A program made the position numbers and the translations under genes. Of a stretch of 64,000 nucleotides of DNA, positions 1 through 64,000 are shown one piece after another. The stretch spans positions 23,870,001 to 23,934,000 of the forward strand of contig CM097887.1 in the NCBI GenBank assembly GCA_044892525.1. Direction: 5' to 3'. This stretch comes from Schmidtea polychroa. Taxonomy: Eukaryota. The notes under the pieces were generated by a model. That model made no database searches and was not told where the DNA came from. It saw nothing but the letters and a program-made list of their open reading frames with translations. Position 1 is the first letter of the stretch. The number at the start of each line of letters is the position of its first letter.

Positions 1-361
1 TAATTCATCAGTATTGTTCTGCACAGCTGTTGTATTGCTTGGAAACAAACGTGCGATCAACGAAGCTGCCAATTGCTTGATTACAGCTTTCGAGCCGTAG
101 CAAAAGAATTGGTTAGATTTTGGGTAGAAATAAACTTATTTTACTATAAATTCATACTCAATTGGGGTGGCTAATAGCACCATCTGCAAGAGTATTGTAT
201 TGTAAGTGATAGAACAATTTCAAATGAGAAATCTGATGTGAAAATTATTTGAACATCAAAAATTTGTTATCCGGATACCCGATTCAATTACCCGGCTAAT
301 AAAATACTCGAAAAACATACAAATTATCGGGTACCCGGAAATCCGGGTATTGGAAACACTA
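1..361 (+). mobile_element. Degenerate 3' end of a hAT DNA transposon
   Basis: Broken-frame peptides APSARV and IVSDR (~165-230) resemble the hAT C-terminal dimerisation motif. TACCCG/CGGGTA subterminal motifs cluster at 270-350, and the region ends ...GGAAACACTA (TAG-type TIR). Confidence 0.45.
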
Positions 362-1444
362 ATTCATTTTTTGATTGGTTTATTTGTTTGTTTGTTTTAA
401 TTTACTGTTTTTACATTAATTTCGATCTTTTCCTTTTATTTTTGATTTATCGAATGATCGCCTCTACTAACATTGTTAACCTATGGATAAGGTGGTATTT
501 TTCTGTAGACGAGTCTTTTTTGGCGATTTATTCTTTTTTTAATGCTTTTCATAATATGTTTCATGTGCCACTGATTGCTTTTCTTAATTTTCTTAATTTT
601 GTTCTATTTAATGTTATATAATAATTTAAGAAATTTTTTGGGGGTTTCCATGTAATGTGTGTCGTCTTAATTGACCATTTACCTAGTTAATTAAAATAAG
701 AAATAGAAATGAAAACGATGAATTATTTGGATCTTGGCCCAGGATTTTTCTAGATTTATTTTTACTCATTTTCATTATTTTATTCGGGTTTCCCCAGGGT
801 CTTATTTACTACTCACACCATTCAACCCAAAAATGTATATCGGTGTATATAAACAAATGGATTGCTCATGAAACATTTTCTCAAAAATTAGTTAGTAATT
901 CCATTTCTTTTAAAAATATCTAATAATAAACAAATTTTGATCCATAAGAACATTTAAAATTTAAAAATATTTGATAGATATTTAGAATTTATATAACTCA
1001 TACTTGAACATATTCATAACATATTAAATATTACTGATTTATAGTCTTCAAACTCTCCTTTCAATTCAATGGATAAAATAATCAGTGGTGAAATTGAAAG
1101 AAATAAAAGTTCTTATATTAATATTAAATATTGTTTAAATAATTTAAATAATTATTCAATTTTAAAATTGATAAATGATTGTTAGAATTATTTTTTAATT
1201 AATTTTTAGTTATATTAAATAATTATATAATTAAAATTTTACCAAGCTTTTTCATATATAATTGTGAATAATTCTTTAAATTCATTTTTAGAATACTCGA
1301 TGTGAGCATTGTGATGTTTTCGTTAAAAATTTCCTTTCAATTAAAAAAGTAGCTTCTAAGCAAAATAATAAAATAAAAGAACTCAATGATAAAGACAATC
1401 AAAATATTTGCACCATAAAAAAACTTGAAGAAGAAATTTCTGAT

Positions 1445-1954
1445 TTGAAAAAGCAATCAGAATTGCTTTTAAAAGAAAATGAACAGCTGAAGAATTCTAA
1501 ACAGTTATCAGAAAGTGAAACAGAGTATCGTCTGAAAATAATTGAAAAAGATAAAATTATTGAAGAACTAAATTTAGAATTATTGTCAGTAAATGAACTC
1601 AAAAATAATATTAATGAATCAGTCAAGTTAAATAGAAATCTCAAAACTGTCTATTCAGATCAATCTCAAATTCATCAAATCTCTCATGAAATCTGTATGA
1701 AGTTGACTAAATTTATCAATTATTTTGATCAAGAGAACGCGGTTTCAGAACCGCATAATCTGAAATTTATTCGTAATTCCTTTTTGAATTTCCTCGACAA
1801 TATATCAAATGAAGCTTTAATGTTAAACAAGGAACATGATTTGCTGGGTAAATATTTGTTTAATTATGATTTATTAATTATTATATTAATCTTAATGAAT
1901 TGTCGACAATTAGATATTATTAAGGCTGAGTGTTATATCATGTCATTTCACTAA
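1445..1954 (+). CDS. Exon(s) of a coiled-coil host protein, function unknown
   Basis: ORF with heptad-like E/K/L-rich N-terminal half. Candidate in-frame GT-AG intron at 1848-1913 (66 nt). Other exons not resolved. Confidence 0.3.
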   Translation: MKKQSELLLKENEQLKNSKQLSESETEYRLKIIEKDKIIEELNLELLSVNELKNNINESVKLNRNLKTVYSDQSQIHQISHEICMKLTKFINYFDQENAVSEPHNLKFIRNSFLNFLDNISNEALMLNKEHDLLGKYLFNYDLLIIILILMNCRQLDIIKAECYIMSFH

Positions 1955-2200
1955 ATATACCGCTATAATAGCCTATTGAACAGTGTCATTGATCAAGTAA
2001 CTAGATTTAATAAGGAGTCCCCCTCCCCTATTTAATATTTCAACGCTACTGTAAATATTGGAGAGAATTAATGATAAATTAATTCAAATTAGACTCAAAT
2101 AATTAAAAGCCATTATTTAAAAAAATATAATTGTGAAATATATATAGCTAATTAATGAAAGTATCCATCATTCGAAGGAAGAATATAACTTTTAAATTTG

Positions 2201-2945
2201 ATCGACAACATGCCATTTTTATTTCAAAGTTATCTGAAAATCGACATTTTCCTATCGAATGATGCATAATTTATTAAATTTGGCCGAGTATTTTATTTAG
2301 AACTGTTAATTATAATTCTAAATGTAACATTTCAAAAATTCATTTATTTAAATAATTAATTATTGAATAAATTATATTAATCAATATCAAATATTAGAAA
2401 TTAATTTGTATTTCAAAAAACGTTATTGCTGCTATTTAATATGATTTTTCCTATTCAAAAGTTTATATTGAGAATTTCTTTACCATTTTATAAATTGTTT
2501 GATTGTATTTCATTATTGAGCATTAGCTTTTCAATTTGTTATTTACAAAAGATAATTATTTTTATATTGAATAAGGAAATGAATTTTGTTTTGACATGTA
2601 AACATTGATGGTCTAAATATTTTAATGCTACTAATTAAAAAAAAATATTTTTTTCTAAGTCTGTTTCATTTGTACGTTCATATATTTGGAAACTTATTAT
2701 ACTTTGCTGTGACTTAGTTTTAATCGACAATGTCATTTTTATTTCAAAGTTATCTGAAAATCGACATTTCTCTATCGAATGATGCATAATTTATTAAATT
2801 TGGCCAATTATTTCTTTTAAAACTGATAATTCTAATTCTAAATGTAACATTTCAAAAATTCATTTATTTAAATAATTATTTATTGAATAAATTATATTAA
2901 TCAATATATAATTTGAGAAATTAATTTTAATTTCAATGAATGTTA
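2201..2945. repeat. Direct duplication of ~225 bp (2201-2425 and 2723-2945)
   Basis: Near-identical runs such as TTTTTATTTCAAAGTTATCTGAAAATCGACATTT...ATGCATAATTTATTAAATTTGGCC occur in both copies, ~520 bp apart. Confidence 0.85.
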
Positions 2946-3039
2946 TTTAAGTTATGTAATGTAATTTTTGCAATTAGCATTTTTATATTCACATACAGGG
3001 TTTGAAGTTCAATTTAATATTTATAAAAAGACTAATCCT

Positions 3040-3790
3040 TAATGACAGAGACAAGAAATAAAATATCAAATTGCATAGGGAAATTTATTATTCAAAACTA
3101 TGGCGACCTTAAACCAACAGAAATATCAAGAATTTTTAATCTTCCCGAAGCCTCAATTAGAAGTATTATTCGAGTTTAGAAGAGTGAAGGACGCATTGAA
3201 AAAAATATTGTAGGTGGAAGAAATTATAAAATTAATGAGATTAAAAACGTTATACGAAAAAAAATCGTAGAGAAATGTGATAAAACTCTCCAGACTCTAT
3301 CAGAAAAGGTAAAAGAAAAGTTTAATGTGACTGTTTCTACAACTGCGGGCAATAATTCTTTAAAATCACTTCATTATGGCTTTAAAAGATTAAAAGTTGT
3401 CGCAGAAAAAAGTTTAAGTGATGATGTCTTGGCAGAAAGAGTGAGATATTCAACAGAGTTCCAAGACTTATTAACGATAAAGAACAAGAGAAACATATTT
3501 TTTATTGATGAAGTTGGTTTCAATATTAGTATGCATTCAAAATATGGAAGATCACCCATAATTTCAGCACCAGGTGTTCGTTCAAGGAATCATAGTACGT
3601 GATGTGTAATGAATAAATAAAGGGAAATATTTTGCATCACTCAACACCACGCTTACAATACCTTGGATTTTTTAAATTATCTCAATTTTTTAATGCAGTG
3701 GACGGAATGTGTGCTTGTCATGGAAAATATATAACACAATTTAATCCTATTGAACACATGTTTGTAAAATGGAAAAATTACATAAGACAA
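3040..3790 (+). mobile_element. Tc1/IS630-like DDE transposase pseudogene
   Basis: HTH-like N-terminal region, LKSLHYGFKRLK, then IFFIDEVGFN (first catalytic D). Later fragments include FNPIEHMFVKWK. Stops and frameshifts present. Confidence 0.8.
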
Positions 3791-4511
3791 GAAATAAGAT
3801 AATATTTTTGCCCTTGATGTAGGGCCTGAAACATGCACATATAATTTTTTTAAATTTTAATTATTTAAAAATGAATTACAAATGCATTATTAAAAATAAC
3901 AAATATTTAACTTTTGTTTTAATATCATTATTGCCACCTTTTTTCCAACTGCACAAAAGAAAATGTACTCAAAACTCTGGAATGTAATAATTTGTAGAAC
4001 ATAGAACCGCTTCACCTCTATATCAGACTTATAAATGCATCAACCTCAATCTGTCTGTTCTTCATATATTTATATATTATTAGTTTTCGAAGTTCACCTA
4101 ATGAAAATATCAGGTTGCATTTCAATTTTAAAAAAGAAAGACCAAATCATTGTTCTATATCAATATCGTGATTGTTATCGAGTTTAATGCCTTTATATAT
4201 TTTATATGTATTTATGATTTTTATGTTCCTACACTTGACTGAACACAAATTTCTTTTTAATATTTCTTTTTTTGTAAGTTCGTCTTTTTAAGAGGTTTTG
4301 ACATTTTCGACAGTATATGTTCAAAACATTCCTATTCAACGAGAATTAAACTCCTTGTAATTATAAGTATTAAATATCCATCAATAAAAATAAAAAAATT
4401 AATTAAAATATTATTAACCAATCATTGATCATAAAAATATAAAAATTAAAAAATAATAACAATTTGAATTTAATAATTGATAAAAATTTAAAAAATAAAA
4501 AAATAAATAAA

Positions 4512-5594
4512 ATGGATATTTTCAATGATAAAATGTTTAATGACTTTTATACAACAACAAAAGATGAAACATCAAACTTTATGAAAAAAATTTCTGAAGT
4601 TCCAACTTCTGAATTCGGGTTGACATCCATTAATAGTTATAAAAAATTAAAAAATTTAGGCGAAGGGTCCTATGGAAGGGTGTTCAAAGCTATTCATGAA
4701 CAAACCGAAGAAATAGTTGCAATAAAAGAAATAAAATGCAGATCCAGAAAGCAACAATTTACTACTGTATTAATTCGGGAAATAAAAGTATTAAAAGCAT
4801 TAAAACATGAAAATATTGTTGAATTCAAAGAACTGTGTTTCAAACAAAGATATAATGAAGAAAATGGTTATTCGTCAACGTATTATTTGGTATTAGAATA
4901 CTGTTCTGAAACACTAAGACAAAGAATAAAGTCCACTAAATCTCAAGAAATGGAACCCACAGAAAGACACTCAATAATGAAACAATGCCTGACCGGCATC
5001 AATTTCATGCATCAAAACAAATATTTACACCGAGATATAAAACCATCAAACATTTTGATCAATGAAAAAGGAATTGTCAAACTCGCAGATTTTGGTATGG
5101 CAAGGGGTTTTCTAACTTCTAACTCACTTCCCAAACCGAATTACAGCCCACATATCGGAACTAAAGCTTATTTAGCACCGGAATTGTTGATGCAATGGAC
5201 TTGCTATACTTCCGCTATTGATATTTGGAGTCTAGGTTGCACCTTCATTGAGTTATGGACAAAGACTCCAATTTTCTTCGCAACAACCGAAATTGGTCAA
5301 CTTAACTTAATACAAAAGATTTGTGGCAGACTTTATCAACCTAAGAAACCAACCGGACTGTCAATGTTATATCCAACTAATGATGGATGGCCCAACCATC
5401 AGAACAAATTGGAAGACTTCTTGAAAGACAAAATATCCGATCCAAATATAATTGAAATATTAGCTAACATGGTAAATCTGGATTCAATTAAAAGAATTTC
5501 AGCTGAAACGTTATTAGAAAATGACTTTTTCAAAACTCCAATTAAGACTCACAATTTCCAAATATCTCAAAATTCTTCAAGACAAATCGCCTAA
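4512..5594 (+). CDS. CDK-family Ser/Thr protein kinase (CDK9-like, divergent), single exon
   Basis: GEGSYG loop, VAIKEIK, IREIKVL (alphaC), HRDIKPSNIL, LADFGMAR, APE, IDIWSLGC. The ORF track starts at TTG 4464; the first ATG is at 4512. Confidence 0.85.
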   Translation: MDIFNDKMFNDFYTTTKDETSNFMKKISEVPTSEFGLTSINSYKKLKNLGEGSYGRVFKAIHEQTEEIVAIKEIKCRSRKQQFTTVLIREIKVLKALKHENIVEFKELCFKQRYNEENGYSSTYYLVLEYCSETLRQRIKSTKSQEMEPTERHSIMKQCLTGINFMHQNKYLHRDIKPSNILINEKGIVKLADFGMARGFLTSNSLPKPNYSPHIGTKAYLAPELLMQWTCYTSAIDIWSLGCTFIELWTKTPIFFATTEIGQLNLIQKICGRLYQPKKPTGLSMLYPTNDGWPNHQNKLEDFLKDKISDPNIIEILANMVNLDSIKRISAETLLENDFFKTPIKTHNFQISQNSSRQIA

Positions 5595-5882
5595 CTTCTT
5601 TTGACTGACTTAGTTGGTAGCACAACAGATGGAGCTGGAGCCATGAAAATATTTGGCTACCCTTATAAATGTAATCAGTTAGCTCAGTTTGGTTTACTAT
5701 TTTTGACAGCTTATTATTACAAAATTAAGGATTTAAAAATTAATTTATTTTTTTTCGATAATTTTTCATAAAAATTTAAAAATTTTATCATCATTTTCTA
5801 ATTTCATAAATTATGTTTTATACTTTCTTTTTTATACTTTCAAATATTTTTTTTATACTTTTATTCTTTTTTATACTTTCAA

Positions 5883-6141
5883 ATTTATACTTTCAAATAT
5901 AATAAGCAATTAGTCATTTTCAAATAGATTGTAATAGAAAATAGAAAATAATATTATAGTTTTATATAGGAATGTAGGAATTGCTTAACTGAAAATATTA
6001 AATGTGATAGGAAATATCACATTTAATATTTTCAGTTAAGCAATTCCTACATTCCTATATAAAACTATAATATTATTTTCTATTTTCTATTACAATCTAT
6101 TTGAAAATGACTAATTGCTTATTATATTTGAAAGTATAAAT
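5883..6141. repeat. Perfect long palindrome, 127-bp arms with a 5-nt loop
   Basis: 5883-6009 is the reverse complement of 6015-6141; loop GGAAA at 6010-6014. Confidence 0.9.
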
Positions 6142-6291
6142 AAACTAAAAGTTATTTCATGAATATAATTATATTTTTGGTGTATATTACAAAATATTAT
6201 AACAAAATTAGAGAATATGTTTATAAAAAATATAAATATTAATGCTACATCTATTCTAGTGAAAGTACAGGAAAATGTTTTGAAAAAAGGG

Positions 6292-6478
6292 NNNNNNNNN
6301 NNNNNNNNNNNNNNNNNNNNNNNNNNNNNNNNNNNNNNNNNNNNNNNNNNNNNNNNNNNNNNNNNNNNNNNNNNNNNNNNNNNNNNNNNNNNNNNNNNNN
6401 NNNNNNNNNNNNNNNNNNNNNNNNNNNNNNNNNNNNNNNNNNNNNNNNNNNNNNNNNNNNNNNNNNNNNNNNNNNNNN
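6292..6478. other. Assembly gap (N run)
   Basis: Run of N. Confidence 1.
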
Positions 6479-7119
6479 ATGAATCAGTAAATATATTGAC
6501 GTTACTGATTTATCGATTTACTTTTTAATTAATACAATGTCAATGAAAAAGAAATCAGTGGTGAAATTTGAAAAAAAAAGTATTTATAGCCACAAGTAAT
6601 AGAGGAAACGTAGAAATTTAACACAAAGATCACAAAAATTAATTTTATTCGAGAAAATGACTTATATATAAGGATTTTAGTCTGTCCTGCTTTTTTTTGA
6701 TATTCCATAATCACTTCCCCCCACCTGTTCATAGAGAAGTTCATTTTTTCGTAAGCCACTTTTTTTGTAAGCCACCCAGTAAATACAAGACACTTTTTGG
6801 TATCCTTTGCTGCAGTTTCTAGTTTTTGCGGATCTTTTAGCAGAAGCATTATGAATCAAAAAAAATTTAATGATAAAAGAATAATCAATAAGCACGAAAA
6901 GTCAATAATAGAGAATTTCTTCAAATGCCCATTTTCAAAAATCTTTTTTTTTATTCAGTCGTGAAATGTGAGTAAATGAATTTTTCCTGAAGAATGCAAC
7001 TTCTAGAACAGCAATTCAAGCCCATTGCCATTACTTGTAAACTTCTCATTTTAGTATGGAAAACGACTCTCACATCCACCATAAATTAGGAGAAAAAATT
7101 AATAAAACTTAAAATTAAA

Positions 7120-8417
7120 ATGAAATATATATTTAATCAAATTTATTCAATCTGTCATATTTTTGCTGCTACCTATTGGTCATTAATTTATCCCGAATAT
7201 ATCCCGAAATTTCAAAATCCACTAACAAACGCAATACAAATGAAAAACCCATGCTCAAATCAAATAAGACAATTGAATTTCATTTCGCAATTCAATTGTA
7301 CAATCAATGCATCGCAGGAGCAACAAATATAGCAGCTGATATACTATCGAGAATAGAATGAATAGACATAAACAGAATTCAGCGAAATCGTCGAAACCGA
7401 ACAGATTAAAAACAAACAGAAAGAAACTTACAAAGAATTACCAACAAAACACAATCTGAGACTTAAAAAAATCACCGAAGTCTGGTACGACATCAGCAAC
7501 GAAAATTCTCCAAGACTCTTACTACCAATATAATTTAGAAACACATGCATTTCAAAGGTACATAACCTCAGCCATTCAGGAAACAGAGTTATTTACGGAA
7601 TAATCCATAACAAATACATATTGTCAAACATGAGAACAGAAATCAAAAATGTCGTAAAAACGTGCAAAAACTGCCAGATCAACAAAACAAAAAAACTAGT
7701 AGCACAAAAAGTAAGTTTTCCAAACATACCGATATAATTGGAATACTTGTACCAAACAATGGTTATCAATACTTGTTTACTATAATGTACAGAAAAACAA
7801 AGTGGTTCGAAGCAGTCCCTGTCAAAGAAATATCAGCAAAATCATATGTAACAACCTAGAACTCAACTGAATAGCTCGCTACGATCAACCAAAAACTATA
7901 ATAACTGACCAAGGAAGGCAATTAGAATCATAGCTATTCAAAATACTATGCAAAAAATACAACATCAAAATAAACAGGACAACCACCTACAATCCTCAGA
8001 CAAATAGGGAAATTGAAAGGCTACACATAACAATTAAAGAAAACAAAAGTGGAAAACAGAAATTCGTTCGAACAACTACCAGCAATCCTACTGGGATTAC
8101 GAAACACTCCAAATTCAATAGATAGTAAAAGCTACACATATAAAGTTTTTGGCAGAGAAAATAATCTACCATCACTAAGAACAAATAGCAAAATCAACAC
8201 AGAAACAATAAAACAAATAACAACCGAAAATAGTGAATTCAAACCAAAAGAAAGTCAAAAAAAAATAAAATACATAATCACAGTCTTAATAACAAAACCA
8301 TTCACAAAAGGTTTTGAATCAAAGTACGATGGCCCATACAAACTACTCGAACTAAATAAAAACGTGGCCACAATAATAAAAAACAACAAAGAAATGCGAA
8401 TAAATATCCTATATTAA
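7120..8417 (+). mobile_element. Ty3/Gypsy LTR retrotransposon pol remnant (RNase H end plus integrase)
   Basis: GATNIAADILSR (RNase H end); HHCC-like HNLSHSG...TCKNCQ; core pieces HTDIIG, KWFEAVPVK, ITDQGRQ, EIERLH; EQLPAILLGLRNTP; KYDGPYKLL. Frameshifted. Confidence 0.85.
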
Positions 8418-8630
8418 AACACCATCACCAAAATGAACAATGCCCATATAATGCACCAAACAACAATAACTAAACAAAGCAAGGACATATTACACTCAAC
8501 TACGAACCACCACAAACCTCCAATAAAAACTTCCCTGCACCAAACACATACAGAAAACGGTATAGTGACTTTCTCAAATATTATTATCGTTACTTCGTTT
8601 TCAGAATTAATAGTGTTAACCTCCAATTTT

Positions 8631-8650
8631 AAGGGGAGGGGGGTTGTGCT
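8631..8650 (+). other. Polypurine tract followed by a putative 3' LTR start (TG...) of the Gypsy remnant
   Basis: AAGGGGAGGGGGG immediately followed by TTGTGCTG, ~200 bp downstream of the integrase. Confidence 0.55.
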
Positions 8651-9050
8651 GCATGTTATTTTTTAATTTTTATAAGTTTTGAAAAACAATAAATCATTAA
8701 ACAGTTATAACCTTGGAAATTATATTCCCGGAAAAGTTTACAAAATTATTATGCCCCAAACTGGAAGAAGATAGATTCTTTAGGTTCAATAGTTTTTTTA
8801 TTGTTAATATTTAATATTTACAATTATATAATTATAATGGAAAAATAAACACACGCACCCCAGAAGCCCCAATACAGATTTTAAAGGTGATTTCACTAGG
8901 CCCAACAAATTTTTTTAGAGACAATTATAAAACTTAAAGAAAGTTTTCTATAAATAAAATTTTTTATTGTAACTGAAATAAATTATTATGTTATAAAATA
9001 AAATTTTTTATTTATATATTATTGAAAATTTATATATTATTATATTGAAA

Positions 9051-9586
9051 CTAGCTGTTGTAGCCGGCTTCGCCCGAGTTTATATTTATTATAATAATTC
9101 ATTTAAATTAATTTTTTGGTATACGATGTTATTACGTTCCAGTATTGATTTTATAACAGCTTCAATTTATGTTTAATTCACAATAAGAAAAGCTTTCAAA
9201 ATAAATTTCAATTTGTAAAATCGAAAACGCACTCCAATTTAAATCGAAAAATAACTGGCAATATTTTCCCAATTGCAAATTGGTTCACTAGTCAAATAAA
9301 ATTCAAATTCTCCATGTTTGAATTCTGCTTTGAATACTTTTGACTAAATTATGTTTCAAATGCAAGTAGCAAGCATATAATTAATTATTTATATGGTAAA
9401 TTACTGAACGGACAGACAAACAAACCGACGTTGGGTACCCTAGTGATGGTTACCTTGTGTTGAAACATAGCCTATGACCTGTCCCGAGTCAAACGAGGGT
9501 CACATGCAAATTTTCAGCACCCTAGGTCCAACGGTGGGGAATTCTATAGAAAACAAACAAACAAACTTTCATCTTTATATATTAGA
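9051..9586 (-). mobile_element. Non-autonomous Helitron
   Basis: Minus strand begins TCTAATATATAAAG with a (GTTT)n tract and ends CGGGCGAAGCCGG...CAGCTAG. Inserted between A and T. Confidence 0.85.
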
Positions 9587-9870
9587 TTACTGAACACATA
9601 TTATTGACTACTTATTGACTAAATTATTGAATATATATAATTGAATATTTATATATTATTATTGAATTAATTTTAAATACAATATTGATCAGTACATTTA
9701 TCTATCCTTCAGTAAATTAGCGACCTTTCACGACTTTTTCACAAGAGCGAAATGTACAATTGTAAAACTGTACAAACATCTAAAATAAAATTTATTGAAA
9801 TAAACTAAGATTAATTAAAATATTTACATAATAAATGATGTAATCAAAATAATTCCAATTTACCAGAGTA

Positions 9871-12800
9871 ATGCTGACAATCGTCATTTTCATAGGTTCG
9901 ATTAAACGTCTTATTGAAAGCGTTGATTTGCCAGAAAAAGAAGTGATCCAGGTATTAGACAATGATCAGAGGGCCATCACACAGTCCTCTGTTCATGAAT
10001 TGAATAAAACCATAGAATCTCACCAACCAATCAGATTCGATGATAATGAATCTGAAACCGATTGGAGTATTATGTCAACGAATGAATATGTTAATATCTT
10101 TCATTTGAAGAGGTTTGAGTCAGAAGTCAATGCGAAATCGGTTAATGTCGAAAATACACCATCGAACAGTATCGATCCTGTTATTGAGAAAATTCAATCT
10201 GATGAAAATTCTTTTGACTTATTGCTCAATTATTCCAACGATTTGAATGGAATAAATCTTGATAACTCAAATATTCCCATCAGTTTTGACAATCTCAATA
10301 TGTTTAGTGATGAAGAAATCAGCCAATCGACACCGTATAATGACAGTATCATACCCGATGAAACGGAAACCGTAACCAGTAATAGCGATTTTATGCAGGA
10401 ATCAATTAGTGGTATAAATTGCGGAAATCGATCCAAGCACCCTCACCTGATTAATGAAAATCATAACGAGAATGAATCGAGTTCCGATAACGAATCCGAC
10501 GAGAGCGATATGAAACAGAGGGAACATTTAGATTCCTCGCTTTCGGATAAACTGGAAATTGAATTAGAAATAAACCAATCCATGAACGCACAACAAATCA
10601 ACACAGATGCCAAGATACAGAAAGAAATTGCAACCGAAATAAACTTAAATCCAGAATTGTATTTATCAAAGAATAACAAAATCAGCCATATCGAAGAAAC
10701 AAGACGTCGAGTGTACAACGAATCTATATGTGCTATAACCACCCCCAACAAACGAATGAAACACGAAATACCAATAGAAAACAAAGAAGGAATCCCAGAA
10801 AGTATCGTTGGATGTGAGAATATTCCCGGCCCCGTTTGTGATGACATTGAAATCATTACCAACAGTTCCTCGTCTCTGGTTGGCTCTAATAAATATTCCA
10901 ATTGTAAACCGGAAAATTATCAGCCAAAAACCATTTCCAGATTATTGTCGGTCGATATCGATTGTCCTCTGAACATGATAGTTAAACCTTCAAGCTCATC
11001 GATAATTCAAATTCCAAATCAAACCTCAAACATTTCTCTAACCCATTTCTGCAACCTGGAAAATTGTTTAATCTCCAATAACCTTCAAAAAAATTCGCAA
11101 TCAATTTCTACAGAATTATCAATAAATCCATTGAAATCCACAGAAAATCCACAGAAATCAATAGCTCAGTTGAAACACAAAGAAAATCCACAAAAATCAA
11201 TAAATCCATTGAAACCCATAGAAAATTCAGAGGAATCAACAAGTTCATTGAAACCCGTAGAAAATCCACAGAAATCAATAAAGTTGAAAAACAAAGAAGA
11301 TCTAGAAAAATCAATAAATCAATTGAAACTCACAGAAAATTCAAAGGAATCAATAAATCCATTGAAACCCACAGAAAATTCAAAAAAATCAATAAATCCA
11401 TTGAAACCCATAGAAAATCCTGAAAAATCAATAAATCCAAAATCAAAAGAAAACCAATCAATCCGATTTGAAAACCACCCAAAATCCGAATCAATGAAAC
11501 CATCGAATCCCGATGCCATTCGAACAGCGGAAATAGAAAGAAGAATAAAACTTGCGGAGAAAAAGCCTGTCCAACTGGTATCCAATGAAAACCACCAAAT
11601 TAAACTCACAGAAACTTCGAAACGTTTGAGTGAGAAAAAAATATCTACAGTGCGAAAAGAATTTCCAGTAATTAATAGAAAAAATAACAACCTATCAAAA
11701 CGCTTTGTCCACCAACAAACCTCCGGTATCGATCTAATGGAATTGCGGCCGATTGCGAGAGAAAACCTGATAATGGAAAGAATGACAAAGCAAGATTTTT
11801 GTGACGGGAAAATAACTCAATTTAAAACCGATTCAATCTCAGGCACGAAAAGAAAACGAGAAGATTTGCAGTTGTCAACGAATAAGCAAAAAATTACCAA
11901 GCTGCCGAAATCACGAAAAATCATCCAATCGAAACCGACCGAAGAAACAAAGTCAACCAGTAAACTACTCAATGTGAATCTCGGCCAATATTTATTGAGG
12001 CATCACATCAACGAAGAGAATATCATAAAACACCAACGATTGGTCACATTCACTGCATACAATCCCATTTTGCCGCTACCATTACCAGGTGCCATTGAAA
12101 ACGAATCGGAAGAGAATAGAAATGAAATTCCCATTAAAAATCCACCAATTAAATGCAATAATGAAACAACCAATCAAATCAAGACAATTCCCGAATTCAG
12201 CCAATCAAAATTGAAACCCTTAAAAAATGAACAATTCATTGAAAATCAAATTGTAAATTTATTAAACGAGCTAACAAAAGAAAATGAAAACGATTTCATC
12301 CGGTTAATTGGCCAGCGACTTCCCATAGCAACAGAAAACGATGCGAAACTCTTAATCGATGGGATGTTTAATTTATTCAAATTGAACAAGGATAAATTAT
12401 TCAAACGCACTTTTCTAATTAATGCAATTTTCCAATTGGTTGTATCGATTATCAGCCGATGCCAGAAAGTTTACAGCTATTACTATTCGAATTTGTTGGC
12501 ATTTATCAAATCAATGGAAATCCATTCGGGATTGGTTGTAATCCTTGCGACGATATCGATTTTTATCTCCCTTCAACAGTGGGACAGGATTGTCGGGTTC
12601 TTTGTCGATTTATTACGACTGCCAAATATATTTCTATTGAAATTGGTCTCGGTAGTGACTCCGAATAACATTTTCCCCCAGCAAACAGGAACGAAATATG
12701 ATTCGATTACCGGGCTGTTTAAGAGGCTTGTGATATATGAGTATTCCACCACGAGTGACGAGGAATGCAAAAAACTGTTTTCCAACACTTCCATTGAGGT

Positions 12801-12972
12801 CCAGAGATTTTGGCTTAATGGACAAACTGTGGCAAATTTTCAGCCAATGAATGATCTCCAGTCGGTTATTGAACTAGCCAATCAAATCACCGAGGAATAC
12901 AAATCGAAAAATTTGAAGTTTAAACTAGACCTGCTTGATAAAGATTTAGAAATGAAATATTTTATTAAATAA
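9871..12972 (+). CDS. 1033-aa orphan protein: acidic low-complexity N-terminus, 13-aa tandem repeats, helical C-terminal domain
   Basis: 3.1-kb uninterrupted ORF in AT-rich DNA; no family motif recognised. A possible acceptor (TTTTCATAG ~9895) may mean an upstream exon exists. Confidence 0.75.
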   Translation: MLTIVIFIGSIKRLIESVDLPEKEVIQVLDNDQRAITQSSVHELNKTIESHQPIRFDDNESETDWSIMSTNEYVNIFHLKRFESEVNAKSVNVENTPSNSIDPVIEKIQSDENSFDLLLNYSNDLNGINLDNSNIPISFDNLNMFSDEEISQSTPYNDSIIPDETETVTSNSDFMQESISGINCGNRSKHPHLINENHNENESSSDNESDESDMKQREHLDSSLSDKLEIELEINQSMNAQQINTDAKIQKEIATEINLNPELYLSKNNKISHIEETRRRVYNESICAITTPNKRMKHEIPIENKEGIPESIVGCENIPGPVCDDIEIITNSSSSLVGSNKYSNCKPENYQPKTISRLLSVDIDCPLNMIVKPSSSSIIQIPNQTSNISLTHFCNLENCLISNNLQKNSQSISTELSINPLKSTENPQKSIAQLKHKENPQKSINPLKPIENSEESTSSLKPVENPQKSIKLKNKEDLEKSINQLKLTENSKESINPLKPTENSKKSINPLKPIENPEKSINPKSKENQSIRFENHPKSESMKPSNPDAIRTAEIERRIKLAEKKPVQLVSNENHQIKLTETSKRLSEKKISTVRKEFPVINRKNNNLSKRFVHQQTSGIDLMELRPIARENLIMERMTKQDFCDGKITQFKTDSISGTKRKREDLQLSTNKQKITKLPKSRKIIQSKPTEETKSTSKLLNVNLGQYLLRHHINEENIIKHQRLVTFTAYNPILPLPLPGAIENESEENRNEIPIKNPPIKCNNETTNQIKTIPEFSQSKLKPLKNEQFIENQIVNLLNELTKENENDFIRLIGQRLPIATENDAKLLIDGMFNLFKLNKDKLFKRTFLINAIFQLVVSIISRCQKVYSYYYSNLLAFIKSMEIHSGLVVILATISIFISLQQWDRIVGFFVDLLRLPNIFLLKLVSVVTPNNIFPQQTGTKYDSITGLFKRLVIYEYSTTSDEECKKLFSNTSIEVQRFWLNGQTVANFQPMNDLQSVIELANQITEEYKSKNLKFKLDLLDKDLEMKYFIK
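11112..11445 (+). repeat. In-frame coding minisatellite, ~9 x 39 bp (SINPLKPTENS/PxK)
   Basis: Repeated AAATCAATAAATCCATTGAAACCC...GAAAAT units; reading frame preserved. Confidence 0.9.
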
Positions 12973-15540
12973 AATTTGAAGTCTTTTGTTTTAATTCGAT
13001 GATATCTGGCACAAAATTTAAATTTAAATCCCTTTAAATAATTTTTATTCAGCCATGGAGAAAATGCATGAAATAGGACACTAAATCGACTTTCGTCTAA
13101 TCCGGCCGCTACCAATGACTGAGGAATATCGAATGGTCCATCCTAGCTTCCAACTCTGACTACTAATTGGCCTGAAATACTAAAACAATAAAGAATTACT
13201 AAAAATAGATTTTTTATAATAAAAGAAACAAATTCATACCAAAAAGATAAACCCTGATAAATTACTAAAAATAGAATTGGTTTATTTTTGACTATTGTGT
13301 TTTAGGATGATCCTATAAATAACATTTTTAAAATGACCTAAAATAGAAAGAATATAGCTAAAAACAATATAAATACTTGTTCATAAACGGAACAACGAGA
13401 CGAAAAAAGACAGTCGAAATCTCTTGTTTGAAAGCAGCTGGTGTCGATTGACATTGAAATCCCGAATTAGAGAAATTCTAGAAGTAGTTTAGAGTAACCA
13501 GTATTGAAACACAGCTGTTGTCTGAAGAGGAAATTTGATATAAATTGTCGAGCGGATTACATTGAGAGAGAGAGAAAGTGTGAAAGAGAAAATATTAGAA
13601 GCAAATTAATATTGAAAAAAGTCCTGTGTTGGAGGAGAGTCATTTTGTCATTCTACAAGCTTAAAAACGAAGGTTTGTTTTGTTTGATTGTGATCCTTTT
13701 TACTTTTATTTACAAGCGAATACAAAGTAGTGTACCATACTTTAGTATTTTCTGGATAGGCTAAAATCACCAACCCACTTACTTATCCATCTTTTGTCTA
13801 GATTGTAGTGAGCAGTTAGACAGTCTCATCGTATTCTATATAAATTTTATATACAAAAATAAAACTTTGTTTTTCATTCACAAAAATTGGAAATTGGTCA
13901 GAATATATGTTCGAAAATCACCAAATTACTATGATCCAGGGATATTTTCTAATACCCTACTGCGGGTAATCGTTGCTATGTATATTTCGCCGCTGTGATT
14001 CGATCATCATCAATGACTTTGAAAATGTGTCCAACAAATCGATAAACAAGCATCCGTCAATTGCCACTTACATGACCGCGTTGGATCAAATGAACCTCGA
14101 TGAAAATGTTTCCTTTTTTCATCTCGTTGCCTGTCTCAAAGACACAAACTATCGAACCTCTCTCAATTTAACCTCGATATTGTCAAAGATTTAATAGGTG
14201 CGAAATTAAATAATTAGTTTTATTTCCAAATTTTCGTTATTCAGCGTTGCGTTTGTGTGATAGCAGTGTGATTGTTTTGATTAAAATATTTGTTTATGTT
14301 ATGTAAGTTTTATGGAAAATTGTTAATCGCGCAGGTTTGTTTATATAAACTAATTTGGTAATACTTCCTTTGATTTTCAAAATAAAAAATTATATCTGAA
14401 CTTATTTGTTAAATATTGAAATTTTTATAAATGAATTCAAGATTTATTTTTCATCGAATAACTGGTTTGCCTATGAAGTTATCCGAAGATAAGTTAAGCG
14501 CTTTTCCATAGAACCTATTGAAGAATTTCATAGTGATTTTCAGATTCAAATATTTGACTTGGTTCCACCAAATTTTAAATAATTGAAATTTGGAATTACT
14601 TTAGAAAATCCCATTGATCTCAAAGAAGATGAATTACTTAAACAGTATGAAATTTATGAAATAATCATAATCCCATTCGAAATTTTTGTTACATTTCATT
14701 TATCATAATCATAATTTATTTATGTTTAAATTTGTTTAATATTCATATGGGTGGAGAGACCCATTTGGGAGAACGTTTGAGTATCGCTGCCACCTGTGCC
14801 AGTGGTAAACAGATGATTCTCGCAGATGGGCACGTTGGAGGCACAGTGTGAACATGAGAAATCTAAAGTTTTTGCGTTTAAAGCCAACGGTTAGAAAGCC
14901 ATTCTCCAAGTCAGTAATGAATCCGGATGTATCAATGAGATCGTTCTATCATTCATCTATAATCGTAAGGACAAGCGCGATAAGAATTCCACTAGCATCG
15001 TAACAATAATATCCGTGGCCACACTTGATTTCGTCTAACACTTTGTTCAAATGCGAATTTCCCGAGAAAGATTTGGCCTAGTAGTCGTACACCGTTTTCT
15101 CACGAGCTGACATATTCCATTCGGATCCATCGATCTTTCATAACCGATTAGCATAAACAGTAGTTGTCCATCTACGAGATCTCAGAGAAGTGGAAAATCG
15201 TAACATAAATATTTGAATCTCCATTACTGATGATCAACTTGCTTGACTTCCTTGATAAATAAAGTGACAGAATATCCGGTCTAGATTAGAACCATTCGTG
15301 AATTGTTGACCTTTCCCATACTTCCAGTTCAGAATAATCGTCGAGTTTTTCTATCTTCACGACGAAAGATAAACAGAAAGCTTTAGAGAATGAAGGGTTG
15401 AGATCTTCTCCCCTTATGCCTTAACAGGCAGTTGTAATAAATAATAAAACTTTGATTTTTATTTCTCGTTACTACTAACTGACTGACGATGTAGGTAATT
15501 GGTAGATTTGAAGTCATCACGATTTGTGTATAATTTAACC

Positions 15541-16010
15541 CAGTGTTGTCCAAACTGTGTGCCGTGAAATATTTTTTTAAAAAAGTCAAAAAAACCCTGT
15601 TTTCCCAAACAACTTAATAAAAAAGGAAATTGAATTGTGGATATTTTAACAGTTATTTCAAATTTAAATGTTAATCAGTCAATTAAATCAAAGAAGCGGG
15701 AACGTATGGCTAACATTGATCAAGAATTAAGAGTTTGTTTGTCAAAAATTCCACCACGATTGGAACTTATTTTTTCGGAACATCAAGCACATAAACCTCA
15801 TTAACTATGTTTTATGAATTTTTCATTCACTAATTTTTCTAAATTTAAAATTTTTTACATTAAATTTAAATAAGTTTTTCATTTCTTATTAAAAGATTAG
15901 TAAAATTGCAATAAAAAATTGCAAACAAAGCAAAAAAAAATTTAGGTGTGCCGCGAAAATTTTTAATTCAGCCAAGTGTGCTATGGCTCAAAAAAGTTTG
16001 GTCTACACTG
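15541..16010 (+). mobile_element. Non-autonomous hAT (Charlie/Buster-type) element
   Basis: TIRs CAGTGTTGTCCAAAC / GTTTGGTCTACACTG; exact 8-bp TSD ATTTAACC; internal transposase C-terminal remnant KKRERMANIDQELRVCLSKIPPRL...HQAHKPH*. Confidence 0.9.
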
Positions 16011-17032
16011 ATTTAACCGAATCTGAATGTCAATATCCGAAAAATTTACTTATGTCGAAGTCTTCGTATATCTATCTAGGCTGTTATCTTAAATTGCTAG
16101 TGACACGACATAATACAATATCAAAATCAGCGACACAATATCGTGACATAAACCAATAAACTCAGTTATTAGCTGAGATAAAATGTGGTCAAAGTTAAAG
16201 TTTAGCTTTAATAATGATGCCGAATAATAAAAGAAAATGTTGTCTTGAGAATAAACTACTGTGAACCTAAGGGTTGTAATATAACCACCATGATTTTTGG
16301 GGGCGTGAAGCGCGTCCTCATAACGTTGTTTCAATCTTCTTCTTACTCTATGTTTGTACATTAATCATTTGTGGGACCAAAGCTGTTAATTACATAAACG
16401 CATTTCTTGATTTGGAGAATTGAGTGTAACCTAGGGCGATTTCTTCTCGAAATGTTGTTCTTGTCATATACACTCTTGTGTGAACCTGTAAAAATAGGCC
16501 TGGTTTAAAATGAATCGTGAACCTTTGTAAGACTCATCGGATTGTCATAAACTAAACTAAAATTTCCCGAACTGCGATCAAATCTAACTCCCTGTGAAAT
16601 GTAAGGATATGATTGATTTTTTTGATAAGATATGGCTGGAAGGTATCGACTTCTCCGGTAAAGATAATATGTAAAGAGGTTTGATTGGAATGATACTACG
16701 ACTGAGGGACGTTGACTAGTTCGTTAATCAAAGTTACTTGGTCAAGATCTTGACTTCATTTTTAAATTTTTAGATTATGTCGGAACCGAATTTGCCAACG
16801 CGCGGCCCGAACTTAAATGAATACATAAGGGTCCTGAAGAAGCGTATCGATAAGCTAGAAAGCACGTGGTTCTCCCCGCCACTTATGAAAGATGCAAATA
16901 AGAAAATCTTACGGCTCGAGCACTGCTGCGACAGTCTGCTCGAGGAGAGTTGATGTCAACGGCTCGCGATCAAGGTCCGGTCGGAGGCCCTCCACCGAGT
17001 CAACTCAGAAGCCGAAATAAAAGGTCGCATCA

Positions 17033-19084
17033 GTAGGTAGTTAGTAGCCCACTGCAGCAATGACCCCCCAGAGGGGGGGGGGGTTCTGCTGCAACTTTTT
17101 TTTTGCTGCAACTTTTGATTACGCAATTGCTGCAACTCACATTTTGCTTCCAGGGATTTTTAGTCCAAATTTTTTTTAACACACTATAGTGAGAGGGTCT
17201 CGATGGTCCTGAGAACTTCAATAGAAAAAGGTGGTCTACACTAAAAAACGTGGTAAATTTTGAAAATATTTTATTTATTTCTTTGAAAAATATTTCATAA
17301 AAATTACCATTAAAAATTATCTTAAAAATTATTCTATTAAAATTCCCATTAAAAATTAACTTAAAAAATTATTTCATAAAAATTTCCATTAAAAATTAGC
17401 ATTGAAAAATATTTCATTAAAATTTTCATTAAAAAATTTCAATTCTCAAACACCTTCTATTATTTCAACTTTTTGTTAATAAATTTTAAAATCTTACTTT
17501 AATTTACTTATTACATTACTTTAATTTACTTATTTAAAAATTATTACTATAATTTACTTATTTAAAATATTTGACCATTGATTACTTAATTTTAAAATTT
17601 GGACCTTAATTTACTTTAATTCAAAAATCTTAGCCCATAATTTACTGTAATTCAATTTTTAGACCCATTATTTAATGTAATTCAAAAATTTGGACCATTA
17701 TTTACTTTAATTTAAAAATCTTAGCCTATAATTTACTGTAATTCAATTTTTAGACCCATAATTTACTTTATTTTAAAAATTTACCACGCTTTTTTTAGTG
17801 TAGACCGCCTTTTTGTATTGAAATTCTCAGGACCAAGGAGACCCACATTAATTTACTTTGAAAATTTCATGCTTTTTTAGTGATAATCGGATTTTTGTTC
17901 TGAAAATAACCCGAGACCTTAAATTACCACTGTTTTTAGTGTACACCACCTTTTTGCATTGAAATTCTCAGGACCAAGGAGACCCACCTGAATTGACCTA
18001 GAAAAAATCATGCTTTTTAGTGATAATCGGATTTTTGTATTGAAAATATCCTGAGACCTTAAATTACCATGCTTTTTTATTGAGACCGCCTTTTTGTATT
18101 GAAAATCCCAGGACCATCGAGTCCCCCTCACTATAGTCTGAATAATCCTTGCCTTTTAGTGGTAGTCGGATTTTTGTATTGAAAAAATCCTAAGACTTTA
18201 AATTACCACTGTTTTTAGTGTACACCGCCTTTTTGTATTGAAAATCCCAGGACCATCGAGTCCCCCTCACTATAGTCTGAATAATCCTTGCCTTTTAGTG
18301 GTAGTCGGATTTTTGTATTGAAAAAATCCTAAGACTTTAAATTACCACTGTGTTTTAGTGTTGACCACCTTTTTGTATTGAAAATATCCCGAGACCTTAA
18401 ATTACCAATGTTTTTTAGTGTAGACCAGCTTTTTGTATTGAAAATATCCTGAGACCTTAAATTATCATGCTTTTTTATTGAGACCGCCTTTTTCTATTGA
18501 AATTCTCAGGACCAAGGCGACTCACCTTAATTTACTTTGAATATTCTATGCGTTTTTAGTGATGATCGGATTTTTGTATTGAAAATAACCCGAGACCTTA
18601 AATTACCACTGTTTTTTAGTGTAGACCACCTTTTTGTATTGAAATTCTCAGGACCAAGGAGACCCACCTGAATTGACCTAGAAAAATCCATGCTTTTTTA
18701 GTGATAATCGGATTTTTGTATTGAAAATATCCTGGTACCTTAAATTACCATGCTTTTTTATTGAGACCGCCTTTTTGTATTGAAAAATCTTTTTTGTATT
18801 GAAAATCCCAGGACCATCGAGACCCCCTCACTATAGTGTGAAAATTCCATGCTTTTTTATTGAGACCGCCTTTTTGTATTGAAAAATTTTTTTTTGTATT
18901 GAAAATCCCAGGACCATCGAGACCCTCTCACTATAGTCTGATAAAAAAAAATTTGGACTAAAAATCCCTGAACACAAAAAATGTGAGTTGCAGCAATTGC
19001 GTAATCAAAAGTTGCAGCAAAAAAAAGTTGTAGCAGAACCCCCCCCCCGGGGGTCATTGCTGCAGTAAGCTCCCAACTACTTAC
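17033..19084. mobile_element. Foldback-like non-autonomous DNA transposon (2052 bp) with long TIRs and an internal tandem array
   Basis: Inverted termini GTAGGTAGT.../...ACTACTTAC extend >150 bp. 8-bp TSD TCGCATCA at 17025-17032 and 19085-19092. Modular repeats (~140-bp higher-order unit) at ~17780-18950. No ORF. Confidence 0.85.
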
Positions 19085-20590
19085 TCGCATCAACAAATTC
19101 CCGATAGTAGACAAATTAAATGTATTTCCAATTTATCACCAGATAGGTGAGGCTAGCATCCAGTCCACCTCCAGATGCCACAGTAATGGCCCAGAATCAA
19201 ATCCTATCGTCGCACCCGACATAGTTAGTACGGTACCTATAAAAATGCAGTCTGTCTCCAACAATGTCACGGTACCCACCAGCGTATCTACTAAACCGCA
19301 AGACGTTCCGATACTATCCAATCCCCGAAAAAGAAAGCGTCTGGCCCGAGTGGAATGGTCAAAGAAGCGCCGAGACAAAATCGCCGCGTTAAAGGTCACT
19401 CTGTTCGCTGTCAAGGAGACCAGTAAAAAGCCAGCGCCGCCTAACCTCGTCGCATCGTCTCCAATGACTCTTTATCGAGTAGTTCCGTCATCCGTACCTA
19501 TACTCCTCTGCGATCAGCACCTACAGATGGACATCGACGCCCTAATGGGTCCTAGAAATTTGTTACGATCTGTTATTAGGGGAGAGCGGGTTAAAAAATG
19601 GTGTAAAAAGACCGTTACATAATTTCTGAACAGCCCATTTTTGAAATCGCCAATTATTCGAAGAAATTTTAAAGAAGTTTAGAGGTAATTCAAAAATAAT
19701 ATAAATTTCAGTGTCAGCCAATATTAAATTGATTCTGAATGTTCAAAAAAGGAACTCTCTCATTGGAAAACTTATCCTAGCTCAAAAGGTTAAAAATTTT
19801 ATTGAAAATTTTGTTAATATAAAGTATTGCAAACATTGTAGTAATCTTGAATAATCGTTTTTGTGTTGAGTTGTTTGACTTATTTGAATAAGGACACTGA
19901 GGAGTCAGAAATTAGTACCAATTTGTAATAAAAACCCAACAATATAAATTCAAACAATAATCTTTTAGTAACTTCTGCTTTTCCGAATTCTTTTTCGAGA
20001 TACTTATTACAGTTTTTCAAACCCAAATGTACTTTTTGTACTGTGTTTAATTAACCTAAGGTGTTTAGTTCTTTACCTTGAGTTACTTGATTTTTAGCAG
20101 ACTATCTTTCTTAAATTTATATATTTTTTCAGTGAATTTAAAGTAATCATATGTTAAGAAAAATTTGACAATTATTTCCTTCCAAATGTAAACTAATGTC
20201 TTTGTTTTGATTAATTTATAATTTACCTTTACTTTTCTAATATACTTTTTTGTGAATAGAAAAACTATATAAAAAAAATCTCAAAAGTTTATTTTTATTT
20301 ATATTGACAATTTTTATGAAATAACAAAGCAATATTTTTAATAAGTTTTGATAATTTAAAATTATTTAATAAAATTAATATTCGTTAACAAATTTATATA
20401 TAATATAAATTAAAAATCTTTTTTCTACATTAAAAGCTTTTTCCATTAAAATTTCCGATATGAAATTTTTGGTTGTTTAAACACATAATATGTAACATCC
20501 AAAATTTATTTCCAAACATTTTGTCCCGAATAGAAATTAATTATATTAGTTTTTTTAATAGTATTATCATCTTATTCAAAAGTTTTTCCA

Positions 20591-20983
20591 ATGGATTCAA
20601 TTAATAGTGACAAGTTAGATATATTTCATTCTCTTAAGAAAGACAAGAAGCATAGAGTATTTTCAATTTTATCATCTCCTGATGTTACCATTAATCGAGT
20701 TAAAGTACTTTCAATGAGTAGATTCGGTTTAGTAGATAATACATTACGGAAGAAAGCCTGGTTGTATATGTATGGTATTGATTCATCAGTTCAAAATTTA
20801 GTCATAGACGAATCAGCGATATCGTCTCACAAAGAATATCATCAAGTATTAATGGATGTAAATCGATCATTAAAAAGATTTCCTCCGGGTATGGATGAAG
20901 TAGTTAGAATGGCAATGCAAGATCAACTAGTGAATTTGATTATTCGAGTTTTAATTCATAATAAGTCATTGCATTATTACCAA
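20591..20983 (+). CDS. TBC1D20: TBC1 domain family member 20 (Rab GAP), exon
   Basis: GLVDNTLRKKAW, QVLMDVNRSLKRFPPGM, LHYYQ|GT. Followed by a 43-nt intron (20984-21026). Confidence 0.9.
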
Positions 20984-21026
20984 GTACAAATATGTTTAAA
21001 GTAATTAAAAAATAAAAATTAATAAG

Positions 21027-21118
21027 GGATTTCACGATGTCTGCGTAACGTTTCTTTTGGTTTTAACCGAGGATGAGGCATTTTGTTTGATATCAAAATT
21101 GGCAAATACACATTTTAT
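21027..21118 (+). CDS. TBC1D20: TBC1D20 exon
   Basis: GFHDVCVTFLLVL...KLANTHF completes the YYQGxHD motif. Phase-2 donor at 21119. Confidence 0.85.
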
Positions 21119-21166
21119 GTTGGTGAGATTTTAATTGAATTTCAATTTATTCAGAAAATTTGATAG

Positions 21167-21410
21167 TGATTTTATGGCTCAAACAATGGAAGCAACAACT
21201 CAACTGTTGTATTTGATTTACGCTATCGTTGAATTGGAAAATCCCTCAATAATAAAAACACTTCAACAAGTATCGGTTGAACCATTTTTCGCATTGCCTT
21301 GGGTTATCACATGGTTTGGACACGTACTAGGAGATTTGTCCAGGATTCTACGAGTCTACGATTTTTTTGTAGCAAGCGATCCAATTATGCCTCTATACTT
21401 GTCTGCCGCT
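21167..21410 (+). CDS. TBC1D20: TBC1D20 exon
   Basis: DFMAQTME...FALPWVITWFGHVL...RVYDFFVASDPIMPLYLSAA|GTAAGT. Acceptor at 21166 (alternative 21154). Confidence 0.85.
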
Positions 21411-21856
21411 GTAAGTTTTTACTGGATAAAATATTTTTTTATATACTTAAAAAAATAAATTTACGAGTCTTTTTTTATCCATAAATCACTAGGGTAAATT
21501 CACGCTTTCTATAATTACAAATATCATTTTTACAATTTGAATAATTATTTAAGTTGATTATCGATTGATATTGAATTTGTTAATTATTAAATCTTTGAAC
21601 ATAGAATTATTATTGAAAATTATCGATTAATTTCATTTTTCCTTGGATTCATAGAGAATAAAGAAATTTATCGTGATTTTGATATCATTTCTTTGTGTAA
21701 CAAGACATAACCAATTTTTTTTTATGTGGGTAACTAAATCCGATTCTGTTTGCTTTACATAGTTACAAATATTATTATTGCTTGAATTTATTTTTTGAAA
21801 TATTTGCACTTAAAAATCAATAAAAGCACTTTTAAATCAATAAAAATATTATTAAA

Positions 21857-21936
21857 AATCAATAATCGCGACAATCAATAATTATGAAAATCAACAATCG
21901 CGACAATCAATAATTATGAAAATCAATAATCGCGAC
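21857..21936. repeat. Short tandem repeat, ~2.5 x 32 bp (AATCAATAATCGCGACAATCAATAATTATGAA), probably TE subterminal
   Basis: Visible directly in the sequence. Confidence 0.8.
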
Positions 21937-22159
21937 TTGCATTTGAAAGGGTAGGGGCCTCTATTGCTAACAAGTGCGCGGTAACTAATGGTTGCGCAAA
22001 GGACTCACATCTAGATAAATTAATCATTGGAATTATTTTTCCCTTAGTTATCACTAGTTAGTTAGCGTGAGCGAGAAGCAATGAGGATGCGCGATAACTC
22101 CTTCGGGAAGCTCATATCTACCCACTATTGGATAGATTGTGAAAAAAATGTTAATGTTT

Positions 22160-22565
22160 GGATTTAATTATTGATATATTTGATTTGATTTGATTGTTGA
22201 TATCGTTCATATTTACTGATGCGATTTAAATTATTATTATTTGTCCATTTGAGAGTTGAACTACTCATTGCTAAATGTATTAAAAAAAAGTGAAAGACAA
22301 ACGTCATTACTGACCTTCTGAATTGGTTAACGTTTGTGCGGTTTTGGTAGGTCCGCGTATTTGCGCCTGTATCGGTATCCACAAAATTATATCGATGGTT
22401 GACCTTAAAGTGCTCAAATCCAGCCTGCTTTAGTTCTTTTGTCTTATATGTGTGGGTGCACTTCGATGACCCTTGCATCTTCATTCTTTTGGTAGTAGAC
22501 CAAGATCTTGAAAAAATTTCACAGCTTCCTCCTTATTAGTTGGCAGACTCCACAAGTTCATCTGA
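22160..22565 (-). mobile_element. Internally deleted Merlin (IS1595/ISXO2-like) transposase remnant
   Basis: N-terminal EEAVKFFQDLGLLP joined to LKQAGFEHFKVNHRYNFVDTDTGANT (Merlin H..VNH..NFVDP.TGAHT motif). Confidence 0.75.
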
Positions 22566-23259
22566 AAATTAATATAAGGAGATTAAATATGTCGCTTGAA
22601 AAAAAAATAACGAAGAGAACAAAGATAAAAACTACAGGAATAGTATTTTATCAGTGTCTTTGATTGAATATGATTAATTTTAGAATTTTTTTTGATGAAG
22701 TCGAGATAACCGGAAACTTTTAACTTAGTTCACTGTGGCTTTTAACTTAAAAAATATGCAATATTAACTAATTAATTAATTTTCAAAAGTCGGCCTAAAA
22801 AGATCTATTTTTAACGGTTTTTACTATGCTAAAAAGAAAAAAGATATTTTACAAAAATTATTTTATTTTATAATTTTATAAACTATTTTTAGATCTATTT
22901 TTAAACCATAAAAAAATCAATCGAAATATTTCTATCTATTGCAAAATCCATAAAAACTCCAAATAAAATGCATATTGTGATTACAAAATTGAAAAAGTTG
23001 GGTATTTTTGGCATAAATATTTTATTATTTTTAAATAAAATAACATCACACATAAATGTTATTTTCGACACTTAAATTTAGAAAATGCCTTTATATTGAC
23101 ACACAATTTTACTACATACCATACAAAAATAGAAAGTTATTAATATTAATCGTTGAGTAAGAGAGTTTGCGCTTTAACATCGTTAATTACTGTCTTCAAT
23201 TTTATAAAAGAGTGACAATATTAAAAATGAATGCATAAAAAATAAAGAACCATTTATTA

Positions 23260-25110
23260 GACAAGTTGCCTTATTAAACTAGTTTTAGCCTTTACTTTCT
23301 TCGGCCTGCCACACTTTTTCTTTCATTAAGCAGAGTCACATTGATTAAAGCCAACTTTTCTCTCTATTTCAGATATAGATAAACGTGAACACAGTTTTTG
23401 GTCTTAACAAACTTCCAGCAAGAACAGATAACAGCTTTCCAAATTTCAAATCCATGATTGACTTTTATATTTTCTGCATAAAATTCCTTGAACAAATTGA
23501 ACCTGTCGAAATTGGACATGATCTTGTTCTCTAATAACTCACTGTCGAAATCAACTGGCACAAGTGTTAACACGTCAAAGACCGCATGTCCACCGGTGGG
23601 TCACTCCGCAAAAAAAGTAAATTTACATGTGACCGGGTGACGTGGGCACTTTAATTGAAATAAATCTAGGGGTTAAATAATGTCTACCTCAAATTATTGT
23701 ACACTAAAAAATATTCAAAAAAAACAAACGCCGGTCCATATGTGAGAAATACGATTTTGCAATGCGGTCTTCAACGTGTTAAATACTCAATCCTTTCTTC
23801 CCATTTCAACAAATGGAGCCCGAAATCTTTGAATCTTGATTCATCAATTAAACTTGGTTCATTATATTGAATCTTCGAGAGTACTGGTTGCACTGAATTG
23901 CTATCTACGAGAATCTCAAACACAGTATATATCAATGCCTCAAGATCTAGCATCTCCATTCTCGTATATTTCGACTTGATCGTGAAATTGAATCGCTCAA
24001 GGAAATTGTCTGTACTTGGTGCGAAAATATCAACTGATTCATACCAATTTGGATTACGATCAATGTACAATCGTTCAAAATCAGCAATAAACCCGAATAT
24101 ACTTTGAATCTGTTGCCATTTTTCTTTAAACAATGCAACACCATACGCAAATAACCTTCGATCAAATAAGGTTAGCAAAATGTGAATTTTATTGGCTAGA
24201 TCAATTTTAAAATTGGCTACACTCTTCAATCTTTGCTTTATCCCTAAGTGTGTGGCCAACAATTGATCTGGAAATTGATCATTGATTGCATTAGTGATAT
24301 AGCTTCTGTTATCAACCACAAAAACTGAAGGTGCCAGATTAATACTGAATTGTAAACACTCACTTACAAGAATATCCAGAAACCATTTATAGTTCGCTTT
24401 TGATTCTGTTTCGATTATAGCAACGGCAATCAAGAAAAAGGAACGATTCAGGTCACTGATGTCAAAAGCTACCATTGTCAAATTTTGCAATGAAACCTTA
24501 TAGGTCCCATCAATATGGAAACATGAAGCGTTGTTAAGTTTTTGCAAAGTTCATGTAGTTACAAAGATTCGCACTGGATTTACTGAAAACGAGGCAATAT
24601 AAGGTTCATTTTGATTAGCTGCCACATTTCTTGAATTGCAAAAGGCTCGAAGCTGGTCAGTTGTATTAATTGCATTTGGTGATACCCCAGTTGTTCTTTT
24701 TTTAGGAATTTAATATGTTATACACTTGCCTAGGTGTTGTATTGACAAATGGGCAATTTGAAGGAATCGGATCGATAGTTTGCAGATAATTTATGGTGTC
24801 TTTTATCCTCCATACATTTGCCTCAAATATCCTGTATTCGTTGAAAACCGTATTTTTACAAGCATTAGAGTGAATAAAAGCTGTGTAAAAACTGTATTAT
24901 TGTCTGGAAAATCACCATAAACTTTTATCATGGCTGAGCAGTCGCTTGTGGGGTTTTTGCAAACAAAAATCTTTGTAGAACAACATTTGCCTATTCAGGA
25001 GGTTCTTATGCTCCAGCGGCCAGTTGCAATCTCATTCTGCAATTCGTTATCATTTGATGCTTAAGTCCAGATAATCTTCGATCTTGCATTTAGTGTCATT
25101 TACCCTATAA
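23260..25110 (-). mobile_element. Mutator-like (MULE) transposase pseudogene
   Basis: FHIDGTYK (D1), FVVDN...AIN..FP (D2), LERFNFTIK (E), C-terminal GRPKK AT-hook. Imperfect inverted flanks (TTTTCGACACTTAAATTTAGAAA ~23063 vs ~25230-25255). Confidence 0.85.
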
Positions 25111-25410
25111 TAATATAAAATTATAAAAATATTTCGATAAATAAACGTTAAATTACTTGTTTTCAATATCAGTTCAATTTAATTAAATTTATAAAATTTA
25201 AGGTAGTCAGTCATTAACGATGTTAAAGCACTTTCTAAATTTAAGTGTCGAAAATAAAATTTGTGTGCGAATATATTTTTTATCCAAATTGAAAAACAAA
25301 AGTTTTATATGCGTAATAAATATATTTTTATAAACTATATCTGGAAACTAAAACTTTCAATAAATTTAGAAACCTAACCCAATAAAAAATAGTTTATTGC
25401 AAACTTAGTT

Positions 25411-26070
25411 CTACACAAAATCAAGTTTTGTGTGATATTTCTCAAAGCAGAGAAACAACACACAAACCAACATCACAATGTTTACACTGATATCTTGATT
25501 CTCTGCGTATTTTCCCCCTTTCATCCTTCTTTTAAGAACAAACAGCGCAATGTCGAGTAGAATGCACTTTCTTGGCTGTTGCAGGGACATACTCAAGGAA
25601 ATGACTCTCAGAGAGTCAAACTTGGCCAACCCCTTTGATTCACTGAGGTTCTTTATAATGTGCAAACATCAGCTCAATCAGTTCCAATCGGAAATCAAGT
25701 GGCTTTTTTTATTCCCAGCATTTTTATACGATTTACAATTTGAGGGATAATAGTACGTTCACGTCTTCGTTCAATTTGTACCATTTCAGAGGAATGTACA
25801 GTTGAAAGCAAGGTTACATCCCTCTTATTCTTCCACTTCGTTGTTAAAACTTTTCCATGGCGAAATGCAATAGTTTCACCTTTTTCAATTCTTTTGATTT
25901 GATTGTTCATATTGAACCATTTCTGTTGACGAGTTATGGATACGATCTCTTCAATTTATCCAGTTTTGTACAGCACGTCGTTTTGCAGTACAATGAAAAG
26001 TCTCGGTACGTGACTTTTTGGTATCACCGTTTTGGTGCGGCTCCTTTAGTGAACGATTCCTAGAATTAAA
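25411..26070 (-). mobile_element. piggyBac (PGBD-like) transposase 3' remnant
   Basis: KWKNKRDVTLLSTVH and a C-terminal Cys-rich domain ending CFEKYHT. Frameshifted. Confidence 0.8.
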
Positions 26071-26118
26071 CAATAGTTAAAAGTTATAGTGAACAAAGCA
26101 TCATAGAGTACTTTAGAG

Positions 26119-26331
26119 CAGTGGTTCTCAAACTTTTTTGATCACGACCAAAATTTTTGACATTTCATGTCAAAAATTTTATTGCGACCCACATGACAAA
26201 GATTAAATAAATTTAAAAGGCTTAAACTTCCAAAATTTATATTTTTAGATCTTTCCATAAGTCATCGCGACCCACCAAAAATTCTTTCGCGACCCAAAAA
26301 TGGGTCGCGACCCATAGTTTGAGAAACACTG
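26119..26331. mobile_element. hAT-Charlie (MER5-like) MITE, 213 bp
   Basis: TIRs CAGTGGTTCTCAAAC / GTTTGAGAAACACTG; exact 8-bp TSD CTTTAGAG. Confidence 0.9.
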
Positions 26332-27304
26332 CTTTAGAGGAATGTCGCAATTCTTTTAGATGGAGTAAGAACACTATTGATTGTTTTTTCATTTTCTTTA
26401 TTTTCATTTCTTTTTTAGACTTTCGATCGATATTTTGTTTATAAAGTCTTATGTGCTTATATAATTTGAATAAACCCGATAGGATATACTGCTAAAACCG
26501 TTTGGACAGTCTGGGTGCATGCATATTTACCCCTGATATAATAATAAAAATCCTTGAACAACAGAATAACAAACGAGCTTAATAAAATTAACTAATTAGA
26601 TTTACCGGTAATTTGATGAGTTTTAATCATGTCTAATTAGTTCCTAATAAAACATTCATAATAAAAACTTGTTTTGTGCTCTCCATAGTAAAACTTCTAA
26701 GATATTTCTATATAGAATTAAAATTCATTAAACATAATTGTAATGAAATAAAAACAAAAAATCAGTAAAATCAGATACCAGAATTTGGATTTTTAGCTTT
26801 AATTGATTCTCCTGATTCTTGACTGTAAAATTAACAGCAGCCCGTGCAATTGTTCAAAAACACAAAATTTAAAAAGATCTTCTAATGAATAATATAAATC
26901 CTGCCGCATTCGAACTATTTGTAGCGGAAATTTGTACATTCAATACAAATTCTACTTACAGATTTTGTCATTTATTACCGAGACCTTCAAAATAGGCTAT
27001 CATTACCATGTTTACTTCACATTTTCAGAATAATGAGGATAATTTCGTGATTTTCTTTGTTGATAGTTGATTTATGAATATAAAAAACTGAAAACTTTTA
27101 ATACTCTTTTACAACATTGATGAATTATTTATTCTCAAAAATCCACATTATTATTGTATACTAAACATTATTTCTAAATTTCTCAGTATTTTGCAAAATG
27201 CACTTGTTGCTCTCCAGTTTTATTATTTTCCTTTACTTTTCTTTTTGATTTTATTTGATGATTTAGGAATCGATTTATTTATTAATATTATATTTTTAAA
27301 GTCG

Positions 27305-27480
27305 NNNNNNNNNNNNNNNNNNNNNNNNNNNNNNNNNNNNNNNNNNNNNNNNNNNNNNNNNNNNNNNNNNNNNNNNNNNNNNNNNNNNNNNNNNNNNNNN
27401 NNNNNNNNNNNNNNNNNNNNNNNNNNNNNNNNNNNNNNNNNNNNNNNNNNNNNNNNNNNNNNNNNNNNNNNNNNNNNNNN
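27305..27480. other. Assembly gap (N run)
   Basis: Run of N. Confidence 1.
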
Positions 27481-28656
27481 NAAAATTAAGGAAATTAGTA
27501 TTATTAAATAATTATTAAATTAAAGGACATACTTATGCATACCTTATTATAATTAGTATTCACGAGATTTGTATTCATTATTGGTTATAAATTATTATCA
27601 AATAAATTATGTGTAATGAACGCTTGCTATTCATTAGTTAGCATTCGTATTATTTTGTTAATTGTCATGAAATCGATTTCTGATTTGTTAAATAAATTAC
27701 TTACACTAGCAAATAAAATAAGTTAATAAATGTAATTTCATATTAATTATTTTAACAAACATTGCACATTTGATAATTAATTTCCTAAATATATTTACAT
27801 ACATATTTTTGTAATCACAACACAATAAATAAAATCGATATCGTTTACAAACTAAATGAAAATATTTGAATGAATTTCAGGATAATTTTAATATTCATTC
27901 TATTTTAACTTTTTCGATTTTTTTACTGTTTGAAACACTACATGAGTGCTCAAATGAGTGCTCAAACTAGGTAAACAGGAAAATGAGAGTAATTTTAATA
28001 ATCTTTTGATATTTAAAGTTCTGAATATATATTCATTATACAAGACACAATGATATGCCATGGAAAAATATGTGTTATAAAATTTATTACATTTGTGATG
28101 TTTTTTACATCACATAATTTAAACGAAAATTGATCATTCTCGTCCTTTTGGCTAACTTTTCAAATATTCTTTTTGGATTTATATAAAAAAACCTATAGCC
28201 AATTTAATTTAATCTATCTTCACACGGTTGACCTTAGGTATGTTCTTAGACGTATACTAATAAATATTTATGAAGAATAAGGATTTCTGAATTTGAATTT
28301 TTTAGAGCTAACTGTGGTGGTTTCCCATTGGTGGTTCTGCGCCAAATGCGAGAAACGATCATCCTAATTATTAGATTCTAGATATATAAAATTAGAAGAT
28401 TTCTTTGCTATTCGTTTCAAAATTTTCACAAACATTAATGTCGTTATTTTTTTACAAAAACATTTTTGATATAATTAGTTATTGAAGATTTCCAATAAAT
28501 TAAATAAAGGTTAAGTAAAAGTTTGTTTAAATATTATTTTTTTTTGTTATTTCAAAGGTAAATAAAGAATCTTTTGACATAAAAAGTTCATTTGATTAAT
28601 AATGATTACAAATTTGTTTAAAAGTGGAAATTTTAACTTAAAAAGACTTCCAAAAT

Positions 28657-28950
28657 GGATAAAAACGGCTTTAAAGTATTTTGTACATCTGGACAACCTA
28701 AATCTGATTCAAATGTCAGAAAAGGAACAGAAATAAATAGTATCTGATTTAAAATTATGTCACAAAATGGAACAAAAATGGACTTTTTTTGTTTATAATA
28801 TGTTTGGATTCAATGTCACCCAAATTAGTCGATTTGCTGATTATTTAGCCGAACGTTCATTTAATCTAGTTATGCTAGATTTTTTCCGAGATAAACCGTT
28901 GAACTTAAGTGATTTTCCTTCAGAAAATAAAGATGAATTTACGAAATGGT
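28657..28950 (+). pseudogene. Dienelactone hydrolase family (CMBL-like) pseudogene fragment
   Basis: CTSGQP...KGTEI, then after a stop and frameshift FVYNMFGFNVTQISRFADYLAERSFNLVMLDFFRDKP (family pattern IYDIFG...ADxLAxxGFxVxxPDFFRG). Donor-like GTAAAC after EFTKW. Confidence 0.6.
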
Positions 28951-31900
28951 AAACGAGACTGGATCTAATACTATTGTTGAAAATATCTATATCAATGTTT
29001 CCCACCCTTTTTGTGGGATCTGTATTGTCTCCATAAGTTTTGACACCTTTATCGACCTATCTACACTGAAAGAAAAAAACATACTGACGACCCATGACGT
29101 TAATTTTCAAGGATCATGTGTTGGGCGCAAGAACTTATTATATCTTTTTAAAAATAAATGAAAATATAGTGTGGATAACAAATATTTTGGGGACAAAAAT
29201 GAAAATATTAATGATGATAATAAAGTAATATTGATAATAATAACAAATGCGCAGCCAGATTCCGAAAGTGAGGGGAAAATGTAACAGTCTTACCTTTTGG
29301 ATCATTCTGGTCGTCTGGTGTTCGATGATTTGTGAGGTAGGGTGTTTTCAGTGAACTCAAGCGAGATTCGAATGCAAAATCGGAATTTCAGAATCCAAAG
29401 TTAATCTGCTTTATTCTTGATACATTTAAAATCTTTTTATAGTTAATTTAAATGAGTGATTTGTTGGAACCTGTAGTTCTAAAGTTGACCAAATGAAGTT
29501 TGGATACTCATTCCAACTATAGTTGCGCATATATTAATAAGCTCTGATTTTTAGTTTCCTTTTAGCCCATTAAATAAAATAAATTTTTATAATATGGTCA
29601 TGTATTGATTAATTGGGTATACCTAGTGCACTAAACGTTGATAAGTTTATTTGGTAAATCAAATAATGTACTTCGAAAATTTCTGGTTAAGTTTTACCGG
29701 AATTTCATTGGCATTTGGAATATATATAATCTTCAAAATTAACCCAACAAATTTTATTGTGGAAAATGGATTTGAGGATGTAAATAACGCTATTATTATG
29801 TAACTAGTTCATGATTCTAAAACCGTTCTTCGAAGTGAATTAACATTTTAATTGTTGAAAGAATTAAATTTACAAAAATCACAAAAATATTGATATACCT
29901 TGATATACATACCCTTATTATAATATTTAGTTGCTAGAATCAGTTCTAGAAATTTTGAAATTGATCAGTAATGTTGGGAAAATATAATCAGAATTTCTGC
30001 GTATTTAATAATCTAAAATTAATCTATACAGTAGTGTTGAGTAAAAAGACGGTTTGGCCAGTAGAGTTATTTAATGACGAGTCTTTGTTAAAACCTTGAT
30101 GATGTATATTGGATAAACTTAGTATAAAGATGCTGCAGAATTGGAAAATATATATTACTAATTATTAATTATTAATTATACTCACATAAATTTAAAAGAT
30201 TTAGTTGAACAATCATTCTTTTTAAAGGATTATTATTATTTCTATTTATTATTCTATTATTTCATAATAAATACATAATTGATATTGGAAATTTTATATT
30301 AACATAATTTTAATCGATAATATGATATTTTTATTATATATAAAATTAAAAAATTGCAATACCTTTTATCACATTAAATTAAATTAGTAACATAGTAACA
30401 TTAAATTAGTAACATAAATGCTACATTATAAATCTTAATTATTGAAATTAATTAATTTTTATTCGTAGTAATTTGTTATGCCTGGGCATTCTAACACGCC
30501 TATACAATATTTTTAAACTTAAATTTTAAACAAATCTTTTTTTGAAATCGGATATTTTTTCATTGAAGAGGTGTTGTGTTGGATTGTTCAATATCTAACT
30601 ACCAATATGACACCATTTTTTATTCTTTTAAACACAGATTAGCATAGAGATTTATTGGTATAAATAATTTTCAATCCAAATAATATTTTATTCAAATAAT
30701 AAGTCGTACACCCAGTTTTCATATACTTTTAGACAAACGTACATAAATAATAATATTATACATGCTTATAAAATATTTATTATTTTCGTAAACATTTATA
30801 ATGTATAATATCATATCTCTACAATCATCACTCATTCGTTATTGAGGCAAACTAGTAGTTTTTTTCAAGTTATGCAAATCCAGTGCAATCTTTCTGCTAT
30901 AGAAATTATTTTTGGAGAATACATTTTCAGTTTGATACACTCGATTAAAGGTATTTTCGATGTTGCTTCCTTTGAGTTTATTCATTCCACGGCGCGTCTT
31001 CGGTTTTCGCATAGAAGCTATTCTTTTTCGAATGTGACAATATAATCCATATATTTGTCTATCGAATTTTTTTTGATTTACCATGTTTTCTACTATTATA
31101 GTATTAGAGTAGTGGTATTAGAATAGTAGAATAGTAGTATTAGAATAGTTATTTTTAAATTTTCAATTACGTTTGTAAACCGCCAACCTTTCATCACTAA
31201 TAATCAATTGCTTAGTGAATTGAGTATCCACAACTACTTTACTTCCTTTCACATTCTTGACTTTTCTCATTCTGACTTGTTTGGAAGTGACATTACATGC
31301 AAGTGAAACATTACATGCAAATGTCCTTTAATGTCAATCACTTGAGTCTAAAACTGTATTTTTATGCGCAATATATAGAACTGCAGTTTTAATATTCGAC
31401 TAACTTCCTTATGGTGCAAATGATGTAGTTCTTGTTTTGCGTGGTAATTTTATTCAATTGTCTGTCATCGTTAAATACACTAAGGAAATTCATTTTTAAA
31501 ACTAGCTTCCTTCTCGAAATATTTGAAACCAATGTTGAGCTGTAGATTCTCGTAATATATTCTTAATGATTGTTTGAAATTGCTAGTAGAAATTGCTTTT
31601 TGAACTCATAATAAAATTACTGGAATTTGCCTTTTCCAACTTATATTGGACAACATTTAATGAACAAGAATAAATATTGAAAACAAAACTATTAGCATAA
31701 ATTTGCATAACTATTTTAGTCTTTAAATGGTATATTACGTGATCATAGTTAAATAAAATTTTATTTCAAAATAAACATCAAAGTTTAAGAAAACAATGAA
31801 TTCAATTGTATTTACATCAATCTAACAATTCATTAGTAGATGAAGGTAAGAGTTGTAATTGATTAAATATCTCCACACAAAACAAAAAAGTTTATTACAC

Positions 31901-34060
31901 TGATATTCAATCGAATTGCGTTATATCCGAGTACTTAACGGATACACCGTTCTTGAGTTTAATTGTAATCCTTTAACTTTCTATGGAGTTAAAAAATTTT
32001 CAATAGTTCTTTAATCGATTTCTTAAATTTTACACGAAGCCCTTCAAATTTTATACATAAATGAATATAAATTATCATTTTATAAAAAACTAAAATTTAA
32101 ATTCACTTTAGCAAACATTTTTTCTAAATATTTAAGCGAAATTGTACAATTACTCAAAAAACTTGGAATTAATAAAAATGGAATAAGTACGGAAATGAAT
32201 ATTAATTCAATTTTTAAGACTTAAACTAATAAAATTGAATTAACGAAAATTAATAAAGAACTGGAATTGAAATGTTATGAAAGTTATAATATCAAAGAAA
32301 GGCAAATTTTATACCTCTAATAAAACAGTTTTTTTTCGAAACCCCTTTCAATTTTTCCTCACACTGTTATATTTTTCTAGCAATATCCGTTTAATTAAAA
32401 GATTCATGTTATCGGTCGTCTTGTTAGAGGCAATTAAATTAAACTCTTCTCTTTCATTTTAAGATTTCAAAAAACACATTTAGATAAATTTTTTTTAAAT
32501 CTTAAAGAATTATTAATGTCTTTTATTTGATTTTAATTTTTAATTAAATGACAATAACTTATTAAATTGTATCTATAGGAGTTTTGAAACTCTTTCATGA
32601 AATGTATTTGGATATAACATTTTGAGTTGAAACCGTATAAATATTGAGTATTGAAATTCTAGTTAATGTAATAGAAAATCTCTATTTATTACTAAAATTA
32701 TATTTCCTAACCTAATGACGGATATAACTGCAATGTATAAATTTGAATGAATTTCTATGAACTGCAGTTGTATATTCGACTGCTGTGTTTCCGTCGTTAG
32801 ATGCATTTATTAGAGTTCGTGACAATCGGTTTACATCCACTTCTGCGCCAAATCTAGAGGTTCATTACAATTGTAATTTAACAGAAAATAACAATTTAGA
32901 AAACATGTAAAACCAACAAATAAATAAATTATTTAATTAAGTTTAACTAGTATTTGCCTAAAATTAACAGACACTTATTATAAAATATACAATATCAATG
33001 CTTCCATTACCAAATATTTCCCGAAGAATAGATATTCTTGCAGTTGTTTGTTTATATTTTTTGATGCATAAATTAAGCTCATTTTCTCTTATTGAATTGA
33101 TAATATTTCTTTGTGAGACAAATAAATTTGTTGTACCAATCTTCGACGCAGAAAATCAGGTATATTTGCAAATCAACTTGTATTTCTACTTTTGTCTTGC
33201 ATATTTAAGATAATGGGTGAGAAGTATTATTTCATATATGATATAAATCTTTTCTCATCGACGATTTTTTTGGTTTTTTGCTTGCAGCGTTAAAAGGTTA
33301 AGAATCTATTTCTTCTAATACAATTTGTATTTCTAAATTTCGTATGATAAAAAATTATTAGGTTTCAATATGTATCCCTAGCACTGTAATAATTGAAAAT
33401 TTCACCAAATATTAGTTATCCTGATTACCAGAATTTCCAAGATTTTTAAAATTTTAATATAAAAACTTTTTATCAATTCAAGTGATAATTCATTCACTGT
33501 TTTTCACTTTTATATGAGTTAGATTATTCAAAATATTTTATTTACAGTTTTTTAATACTCAATGAATATCAGTTTTAACAAATTAATGATAAAAAAATTA
33601 CCATTTAAACATTTTCAAAATTAAGAATGAATCCAATGAATCTTTTTTGTATTTATTAGTTAATTAAATAATATATTTTGCATTTAAGTATTCAAAAAGT
33701 GTGATTAAATAAAAACATTTAGCATTTAATTAAAATTACAATTTTATTAAAAATAATGAAATTATATCGACTTCATAACAATACATTTTTAATGCTATTT
33801 AGAAAACGTTTTTGGAATGTCAATTAATGCTTTTTTGTGCACTGATTCAATTTTTTGGATTAGGCAATATAATAAAATAAGAATGTACAAGCATTACTGA
33901 TTAATTTAAGCGGTTAATCCCGGTCATCAATCATTAACCATTCAACGTCGAGACTTGGCAGGACTAGCATTAAAATTTAAAAAATAAATTATTTGATTGG
34001 GCATAATTAATTATAAAACCAGTGAATTTTTAATTTAGGCTTTATTTGTATATTTGCATA

Positions 34061-36286
34061 CACCAGTACCTCGCCTTACGGCCTAGATATATTCCACGAA
34101 ACTTGGCCACAAAACGAAAATCCATATAAGGAATCAATTATTCTAATACAAATTTATACAAATTCAATGGGATCGGTTCCAAATTTGTTAAATATGTAAC
34201 ATGGTTTATCATTCAAAATGCATTTTATCTTTTTTTTTCATTTAAATCAAAAATACATACATTTGTTACATACATAATTTTTTTTTTAAATGACTTTAAT
34301 CTGAAGACGATGAAGAAATGGTAACCTGCAGGTCACTGTCATCATCATTTTTCGTTGGTAAGGATGGGCCTGGGTTAAAAAATTGGCCAACGTGTTTGTC
34401 TTGCCTTTTTGTCTATTACGTTCTTCAGTGATTTATAGCAGCTAATGGCTGAGTTAATTCCTCGAGAAACCTTAGCGCCACGTTTGACGCTAGAATCATT
34501 TTCAAGGAGGATGTTTATTCCTTGTTCGAAATAGGAAAAAGCTTTCGACAATTTTTTTGATGTTAGCTGTTTGGATACAACAGGATCTGTCTCTTCATCA
34601 AATGTCGGTTCTGCTTGCAACTGAATCAGTTCCTATATGAAAGAGTTCCCTATCAGATACAAGTAGATCAAGCACATCACGTGTGCTAGATCCTAAATGT
34701 TTTGCCTAATTTCAGGAAGAAAATTAACTTCTGCATCAGTACTTTTTACACATTCTGGCCATATTTTTATCCAGACATGGTTCATTGTTGTTAATTTTAA
34801 TTCCTTCCATGATTCACTGATGTTATAGTTTCTCCAAAATGTTTTAATTGACGATTTACCATCGGTTTCCCTTATAAGCTGTCGGAAAGTTCGGCGTAGG
34901 TAATAAGTCTTAAAAGTGGCTATTGCACCCTGATTCATCGGTTGGATCAGAGCTGTTGTATTTTTCGGAAGGTACTCAATCATGACATTTTCAGATAGTT
35001 CGGATAAATTAGTAAGATACCTTGATGCATTATCCAAAATTAGCAAAGCCTTGTTGCTTAAGTTATTGTCTCAAATATTTTTTCACTTCTGTACAAAAGT
35101 GATGTTTGAACCAAACATCAAAAGTAGCTTTAGTCATACAAACTTTCTAATTGGATCTCCATATGACTGGTAATTGATTTATATTTAGTCCGTTAAGAGG
35201 CTTTAAGAGGATTTTCTGACAAATATATAAAAAATGGTTTTAGCTTAAAATCACCCGCAGCATTTGCACCAAGTAGGAAAGTTAATCATTCTTTAGACAC
35301 CTTATAATCAGGCGCAGATTTTTCGATCTTTGAAATCGACGTGCGATAAGGCATTCGGTTCCAATAAAGCCCTGTTTCGTCTACGTTAAACACTTGTTCA
35401 GGTTTATAACTACCTTTTTCAATAATTTCCTTTAAAATGTTGGGATATTCATGAGATGCGGCCTCATCGGGGCTAGCTGCTTCACCTTTCATTTTCAAAT
35501 TATGCAAATTAAAGCTTTTAAATTTTTCAAACCATCCCCGGCTTGCTTGGAATGTGACATCTTTAGAAGATTAATCGGTATCTCCATTCAAATTTTCGAA
35601 AATACTTAAAGCTTTTTCCTGGATAGTCATTTGACTCATTGGCATTCTCCGTTTGTTATTGTCCTCAATCCATATAATCAATAGTTTTTCCATTTTTCCA
35701 TAATCCAGTTTCTTTGGCGTGTTAAGCTCGAGACAATTAAAGGTGCAGCATATTGCAAATATGTTTTAATGTTTTCTTTTTTATCGCAAATAGTTTGAAT
35801 AGTAGATTTTGCAAGTTTTTTGCCTTTCAAATTTGAACAATTTTTTCTCCAGTTTCTATCCTAGCGTGACTGATTTTCAGCATCTCTTTTTATCAGTCTC
35901 CGAAGTTGATTGCCGTTTCAGTGCCATTTTGTCTAAAAAATAATGAAATTATAAAATAAGTTTAATAAAAAAATACATTAAAATTTTTTAATTTCTACAT
36001 ACATATATATGTACATTTCCAATTTTCCGGTTAATGTGTAACAATCAGTAATAAATATTTACATAAAACACTCACAGATCAATCGCTTTATCAGCACACA
36101 CTGAATAACGCTCGTAAACAAAGGGAAACAAGTAAAAAAGAGATTGAGCTTGCGTAATATTGGCAACATGTAGATATATCGACATTGATTTGCCGTTATA
36201 GCGAAATATTTTAAGCCGTAAATCGAAAACGTGCCTTAATTGAAGAGGGACGTTATAGCGAAATGCCGTATAGCGATGTATGGGTT
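34061..36286 (-). mobile_element. Tigger/pogo-like DNA transposon (decayed, ~2.2 kb)
   Basis: Broken transposase at 34375-35927: FQASRGWFENFK, PEQVFNVDETGLYWNRMP, LLILDNAS, YLPKNTTALIQPMNQG. TA-flanked terminus CACCAGTACCTCGCCTTACGGC with a degenerate partner near 36265-36286. Confidence 0.9.
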
Positions 36287-37400
36287 AAAAAGTTTAACAT
36301 TTAATCCTGCCCGTTATTTCTTTCATTACTCAAGTTTAACACGTTTAATATTCAAATTTAAAAGAAAACAATATATTCAAACGATTTTGTTCCTTATAAT
36401 GAACTTAAAAATTTTGGTTTTAGTATAATTTAATATCACTCCTATATCTCTATATAGAAAACCATGTTTGGATTTAAATTTTTCGAATGGTTCGCAACTT
36501 TGATGATAACATTTGTTAAATTCCATCGCAGTTTTCTAATTTTTTTGCTAGCTATTTATTAGAAGATTAATTCAAAATATACATATTTTTTAATGTTATT
36601 ATAATGGCATTTTTCTATATACTCATCACGCAATATATAAAAATGACAAATTCTAATTTTTTAAAAACATTTTTAGTCTTAACATGAGATCAAAGCTTAA
36701 AATAGTAATTTGAAATTTTCGTCGAATAACTTGATTTATCACAATGTGTCCATCTTGTTTGATTATTAGTTTATCAAAGTGCAGTGTAAAATAAGTATCT
36801 CAAAGAATTTGATAGAAATCAAATTATATAATAAATCACCATTTTAAATATTGAAAGTTATTCAATAATATTAATATTTAACAAAGACAAAGTACATTAA
36901 TTATTTTGTCAATATCACAATATATTACCTATAACATTAAAATCTTTTACCTTCACTTAATCAGTTTTTTCATTTACAATTTTTTAATCGTAATTTTTTT
37001 CAGGCTAGATTAATGTTTTATTTTCTATTTAACATGAATTTTTGGCAAATCTTTTTCAAGACATTGTACGATATAGACTTTAATATAACCTTCTAGATGA
37101 TTATTAACTCTCGATAAAATATTCTATATTTCAATATTAATTTAGTTTGAGTTTCTTTGTCATATTGACATTTTTAGATGTATTTAATTTAAAAATAGAA
37201 TTGAATTAGCAATAAAAATAATATATTAAAAATGCACTACATTAAATTTTTGCACCGGTAAAATATTAAAAAATTTATCCGCAACATTAGTATACGTACT
37301 AATGTATACCCAATCTTTCATTGTTCCCTTTTCATATCTACTCGTATAATACGATTGATTTGAGCAAGTTCAATTAATTATTTTAATGAAAAGAATATTA

Positions 37401-37800
37401 TAAGGTTGAAGAGAAAGTTCTGTCATATTAAAAACATCTCAATGAATATGTGATCCAATTAAGACAAATCCACAAGTTTAATATGGTCTCCAACAGTTGT
37501 ATTCTTTAGTTGTTTGATGTGGATTATGGTCCAACTTGGACTGCGGAATATCATTATTAATCGTACATTGTCGTCCAGATTGAGTGTGTTCTTTTGTGTC
37601 TAGATCTCCGGAACGTAAATTTGTAAACCATCTTTGGCAGGTACAAACATTTTGCATTTCTTTCAAATAATGCACATAATTTTTTACATAGCTTCCTCTC
37701 TTGAACTCATACATCATCGAATGTCATATATGTACTTTATTCACTGACATCACTATAAATATCATAAATATCAAAAGTTTTATGTTGAAAAACGGAATAA
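37401..37800 (-). mobile_element. mariner remnant (HTH region, internally deleted)
   Basis: TCQRWFTNLRSGDLDTKEHTQSGRQ...NPHQTTKE; mariner-like TIR TA|TAAGGTTG at 37399-37408. Confidence 0.75.
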
Positions 37801-38281
37801 AAGAAAAAAACTCATGATAAATTAATAGTAAGACATTTTTTAATTATAAGCAAAATTACCTGTTTATTTAAAATACGACAAAATTTTCCCAATATTCGCA
37901 TCCACTATTGTGACATAATATGTGGACTTTTAAATAAAGATGAAAGGTAGATAATGGAACATACCTAGCTTGATCGGTTTAATTAATATCAAAATTAAAA
38001 CATTCAGTACCTTACCGAAGTCCTTATTTTTCCATATACATTTCTTTCGGTTATCATTTTAACATTGCAGATAGGGTTTGTTGGGTTTAGTTCTTGAATT
38101 TCTAAAGCAAATATTTAATATTACAATTTTATTAATTAATGCATTATAACGGCACAGGACTTTGATCTTTATTGAAAGCTTTTTCTAGAATTTGATCAAT
38201 CGAATTCTATTTCAAATCCCGCGCCTTTCCTCACATATCTAGAATTTTTAATTTTTTCGAGATTTGAGTTTCGTGTTTTAG

Positions 38282-38689
38282 ATCGTTCTATATCGCCAAG
38301 AAGAAGTCGCTTCAACTGAGACAGATTTCGCACAACTTCATCATATGCTTACCAGTCTACCTAAAACGCTGCCAATTGAAACTCTTATCAGTGATGCAAT
38401 GGACCTTTTTCTCAGACACTCTCCAGAACAACTAATTGTTTCAAAGACTTTACCACGCCAAATTAATTTAAGATTGACAACAATTGGCAGTGAAATTATT
38501 CGTCGGAAAAAGGGTCCAATAGGTGATTCTATTGACACGAGAGTCCGTGCTACTTACCATCGATCGGTGTCACCAATTTCACTTCTCAATTTTGTAATAT
38601 CGAGAAATTCTGATTGGGCTAGTAAGATTATTATCGTAACTATTCTCGTTGGTATTCTTTCAGTGCTTGTTAGACTTTGGTTTTTCTAA
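38282..38689 (+). CDS. TBC1D20: TBC1D20 terminal exon with C-terminal TM anchor
   Basis: TTTTAG|IVLYRQEEV...LHHMLTSLPKTLPIETLISDAMDLF matches the recalled human IVLYREQEV...HHLLSQIPQDLPYETLISRAGDLF. Phase 0 with the donor at 21411. Ends in a hydrophobic helix. Confidence 0.85.
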   Translation: MVLYRQEEVASTETDFAQLHHMLTSLPKTLPIETLISDAMDLFLRHSPEQLIVSKTLPRQINLRLTTIGSEIIRRKKGPIGDSIDTRVRATYHRSVSPISLLNFVISRNSDWASKIIIVTILVGILSVLVRLWFF

Positions 38690-39611
38690 TTCTTATTTGA
38701 ATTTGTTGGATTATTTGTGATTTTCTTTTAATCGAATTCGATTTCATTACTTTAAAGAAAATCTTCCGATTATTCTGATTCCAATTTTCATAAAAAATGT
38801 TGATTATATTTCTAATAAACGGTGTTATCGATCTTTTATTTTGAATTATGAGAAAATAACAATATATCAATTATTTAATAATATATCAATATCAATTATT
38901 TAATAATTCAATTATATAAAATCTTACTACTTCAGTTATCTACTTACTATTGACAGTAGTTAATCACATTCATTTAAAAATCTTTATTTACTTTACTATA
39001 CTTATATATTTATTTTTGATGCGAGTTTGAAATATTTTTAAAATGAGTGTAGTGAGCCGTTACACGGCCTTAACAAAATCTATATAAATATACATAAAAA
39101 ATAAAGTAGCCTAAATAATAACGAATAAGGATCAATTATAACACAATTATGGCTAATCACATATCACCTATAATTGCACATTAGTTGGAACATCGCAGTC
39201 TACTCTATCTCATTCCAAGAGTCAATCAAAATTCATGCAATCAGCTAATACTTCTTATCAATCAGCTCGGTGAAATATATAATATCAATCAGTGACCGCG
39301 GAACAGTTTTTGAGCTGGTGGGGCTAATATCAGCTAGTCGTAAAGTTCGATAGACCTCTATCTAGAGAAGAGGAAGGGCAATTGTAGAAACCACCGCTGT
39401 TTGTATTTTATGGATCGTTTTTTGGCCAAACCTTTTTTAAATGATGGTCATTTTTAATCTTTCATCCGCCCCAAACAAAAGTCTCCACGCGATGACCCTA
39501 GCTAATAGTTTTTACAGTGTTACTTTACTATGAGTTTCTATTTATTCCCATATCAGTTAAGTCAATAAAACTCCATTAGGCTATATTAGGTGATGCACAA
39601 TGACAAGAAAG

Positions 39612-42025
39612 TTAACATCTCTTAAAGTCATTTTTAGAAAAAGTTCCGAACTTTACTTTCCGACGTTCATTTCTTGAGACGAATTCGCTGGCCACTGTTA
39701 GAAGACAGAGCTCGTCATTTTTTTCTTTGTGTATGTTCAGTACTGCGATACTATTAAATCTCTCTTGCGTCATTGAAGCACGGAGCCATGTTTTCAGACG
39801 CCTCGCTGCAGAAAACGATCTTTCACTTGATGCACTAGTCGCTGGATTAACGCTTATCAGTTTACATATAGTGACAACACCTTCAACAAGTAGTTTCTCT
39901 GTTAATGAAAAAGTGCGCACTTTTTCACATATGCCGTTGAAGCACTTGATTTGTGAATGTTCTTGGCACAAAGTTGCGAAAGCATGTAGTTGGGCTTGCA
40001 ATGAATTAATATCAAGGTCAGAAGAATAAGTTTCACTGACAAATTTGAATTCAGCGTTAGTGTTCTCCTTCTTTAAAGATTTGAGTAAAAGCGACTCCAG
40101 TTTCATATATGTGATAAAGCTCTCCTGCTGAAATCGTTGATCAATAGCTGCAATGATTAAATCGAATGCCTCAAAGTAAATACTTCGATAATGGTCTTCT
40201 GGGTTAGATGGAAATGACGATGTTCCACTGCCAATTTGATATCTAGCAGGACCATTTTTCCGACGTGGAAGTGTTGGTACAGAGATATCTGGCTGCAACT
40301 TTTGTTGGTAGAGTACTTCTGTGTAAAAATTTACAAAAATCTCATCGTTTCGCTTACTCTGCAGTGTCTTCTTAACCACTTCAGCAAGATGCTGTCCTTC
40401 TGTTGCTGACACCTTTGTCTTCTGCAGAGCTTTTGCAAGGTTGTCTGTATGACGAAATATGTTTTAGGCTAAATGTAATCCAAAAAAAGAATTCAAAATT
40501 TTGCATTTGCGCTTGAACGCCAATAATTCTGCACCGCACATCGGATTGCAACTTCATGGATAAGCAGATATCCCATTCTTGAAAGAGCGCTGAATAGTTG
40601 TCTAATGTACGCTGACAGCATGTGGATCGAATTGTCCATCTGGTTGGACAGAACATAATGATTCCATAACTATCTGACTCTTCACCTTCAATATTGTCTT
40701 TTATTTCACCCAGAAGATTTTCACGGAAAGGAGAATATTTTATAAGCGTCACAATTTCTTTGGCTGTATCCAATGTATCTGATACGAGTTTGCATTTAGA
40801 TATCATGTCCTTCACACCCAGGCTTAAAGAATGCCCATGGCAATGTGTGACGAATGCATTTGGTTGAATGCTCTGTATCTTTTTTGCAACACCAGTCTTA
40901 CAGCCCATCATGTTGGCAGCTCCATCATAGCACTGTCCTCTGCAGTTATTTAAAGGTAGCTGTAATCTTAGTAGGATGTCGTTGATTGCAGAAAAGATTG
41001 TTTCTGCCTTAATATCATGCAGGTGATAGAATCCAATGAAGTCCTCCTTAATATTCAAATCTTCATCAACCCATCGTAGACAGAGAGACAATTGTTCTTT
41101 ATTAGAGATGTCGGTATATTCGTCACATATAAGCGCATAATGCTTCACATGGTTGATTTTTGAAACAATTGTGCGAATTATTTGTTGTGACATTATGGAC
41201 AAAATTTCATTCTGTATGTCGTGGCTGGTGTATTTACTCCCTCTTCGTTTAATCCATTGGGTTAGTGCCGCATCGTCTCGAGCTCTGAGTTTAATCAGCT
41301 GAAAGAAGTTTGATTCTTCATCTGTATCTCCTTGAATGGCTTGTCCTTGTCTCCCAAGGTACATTTTCAATTAGCTTTATAAGGCATCGACGATTATCCT
41401 CCCGATCTTTCTTCATACTCTCTGAGAACATTTCCATAATGGGACGATGTGTGTTTGGAATTGTTACTTCAAAATTTATGGCAGTTTTATGACATTCAGA
41501 TAACTGATGTTCTCGAAATCGCATTGTAGCCTTCTTCCAATTTGAAAATCCGTCAGAAATGAATGCATTTTCTTTATTTCTAGCTGAATCCAAGTTCATA
41601 AGTGAATTTTGTTTCTTGCACATGAAACAGACAACAGTATCACTTTCAATCCGATAGTGTAACCACGGGAACTCACGAAACCAACAGCTCTGAAATGACC
41701 GATTCTGCTTTCCAAAATTTCTTTTCGGAAATTCAATATTCATTGGTTGGAATAATTCCATGTTGGGTTGTTGAGTAGTACTGGTTAATTCAATAAGTTT
41801 ATTGCTTTTCTCAGGATGATTTCTTTCTGAACATGGATGAGAACTTGGTACTATTTCTTTTTCAATAACTTCTTGTGGTAACGTTATCATATGACTTTCC
41901 TCGTTAATCTCCACAGTGCTGGTTGTTTGAAGCGGAGTAAATTTGGAAACAAAAATATCGAGTGTGGACTGCCTTCTTTTCTTGGGAGGAGGATCTGTAA
42001 AGATAAAACAGTTATGTTTGAACAT
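39612..42025 (-). pseudogene. ZMYM1-like hAT transposase (TTF zinc finger, DUF4371-type region, hATC dimerisation), two frameshifts
   Basis: RSFQSCWFREFPWLHY...CFMC...GFSNWKK; YTSHDIQNEIL; ICDEYTDISNKEQLSLCLRWVD; PATSASSERSFSAARRLKTWLR. Confidence 0.9.
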
Positions 42026-42565
42026 TTATAAAATATGAATTCTAATTCCTAATAACCGAAAGCATTTAAATAACTGTTGGGCTAAGCTTCGAGAGTATTA
42101 GAAACCAGGTTAAAGATAAATAAAAAAGGATAGGGTAAATTCCCCGAAAAAATATAAGAACAATTAAAATTAGATAACAATAAAAGAAAATAAGAAAATA
42201 AAGGAAATAATATAAATAATAAATTAATAAAGTTAATAAGATGAAAAGTAAGACGGAAAAGAAAATTACCTAACATCTATGATAGCAGAAGGAAATAGAA
42301 TAATAAATTTAAGGAAAATAAATAAGATACTAAGAATAAAATAGAAATAAAACCATTTGCAAACGTTTATATAAAGTAATTAAAACAAAAGAAAATTATA
42401 TTATAAGCAAATAACAATAAAGTCATAAGAAAAGCGAGGGAAAAATAATAAAAAATAGGAAAATAAATAAAATAGTAATAAAAATAAGAAAAGTCGTAAA
42501 AATCTAACATATTACACTAAAAAACATAAAAATAATAATAAACAATAATATTACACACTAGTCGC

Positions 42566-42689
42566 GTCCTGATTGGACGGAAAATACTATATAAGCAATG
42601 AAGAAAATCTGTAGAGTACCATTTAACCACTATACTCTACAGGTAAAATTACTTTATTTTATTAACCATTTAACCACTATACTCTACAG
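42566..42689 (+). promoter_or_regulatory. Putative Pol II promoter and leader of copy B: inverted CCAAT, TATA, hairpin, splice donor, 24-bp direct repeat
   Basis: GTCCTGATTGGAC 42566-78; TATATAAG 42588-95; 10-bp stem CTGTAGAGTA/TACTCTACAG 42609-42642 then GTAAAA; repeat at 42619-42 and 42666-89. Same order and spacing in copy C. Confidence 0.6.
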
Positions 42690-44816
42690 GACTTTAGAAC
42701 TACGCAACTATTCTACCGAAACTCTACAGAAACTACTCTTAAACAGCTATACTAATATTTCAGGAACTAAACTTTCAGACACTTACCTAATATTCCACAG
42801 GACTTACTTTCTATCGGATTTTTATTGGACTAATAGTGTATCGAAAGAGGACTCATAAAAACCATTTCTAATACTCTCGGAGGAAACAATCATAGTAAGC
42901 AGGATGTTTGTATTTTGTTATTGATATTTTTATATAAATTGGATAATAAAAACTAATTTATTCTTAATAAAAAGTTATAAGCACAAATGGTGCTGACGAC
43001 GGCGTTGTCTGGAGATCGAATATGATGCGGAGGTTCAGATGGATATTCACAGAAAAGTATATGAGAATGATTTGAAACGAGAAAATGGAATCGGGAATTT
43101 TAGTGAAATAGAGTTCACCAGAAGCGTAACATTAATACTATCGTATAGCGTCATGTTCGAGATTCAGACGGCGTGGTCGCCAGGTATATAATTTTATGAT
43201 TTTTAACGAATTTAATTCATTCAAATGCATTATGCCATTTATTAATGTCCATTCGATATACCAATAAAATTGAGATGCGGAGAGATGGAATCGTCCTTCC
43301 TGACGGTCCAGGAGTGGTGGTAGCAATGTATGCCGCTCTTGGGTGGGTCAGGAGGGGTGAGGACATCCAGAGCATGAAGTAAGAGAGATTAGAGGAGTTT
43401 TTCTTTCACCGAGTGAAGTCTGCGATCGTCAGCGAAAGTATTCCGTCAGTAGTGAAGTTGAGATCACGATGTTAGAAACGAAAATAGTAAATCCAACAGA
43501 ATTTTCCGGAGCAATTGAGATGAAGTGAATCTACTCTTTTAGGTCGAAATCATATTCCATTAAGTTCAAATTGGACATAATTACTTCCTCAGCATTCTTT
43601 CGTCGTAATGAGTTGCACAGTCATAGATAATAAACTTCTGTTTTAGCACAAATTCCAAATAGATGCGTATGAACGATCGTTAGGTTTTCTTATAGAGATT
43701 TAGGTCGCCAGAGCGTTAGCGATGAAACCCAGTGCCGATGCACTTTTTAAGTTGGATTGTTGACTTTTAAGCTACTGATAAGCGTCGATTCCCTGAAAAT
43801 AATGTAAACAACATCAGTATTCATTATCAGTTACCTATGGTCAATATGAGCGAAAGCGCTATCAGCATTAGCAGTTGGTTGTCGACAAAAATTTCAGCTA
43901 GATAAAAGTTATCCGATTATGAATCGACCAATATTAGAAAACTGAGGTAACGTAATAATTTCCACCACGATTCATCCATTGAGTGCGTTGACAGCTGCTA
44001 TCATGAATTTACAACACCACAGAGATTAGATGATTAGCTTTAGCTCATTCACAACCTTCCGAATCACACACACACACATACGTAAGGCCTTTACTCATAA
44101 CAACTTTAGTAGATAATGCCATAAGAGTACATACACCCACATGCTGGAGTGAAATTCGTTCTAGAAGATGACAGTAATATAAACGGCAACGTTCTTGTAC
44201 GACGTCATAGATTGCATAATAGCATAGGTATCGCCTGAGCTAGTAGAACGGTATGTAGAAATAAATGAGCAAGCAATACTTTTCGTGCAAAGACATTTTA
44301 CTTGCAAACGGTATTTCACAATACACACGGATAGAGATATTTCCATACAAAAACACCTTAGGTTGTGTCGTTATGACAACGAGTCCAGCGGAGATTTGAA
44401 AATAATAATGTATTAAAACTAAATTGACAATTTAATAAAATTAACAGTGCAAAGAAAAATGTAATCAAGTAACATCACAAACCCGATTAATGACACTATA
44501 TTAACATTGTGAATAGCAACGATATATTTAACCATAATCGACACCCCGAATCTGAGATGAGATTGATTTAGACGAGCAAATTAACATGGTTATTCTCATT
44601 TTCTTTTAAATAAATTACAGAGATTTGTGCGAATTATCATGGATGTTTGGGGCAATGAATGAGTTTATGAACGAATGTTGAAGGTATGTGTGAGATAATT
44701 TCTCTTTTGATTGCATTTTTATATGGAATGAGTGTGGTAAAACTAGCGTCGTGAAAGCACGATCGTCGATCAAACTCGATGTCAAATTGGCCAATAAAAA
44801 TATTTTTAATCTTTAG

Positions 44817-45578
44817 ATGACTACCCCAATCAATACCGAGAAAATTCTTCGTCCTTGTTTTTCCTGCGCGGACAAAAATGCTGACATCGCACAGCTTCAC
44901 CTCTACATCGGGGCACTAAAGAAAAGAATCGATCATTATGAAGGCACGTGGTTCTCCCCGCCACAAATGAAAGAGGAAAAGAGCAAGATACTGCGTCTGG
45001 AGCACTGCCGAGACAGTCTCCTAGAAGAAAGTCGGTGCCAGAGGCTAACCATAAAAGCCCAATCAGAGGCACTCCATAAAGTTTACTCGGAATCAGAAAT
45101 AGCGAAACGAGTTCGCGAGTATCCAGTGCAAGACGGGACTAATGTGTTCCCGATCCACCACCAATCGGCACAGTCAACGACAACTGGTTGTAAGGGGCAT
45201 GGGCCGCATCTGCCGCCAATTCCCGCTCCAATTCTCTCGGGCTATAGACCCATGGCAGGAGGCTCATCGGACCCTATCTTGGCTCCGATTCTAGTACCTC
45301 AACCTATGTCACAGGCTCCAGTAGATACTATCAAGCCACGTCGGAAACGAAATAGATTAACACGTTCGGAGAAAAATCAGAAGCGCAGGAACGCCATGGC
45401 GGCGCTAGAAGCTTCTTTATCCATGGCCCAGTCCACAATCAAGGATATCTCAGCCACCCACGTAATTCCGGCCAAGGAGATATTCAAAGTGGTTCCAGCC
45501 GAGGGCATTAAGTATCTTGTGGATCATAGGTTGCCGGTAGACATAGACGAAGTATTCGCCGATGGAGATGCGTTCTGA
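44817..45578 (+). CDS. ORF253 (copy B): novel protein with CxxC plus coiled coil, Pro-rich linker and basic RRKR helix
   Basis: Intact ORF, colinear with 50254-51015 (~70% identity by eye); many synonymous differences. Confidence 0.9.
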   Translation: MTTPINTEKILRPCFSCADKNADIAQLHLYIGALKKRIDHYEGTWFSPPQMKEEKSKILRLEHCRDSLLEESRCQRLTIKAQSEALHKVYSESEIAKRVREYPVQDGTNVFPIHHQSAQSTTTGCKGHGPHLPPIPAPILSGYRPMAGGSSDPILAPILVPQPMSQAPVDTIKPRRKRNRLTRSEKNQKRRNAMAALEASLSMAQSTIKDISATHVIPAKEIFKVVPAEGIKYLVDHRLPVDIDEVFADGDAF

Positions 45579-47807
45579 AATTCCGACCCGACGATGGGAT
45601 CCATCTCTCATTTCGAAAAGACCTTTAACTAATATCTCTGTATCTAACAATTCGTCGGTATTGTGTAATTAATATTTATTGCATGTTGGTGTACGAATTT
45701 TCGGTCTCGATAATTTTTCTTTGAATATAATAGAAATTTTATTTTTCTTTATTTGTTGGTTGAATGATGAGAATGATGAGTGAAAGGCATAATTGAATTG
45801 TTGGACTGGAACAGTATCCTTGAATGAAGGCCGTCCTCTTGGACCAGGGTCGGGCCGATTGCAAATGTAGGAACGGGTAAGTCCTTCTAAGGCACCATAG
45901 AACCGGAACTGAGAGGGAGTTAGGAGTAGTCTTAAGATAGAGGCTCACCTGCTAGCTTCTTCCGACCCGTGTGGGCAGCACCAACGTAGAACATCACTAC
46001 GGGCTCATACGTGGGAATATTTGCATGACCATGGGGCGTGTACGAGGGAAGCGTCTGAGCGGAATGATGAGAGTTTGTGTGCATATTAGTAATAGTTATC
46101 CATTTTCCCCACGTACACCCAACATAACTAAAAACGATACCGTAGCTTTTGAAAATTTTCATGTTCCCGAAGCACAGAAGGACAAAATCCAACCCATATA
46201 GGGATGCTACTTTTTATTATATTTAAGAATTGCACAAAATGGGAATATGAAAATACGTGAAAATTAAATAGATCACAATTCTTGAAAATTTGGTTGTGAA
46301 GCAGGCTTACAATAAATATCCTCAGAATTAAAAATCCATTTTTTAAATAATAAATTGCTGTTTTTAATTCAAGAACTTCACGTCAAAGCAATCGGTTCAT
46401 TCATAATAAAAAACTGATTATCATACATTATTAATTGAAATAATGATTCAGTGCTCACCTGTCATTGTTAATACTCGAATATATAAATGAATTCAAAACG
46501 CGTAGTAGTAAATTAGTAGTTCGATAAAACAATTAAGAAGTCAGTTATAAAATATATAAATTGAATAAAGTCAAATGAAATTATGCAGTACGATTGATAA
46601 AACCAGCAAGTCTTTAACTCTTAATAAATTTCAATATGCTTCTTTTAAATCATATGAACATACTGGCATACCATACACTGCCAAAGATCGCTGTGCTATG
46701 TTCACAAGATTTAGTGACTGAAAGGAAGGGTCCAATTTTTTTTCTGTGGCAAGATAAGTGGGGGGGGGGGCTAAAGCCCCCCAGCCCCCCCCCCGGCTCC
46801 GCGGTCCCTGTCAATAATAGTATAATAGTATAATTTAGAGATGAGTTAAAAAATATTCAAATTAGCACTTAATATACAATTTCCAAATGTTTGATGCATG
46901 TGAAAATGGAGAAGGATATATAGCGTAAAGTGGATGTCAAATACAATTAATTATATTCGAAACTGTTTTACGGTATCGGTAAAATAGTCAGCTATTAAAA
47001 TAACTAAATACTTTAAAATTTGAAATTATAAATATCGGTTAGATGTGATTCTTTTTTTTCAATAAAACTAGGTAAATTGTCAACTAAGACGACCGATAGA
47101 GCAAAGAAAGCGCAAAAAAGTATAATTTAAATCATTTAAAACACCAAATTAAACAAAAAAAATATAGCAAGAAGAAATAAGTAAAACAGAATTAATGAAA
47201 TTAAAAATCGCAAGTTACATGAAACATAAGCTAAGAAGCATTAAAACAAAGAAAAAATAGCCGAAAAATACACAAATTCAGAAAACACCTCCATATCCAT
47301 GTGTTGGGCCAAGCTCGGAAAGTGTTGAAAGTCAGATCAAGGACGAGGAAAAGGACCATAAGAAGGAATAAAATAAATAAAAAATAAAATCTACGAAAAA
47401 CTACGGGGGATAAATAGGAAGAAATAAATTAAATAACAATAAAGAAATAGAAATAACGAAATAAAAATAATAAAAACTTTTAAGATAGAAAATAGGAAAA
47501 AAGGAAAATCACCAAATAAGCCTAACAATAAGAGAAAAATGAAATAACAAAAGAAAATAAACGAGAAATTAAAAAGATAGAATAAAAATAAAATCGTAAT
47601 CAAATAAATACAATGACTAATTAAAACAAATAAATCATATTAGGTAAAAATAACAATAAATTCGCAGGAAAAACAGGAGAAAAATAATAAAAAAAATAGG
47701 AAAATAAATAAAATAATAATAAAGTAAGAAAAAGTCATAAAAAACCTAATATATTACATTAAAAAACATAGAAATAATAAATAAAAATAACATTACACAC
47801 AAGTCGT

Positions 47808-47934
47808 GTCCTGATTGGACAAGAAATAGTATAAAAGAAATAGGAAATATCTGTAGAGTACCATTTAACCGCTATACTCTACAGGTAAAAAATTTTTATT
47901 TAAAACATTACCATTTAACCGCTATACTCTACAG
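47808..47934 (+). promoter_or_regulatory. Putative promoter and leader of copy C
   Basis: GTCCTGATTGGAC 47808-20; TATAAAAG 47830-37; hairpin 47851-47884 then GTAAAA; 24-bp repeat at 47861-84 and 47911-34. Confidence 0.6.
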
Positions 47935-50253
47935 ACTAGTTTAGCAGCCGATTAATTCACTTCAATAAAACCATTCATCAGAACCTACTGGAGCTTATTC
48001 AGACCCACAGGAACTAAATTTTTACAACCGAGGTATTTCAGTAGAAAAGGACAAAACCACTTTGAAAAACTTTGAATTCAACACTTTCCGAGAGAGTTTC
48101 GGTAAGAGAGATTTGATTTTGTATGATACATATTTAGAATATTATAACGAAATAATAAACGATAACAATTTTATTTAAATAAACATTATTTTACAAAAGA
48201 TGCCTCTTTTTCTATGGAACTGACGACGGTGTCGTCCGAGGATCGAATGTGATGCAATGAATGGAGAGGAATTGCGAGGGGTGTAACGGGGAATGAATAC
48301 TGGAAGCATAATTTGTTAAAGCCAACCGGATAATATCCCTCGGAGTACCGTCTTTATTAACCCAAGGGTTATGGAGTCATATATTGTAATCTGAGGCATC
48401 ATATTCGAGGTTCGGACGTCGCGGTTGTCAGGTAATTTTCTTTGATGTAATCAGACTTTCGTAATATTGAGTAATTATTTTCATTTTGCACATAAGTTAT
48501 TATTATATATTTGAAAATGCGAGAGATAGATTCGTCCCTCCCGACGGTCTAAGAGTGGTGGCAGGAATGTTTTGCCGCTCTTAGGTGGGTCCGGAGGGGT
48601 GAGGACATCCAGTGAACGATATAAATGCAGTAAGGGAGATTCTTCCATCGAGTGACATGTGTGATCGGCATAGAGAATGCTATTCTTGAAGGAGGCGAAA
48701 ATACGGCTTTAGATGCAGATAGTAAATCCACCGAGATTTCGTCCAGAGAAACTATGAAACAAAATCTTCAGCATTATGCGCAATCATATTTCGTTGAGTC
48801 CAAATTCGACCTAGTTACTTCTTAAGCCTTCGAATTTCGGTGGGTTGAATATGAAGGAATCATAGTCTTCAGATACGAACGAAAACTTCCAACGAGATCT
48901 ATGTAGACTGTCACTAGGCTTTCTTTTCGAGATTGTGATCGCTAAGACGTTAACGACTAAACCCATCGTCTGTGTACTTTTGGGGCGAATTGTCGATCTT
49001 AAATCATTGATAAGAGTTTTCTGCTCAAAAATAGAGTAAACAAATCAGGATAACGTATCAATATATTCACCGCCCACACGAGAAACAAATTGCCAGCATT
49101 TATCGGACTATCTTCGAGCAATTTCAGTCAGAGTCGAGCCGATCGTAGTAGAGAATTGATAGTATTTCCGCGAGTAAGATAAGACGGGAATTGCCCAGTG
49201 CATAGGTTGACGATTGTTATCTTAAATAATTGTTGTGAATGAGAAACCCGATAAATTTAATCCGACATGCTTAGGAACATTTCTTGTCTGATCGTTCACT
49301 CACGATAAATCAGTTCTGCTCTCACCATACGATTGATATCACCACCCGTCCAAGTAAAGTAAATACAGATCCATATGGTGTCGAATGGAAGATGCCAACT
49401 TATCTGCACACTAACCTACTCCGCTCAAGGCCATATAGGAATCGATATGTGACGGTAGTACTAAGTCTGATTACCGAATAATGAATCGATGATATACATT
49501 TTCTGAACTAGCGGGGTGAGGCGTAATACAACAAGAGTGGTTACATCATATCAGAATATAAACGTCACAAATTCACCCGACATAACTACAAGTATAAAAT
49601 CGGTCAGCGAATACACACCTACAAATCTGTCTGAGGAGTAACACTAGCACACATAGGGAAAGATGCCGTTATGCAATCACACACAGGCAAGCGTCACTAT
49701 AACGACGGTTATGGCGCGTTGTCTGAAATAATAAAAATATAATTAATCATGCAATTTTAGCAATATATTATCATGAATTTTTGTGACAACAATCGGGCAG
49801 AGATGATAGAAATAGCTTCGAGAGCAATTAAATTAGTTGTACCATAACGTGGCGTACATATAAATTTCCCAACGCACAGTCACGAGGAACTTTCGATCGA
49901 TAATAGTAAGGGATATAGTAACGGGTGTAGAACTAGTAATGACGAGCGAAATAATGTATTTCCCCTGGACATCACCTATTCCGAAATCAAATGCAAAGAC
50001 TAGATCTAATTTAACTCATTCAGCCTTGAACATTCCCCGTTTCCTTTTCCCTTAATTTGCAAAGATTGTTGAGATAAACTCGAATGTTTGTGATTGATGA
50101 ATGGCGAATACCGATAGTTGATATACAAAATTTTCAGAAGATTATTATTTTTATTTTTGGTGGTATGATTTGTAGAATTGCGAGACCGCTTCCAAATTAC
50201 GCATGTTAATCGAACCAATGATACGAACCAGCATGAACTAATTAACTCTTTAG

Positions 50254-51015
50254 ATGTCTACTTCGGCCGGTACTACCAAGGAACTTCGTCCATGCTTCTC
50301 CTGCGCGGATAAGAATGCCGACATCGCGCAGCTCCATCTATATATCGGGGCTCTAAAGAAACGAATTGACCTTTACGAAGGAACGTGGTTCTCCCCGCCA
50401 CAAATGAAGGAGGAGAGGAGCAAAATCCTGCGACTAGAGCATTGCAGGGATAGCCTGCTGGAGGAAAGTCTTTGCCAACGGCTCACAATCAAAGCCCAGT
50501 CGGAAGCCCTCCACAAGGTCTATACGGAGGCAGAACTGGCTAAGCGGGTACGGGAATTTCCCGTCTTAGATGGGACCAATGTCTTCCCACTCCACCACCA
50601 TTCAACCCAAACATCCACATCCAACTGTCAGGGGTATGGCTCACACCTGCCGCCCATCCCAGCTCCCGTACTGTCCGGTTATCAGCCGTTGGCAGGTGGT
50701 CCTTTCGATCCTATCTTGGCTCCAATTCTAGTGACTCCTGTCGCCACATCCGTCGCGGATAACCATCAGCCATCCCGCAAACGAAGAAGGCCAACCAGAG
50801 CCGAGAAAAATCAGAAACGCCGAGATGCAATGGCGGCACTCGAGGCGTCGTTAACTGCAGCCCAAACCACCCTTAAGGGAATTTCGTCTACGCATTCCAT
50901 CCCCTCGAAAGAAGTATCCCGAGTAATCCCTGCAGAAGGCGTCAAATTTGTCTCAGACCATAGACTTCCTGTGGACATCGACGCGATGATCGCTGATGGA
51001 GAAGGTTTCGCGTAA
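50254..51015 (+). CDS. ORF253 (copy C)
   Basis: Intact 253-aa ORF; ATG directly after TTTAG as in copy B. Confidence 0.9.
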   Translation: MSTSAGTTKELRPCFSCADKNADIAQLHLYIGALKKRIDLYEGTWFSPPQMKEERSKILRLEHCRDSLLEESLCQRLTIKAQSEALHKVYTEAELAKRVREFPVLDGTNVFPLHHHSTQTSTSNCQGYGSHLPPIPAPVLSGYQPLAGGPFDPILAPILVTPVATSVADNHQPSRKRRRPTRAEKNQKRRDAMAALEASLTAAQTTLKGISSTHSIPSKEVSRVIPAEGVKFVSDHRLPVDIDAMIADGEGFA

Positions 51016-51775
51016 CGTGATTTACTATCGAACGAGTTTATCCCTCGATTCTCAGATCAACGGTTGCGTAATGGAACGACAGTATTGTGTGTTTTAGTAG
51101 TGATCTGTAACATATTTGTTTGGTGATGATAATGTACCCCTTTGTTTTGTTGCGTCAATATATATTTTGTTGTGTGTCTAACTTCTTGGTGGTGAAGATT
51201 ATTAAAGCACATGAGTATGCACTCGGGGTGACTGAAGGGATGATGTGAAAACAGAGCGATTTAAGCAAAGGGTCGTCCCTTTGGACCAGGGTCGGACCGA
51301 GAAACGCGAAAAATGATGGGTAAGACCTTCTAAGGCACCTTGGAACCGAACCGCGAGGGGGCTAGCAGTAGTCCTAAGGCAGGGGCTCACCTGTTAGTCA
51401 ACTCCGACCCGTGTGGGCAGCACCAACGTGGGGACATCACCACGGGCTCACATGAGGGAATATGAGTAAAATCACGTGGAATATGCGGGGGAAAAGTCCG
51501 GAGCCGAACGAACACGAATGATAGGTCAGGTGATGAATTTTCCTTATCTCCCCTCATATGCCAACACATGGAATAAGGATGGTGTAAAAAGGCGATCATT
51601 CAATCAATCAGGATTGAAAAGAAAAGAAATAATTTTAAAACAAATTAGTAAATTAAAACATAAATAAATAGACCAATCAAAATGATTTGAATTTGAAAGA
51701 TAAAAATAATTAAAAACACTAGATTTGAATTTGAAAGATAAAAATAATTAAAAACACTAGATGATTCCTGATTAG

Positions 51776-54100
51776 TGTTGGTTACCTGGGGATGAGTTTT
51801 CCTCAAGTATCCGCCACGACCTAGCAGTAATCTCCCACATGTGTGCCCATGATGATAAATCACGTTGGTGCTGCGCACATGGGTAGGAACTTACGAACAG
51901 GTGAGCCCCTGCGTTAGGACTACTATTCGTAACATTCACAGTACTGAAGGACTTGCATCTTAATTTTCTAAGAACCTGTCTCTGGTCCAAGGAGACAGTT
52001 ACGGAAATTCGAAGTTCATCCACCGATTAGAATCCTAAGGGAGAGCCTTTCTCAATATCGGATTTCCTAAGATAACTTGACAGCGCAACAACTGATTACA
52101 AAATATCTATTAATTAACACACAAGTAACTCAAATAAGTATATAAAACACGCATTAATTACATGACACTCAGAATCAAAGGTGGTCAGTTTGATTCGACA
52201 GAAAATGTTGGTTTCGCAACTACGTATATATACAGGATGGTTCTCTACAGATCAATTCTCCTTCAGCGAGCATCGCATCGATGTCGGTTTGCTTATGTGG
52301 GTTGACTGGTGTTTCGATTAGCGATGGTGGAACTACGCGATACGTTGCTATGGAGACAGATTCGACAGGATATTCACTAGGCGGCATCGTATTCATTGAT
52401 TGAGTTGTATATAAGGTAGCTTTGAGAGCGGCCATCTCATCTCGGCGTCTTTTTGTGCGCTCTGCTCGAGTCGGCGTTTCCTCTTTCTGGGACTTGGTTG
52501 TATCGAAGTCTCTGGTTTAACTATTGAAGTAGCAGAGGTTGTCTCTTTAGGGAGGAGGTTCGATGACTCACTGACCTACTGTACACCCTTTAAGAAAGGA
52601 ACGACGACAGGTGGCAGATCAGGACCGTGACCGTAGCAGTTGGAAGCTGGCCTTGTTATTACTTCGTCCGCTCGATGATGTATAGGAAATACATTCAATT
52701 TATCTTTTACCGAGTACTCTGACTCGTTGTTTTAACTCAGTTTCTGTTGGGCCGAGATTTGATCGACAAACGGGGTTTAACCACTTACATTACTAACGAA
52801 ATCGTTAACCCGAGTGAAAATTAATTTAAATGAGGTTCGAATAAAAGTAGTAATTTAATTTAGATGGTATAAGTATACCTTACATATTAAAATGAATATT
52901 AGTTTCATGAAAAATAAGTTTAAATGAAGTTTGAGTCAACATTAAGATTAATTCGAAGAGGAGTAAATTAATTACCGGTTGGTAGACAAAAGAAAACCTT
53001 CCCTCTCAAAAAATTGACTTACGGTAAATATTAATTAAAATAGCATTTCATCCAGGAATTGGCATAGTAAATTTTAATTAAAATGGTATTTCAAATTCGA
53101 GAATTGGATTATGTAACGTTAGGAACGCTTAGAATCGATGTTTATCTGTAACGAAGATGGTTAATAAATTAAATTTCTGATGAACGCAGAGTGACATGAC
53201 AGGATGTTTAATATCAGTGTGGAATATCGTCTCGCCAAATCTAATCTGTGCGGATTTCTCTGGGGTCGTCATTACCTGATTCTAAACATTACTGAAAATT
53301 GTTTATGCTTTCCATATCCGGCTTGGCTGCGTTCAACTCGATAAGTTATCATTTGGTAACAAAATGACTGGATCAGTGTTTCTACTGATTCACAGAATTA
53401 TGGCGAGTGTACTTAACCTTTGATGAATTTACGCTTGTCGAAAAATGAAATAAATTTTGCATGGGAAATGTGGAAATTAGTGGTTTTGCAGAGTCACCTA
53501 GATTGACATTCGAAACCTTGCTTCTGGTTAAAAATCTCATATCAACTACTCTGAAGGTACGATTTCTGAGTGTAAGTATCTATATCTTGAGAATATTCGA
53601 TATATTCATTTTATTCTCTCACTGGACATATTAAATCGACAAAGTGGTAGCCGTCATTCAATTTCTACTGGGTGATTATGACAAGAAATTTCTGCATTGC
53701 GAGTGGATTTTTCGAACCGTTCTACGCTAGATGACCAAAAGATAACATATGGATGAGAAAATCTATCTCCTTAGCTACTCGCTCTAGTCTACATTGTCAC
53801 TCTCAGATTTCATTGCCTGTGAGGCAGGAAAGACAGACAGCACGCACCCTACCCACGCCACCGACTTCACATGCCAGTCTCTTCCAGTGAGGCAGATAGA
53901 TGGAACATCCTACCCCCGTCCATACTACATAAACCTCTACATGTGCAACTCATGCACGCCCATGTCAATGCATGTGTGCACGATAGCAATTTTTCTTTTA
54001 TCAAACATATTGAATGTAATGCAGTGATTCACATTAGAGCAACTGTTGTCGACAACGTTTGGTATCGACAATTGTTGCGCTGTTAACATTTGGTGTTAAG
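51776..54100 (-). mobile_element. Copy D of the ORF253 family (inverted, ORF 5'-truncated)
   Basis: Terminus TGTTGG at 51776; conserved 3' block at 51825-52000; ORF remnant 52220-52735 (KLNVFPIHH...GHGPDLPP...RKRKR...DEMAALKATL). Far end not found. Confidence 0.75.
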
Positions 54101-54494
54101 CAATCCTGTGAGGCTAATATTTTAATTGTCCAGCACTACCCTTTAACGATTTGGGGAAATTTATAGACACACTCCGGGGTTCGAATTCAGTACACATCTG
54201 AGAAATTTCGCGACATGTAACATTGCTTTACTAATTTAAAAGACCTCACCACCCATTGAAAGTTTTGTTAGAGAATCTTTTTTAACTTAAGAAAATGATT
54301 AAGTCTCAGTTAATTAGGATACGAGAAAGTTTTTATTTAGTGAAATTTAAAACGATGCTCCGACTTTAATTAAAAGGTTTCTTCAGGATTCGGCCCATTA
54401 TATAGTGCTTATTAGATCATTTATGGTACATGAATAAATGTAATTGTTTATTTCATTTTCACCTTGAAGTAAAACCATCATTTTTTATTCTGTC

Positions 54495-54572
54495 CGTTTT
54501 TTTATTTGGGGGGGGGCAGACTTGCGTTTGGGGGGGCCGGGCCCTCCTGGGCCCCCCGACGGTACGGGCCTG
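54495..54572. mobile_element. Orphan terminus of a hAT-like element
   Basis: G-run/C-run subterminal structure ending ...GGTACGGGCCTG (CAGGCCCGTAC TIR); partner end not found. Confidence 0.55.
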
Positions 54573-56247
54573 ATTAAAAGAATAACAATAAAAAACTAAA
54601 TATAATGAAAAAAAGACGCAAAATACAACACCACTTAATCCTTATTGGTCGAAATCAAGACAATAATTATATAAATACGAGCATCTCTGATTGATTCTTC
54701 AATGTTTTTCCTAACAAATCTATAGGTATTTCTATAGGTATTTCATTAGTATTAGCTCAATAGGACTCCAGTTAATTAACCGATTCCATTTTCGAGGACT
54801 TCACAGTAGAACGATTTGATTGATCATTGGAGGGTGAACCGTTTGGAAAATGTAAAATTTTCTATTATTTTTTATTTTTACTAATTTGTATGTGTTTATT
54901 ATCTGTAATTTCCTTTTCCTCACATTCATATATGATATTAGATAATAAATAATGGTAATAGCGATGACTTTCAATTACATCAACAAATGATATTTAATAA
55001 TAGTGACAGTAATTTCAATAATTTTCCAATAGCTCATTTCGAATGCATATTGTTATTATGATATGCTATTATCATGGATGTCCCCAGATTGGAATATGTT
55101 CGTGAACCGTTGGCATGGACAGCGGATGTTGACCAGTTTGGTACATCAGTTTAAGGTGTAAAATGAGGAGTAATTTATAATAGAAAGGTGTGGATTTTAT
55201 TGAGTGCCAAAAGCAGTTTTTACGAATGGTAATCCAACAGAAATGAATTGGAAGGTTTTCACGGTGATAGAGATCGATCGATAGAAAGGACTTGTGAGAC
55301 GGATGAGCTGATCGGTGATAAAATTGGCCTAGGTGGGCGTAATAATCTATAGAAATTGTTCAATTTGAAATACAGTGAATATAACCTGTACGTAACCTGC
55401 CGGATTTCCTGAAACACAAAGCATAGTCAATAACTTAATGACTATCGCTATAAGCGTTGCACAAATGAATTTTCTAATAATTGTGGTTATCATTAACCTT
55501 ACGATCTACTAGTAAAATTACCGCAAATGATAAATATTGATATATTCGTTACAATATATTGTGATTGTATAAGTAGTGGGGACAACTAGTTCCCGGAGTT
55601 TTTTTTTGTCGTCATCCCCCGGTTAAATCAACTCTTTCCTTTCCCACTTCTTCAGATGGTTGGGTAATTTGAATGATGATAATCTATAGAATATTTTTCA
55701 ACAGACTCACCCTCCGAAATTTACCAGAACTGTCCTTAAACACCTTCGTTGTAGAAATGGCAGAACCAACGCTACCGAGATTGGGACTCAATCCGTGCTT
55801 CTCATGCGCGGATAAAAACGCAGCTGTAAAACAATTCCAGTCGGAAGTTGGGGCCGTAAAGAAACGCATCGACTTCTTAGAAGGAACCTGGTTCGCCCCG
55901 CACAAATAAAGGAGGCGAATCGAAAAATCTTGAGGTTGGAAAACTATAAGGACAGCATCCTAGAAGAGAATCTCAATATGAGGCTCACAATCAAATCTCA
56001 ATCTGAGGCCCTACATCGTATCTATTCTGAATCCGAATTGCGGAAACGTGTAGCGGAGTGCTCCATCTCCGATCGAGACAATATTTTCCCAGTTCATCGT
56101 CTTCGTGACGATCGTGAGTTAGCTGCAAAGACGTCTTGTCTTAATCATGTGGTGGAATCTCCTCCTCTAACCACACCAGATGTCCTGTGTATCGGAACAA
56201 GTATGGTTCCGTCCAAAGTGCCAGCATCAACCTATGATAACAACGAA
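54573..56247 (+). mobile_element. Copy E of the ORF253 family (frameshifted, 3' part replaced by the non-LTR element)
   Basis: A-rich leader, ATTGG (~54645), TATATAAA (~54668), tandem TCTATAGGTATT. ORF from ATG 55757: NPCFSCADKNAA...KKRIDFLEGTWFAP...LRLENYKDS...KSQSEALHRIYSESELRKRV. Confidence 0.75.
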
Positions 56248-59200
56248 AATTTTTGACAAGATATTCGAGATTCCCGCCGTTAACCAGTGCTTAGCAGAAT
56301 TGCCCCTATATAGCATTCAAGAGCACTGGGCAGAAATAACTAAGATTATTTCATTTGAATACTTCTTAATGTTTTTTTCAGGAAGCAATGAGACTACGAT
56401 TCAGGAACTGGAGGAACATTGGGAGAATATTGCCTCGATAGTCAAGAATTATGACTCAGTAACCCATGATTATCTATATCAAAGTGATGCATACTCTTAC
56501 AAAAAAAATGAAAATGCACTACTAGTTTTTTCAAAACTTTCCGAAATCTATAAAAAAAAGGTAATTAATAATCAGAATTACAATACTAATAATTTTAAAA
56601 ACTCTGTTTCGAAAAATGGGATTTTTTCAAATCTAAGAATTTATGGAGATGAAAAATTCTCTTTTAAAAGTATTAATAATATTAAAAATTTCGGTTTTAA
56701 AAAAAATAGAAAATCTTCAAAACCAATTTTTTACAAAAATAAAAATTTTTCAAATTGGAAAAAAAATTTAGGAAATAATAAAAATGATAAAGTTTTTTAT
56801 AAAAATGATGTTTTTTGTAAAAAATCTATTGAAAGTGAAAATGTAAAAAATAAGAGAAAGGAAACGTCTAATATGTTTAAAGAATCATTTGAAAAACCCG
56901 AAATTTTTAATAATAAAATTTTAAATAACTTTATAAATACCAATTTTAAAAAAAAAAAACATCTTTTTAATTTAAAAAATAATAATGAAAAACACCTTTT
57001 TAATAACAATAATTTAAATTATTTTTTTAAAAATAAAAATGAAAAATTCTTAAAAGATTCTGATATTAATTTGTTTAAATATAATAATAAGATCACAACC
57101 TATGATAACAACGAATCTTACCCTTTTTTTTGATAATAAAAGTACTATCCCAATAAAGATTAATGAAGCCCCAATCATAAATGCAAAAAAAGATAATATT
57201 ATACTCAATCATATAGAAAACTTAAAAGATATTGGGGACACCATTTTCAACAATATTAGGGATCAATTCGTTATTATAGGGAAAATTGATGTACTACCAC
57301 TCCCGAAAATTTTTAGAGAAGCATTCTCCACTATAAATGCAAAATACGAACAACTAATAGCAATTATAAGTAAAGGTAAGACTAAATTAGGAAAGAGTAT
57401 TTTTAATATGAAGCTGATCCCCAAAGTTATTCCAAATAAAAATAATAGAATACCTAAACTAAATATTGATTATATAAATACCTTTATTAAAAAACTTTTC
57501 ATAGATATTCATACAGTATTAAAGGGGATAGATAAGAAAACCAACTATCATATTATTAAAGACTTTTTCTATATTTTAGTATTAAAATTTAATAAACTTT
57601 GTCAATTTTTATTTTTTAAGAATAATGGTAAAGTATTTAATGAAACACCGCAGCCATTCCCTCTTGTCCATAATAATAAATCTGCCAATAAAAAAAAAAG
57701 AAGGTCACCTTCAGTGACGATAAGTCTCATAACTCTAGATACTTCAACTCTGCCAATAGATACGCTAAGCTTATTGACCTAAATGATTCTAAACCTAACA
57801 AGCATCTTCCACAAAAAACTAATGAGATGCCAACAACCCCTTCAGCAACTTCATCAACACCCAAAAACAGAAACACCTCTAAAAAACCGCATTTTTCTAA
57901 ACCAATCCCGAACAACACTCCGCCTGAATCCATTAGACCAAACTCTGAATTACTCAAAAAAGTGATAAGACCAAATATTAAAAATGTATTAGGGACATTT
58001 AATATTACGGAAAAAATTTGTGAATCTATCCTCCCCCAACCGCTTATAAAAAAACCTGAACTTAAATCAATTCCAAAATGTGACAATAACAAAGTACCGT
58101 CACCTTCGCCAAAAAAAACAGATAATTGCGACCTAGATAACCATTCGAACTCTGACCTTTTTGCCGATACCTCCTTAGTAATTAAGCATACTAATACGGA
58201 TATAGATAATATCATCTTACACAACAGCTCCTCCGATAAGTCATTCAATGAATCAATCATCGTACGTAAATCTGCTAAACCTTCTCCTCTTGATAACACA
58301 TCTAAAAACGATAATACCTCCTTCTCTGTAAGCGTTGAAAACCCTAAGTCATTGTTCCCATTATGTGCTTCCATAATCCAAAATGACGATGTAACCAATA
58401 CCCCTAAAAAATCCCCTACCAAGTCCAGCAGTGAGCAATCTATCTACGCTATTACTTCCACCCCAATTGCCTCAGCTATTAATGAACAAAAATCCTTTCA
58501 AAAATCCTTACAAATTAAAGGAACTACTATCCAAACTAACCACCCAAAAACTTTTAATATAGCAAAGACAACTAAGATAAGAACTTCTAAAAACTTTAAA
58601 ACTCATGATAAGAATAATAAAGCTCTCTATTTTTTTGATAGTAGGGGAAAAATGAACTGTAGAGCAGGATTACATAATCCAACATTCTGTGGATCTATAG
58701 GTGTATATTCGAGAGAAATGTTGATTGCACATGCTAAGGATGTCCATGGAATTGATTTCAATTATGATTCGACCATTGACTGCTATCAATGTAAACCAAA
58801 GCAAGGAGGGGATAGATCCACAATGAACGTAATAAATTTTAAAAATTTGTACAAACACATCAAAGATTTCCAGCACCATTGTGAGATTGACAGAGCCTAC
58901 CAAAAGGATGTTACCGTAGAAATAACCCCCAAGCATGAAATTGCATGCCACATCCTAAGTAAGAACATAAAAAATAAGTGCTACACCACCTTCAACCATG
59001 AAATCCCAATTGAAAGTATAATGGCGCATATGAAAAAACTGCACAAAAAACTAATCTTTAACATAGATAAGAATATCTATTGCTACTGCGGGGAATGGCT
59101 GCCTATTCATCAAATTAAAAACCATATAAATGATTTTCATTTAAATAACCTAATTGAACTCAATAACGAAGTAGGTGAGGGAAATAGCAATGGGAATAGA

Positions 59201-62200
59201 GATTTTTTTAAAAATATTCTTGCAACTAATGAGAATATTCTAACACCAAATAATAATGAAGTTATAGGTAGAGAAATCCCGGATACCATTCTTTTTTCAA
59301 ATAATTTGGAAAAAGAATCAACATGATGGTCCCAGCACACAATCAAGGCTTTCATCTTCTCATTCGCAATAAGAAACTCCACCATCTTCGTCGATCCATA
59401 TATAGGTAACTCGCTAATCCAGCACAACTTCCGTACTTTCTTCGAATCCTTTCCTTTTAGAGACTTCGCAGAATGGAATGAGATTGTCATGCCAATGTAT
59501 AATGGTAAAAACAACTGGTTTCTGTTCTTTCTTGACAAACGCCGTAAACTCGCTCTTATAATAGATCCTACAGTTAATGATTCTTACTCTTCTTACAACG
59601 CTCTTGGTAATAACATCCTCACCACTATCCTTGACTTGCAAAAAATCGTTACGCCTGTTGAAATTAAACTAGAGCAAATCCAATATCCACGATGTATTAG
59701 TCCAGATGAATCAGCCTTCTTTGTGTGCCACATGACTGAATGTTTAATTTTAAATAGAAAATTAACTTCTCCCAATATTCCGAATATGATAGAAAGAATT
59801 AAGATAATATTGACAAAATTATGTAATACTAGACTGCCTACTGATGATGTAAGAAAATATCGGACATTTATCAGTAGTCTTATAATTGATCTTAATATAG
59901 ACGCAACCAACTGTGATAATGTACTAGGAGAAATAGAAAAAATAAACGCTAATATCAATGAGAAAAAATATTTAATTAAAAAACCCGCAGATATAGTCCA
60001 TAAAAAACAAAAAAATAATAATGAATTAGTTATGATAAAAAGAAATAGGTACAAGTTTAACCCCAAGGAGGAGATTGCGAGAATTTTGAACAACGAGGTT
60101 AATTTTCAAAAGCCCATTATGGCAAATCTCCTTAAGCTTTTTGCAGGTGAAATAGCTAAGTGTCATCCTGAATCAATTAAATATATTCCAAATTATCCTG
60201 AGAACCACTCGTCTACCCCATTCGATATTGACGAAATTAAATATATTTTCAAACAACTGGACAATACTGCTCCAGGAATGGATTTGATTACCCTTGCTAA
60301 TTGGAGAAAATTTTCTCCTGACTACCAACTAATACTGGCTATATGTAACAATATCATACGTAATGCCAACTGCCCTACAAACTGGAAAACGTTCAGAACA
60401 AAATTCATCCTGAAACCTGGAAAAAGTGAAACAAGTTTTGAAGCAAGCTCATGGAGACCAATTTCCATAATGAATACTGCCTACAGAGTATTTTCATCAC
60501 TCTTAAACAACAGACTTCTTGGATGGATTAAGGAAGGAAACCTTATATCTAGAAATCAGAAAGCCATAGGAGCCTCTGACGGTTGTGCAGAGCATAACCT
60601 TATCCAACAACTAATTAAAGACTTCGCCTTTAGAACCAAGAGTGATCTGCACATTGTCTGGCTCGACATTTCAGACGCATTCGGCTCACTGCCTCATAAC
60701 CTAATTTGGCACACTCTATCTGCAATGGGCCTTGACTCCAAATCTATTAAACTTATCAAAAATATGTATGATGGCGTAAATACTATCTTTGATTGTGAAG
60801 GAGAAAGATCCCCTGAGGTGCCCATAGTTAGGGGAGTTAAACAGGGATGCCCCCTATCTATGACTCTTTTCTGTCTGGCCATAGACTTCATACTTAAAAA
60901 CATCCTCATCAGTCACCCTTTCATCTTTAATAACATGAACATAGGTATACTAGCATATGCCGATGACATTGTGCTAGTATCTAACTCTTACGCCTCTATC
61001 AATTCTGCCCTGCTAGAAACTACCAGGCTTGCTTCGTTAGCCAACCTCAGATTTAAACCATCGAAATCTGGTTATTTTCATATTGATCATGAGCTGAACT
61101 TTTTTCCGATAAAGCTATATGGGGAAATCATTCCAAAAATAGATGATTCCAATTTATATAGATACTTGGGAATTGATTTTACCCACAAAAAAAGACACAA
61201 CATAGACGACAGACTTGAAACTGCCGTTAAGGATACTAGAAAGATTCTCGAATCCCACCTCCATCCATCACAGAAAATAAATGCCTTCAAAATCTTCATC
61301 CATTCTCGTCTTATTTTTCCTTTTCGTAATTGTGAGATCCTTCATGGTGTCCTTGATTCTCATAAGGACAAAATCATCAAAAATAGAGAGCCCCAAAAAG
61401 GTTTTGACCAGAAGATTCGTAAGCTTATCAAGACATCTTTAGGAGATAAACTACTCCAAATTAACAATCATTTCATATACGCATCGGTGAAAATGGGAGG
61501 TATTGGACTAACCTCAGCCATTGATGAATACCTCATACAAAGTATTGTACACCTTGCTCGGGCACTAAATTCTTCTGATACAGGCTTCCAAAATCTAGTA
61601 CTAATGGAACTTGCATTATCACGGGGTAATGGCAATATAGAGGCTGCCTTATCATGGATCAATGGTGATACTACAAAAAACTTTGGTTATAAATCTTTCT
61701 TTTCTAAATTCAGGAAATCCGTCGACCTCTTAAGATTAAAATATGGAATTCATGTCAAAATTGTCTTACTAGATGACATGTACCAGCTGGAAATAAAATA
61801 CAAAGAAAGGATCAATTATTTCTTCTCCACAAATCTCAACAACACATCATCTGAACTCCACTCAATAATAGGCTTAATTCATGCAGAAAAATGGATCAAT
61901 CTCAAATGCCAAGGGCATATTGCTAAATCCATATGCAATAGTAGCGTGGCTGACTACCTGGTTAAAACTGACACTCTAACCGATGCTCAATACCTATTCC
62001 TTCTAAGAGCAAGGAACAATCTCCTTAAACTAAACTATGCACCACATAGATTAAAGGCTAAAAAAATACTCTATGTAGGCAATGCAATTCCCACCCAGAG
62101 ACACAGGCGCATGTATTCAATCACTGCCCTGCAAAAATAAATGCAAGAAGAAACAAGCATACACGTGTACTAGAAGCGGTATGTCAATCTCTTCTTAACT

Positions 62201-62587
62201 ATGGATTCAAAATGGACATCGAACGCACGCCACAGGGAATCGAAACTACCTTAATACCTGACCTACTCATCAGATCATCGAGAAATAAAATTACCCACAT
62301 TGTAGATATCAAAGTACCTTACGAGCAAAGGGAAAATTTTAAAAAAGCGGATGCAGATAATTACGGAAAATATGCCAATTTGGCAATCGAAATAGAAAAA
62401 ACTCATAAAGTAAAAACTACATTGTCTACTTTGATAATAGGTACTCTAGGCTCTTGGTACAACAAAAACGACCAAGTTCTCAGTAAAATAGGCCTCTCCA
62501 AAACTGAAATAAAAAGCCTGGCAAGAAACGCTTGCACAGCTGCGGTAGTAAGCAGCTATCATATCTTTAGAGAACACACCCTTAAGG

Positions 62588-62592
<5 letters not shown>
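56248..62592 (+). mobile_element. NeSL/R2-superfamily (RLE-type) non-LTR retrotransposon, near complete
   Basis: C2H2-like zinc fingers (~58650-59150), Ulp1-like domain (59327-59750), RT (QGCPLS, YADD), CCHC knuckle CRQC...H...C (~62075-62130), RLE nuclease PDLL...DIK. 5' boundary approximate. Confidence 0.92.

Positions 62593-62670
<78 letters not shown>
62593..62670. repeat. (TA)39 microsatellite directly after the retrotransposon stop codon
   Basis: Visible directly in the sequence. Confidence 0.95.
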
Positions 62671-62676
<6 letters not shown>

Positions 62677-63043
62677 GTATATAATATCAAAGCATACCCA
62701 TATTTATTTGTACACTATGGTTATTATAAACGTAATACGATAAATACGTAGTTGCTCAGATTCTCATATGTCTCCTCCAGGGATTGAAAATACCTATAAC
62801 AATAACTAATATATGTTTATATATATGTATATAGGTGTATGTGTATTTATATAGCTCAAATATTTTACTATTATATTAATATTAACTAATTAGGGGTTTT
62901 TCTTTTTCTTTCTTTTACTTTTAATATTTAATTACTAATGCGTTGCTATTTGCCTCAACTAATAACTCTATCCCCTTCTAATAATCTATATTTAAACTTA
63001 AATAAAATTAAATATAAATAGAATAATATTGTTTATGGGTAAA

Positions 63044-64000
63044 TGTAGGGGCCCTTGTAGGGGCCCCGCCCATAGGATAATACTTTTTTTAGGTGTTCAT
63101 ATCTGTAATATATTAAAACCATTGGTACTTTACACAACATCCTTTCAATTCCTATTATATTATAAGTACATCAGCTATTAACGTTATAAAAATCACAAAT
63201 GGAGTCTTCCTACTCCGATTTTTTAATCTTATTAGACAGGAAGCATAAGCTGATTGGACTGAAAGCCTCCCCTAACCGATATTAAACCAAGCCAAAAAAC
63301 CATGTTTGATGCCAGAGTTCCTAACTCCAGCATCCAAAGAGAATAAACATAAAAGTTTCAGTTTTTTTAAGGGTGAGAACCGTTCTCCCCTTCGGCCTTG
63401 TGCCAGTTAGATTTACATAAAATAAAATTTGATTTTTTTTTTCGAAACTGTCAGCAATTTGCCGCCTACTGTCAGTGCAACAACTCGTTCAAAGAGGAAA
63501 CGGCTCACGCGCGGAGAACGATCGAAGCGCAAGCGGGACGAGTTGCCCGCCGTTGAAGCTGCCCTATTTTCCGCCCACTGTCAGCCAAGACTGGATCGGC
63601 ATCAACCTAAGTGAACACTCAACCTCCACCATTTAGGAGAGTGCCCGCCACAACCACTCCATGGATTGTTGACTCGCAACTAGAAGCGGAAGACAGCGAG
63701 CTTTGGTTGACTGACAAAGAGGTGTCCCGGTTATTTGAAGTCCACAGCGTTAATTCTGCAATGTTTATTATTCACCATTGATCGATAGAAACGCCCAGAT
63801 AGGTGAACTGAATTAGTCCTCCATCGAACCTATGTGTCTTTGATCTATGATATCATGTAGTGTGTCTTTACGTTCAATACATATTAATGTTGTTTCTTTA
63901 ACTTATTATTGGTGATGCGAAAATTCGTGTATATGGTGGCGTAGATTAGTATGAGAACGAAATGTGGGATAACCTAAATCGGACCAGGGGTTTCAAGCAA
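63044..64000 (+). mobile_element. Copy F of the ORF253 family (internally deleted, runs off the window)
   Basis: CTGATTGGAC ~63250; C-terminal ORF remnant RKRLTRGERSKRKRDE...AVEAAL...RRVPA (63445-63720); start of the 3' block GGACCAGGG at ~63981. Possible left end TGTAGGGG at 63044. Confidence 0.65.

What the first reader, a model, noticed from the sequence alone, without database searches (positions are those of the whole stretch)
42075..51566. Candidate new mobile element: 4.05-4.27 kb TGTTGG...CCAACA insertions with 4-bp TSDs, a conserved gene and no mobilisation enzyme
Seen: copy B (42075-46124, TSD TAAC) and copy C (47302-51566, TSD CATG) are independent, full-length, colinear insertions. 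The ends share only 6-7 bp of inverted symmetry, there is no terminal direct repeat, and no RT, integrase or transposase is recognisable. Further partial copies (A, D, E, F) make six in 64 kb, and copy D also ends in TGTTGG. Known: TG...CA ends with a 4-bp TSD are the footprint of Gypsy- or Ginger-type integrases, and giant Gypsy elements with multi-kb LTRs are reported in planarians (Burro). Inference: these are either giant solo LTRs that carry their own gene (analogous to MMTV sag in the LTR) or non-autonomous cargo elements moved in trans by an integrase.
Basis: partly seen in the sequence, partly recalled or inferred. Interest (0 to 1): 0.92.

Follow-up and report, generated by a model that had tools for sequence, protein, structure and literature searches.

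The report
Giant solo LTRs carrying a gene
Two intact 4-kb insertions and three damaged relatives have the end signals of retrotransposon long terminal repeats and carry one strongly conserved gene of unknown function; they are most likely giant "solo LTRs" of flatworm Gypsy-type elements, not a new class of mobile DNA.

Summary
B (42075-46124, TSD TAAC) and C (47302-51566, TSD CATG) are colinear units. A repeat at 369-702 is a paralogous empty site for C, with one CATR and no insert. B and C are only about 59% identical, yet both keep an intact 253-codon ORF under strong purifying selection (pN 0.15, synonymous sites saturated). I found five copies, not six: A, D and E are damaged, and E is inserted into D. 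No copy touches gag, pol or integrase.

The 7-bp ends fit the published LTR integrase-recognition consensus TGTTRNR...YNYAACA. The TSDs are 4 bp with no sequence preference. The conserved blocks read like an LTR: A-rich start, CCAAT and TATA boxes, leader hairpin with splice donor, AATAAA, and a structured domain beside the 3' end. Ginger-type transposons fail on TIR length and target.

Best reading (0.6): solo LTRs of several old lineages of giant Gypsy-like elements, each carrying a spliced accessory gene. Main rival (0.22): a non-autonomous unit moved in trans. The deciding test, paired copies around gag-pol, needs the whole assembly, which these tools could not reach. The ORF's only relatives are chimeric gene predictions held only as unnamed UniParc sequences.

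The parts
42075..46124 (+). Copy B, intact unit of 4050 bp, ends TGTTGGG...CCCAACA
42071..42074 (.). Left target-site duplication of B (TAAC); the right copy is at 46125-46128
47302..51566 (+). Copy C, intact unit of 4265 bp, ends TGTTGGG...GCCAACA
47298..47301 (.). Left target-site duplication of C (CATG); the right copy is at 51567-51570
369..702 (-). Paralogous empty site: a copy of the repeat into which C inserted, with a single CATR and no insert
44817..45578 (+). Conserved ORF of B (253 aa). A stop codon and an acceptor-like TTTAG sit directly before the ATG.
50254..51015 (+). Conserved ORF of C (253 aa), 74% identical to that of B, with the same acceptor-like TTTAG before the ATG
42566..42595 (+). 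Promoter-like block of B: inverted CCAAT box (GTCCTGATTGGAC) and TATATAAG. The equivalent block in C is at 47808-47837.
42609..42644 (+). Leader hairpin of B (10-bp stem, 14-nt loop) ending in CAG|GT, a splice-donor-like site. The equivalent in C is at 47851-47886. The 24-nt motif recurs at 42666-42689 and 47911-47934.
42966..42971 (+). AATAAA aligned between B and C (48178-48183 in C), followed by a conserved, moderately G+T-rich block
45910..46014 (+). Conserved two-hairpin GC-rich domain near the 3' end of B. The equivalents are C 51352-51457 (+) and D 51832-51937 (-).
51776..52744 (-). Copy D, the 3' part only (B coordinates about 3017 to the end), ending in CCAACA. It is cut off by the insertion of E. 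ORF remnant: 1 stop and at least 1 frameshift.
52745..56178 (+). Copy E, 5' end TGTTGGGCC, nested in D. Its ORF starts 3012 nt from the end. The ORF remnant has at least 1 frameshift and is followed by unrelated sequence.
16777..19941 (+). Copy A, from the ORF start to the 3' terminus CCCAACA; 5' end not fixed (candidates 13627 and 14181). The ORF has 1 nested insertion and at least 1 stop.
17032..19085 (.). Foldback/TIR element nested in copy A (a neighbour, not part of the family)
56180..62140 (+). Sequence that follows copy E: three unassigned ORFs and an R2/LINE-type reverse transcriptase ORF (59489-62140). This is a non-LTR element, not the internal part of the family.

Best explanation
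B and C are solo LTRs, and A, D and E are damaged ones. They belong to several anciently diverged lineages of giant Gypsy-like (Burro-type) LTR retrotransposons of a flatworm. Shown: each unit is a discrete insertion with LTR-type 7-bp inverted ends and a 4-bp TSD, and it carries one gene kept by purifying selection. Inferred: a full element was inserted by its own integrase, which recognises the TGTTGGG/CCCAACA ends and makes the 4-bp duplication. Recombination between its two 4-kb LTRs then removed the interior and left one LTR between the original TSDs. Inferred from conserved signals: within the LTR, the A-rich first 0.5 kb with CCAAT and TATA acts as U3. Transcription starts at the leader hairpin. 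AATAAA about 350 nt further on marks the R/U5 border. The long remainder holds an intron-like stretch, the ORF and a structured domain next to the 3' end, which would serve reverse-transcription priming and integrase binding. The ORF would be expressed from a spliced RNA that joins the leader donor to the acceptor abutting the ATG. Its product (helical hairpin, disordered proline-rich linker, arginine-rich helix) probably binds nucleic acid as an accessory or Gag-like factor. That last step is speculation.
For: The termini fit the published LTR short-inverted-repeat consensus TGTTRNR...YNYAACA, about 7 bp (PMC3601003), at 3 of 3 observed 5' ends; at 3' ends A and B fit fully and C and D fit in six of seven positions. 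The 4-bp TSDs have unrelated sequences, and C has an empty site. Unequal recombination leaves solo LTRs with TSDs (PMC7251063). The conserved blocks come in LTR order: CCAAT/TATA, leader hairpin, aligned AATAAA with a G+T-enriched stretch, and a 3' structured domain that folds alike in B, C and D, with 9 of 57 pairs compensated. The layout is kept in four lineages that share almost no other DNA. The ORF shows pN 0.15 against pS 0.83, with differences at codon positions 56/30/151, and it is the only frame-specific conservation. E is nested in D. The size fits planarian Gypsy elements, whose interior is up to 25 kb and whose total exceeds 30 kb (PMC6431247). Relatives of the ORF are scattered next to many unrelated genes in deposited gene predictions.
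Against: No copy in 64 kb is paired or lies next to gag, pol or integrase, and no PBS-like or PPT-like flank was seen. If the TATA and AATAAA are the LTR's own signals, the ORF lies in a U5 of about 3.1 kb, which I know from no LTR. The U3-like part holds about fifteen AATAAA motifs that a genomic RNA would have to read through. There is no AATAAA after the ORF in B. Likeness to Burro or any catalogued LTR could not be tested. The organism is not identified: the best named relative of a host kinase is from Schmidtea mediterranea at only 39% identity.
Confidence: 0.6

Rival explanations
1. The 4-kb unit is a complete non-autonomous element. It carries its own gene and LTR-like ends and is moved as a whole, in trans, by an integrase or another DDE transposase encoded elsewhere (Ginger-like, or a Gypsy integrase).
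For: All boundaries seen (three 5' ends, four 3' ends) lack an adjoining retrotransposon interior. The window has five copies and no gag-pol. Intron-like structure is retained inside the unit. Ginger elements share TGTNR ends and 4-bp TSDs (PMC2836005).
Against: The TIR is only 6-7 bp against 40-270 bp in Ginger. The TSDs TAAC and CATG are neither CCGG/CCGT nor within RTATAY. No such transposase gene is in the window. The conserved promoter, poly(A) and 3' structured signals are what an LTR needs and have no evident role in cut-and-paste transposition. No case is known to me of an integrase moving a unit without terminal repeats.
Confidence: 0.22
2. The unit is the integrated form of an unknown small virus-like or retro-element that replicates by a route other than LTR-type reverse transcription. 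The ORF would be its structural (Gag-like) protein.
For: The ORF is 50-53% GC against 31-36% for host exons. The protein has no family. Its relatives carry an arginine-rich stretch and a PPPY motif. There is a conserved RNA-like structure.
Against: No replication enzyme and no terminal redundancy are present. The ends and TSDs are those of integrase-made LTR ends, so a retrotransposon integrase is needed anyway.
Confidence: 0.08
3. These are not mobile elements but segmental duplicates of a host gene region.
For: The copies cluster within 14 kb.
Against: The boundaries are exact, with different 4-bp TSDs, and C has an empty site. One copy is nested in another in the opposite orientation. Relatives are dispersed next to unrelated genes.
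Confidence: 0.02

Closest known systems
LTRs of giant planarian Gypsy elements (Burro, also catalogued as GYPSM1)
   Same: Flatworm-like AT-rich genome. Multi-kb LTR size is implied by a total above 30 kb with an interior up to 25 kb. These elements are abundant and carry accessory ORFs (PMC6431247). The Gypsy-type TGTNR ends and 4-bp TSD also agree.
   Different: No sequence comparison was possible. The accessory ORFs described for Burro lie in the interior. A selected gene inside the LTR is not mentioned in the papers I could read.
Ogre LTR retrotransposons of legumes
   Same: Very long LTRs of 1.9-6.5 kb (PMC6431247).
   Different: Ogre is a plant lineage. Its extra ORFs are internal, upstream of gag, not in the LTR.
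MMTV sag, an ORF in the 3' LTR
   Same: A protein-coding gene inside an LTR (PMC2191060).
   Different: sag lies in U3 (my own knowledge). Here the ORF lies downstream of the conserved TATA and AATAAA. There is no sequence or fold likeness. The LTR here is about three times longer (own knowledge of MMTV LTR size).
Ginger1 and Ginger2 DNA transposons
   Same: TGTNR termini and 4-bp TSDs made by a Gypsy-like integrase (PMC2836005).
   Different: Ginger TIRs are 40-270 bp and the targets are CCGG/CCGT or RTATAY. Here the inverted ends are 6-7 bp and the targets are TAAC and CATG.
Non-autonomous LTR elements (LARD, TRIM; own knowledge)
   Same: No polymerase or integrase of their own.
   Different: Those have two terminal direct repeats. 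B and C have none.

Membership tests
LTR of an LTR retrotransposon (present as solo LTR) | Short inverted terminal repeats fitting TGTTRNR...YNYAACA, about 7 bp | tested here: met
   B TGTTGGG/CCCAACA, C TGTTGGG/GCCAACA, E 5' TGTTGGG, A 3' CCCAACA, D 3' ACCAACA. The consensus is from PMC3601003. The first 3' position deviates in C and D.
LTR of an LTR retrotransposon (present as solo LTR) | Short TSD (4-6 bp) without sequence specificity | tested here: met
   TAAC and CATG, and an empty site for C.
LTR of an LTR retrotransposon (present as solo LTR) | U3-R-U5 signals: TATA-type promoter, AATAAA, G+T-rich stretch after it | tested here: inconclusive
   The CCAAT and TATA boxes and an aligned AATAAA are conserved between B and C. 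G+T is 0.58-0.63 after the AATAAA against 0.46-0.47 for the element as a whole. Only two sequences and no RNA data were available, and these signals would imply a U5 of about 3.1 kb.
LTR of an LTR retrotransposon (present as solo LTR) | The same sequence occurs as two direct copies enclosing gag-pol, with PBS and PPT | not testable with these tools
   The window has no paired copy and no gag, pol or integrase domain. The assembly and related DNA could not be reached.
Burro / GYPSM1 giant Gypsy family | Sequence similarity of the unit to the catalogued LTR | not testable with these tools
   No Repbase or Dfam library and no planarian assembly were at hand. Only the size is compatible.
Ginger1/Ginger2 DNA transposons (non-autonomous member) | TIRs of 40-270 bp | tested here: not met
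   Inverted symmetry stops after 6-7 bp. The criterion is from PMC2836005.
Ginger1/Ginger2 DNA transposons (non-autonomous member) | Target CCGG/CCGT (Ginger1) or RTATAY (Ginger2) | tested here: not met
   TAAC and CATG. Only two sites were available.
Ginger1/Ginger2 DNA transposons (non-autonomous member) | TGTNR termini and 4-bp TSD | tested here: met
   TGTTG ends and 4-bp TSDs. These features are shared with Gypsy LTRs, so they do not discriminate.
LARD/TRIM-type non-autonomous LTR element | Two terminal direct repeats within one element | tested here: not met
   Self-comparison of B and C finds no terminal direct repeat.
MMTV sag-type LTR gene | ORF in U3 of the LTR; homology to the superantigen | tested here: not met
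   The ORF lies 2.2 kb downstream of the conserved TATA. There is no Pfam, PDB-sequence or fold match. The resemblance is in kind only.

The most novel reading that the evidence does not exclude
The 4-kb unit is not the LTR of anything. It would be a self-contained mobile gene cassette with retroviral-type att ends, its own promoter, an intron and one selected gene, inserted in trans by a Gypsy- or Ginger-type integrase. That would be a new kind of non-autonomous element.
Probability: 0.2. Interest if true: 0.85.

Novelty: new variant of a known kind. Interest (0 to 1): 0.55.

Why it matters
If these are LTRs, they show that giant flatworm retrotransposons keep a protein-coding, apparently spliced gene inside the LTR, and have done so across lineages old enough to saturate synonymous sites. 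Every solo LTR left in the genome would then be a potential free-standing promoter-plus-gene unit. That bears on how such elements regulate themselves and on chimeric transcripts with host genes; the ORF's only relatives are gene predictions fused to unrelated host domains. It also warns annotators that these ORFs contaminate flatworm gene sets. If instead the units move on their own, they would be a new class of integrase-dependent cargo element.

Tried and rejected
- **Word-indexed protein search with ORF C:** no hit.
- **Exact look-ups of ORF C, the RT ORF, P0001 and P0002 for genomic context:** none on record.
- **Profile search of 1.84 billion representatives:** 13 hits. The informative ones are chimeric predictions, and P0012 is a low-complexity artefact. 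All 10 hits looked up (P0001-P0007, P0009, P0011, P0013), and the hits, are known only from UniParc/MetaClust without DNA.
- **Scans of metagenome and viral contigs with ORF peptides and with the conserved 3' motif:** nothing.
- **Rfam, at gathering and at E-value thresholds, and tRNA search:** nothing relevant, so no ribozyme or retrozyme reading.
- **AlphaFold model:** low confidence (pLDDT 58). Fold and PDB sequence searches gave only generic helical hairpins.
- **The RT ORF downstream of copy E:** I considered it as the element's pol and rejected it, because it is R2/LINE-type and the ORF next to E is unrelated to the family.
- **Other coding regions in B and C:** tblastx shows none.
- **Grohme et al. 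2018, the Burro description:** not held in the library.
- **A sixth copy:** not found.
- **The 5' end of A:** could not be fixed.
Full report
**1. The observation**

The stated coordinates are exact.
- B (42075-46124) starts TGTTGGG, ends CCCAACA and is flanked by TAAC on both sides.
- C (47302-51566) starts TGTTGGG, ends GCCAACA and is flanked by CATG on both sides.
- The two units are colinear from end to end (nhmmer E 1e-118 to 1e-158). A global alignment gives only about 59% identity, concentrated in blocks. They are therefore members of old, separate lineages, not recent copies of one family.
- Neither unit has a terminal direct repeat.
- A strong new control is a paralogous empty site. 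Window 369-702, read on the minus strand, is a roughly 75% relative of the DNA on both sides of C. The left flank aligns up to ...TATCCATG and the right flank starts CATGGAAT. The paralog reads straight through with a single CATR and no 4.27-kb insert. C is thus a discrete insertion that duplicated 4 bp.

**2. Copies in the window**

I find five copies, not six.
- D is cut off because E (from 52745, plus strand, starting TGTTGGGCC) is inserted into it.
- E runs 3.4 kb and is then followed by unrelated sequence that includes an R2/LINE-type reverse transcriptase.
- A ends in CCCAACA at 19941 and holds a nested foldback element. Its 5' end could not be fixed; the candidates are 13627 and 14181.
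D has one stop, at least one frameshift and truncation by E. E has at least one frameshift and truncation.
- A and E share with B and C only the termini, the ORF and the layout. The ORF starts 2.7-3.0 kb from the 5' end in B, C and E. The distance from the ATG to the 3' end is about 1.1 kb in A once its nested element is discounted, and about 1.3 kb in B and C.

**3. The gene**

- Each intact unit has one ORF of 253 codons (44817-45578 and 50254-51015).
- Between B and C the protein is 74% identical.
- Differences fall 56/30/151 on codon positions 1/2/3. pN is 0.15, while pS is 0.83, which is saturated.
- tblastx finds frame-specific conservation nowhere else in the units.
- This is therefore a real gene kept by purifying selection over a long time.
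- The ORF is 50-53% GC in a window whose host exons and LINE are 31-36% GC.
- It has no Pfam family, no PDB relative and no close homolog.
- The AlphaFold model is weak overall (pLDDT 58). It shows a confident helical hairpin (residues 17-89), a disordered proline-rich linker and a basic helix (182-211). Fold search returns only generic hairpins.
- A profile search of 1.84 billion proteins gave 13 hits. The informative ones are gene predictions in which an ORF-like N-terminal domain, an arginine-rich stretch and a PPPY motif are fused to unrelated host domains: glycine-cleavage P protein, CRAL/TRIO, SNF transporter, ABC, ribosomal L21, subtilase, phosphatase, actin and hAT.
- All 10 hits looked up are known only from UniParc. 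They show that the ORF belongs to a dispersed repeat in at least one other genome. I infer that genome to be a flatworm's; this is not shown.

**4. Conserved non-coding blocks**

Between B and C, despite saturated synonymous sites, four things are conserved.
- **Promoter and leader.** About 490-570 nt from the 5' end lie an inverted CCAAT box and a TATA box. They are followed by a 10-bp hairpin whose 3' arm ends in CAG|GTAAA.
- **Poly(A)-like signal.** An aligned AATAAA lies about 350 nt further on, followed by a conserved stretch with G+T of 0.58-0.63 against 0.46-0.47 for the element as a whole.
- **Acceptor at the ORF.** An acceptor-like YAG lies within 3 nt of the ATG. It is also present in A and E.
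- **Structured 3' domain.** A GC-rich domain 60-170 nt from the 3' end folds into the same two hairpins in B, C and D taken separately. In the alignment fold, 9 of 57 pairs are kept through changes on both sides. With three sequences this is suggestive, not proof.

Rfam has no match.

**5. What it is**

- The ends fit the published consensus of LTR integrase-recognition repeats, TGTTRNR...YNYAACA, conserved for about 7 bp (PMC3601003).
- A 4-bp TSD of arbitrary sequence is the Gypsy-type footprint.
- Ginger transposons share TGTNR ends and 4-bp TSDs. However, they have 40-270-bp TIRs and insert at CCGG/CCGT or RTATAY (PMC2836005), and both of these features fail here.
- LARD/TRIM-type elements need two terminal repeats, which are absent.
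- The order of conserved blocks is that of U3-R-U5: A-rich start, promoter, leader, AATAAA, then a structured domain beside the 3' end.
- Unequal recombination between LTRs leaves solo LTRs with TSDs, and the ratio of solo LTRs to complete elements has been reported to correlate with LTR length (PMC7251063).
- Giant planarian Gypsy elements have interiors up to 25 kb and totals above 30 kb, which implies multi-kb LTRs. They are present in thousands of copies and carry accessory ORFs (PMC6431247).
- I therefore rate 'solo LTRs of giant Gypsy-like elements that carry an accessory gene' at 0.6.

**6. What speaks against it**

- No copy is paired or adjoins gag, pol or integrase. No such domain exists in any ORF of 85 aa or more in the window.
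- The flanks of the 3' ends of A and D show no primer-binding-site-like start.
- If the TATA and AATAAA are the LTR's own, the ORF sits in a U5 of about 3.1 kb, for which I know no precedent.
- About fifteen AATAAA motifs lie in the U3-like part. In B, none follows the ORF.
- The rival reading, a self-contained cassette moved in trans, stays at about 0.2. A virus-like element of unknown replication is at about 0.08. Plain segmental duplication is contradicted by the empty site.

**7. Limits**

- The decisive comparison needs the whole assembly and the repeat libraries, and neither could be reached.
- The organism is not identified. The best named relative of the window's CDK-like kinase is a Schmidtea mediterranea protein at 39% identity. 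That fits a flatworm but proves nothing.

Noticed in passing
42619-42642, 42666-42689; 47861-47884, 47911-47934: A 24-nt motif occurs twice per element, 47-50 nt apart. Its single variable base is A in both copies of B and G in both copies of C. That is a concerted change within each element, and it is unexplained.
   Followed up: partly
39612-42025 (-): hAT-like transposase gene in three ORF pieces (zf-C17orf113, DUF4371, hAT dimerisation domain). Its start lies 50 bp from the left end of B. One distant ORF relative (P0013) is a prediction fused to the same kind of hAT protein.
   Followed up: partly
56180-62140 (+): Non-LTR retrotransposon: the RT ORF at 59489-62140 is closest to R2 and L1 proteins in the PDB. 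It is preceded by three ORFs with no family.
   Followed up: partly
17032-19085: Foldback/TIR element with roughly 200-bp inverted arms (88% identical) and an internal tandem array (17778-18944), nested in copy A.
   Followed up: no
4443-5591 (+); 9871-12972 (+); 21135-21455 (+): Host genes: an intronless CDK-like kinase ORF; a 1033-codon N/S-rich ORF with tandem peptide repeats; and a RabGAP-TBC exon. Copy A probably sits in an intron of the TBC gene, on the same strand.
   Followed up: partly
23774-24550 (-); 34696-35070 (-): Fragments of a MULE transposase and of a pogo-type DDE_1 transposase.
   Followed up: no
369-702 (-); 47049-47301 and 51567-51700 (+): An A-rich repeat family of unknown type. 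One copy hosts the C insertion and D ends about 75 bp beyond its last aligned base; the other copy serves as the empty site.
   Followed up: partly
46760-46800: A run of G followed by runs of C forms a GC-only near-palindrome in otherwise AT-rich DNA.
   Followed up: no
44817-45578, 50254-51015: The element ORFs are 50-53% GC (GC3 0.50-0.54), while host exons and the LINE RT in the same window are 31-36% GC.
   Followed up: partly
55816-56253 (+); P0003; P0007: Sub-threshold Pfam hits of the ORF family to mRNA capping enzyme domains (E 1.6e-4 and 0.008) and, for the arginine-rich stretch, to REV (E 0.0013). These are probably compositional.
   Followed up: no
   Followed up: no

Follow-up and report, generated by a model that had tools for sequence, protein, structure and literature searches.

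A gene under strong purifying selection inside the long terminal repeats of a giant gypsy-like element, apparently of Burro type, in Schmidtea polychroa

The locus and the element that carries ORF253

The window analysed here is a stretch of 64,000 nucleotides of the Schmidtea polychroa genome (assembly GCA_044892525.1, contig CM097887.1, positions 23,870,001 to 23,934,000, forward strand), and it holds two full-length copies of an open reading frame for a protein of 253 amino acids, ORF253. Each of these lies inside a solo long terminal repeat (LTR), and broken older copies of the same repeat are found in the same window. In window coordinates these are:

16777..19622, + strand: broken older copy A, split by a 2-kb MITE-like insertion
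42075..46124, + strand: solo LTR B, 4050 bp, TGTTGG...CCAACA, target duplication TAAC; close copies align end to end
44817..45578, + strand: ORF253 copy B, an ATG-to-stop frame of 253 aa inside solo LTR B
47302..51566, + strand: solo LTR C, 4265 bp, target duplication CATG
50254..51015, + strand: ORF253 copy C, a 253-aa frame whose protein is 74% identical to that of B
51776..52760, - strand: broken older copy D, an LTR 3' end with the C-terminal part of the ORF (about 52250-52760), frameshifted
55757..56244, + strand: broken older copy E, an N-terminal piece of the ORF carrying a stop and a frameshift, followed by a non-LTR retrotransposon

The surrounding DNA is rich in other mobile sequences. 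LTR B sits in a decayed hAT transposon; decayed hAT transposase (DUF4371, hAT dimerisation) is seen at 39612-42025 on the minus strand, and a G/C-rich terminal repeat-like end at 46760-46811. The insertion that splits copy A (17033-19084) has inverted ends that are long but imperfect, contains repeats of 140 bp and made a target duplication of 8 bp, and the non-LTR retrotransposon next to copy E (56180-62592) encodes, in several frames, a reverse transcriptase (RT) and a weak match to an Ulp1-type protease (E 0.03). A MULE transposase fragment lies between 77-nt inverted repeats at 23771-24475 (minus strand). Further away from the LTRs, an intron-less ORF for a 360-aa protein kinase of CDK-like appearance (4512-5594) is followed by a perfect 127-nt inverted repeat (5883-6141), and a 1033-aa ORF at 9871-12972 contains internal 39-nt repeats and matches no Pfam family significantly.

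Searching the source assembly with ORF253 produced 6978 candidates at first look; 150 of them were scored. Forty-two of the scored matches form 21 same-strand pairs, 26.08-26.56 kb apart, and all six of the pairs that were excised proved to be pairs of LTRs, 4.0-4.2 kb long and 99.5-100% identical, that are flanked by 4-bp target duplications and share one primer-binding site. Full elements are about 30.5 kb in length, carry an env and are bounded by ORF253-type LTRs; a whole LTR with its target duplication was also recovered at eight of 12 further loci tested. When one interior was scanned with Pfam it revealed a RING ORF and one very long frame that encodes gag, CCHC, viral fusion glycoprotein, protease, RT, RNase H, integrase and ankyrins, and, after this giant frame, a RING-MATH ORF and three unnamed ORFs. 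The giant frame places env between gag and protease and keeps the gypsy order of RT, RNase H and integrase, with ankyrins (Pfam for one element; long frames in two). MATH occurs only in the separate RING-MATH ORF (Pfam, one element), and Pfam detects no BIR domain among the nine interior ORFs of an element of this family.

The primer-binding site starts 7 to 8 bases past the LTR end and is identical in this and in a second LTR family described below (L035:8626-8650, L113, L115, L118, L106); we take it to be that for tRNA-Pro. No long purine run is evident ahead of the 3' LTR. At one place in the assembly (G000:C1:145063312-145163760) four ORF253 matches stand in tandem with a spacing of 33.2 kb, suggesting either a tandem array with common LTRs or a segmental repeat.

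Burro is the published name for giant gypsy-like elements with LTRs that occur in planarians (PMC6431247). The accessible text of that paper describes Burro/GYPSM1 as over 30 kb long and present in thousands of copies, with LTRs, a huge frame running gag-CCHC-env-protease-RT-RNase H-integrase-ankyrins, and MATH and RING cargo. The element described here is alike in size, in its multi-kilobase LTRs, in the order of its giant frame, and in its ankyrins and MATH/RING cargo, and this match in layout identifies the carrier of ORF253 as a Burro-type giant gypsy element. The two differ in that Burro1/GYPSM1 has MATH within the polyprotein together with BIR cargo, and the ORF253 family has neither. 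They also differ in that the accessible Burro text (PMC6431247) names no gene inside the LTR, whereas the present element has one. No account of a gene within a Burro LTR was found in the literature searched, which included the accessible parts of PMC8532177 and PMC11410931; the original Burro paper, Repbase and supplements lay outside its scope, so that a prior annotation is possible. Planarians and Burro are absent from the main text, in its accessible part, of an errantivirus paper (PMC13524379).

Selection on ORF253

A sequence-only reading of the window had proposed that ORF253 is an element-encoded protein under purifying selection, and this proposal holds. Its count of 17 synonymous and 1 non-synonymous differences between B and C in codons 11-43 (LRPCFSC...YEG) was exact on recounting, and the ORF is GC-rich as it said (49.7% and 53.1% in the two copies, 31.9% for the window). 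Its description of the two 253-aa proteins as being without indels was wrong: a one-codon gap near residue 161 is offset by one extra C-terminal residue in C, and their colinearity is only apparent. Likewise, the high divergence that it ascribed to the neighbouring DNA applies to most of the LTR, where mean identity among seven subfamily representatives is about 0.3-0.5, but not to the promoter region, to one of the hairpins or to the 3' end of the LTR, which are conserved at 0.7-0.85. The CxxC that it listed is kept in 60 of 61 intact copies, and TWFSPP and ILRLEHC, which it called invariant, tolerate rare exceptions, their columns being kept in 58-61 of 61.

Over the aligned ORF the B and C copies show a pS of 0.82, which is saturated, against a pN of 0.15, and within residues 11-115 pN is 0.039. 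For the codon model, 62 intact full-length frames were chosen by protein score and one exact duplicate was removed. On the resulting 61 copies a single-ratio model gives an omega of 0.143 overall, with values of 0.059 in residues 11-115 and 0.10 in residues 176-253 and a higher one, 0.40, in the linker, so that dN/dS across copies is far below 1 rather than near it. Since these copies had been picked by protein score, a second test was made on copies picked by their non-coding upstream DNA only. Among 30 B-like loci obtained in this way, the 24 closest pairs have a pN/pS of 0.79 and more distant ones 0.19-0.21, the pairs not being independent of each other, and six loci carry a stop or frameshift. 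In the young family the frame is open at 30 of 30 loci (18 distinct), with pN/pS of about 0.3. Near-neutral change between close pairs, combined with low pN/pS between lineages, points to selection in replicating element lineages and drift after insertion, and not to a domesticated host gene. ORF253 is a genuine gene on which strong purifying selection acts between element lineages, and we regard its location in the LTR together with this selection as practically certain.

Mosaic LTRs (L113:3656-4414, L183-L195) were also observed, in which B-like upstream DNA and N-terminus are joined to the ORF body of another lineage; in some pairs of copies the synonymous divergence, at 0.30, greatly exceeds the upstream divergence of 0.05.

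Predicted promoter, splicing and RNA structures of the LTR

ORF253 is read in the sense of the LTR, ending about 540 bp before the LTR end, and lies downstream of a predicted CCAAT/TATA promoter. The LTR features around it, given for copy B, are:

42569..42595, + strand: inverted CCAAT box and TATA box, predicted promoter; same spacing in 7/7 subfamily LTRs, at LTR position about 490-530
42619..42689, + strand: end of predicted exon 1 (donor after 42642) and a 47-nt mini-intron, the tail of which repeats exon 1
42895..42971, + strand: second donor-like site, GTAAG, then AATAAA at 42966, a candidate poly(A) signal and the inferred end of R
42990..43185, + strand: conserved RNA stem of 30 bp around a large variable loop; double-sided changes at 6 of the 30 pairs among 8 sequences
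43284..43368, + strand: conserved RNA hairpin, about 85 nt; 32 pairs, 6 of them compensatory, 97.6% of cells paired, 9 related sequences
44800..44816, + strand: splice-acceptor-like pyrimidine tract and AG abutting the start codon
45829..46016, + strand: conserved RNA structure of several stems at the 3' end of the LTR; double-sided changes at 16 of the 50 pairs among 9 sequences

In each of the seven subfamily LTRs a donor near position 560-580 is followed by a predicted intron of 45-50 nt. The end of exon 1 and the intron tail are 0.98 identical within a copy and 0.61 between subfamilies (7 LTRs), and it is because these two segments evolve in concert that the RNA 5' end is placed there. AATAAA is found at LTR position 813-892 in all seven LTRs, within poorly conserved AT-rich DNA, and a second candidate poly(A) signal, AATATA, lies 150 bases past the ORF stop (near 45724). 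Use of the first signal would place ORF253 in U5, and use of the second in a long R; with the bounds drawn from such motifs only, the gene probably falls in one of these two regions, ahead of the primer-binding site. LTRs that contain protein-coding sequence are familiar from MMTV sag and the HIV nef overlap, which lie in U3, upstream of the transcription start, in contrast to the R or U5 position suggested for ORF253. A splice donor upstream of the poly(A) signal is described in the accessible text on the foamy-virus LTR (PMC3694450), and the same arrangement is predicted here.

The acceptor-like site is tied closely to the frame. YAG directly precedes the ATG in 56 of 61 copies and is separated from it by one base in the other five, compared with a background of 11 among 359 LTR ATGs. 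An unspliced leader would present 44-59 upstream ATGs ahead of ORF253 (three LTRs counted). Taken from the sequence pattern, ORF253 is likely to be expressed by splicing from the LTR promoter. In contigs of four presumed-RNA runs on a young LTR no GT..AG joint from a leader donor to the acceptor was present beyond the first 520 bases of that LTR, and one of these runs covers all 30 bins and may be DNA; a search for intron-less DNA copies with two exact junction patterns, out of many possible, gave no match to either. The stems at 42990..43185 and 43284..43368 fall within the predicted intron, between the leader donors and the ORF acceptor, and the covariation score of the second is equalled by none of 500 shuffles. 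A conserved donor-like site, GGGTAAG, is located near 45876 inside the RNA structure at the LTR 3' end. Rfam returned nothing near threshold. An antisense ORF in the middle of the LTR was considered and rejected, the longest minus-strand stop-free frames being 42-123 aa and not common to the LTRs.

The protein, its relatives and its possible role

The predicted layout of ORF253 is a CxxC, a coiled coil, an H-x-C-x-x-H motif, a proline-rich linker, a basic helix with a nuclear localisation signal (NLS) and an acidic tail. AlphaFold2, run with a 37-row alignment, places helices at residues 18-42, 49-89, 92-101 and 183-214 (pLDDT about 85-93), with low confidence elsewhere and overall values of 65.6 for mean pLDDT and 0.34 for pTM; a dimer prediction with zinc scores 0.63 against 0.49 for its control. 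The H-x-C-x-x-H motif is kept in 58-61 of 61 copies, an NLS-type pattern at K177-R180 in 58 of 61, and an acidic hydrophobic-x-x-hydrophobic-hydrophobic pattern at 242-247 likewise in 58 of 61. Residues 176-214, with ten K/R, are predicted to be helical, and residues 236-253 have a pI of 4.05. Neither bZIP (N-x7-R/K-x9-L) nor bHLH (E-R/K-x-R-R-x-x-hydrophobic-N) occurs at any position in half or more of the 61 copies, nor does an export signal of class 1a, 1b, 1c or 2; class 1d matches are present in 47 and 34 of the 61 copies, and these, like class 3 and reverse matches, lie in helical or coiled-coil heptads. A possible bHLH link through a CLOCK match in PDB sequences was discarded as not significant (E 0.27).

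Sequence, profile and structure searches found no known homologue or fold for ORF253. Pfam gives no family at E up to 1 for B or C and no RRM, esterase, PHD or ORF1 match; a word-indexed protein search confirmed none of 544 candidates, nor any of 7994 among longer proteins; the ESM Atlas held no usable match, the best E among PDB sequences was 0.27, and Foldseek with the weak model as query returned nothing at E up to 0.001 from viral and PDB libraries. Of 151 pattern matches in metagenome contigs none was confirmed. HMMER, run against 1.84 billion representatives, gave a single match, P0001 (ENA, 157 aa), which is a relative of the second LTR family and came from three second-family rows in the query alignment A1; against a profile of the first family only it scores 9 bits, and it was the only hit of a second-family profile among 4578. 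P0001, a second-family homologue, is 36% identical over the alignment and suggests that the family extends beyond the present genome. ORF253 thus has no confident match to a gag, ORF1 or host family. The sequence-only reading had also pointed to ORF1 proteins of CR1/L2 type, zinc-finger/leucine-zipper proteins in which CxxC likewise precedes a coiled coil; this lead is not supported, as ORF253 has a single CxxC, no ORF1 family match and a place in a gypsy LTR whose element has its own CCHC gag. For LINE ORF1p in general (CR1/L2/L1), ORF253 is inside a gypsy LTR and is not the first ORF ahead of an endonuclease-RT.

The second LTR family, with an LTR of about 5.3 kb, has at least 150 scored matches. 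One of its elements has MATH inside the polyprotein, env, ankyrins, and TRAF and BIR-RING ORFs, and by its MATH in the polyprotein and its BIR ORF, both features of Burro1/GYPSM1, it is closer to Burro1 than the ORF253 family is. Its LTR (L106:1500-6843, G000:C2) contains a 121-aa ORF and a 152-aa homologue of ORF253, each right behind an acceptor-like AG. The 121-aa protein has an acidic start and a C-terminal end, RGRPRK, that we take to be AT-hook-like. The 152-aa protein has in common with ORF253 the coiled coil, an EGTWFSP hinge and the basic helix, and has no CxxC, H/C motif or acidic tail. Pairwise BLASTP gives an E of 1e-11, and independent profiles of the two families match at 94.6% over 55 columns (28-31 bits); a comparison at 99.8% was set aside as circular, as alignment A1 holds second-family rows. 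Judged on sequence the relationship is modest, and with position and context in agreement we consider the 152-aa protein a distant homologue of ORF253.

These features make it probable that ORF253 belongs to the class of nuclear regulators of an element's own expression. The sequence-only reading had offered a regulator or a nucleic-acid chaperone; the former is the best class, and the latter is less needed where the element's own gag has CCHC knuckles. Within this class we tentatively prefer, at rather less than even probability and by analogy, a nuclear coiled-coil activator of the element's own transcription resembling foamy-virus Tas. The acidic tail and the proline linker speak for this choice, as does the fact that no export signal stands out clearly; the AT-hook-like end of the 121-aa protein from the second family's LTR also counts in its favour. 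Transcription would start from the CCAAT/TATA promoter near LTR position 500-550, and a short leader would be spliced to the AG right before the ATG, bypassing the 44-59 upstream ATGs. The N-terminal CxxC and coiled coil may then oligomerise, possibly around zinc, the basic helix at 176-214 may provide nuclear import and nucleic-acid binding, and the acidic hydrophobic tail may recruit co-activators, as in Tas; a solo LTR like B or C would still hold the complete cassette but decay once inserted. Bovine foamy Tas is described in the accessible text as a 249-aa protein in which an N-terminal segment serves for dimerisation and a C-terminal domain for activation (PMC4929722). Tas/Bel1 and ORF253 are alike in size, about 250 aa, and layout, an analogy only, since no homology to Tas/Bel1 was found in Pfam, among PDB sequences or among viral structures. 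The Tas gene lies between env and the 3' LTR and has an internal promoter, whereas all of ORF253 is within the LTR, on the downstream side of the LTR promoter. The activator reading also has its difficulties: the absence of bZIP and bHLH patterns leaves DNA binding unsupported, the acidic motif is short and of a kind common by chance, the structure model is weak overall, and activation cannot be the common function of the whole family when the 152-aa homologue is without acidic tail and H/C motif.

The conserved RNA stems in the predicted intron suit an RNA-binding role equally well, and a protein acting like Rev, Rex or CERV is a possibility nearly as good as the activator, if itself rather doubtful. 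Here a spliced early product would oligomerise, bind the LTR-intron stems through its Arg/Lys helix, and promote export of unspliced genomic RNA or the choice of the correct 3' end. Given the predicted splicing, the two covarying stems between leader donors and ORF acceptor would be present only in unspliced RNA; several internal ORFs also stand behind AG sites, which suggests that the element needs export of intron-containing RNA, and the part common to both LTR families is precisely the coiled coil and basic helix. There is also a precedent in CERV of the C. elegans gypsy element Cer1, described in the accessible text as a novel accessory protein made from a spliced mRNA, with a zipper, an NLS-like basic motif and conserved cysteines (PMC10309623). 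CERV nevertheless differs from ORF253 in being 517 aa long and interior-encoded, with exons common with gag and globular domains (PMC10309623), and ORF253, compared with CERV and HIV Rev, is without a canonical export signal: those of class 1a, 1b, 1c and 2 are not conserved, and class 3 and reverse matches coincide with coiled-coil heptads. The stems could moreover act in cis alone, in packaging, poly(A) control or direct host export, and ORF253 has no sequence or fold link to Rev-type proteins. It is unlikely, though conceivable, that ORF253 serves as a host-modulating or anti-silencing coiled-coil adaptor, whose conserved C-terminal motifs bind a host chromatin, piRNA or ubiquitin factor in the manner of the BIR, TRAF/MATH and RING cargo. 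Such modules are numerous in these elements, short linear motifs are conserved in the low-confidence tail, and Burro1 is up-regulated on loss of SMEDWI-2 according to the accessible part of PMC8532177; nothing specific, however, points at a host target, and the other cargo is recognisably host-derived whereas ORF253 has no host homologue. A particle-associated, ORF1-like nucleic-acid chaperone is more improbable still. It would help in copying the roughly 3.5 kb that separate the primer site from the 5' end of the RNA, an unusually long stretch for first-strand synthesis if the RNA starts at LTR position about 550, and a basic helix with a coiled coil would fit, but the element already has a gag with CCHC knuckles, RRM, esterase, PHD and ORF1 family matches are absent, and the NLS-like and acidic motifs are not needed for such a role. 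The reading of ORF253 as a domesticated host gene, or as a frame kept open only through overlapping constraint, is largely refuted and has very little probability left: GC above host level and the many solo LTRs with open frames might suggest it, but amino acids are preserved despite saturation at synonymous sites, change between the closest copies is nearly neutral, older copies are broken, and no antisense frame is kept.

What emerges here is a strongly selected, unnamed accessory gene in an unusual place of a known kind of element. We also entertain, as a speculative and rather doubtful proposal, that Burro-type LTRs follow a plan unlike that of other retroelements, with a regulator gene between transcription start and primer-binding site in a U5 or R of roughly 3 kb. 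Each solo LTR would then be a promoter-plus-gene cassette, thousands of which could supply an element-wide switch in trans, and the protein would found a family specific to planarians, retained across Burro families even where their LTR DNA can no longer be aligned. If the gene is downstream of the start site, first-strand synthesis must cover about 3.5 kb ahead of the first jump, and a solo LTR stays a potential protein-coding unit. In the annotation of these genomes, LTR-borne ORFs could pass for orphan host genes. If regulatory, ORF253 would be one of very few such accessory proteins known from gypsy elements, CERV being the precedent found. Burro elements are major parts of planarian genomes and targets of piRNAs, and ORF253 offers a concrete candidate, accessible to RNAi, for a regulator by which they switch themselves on.
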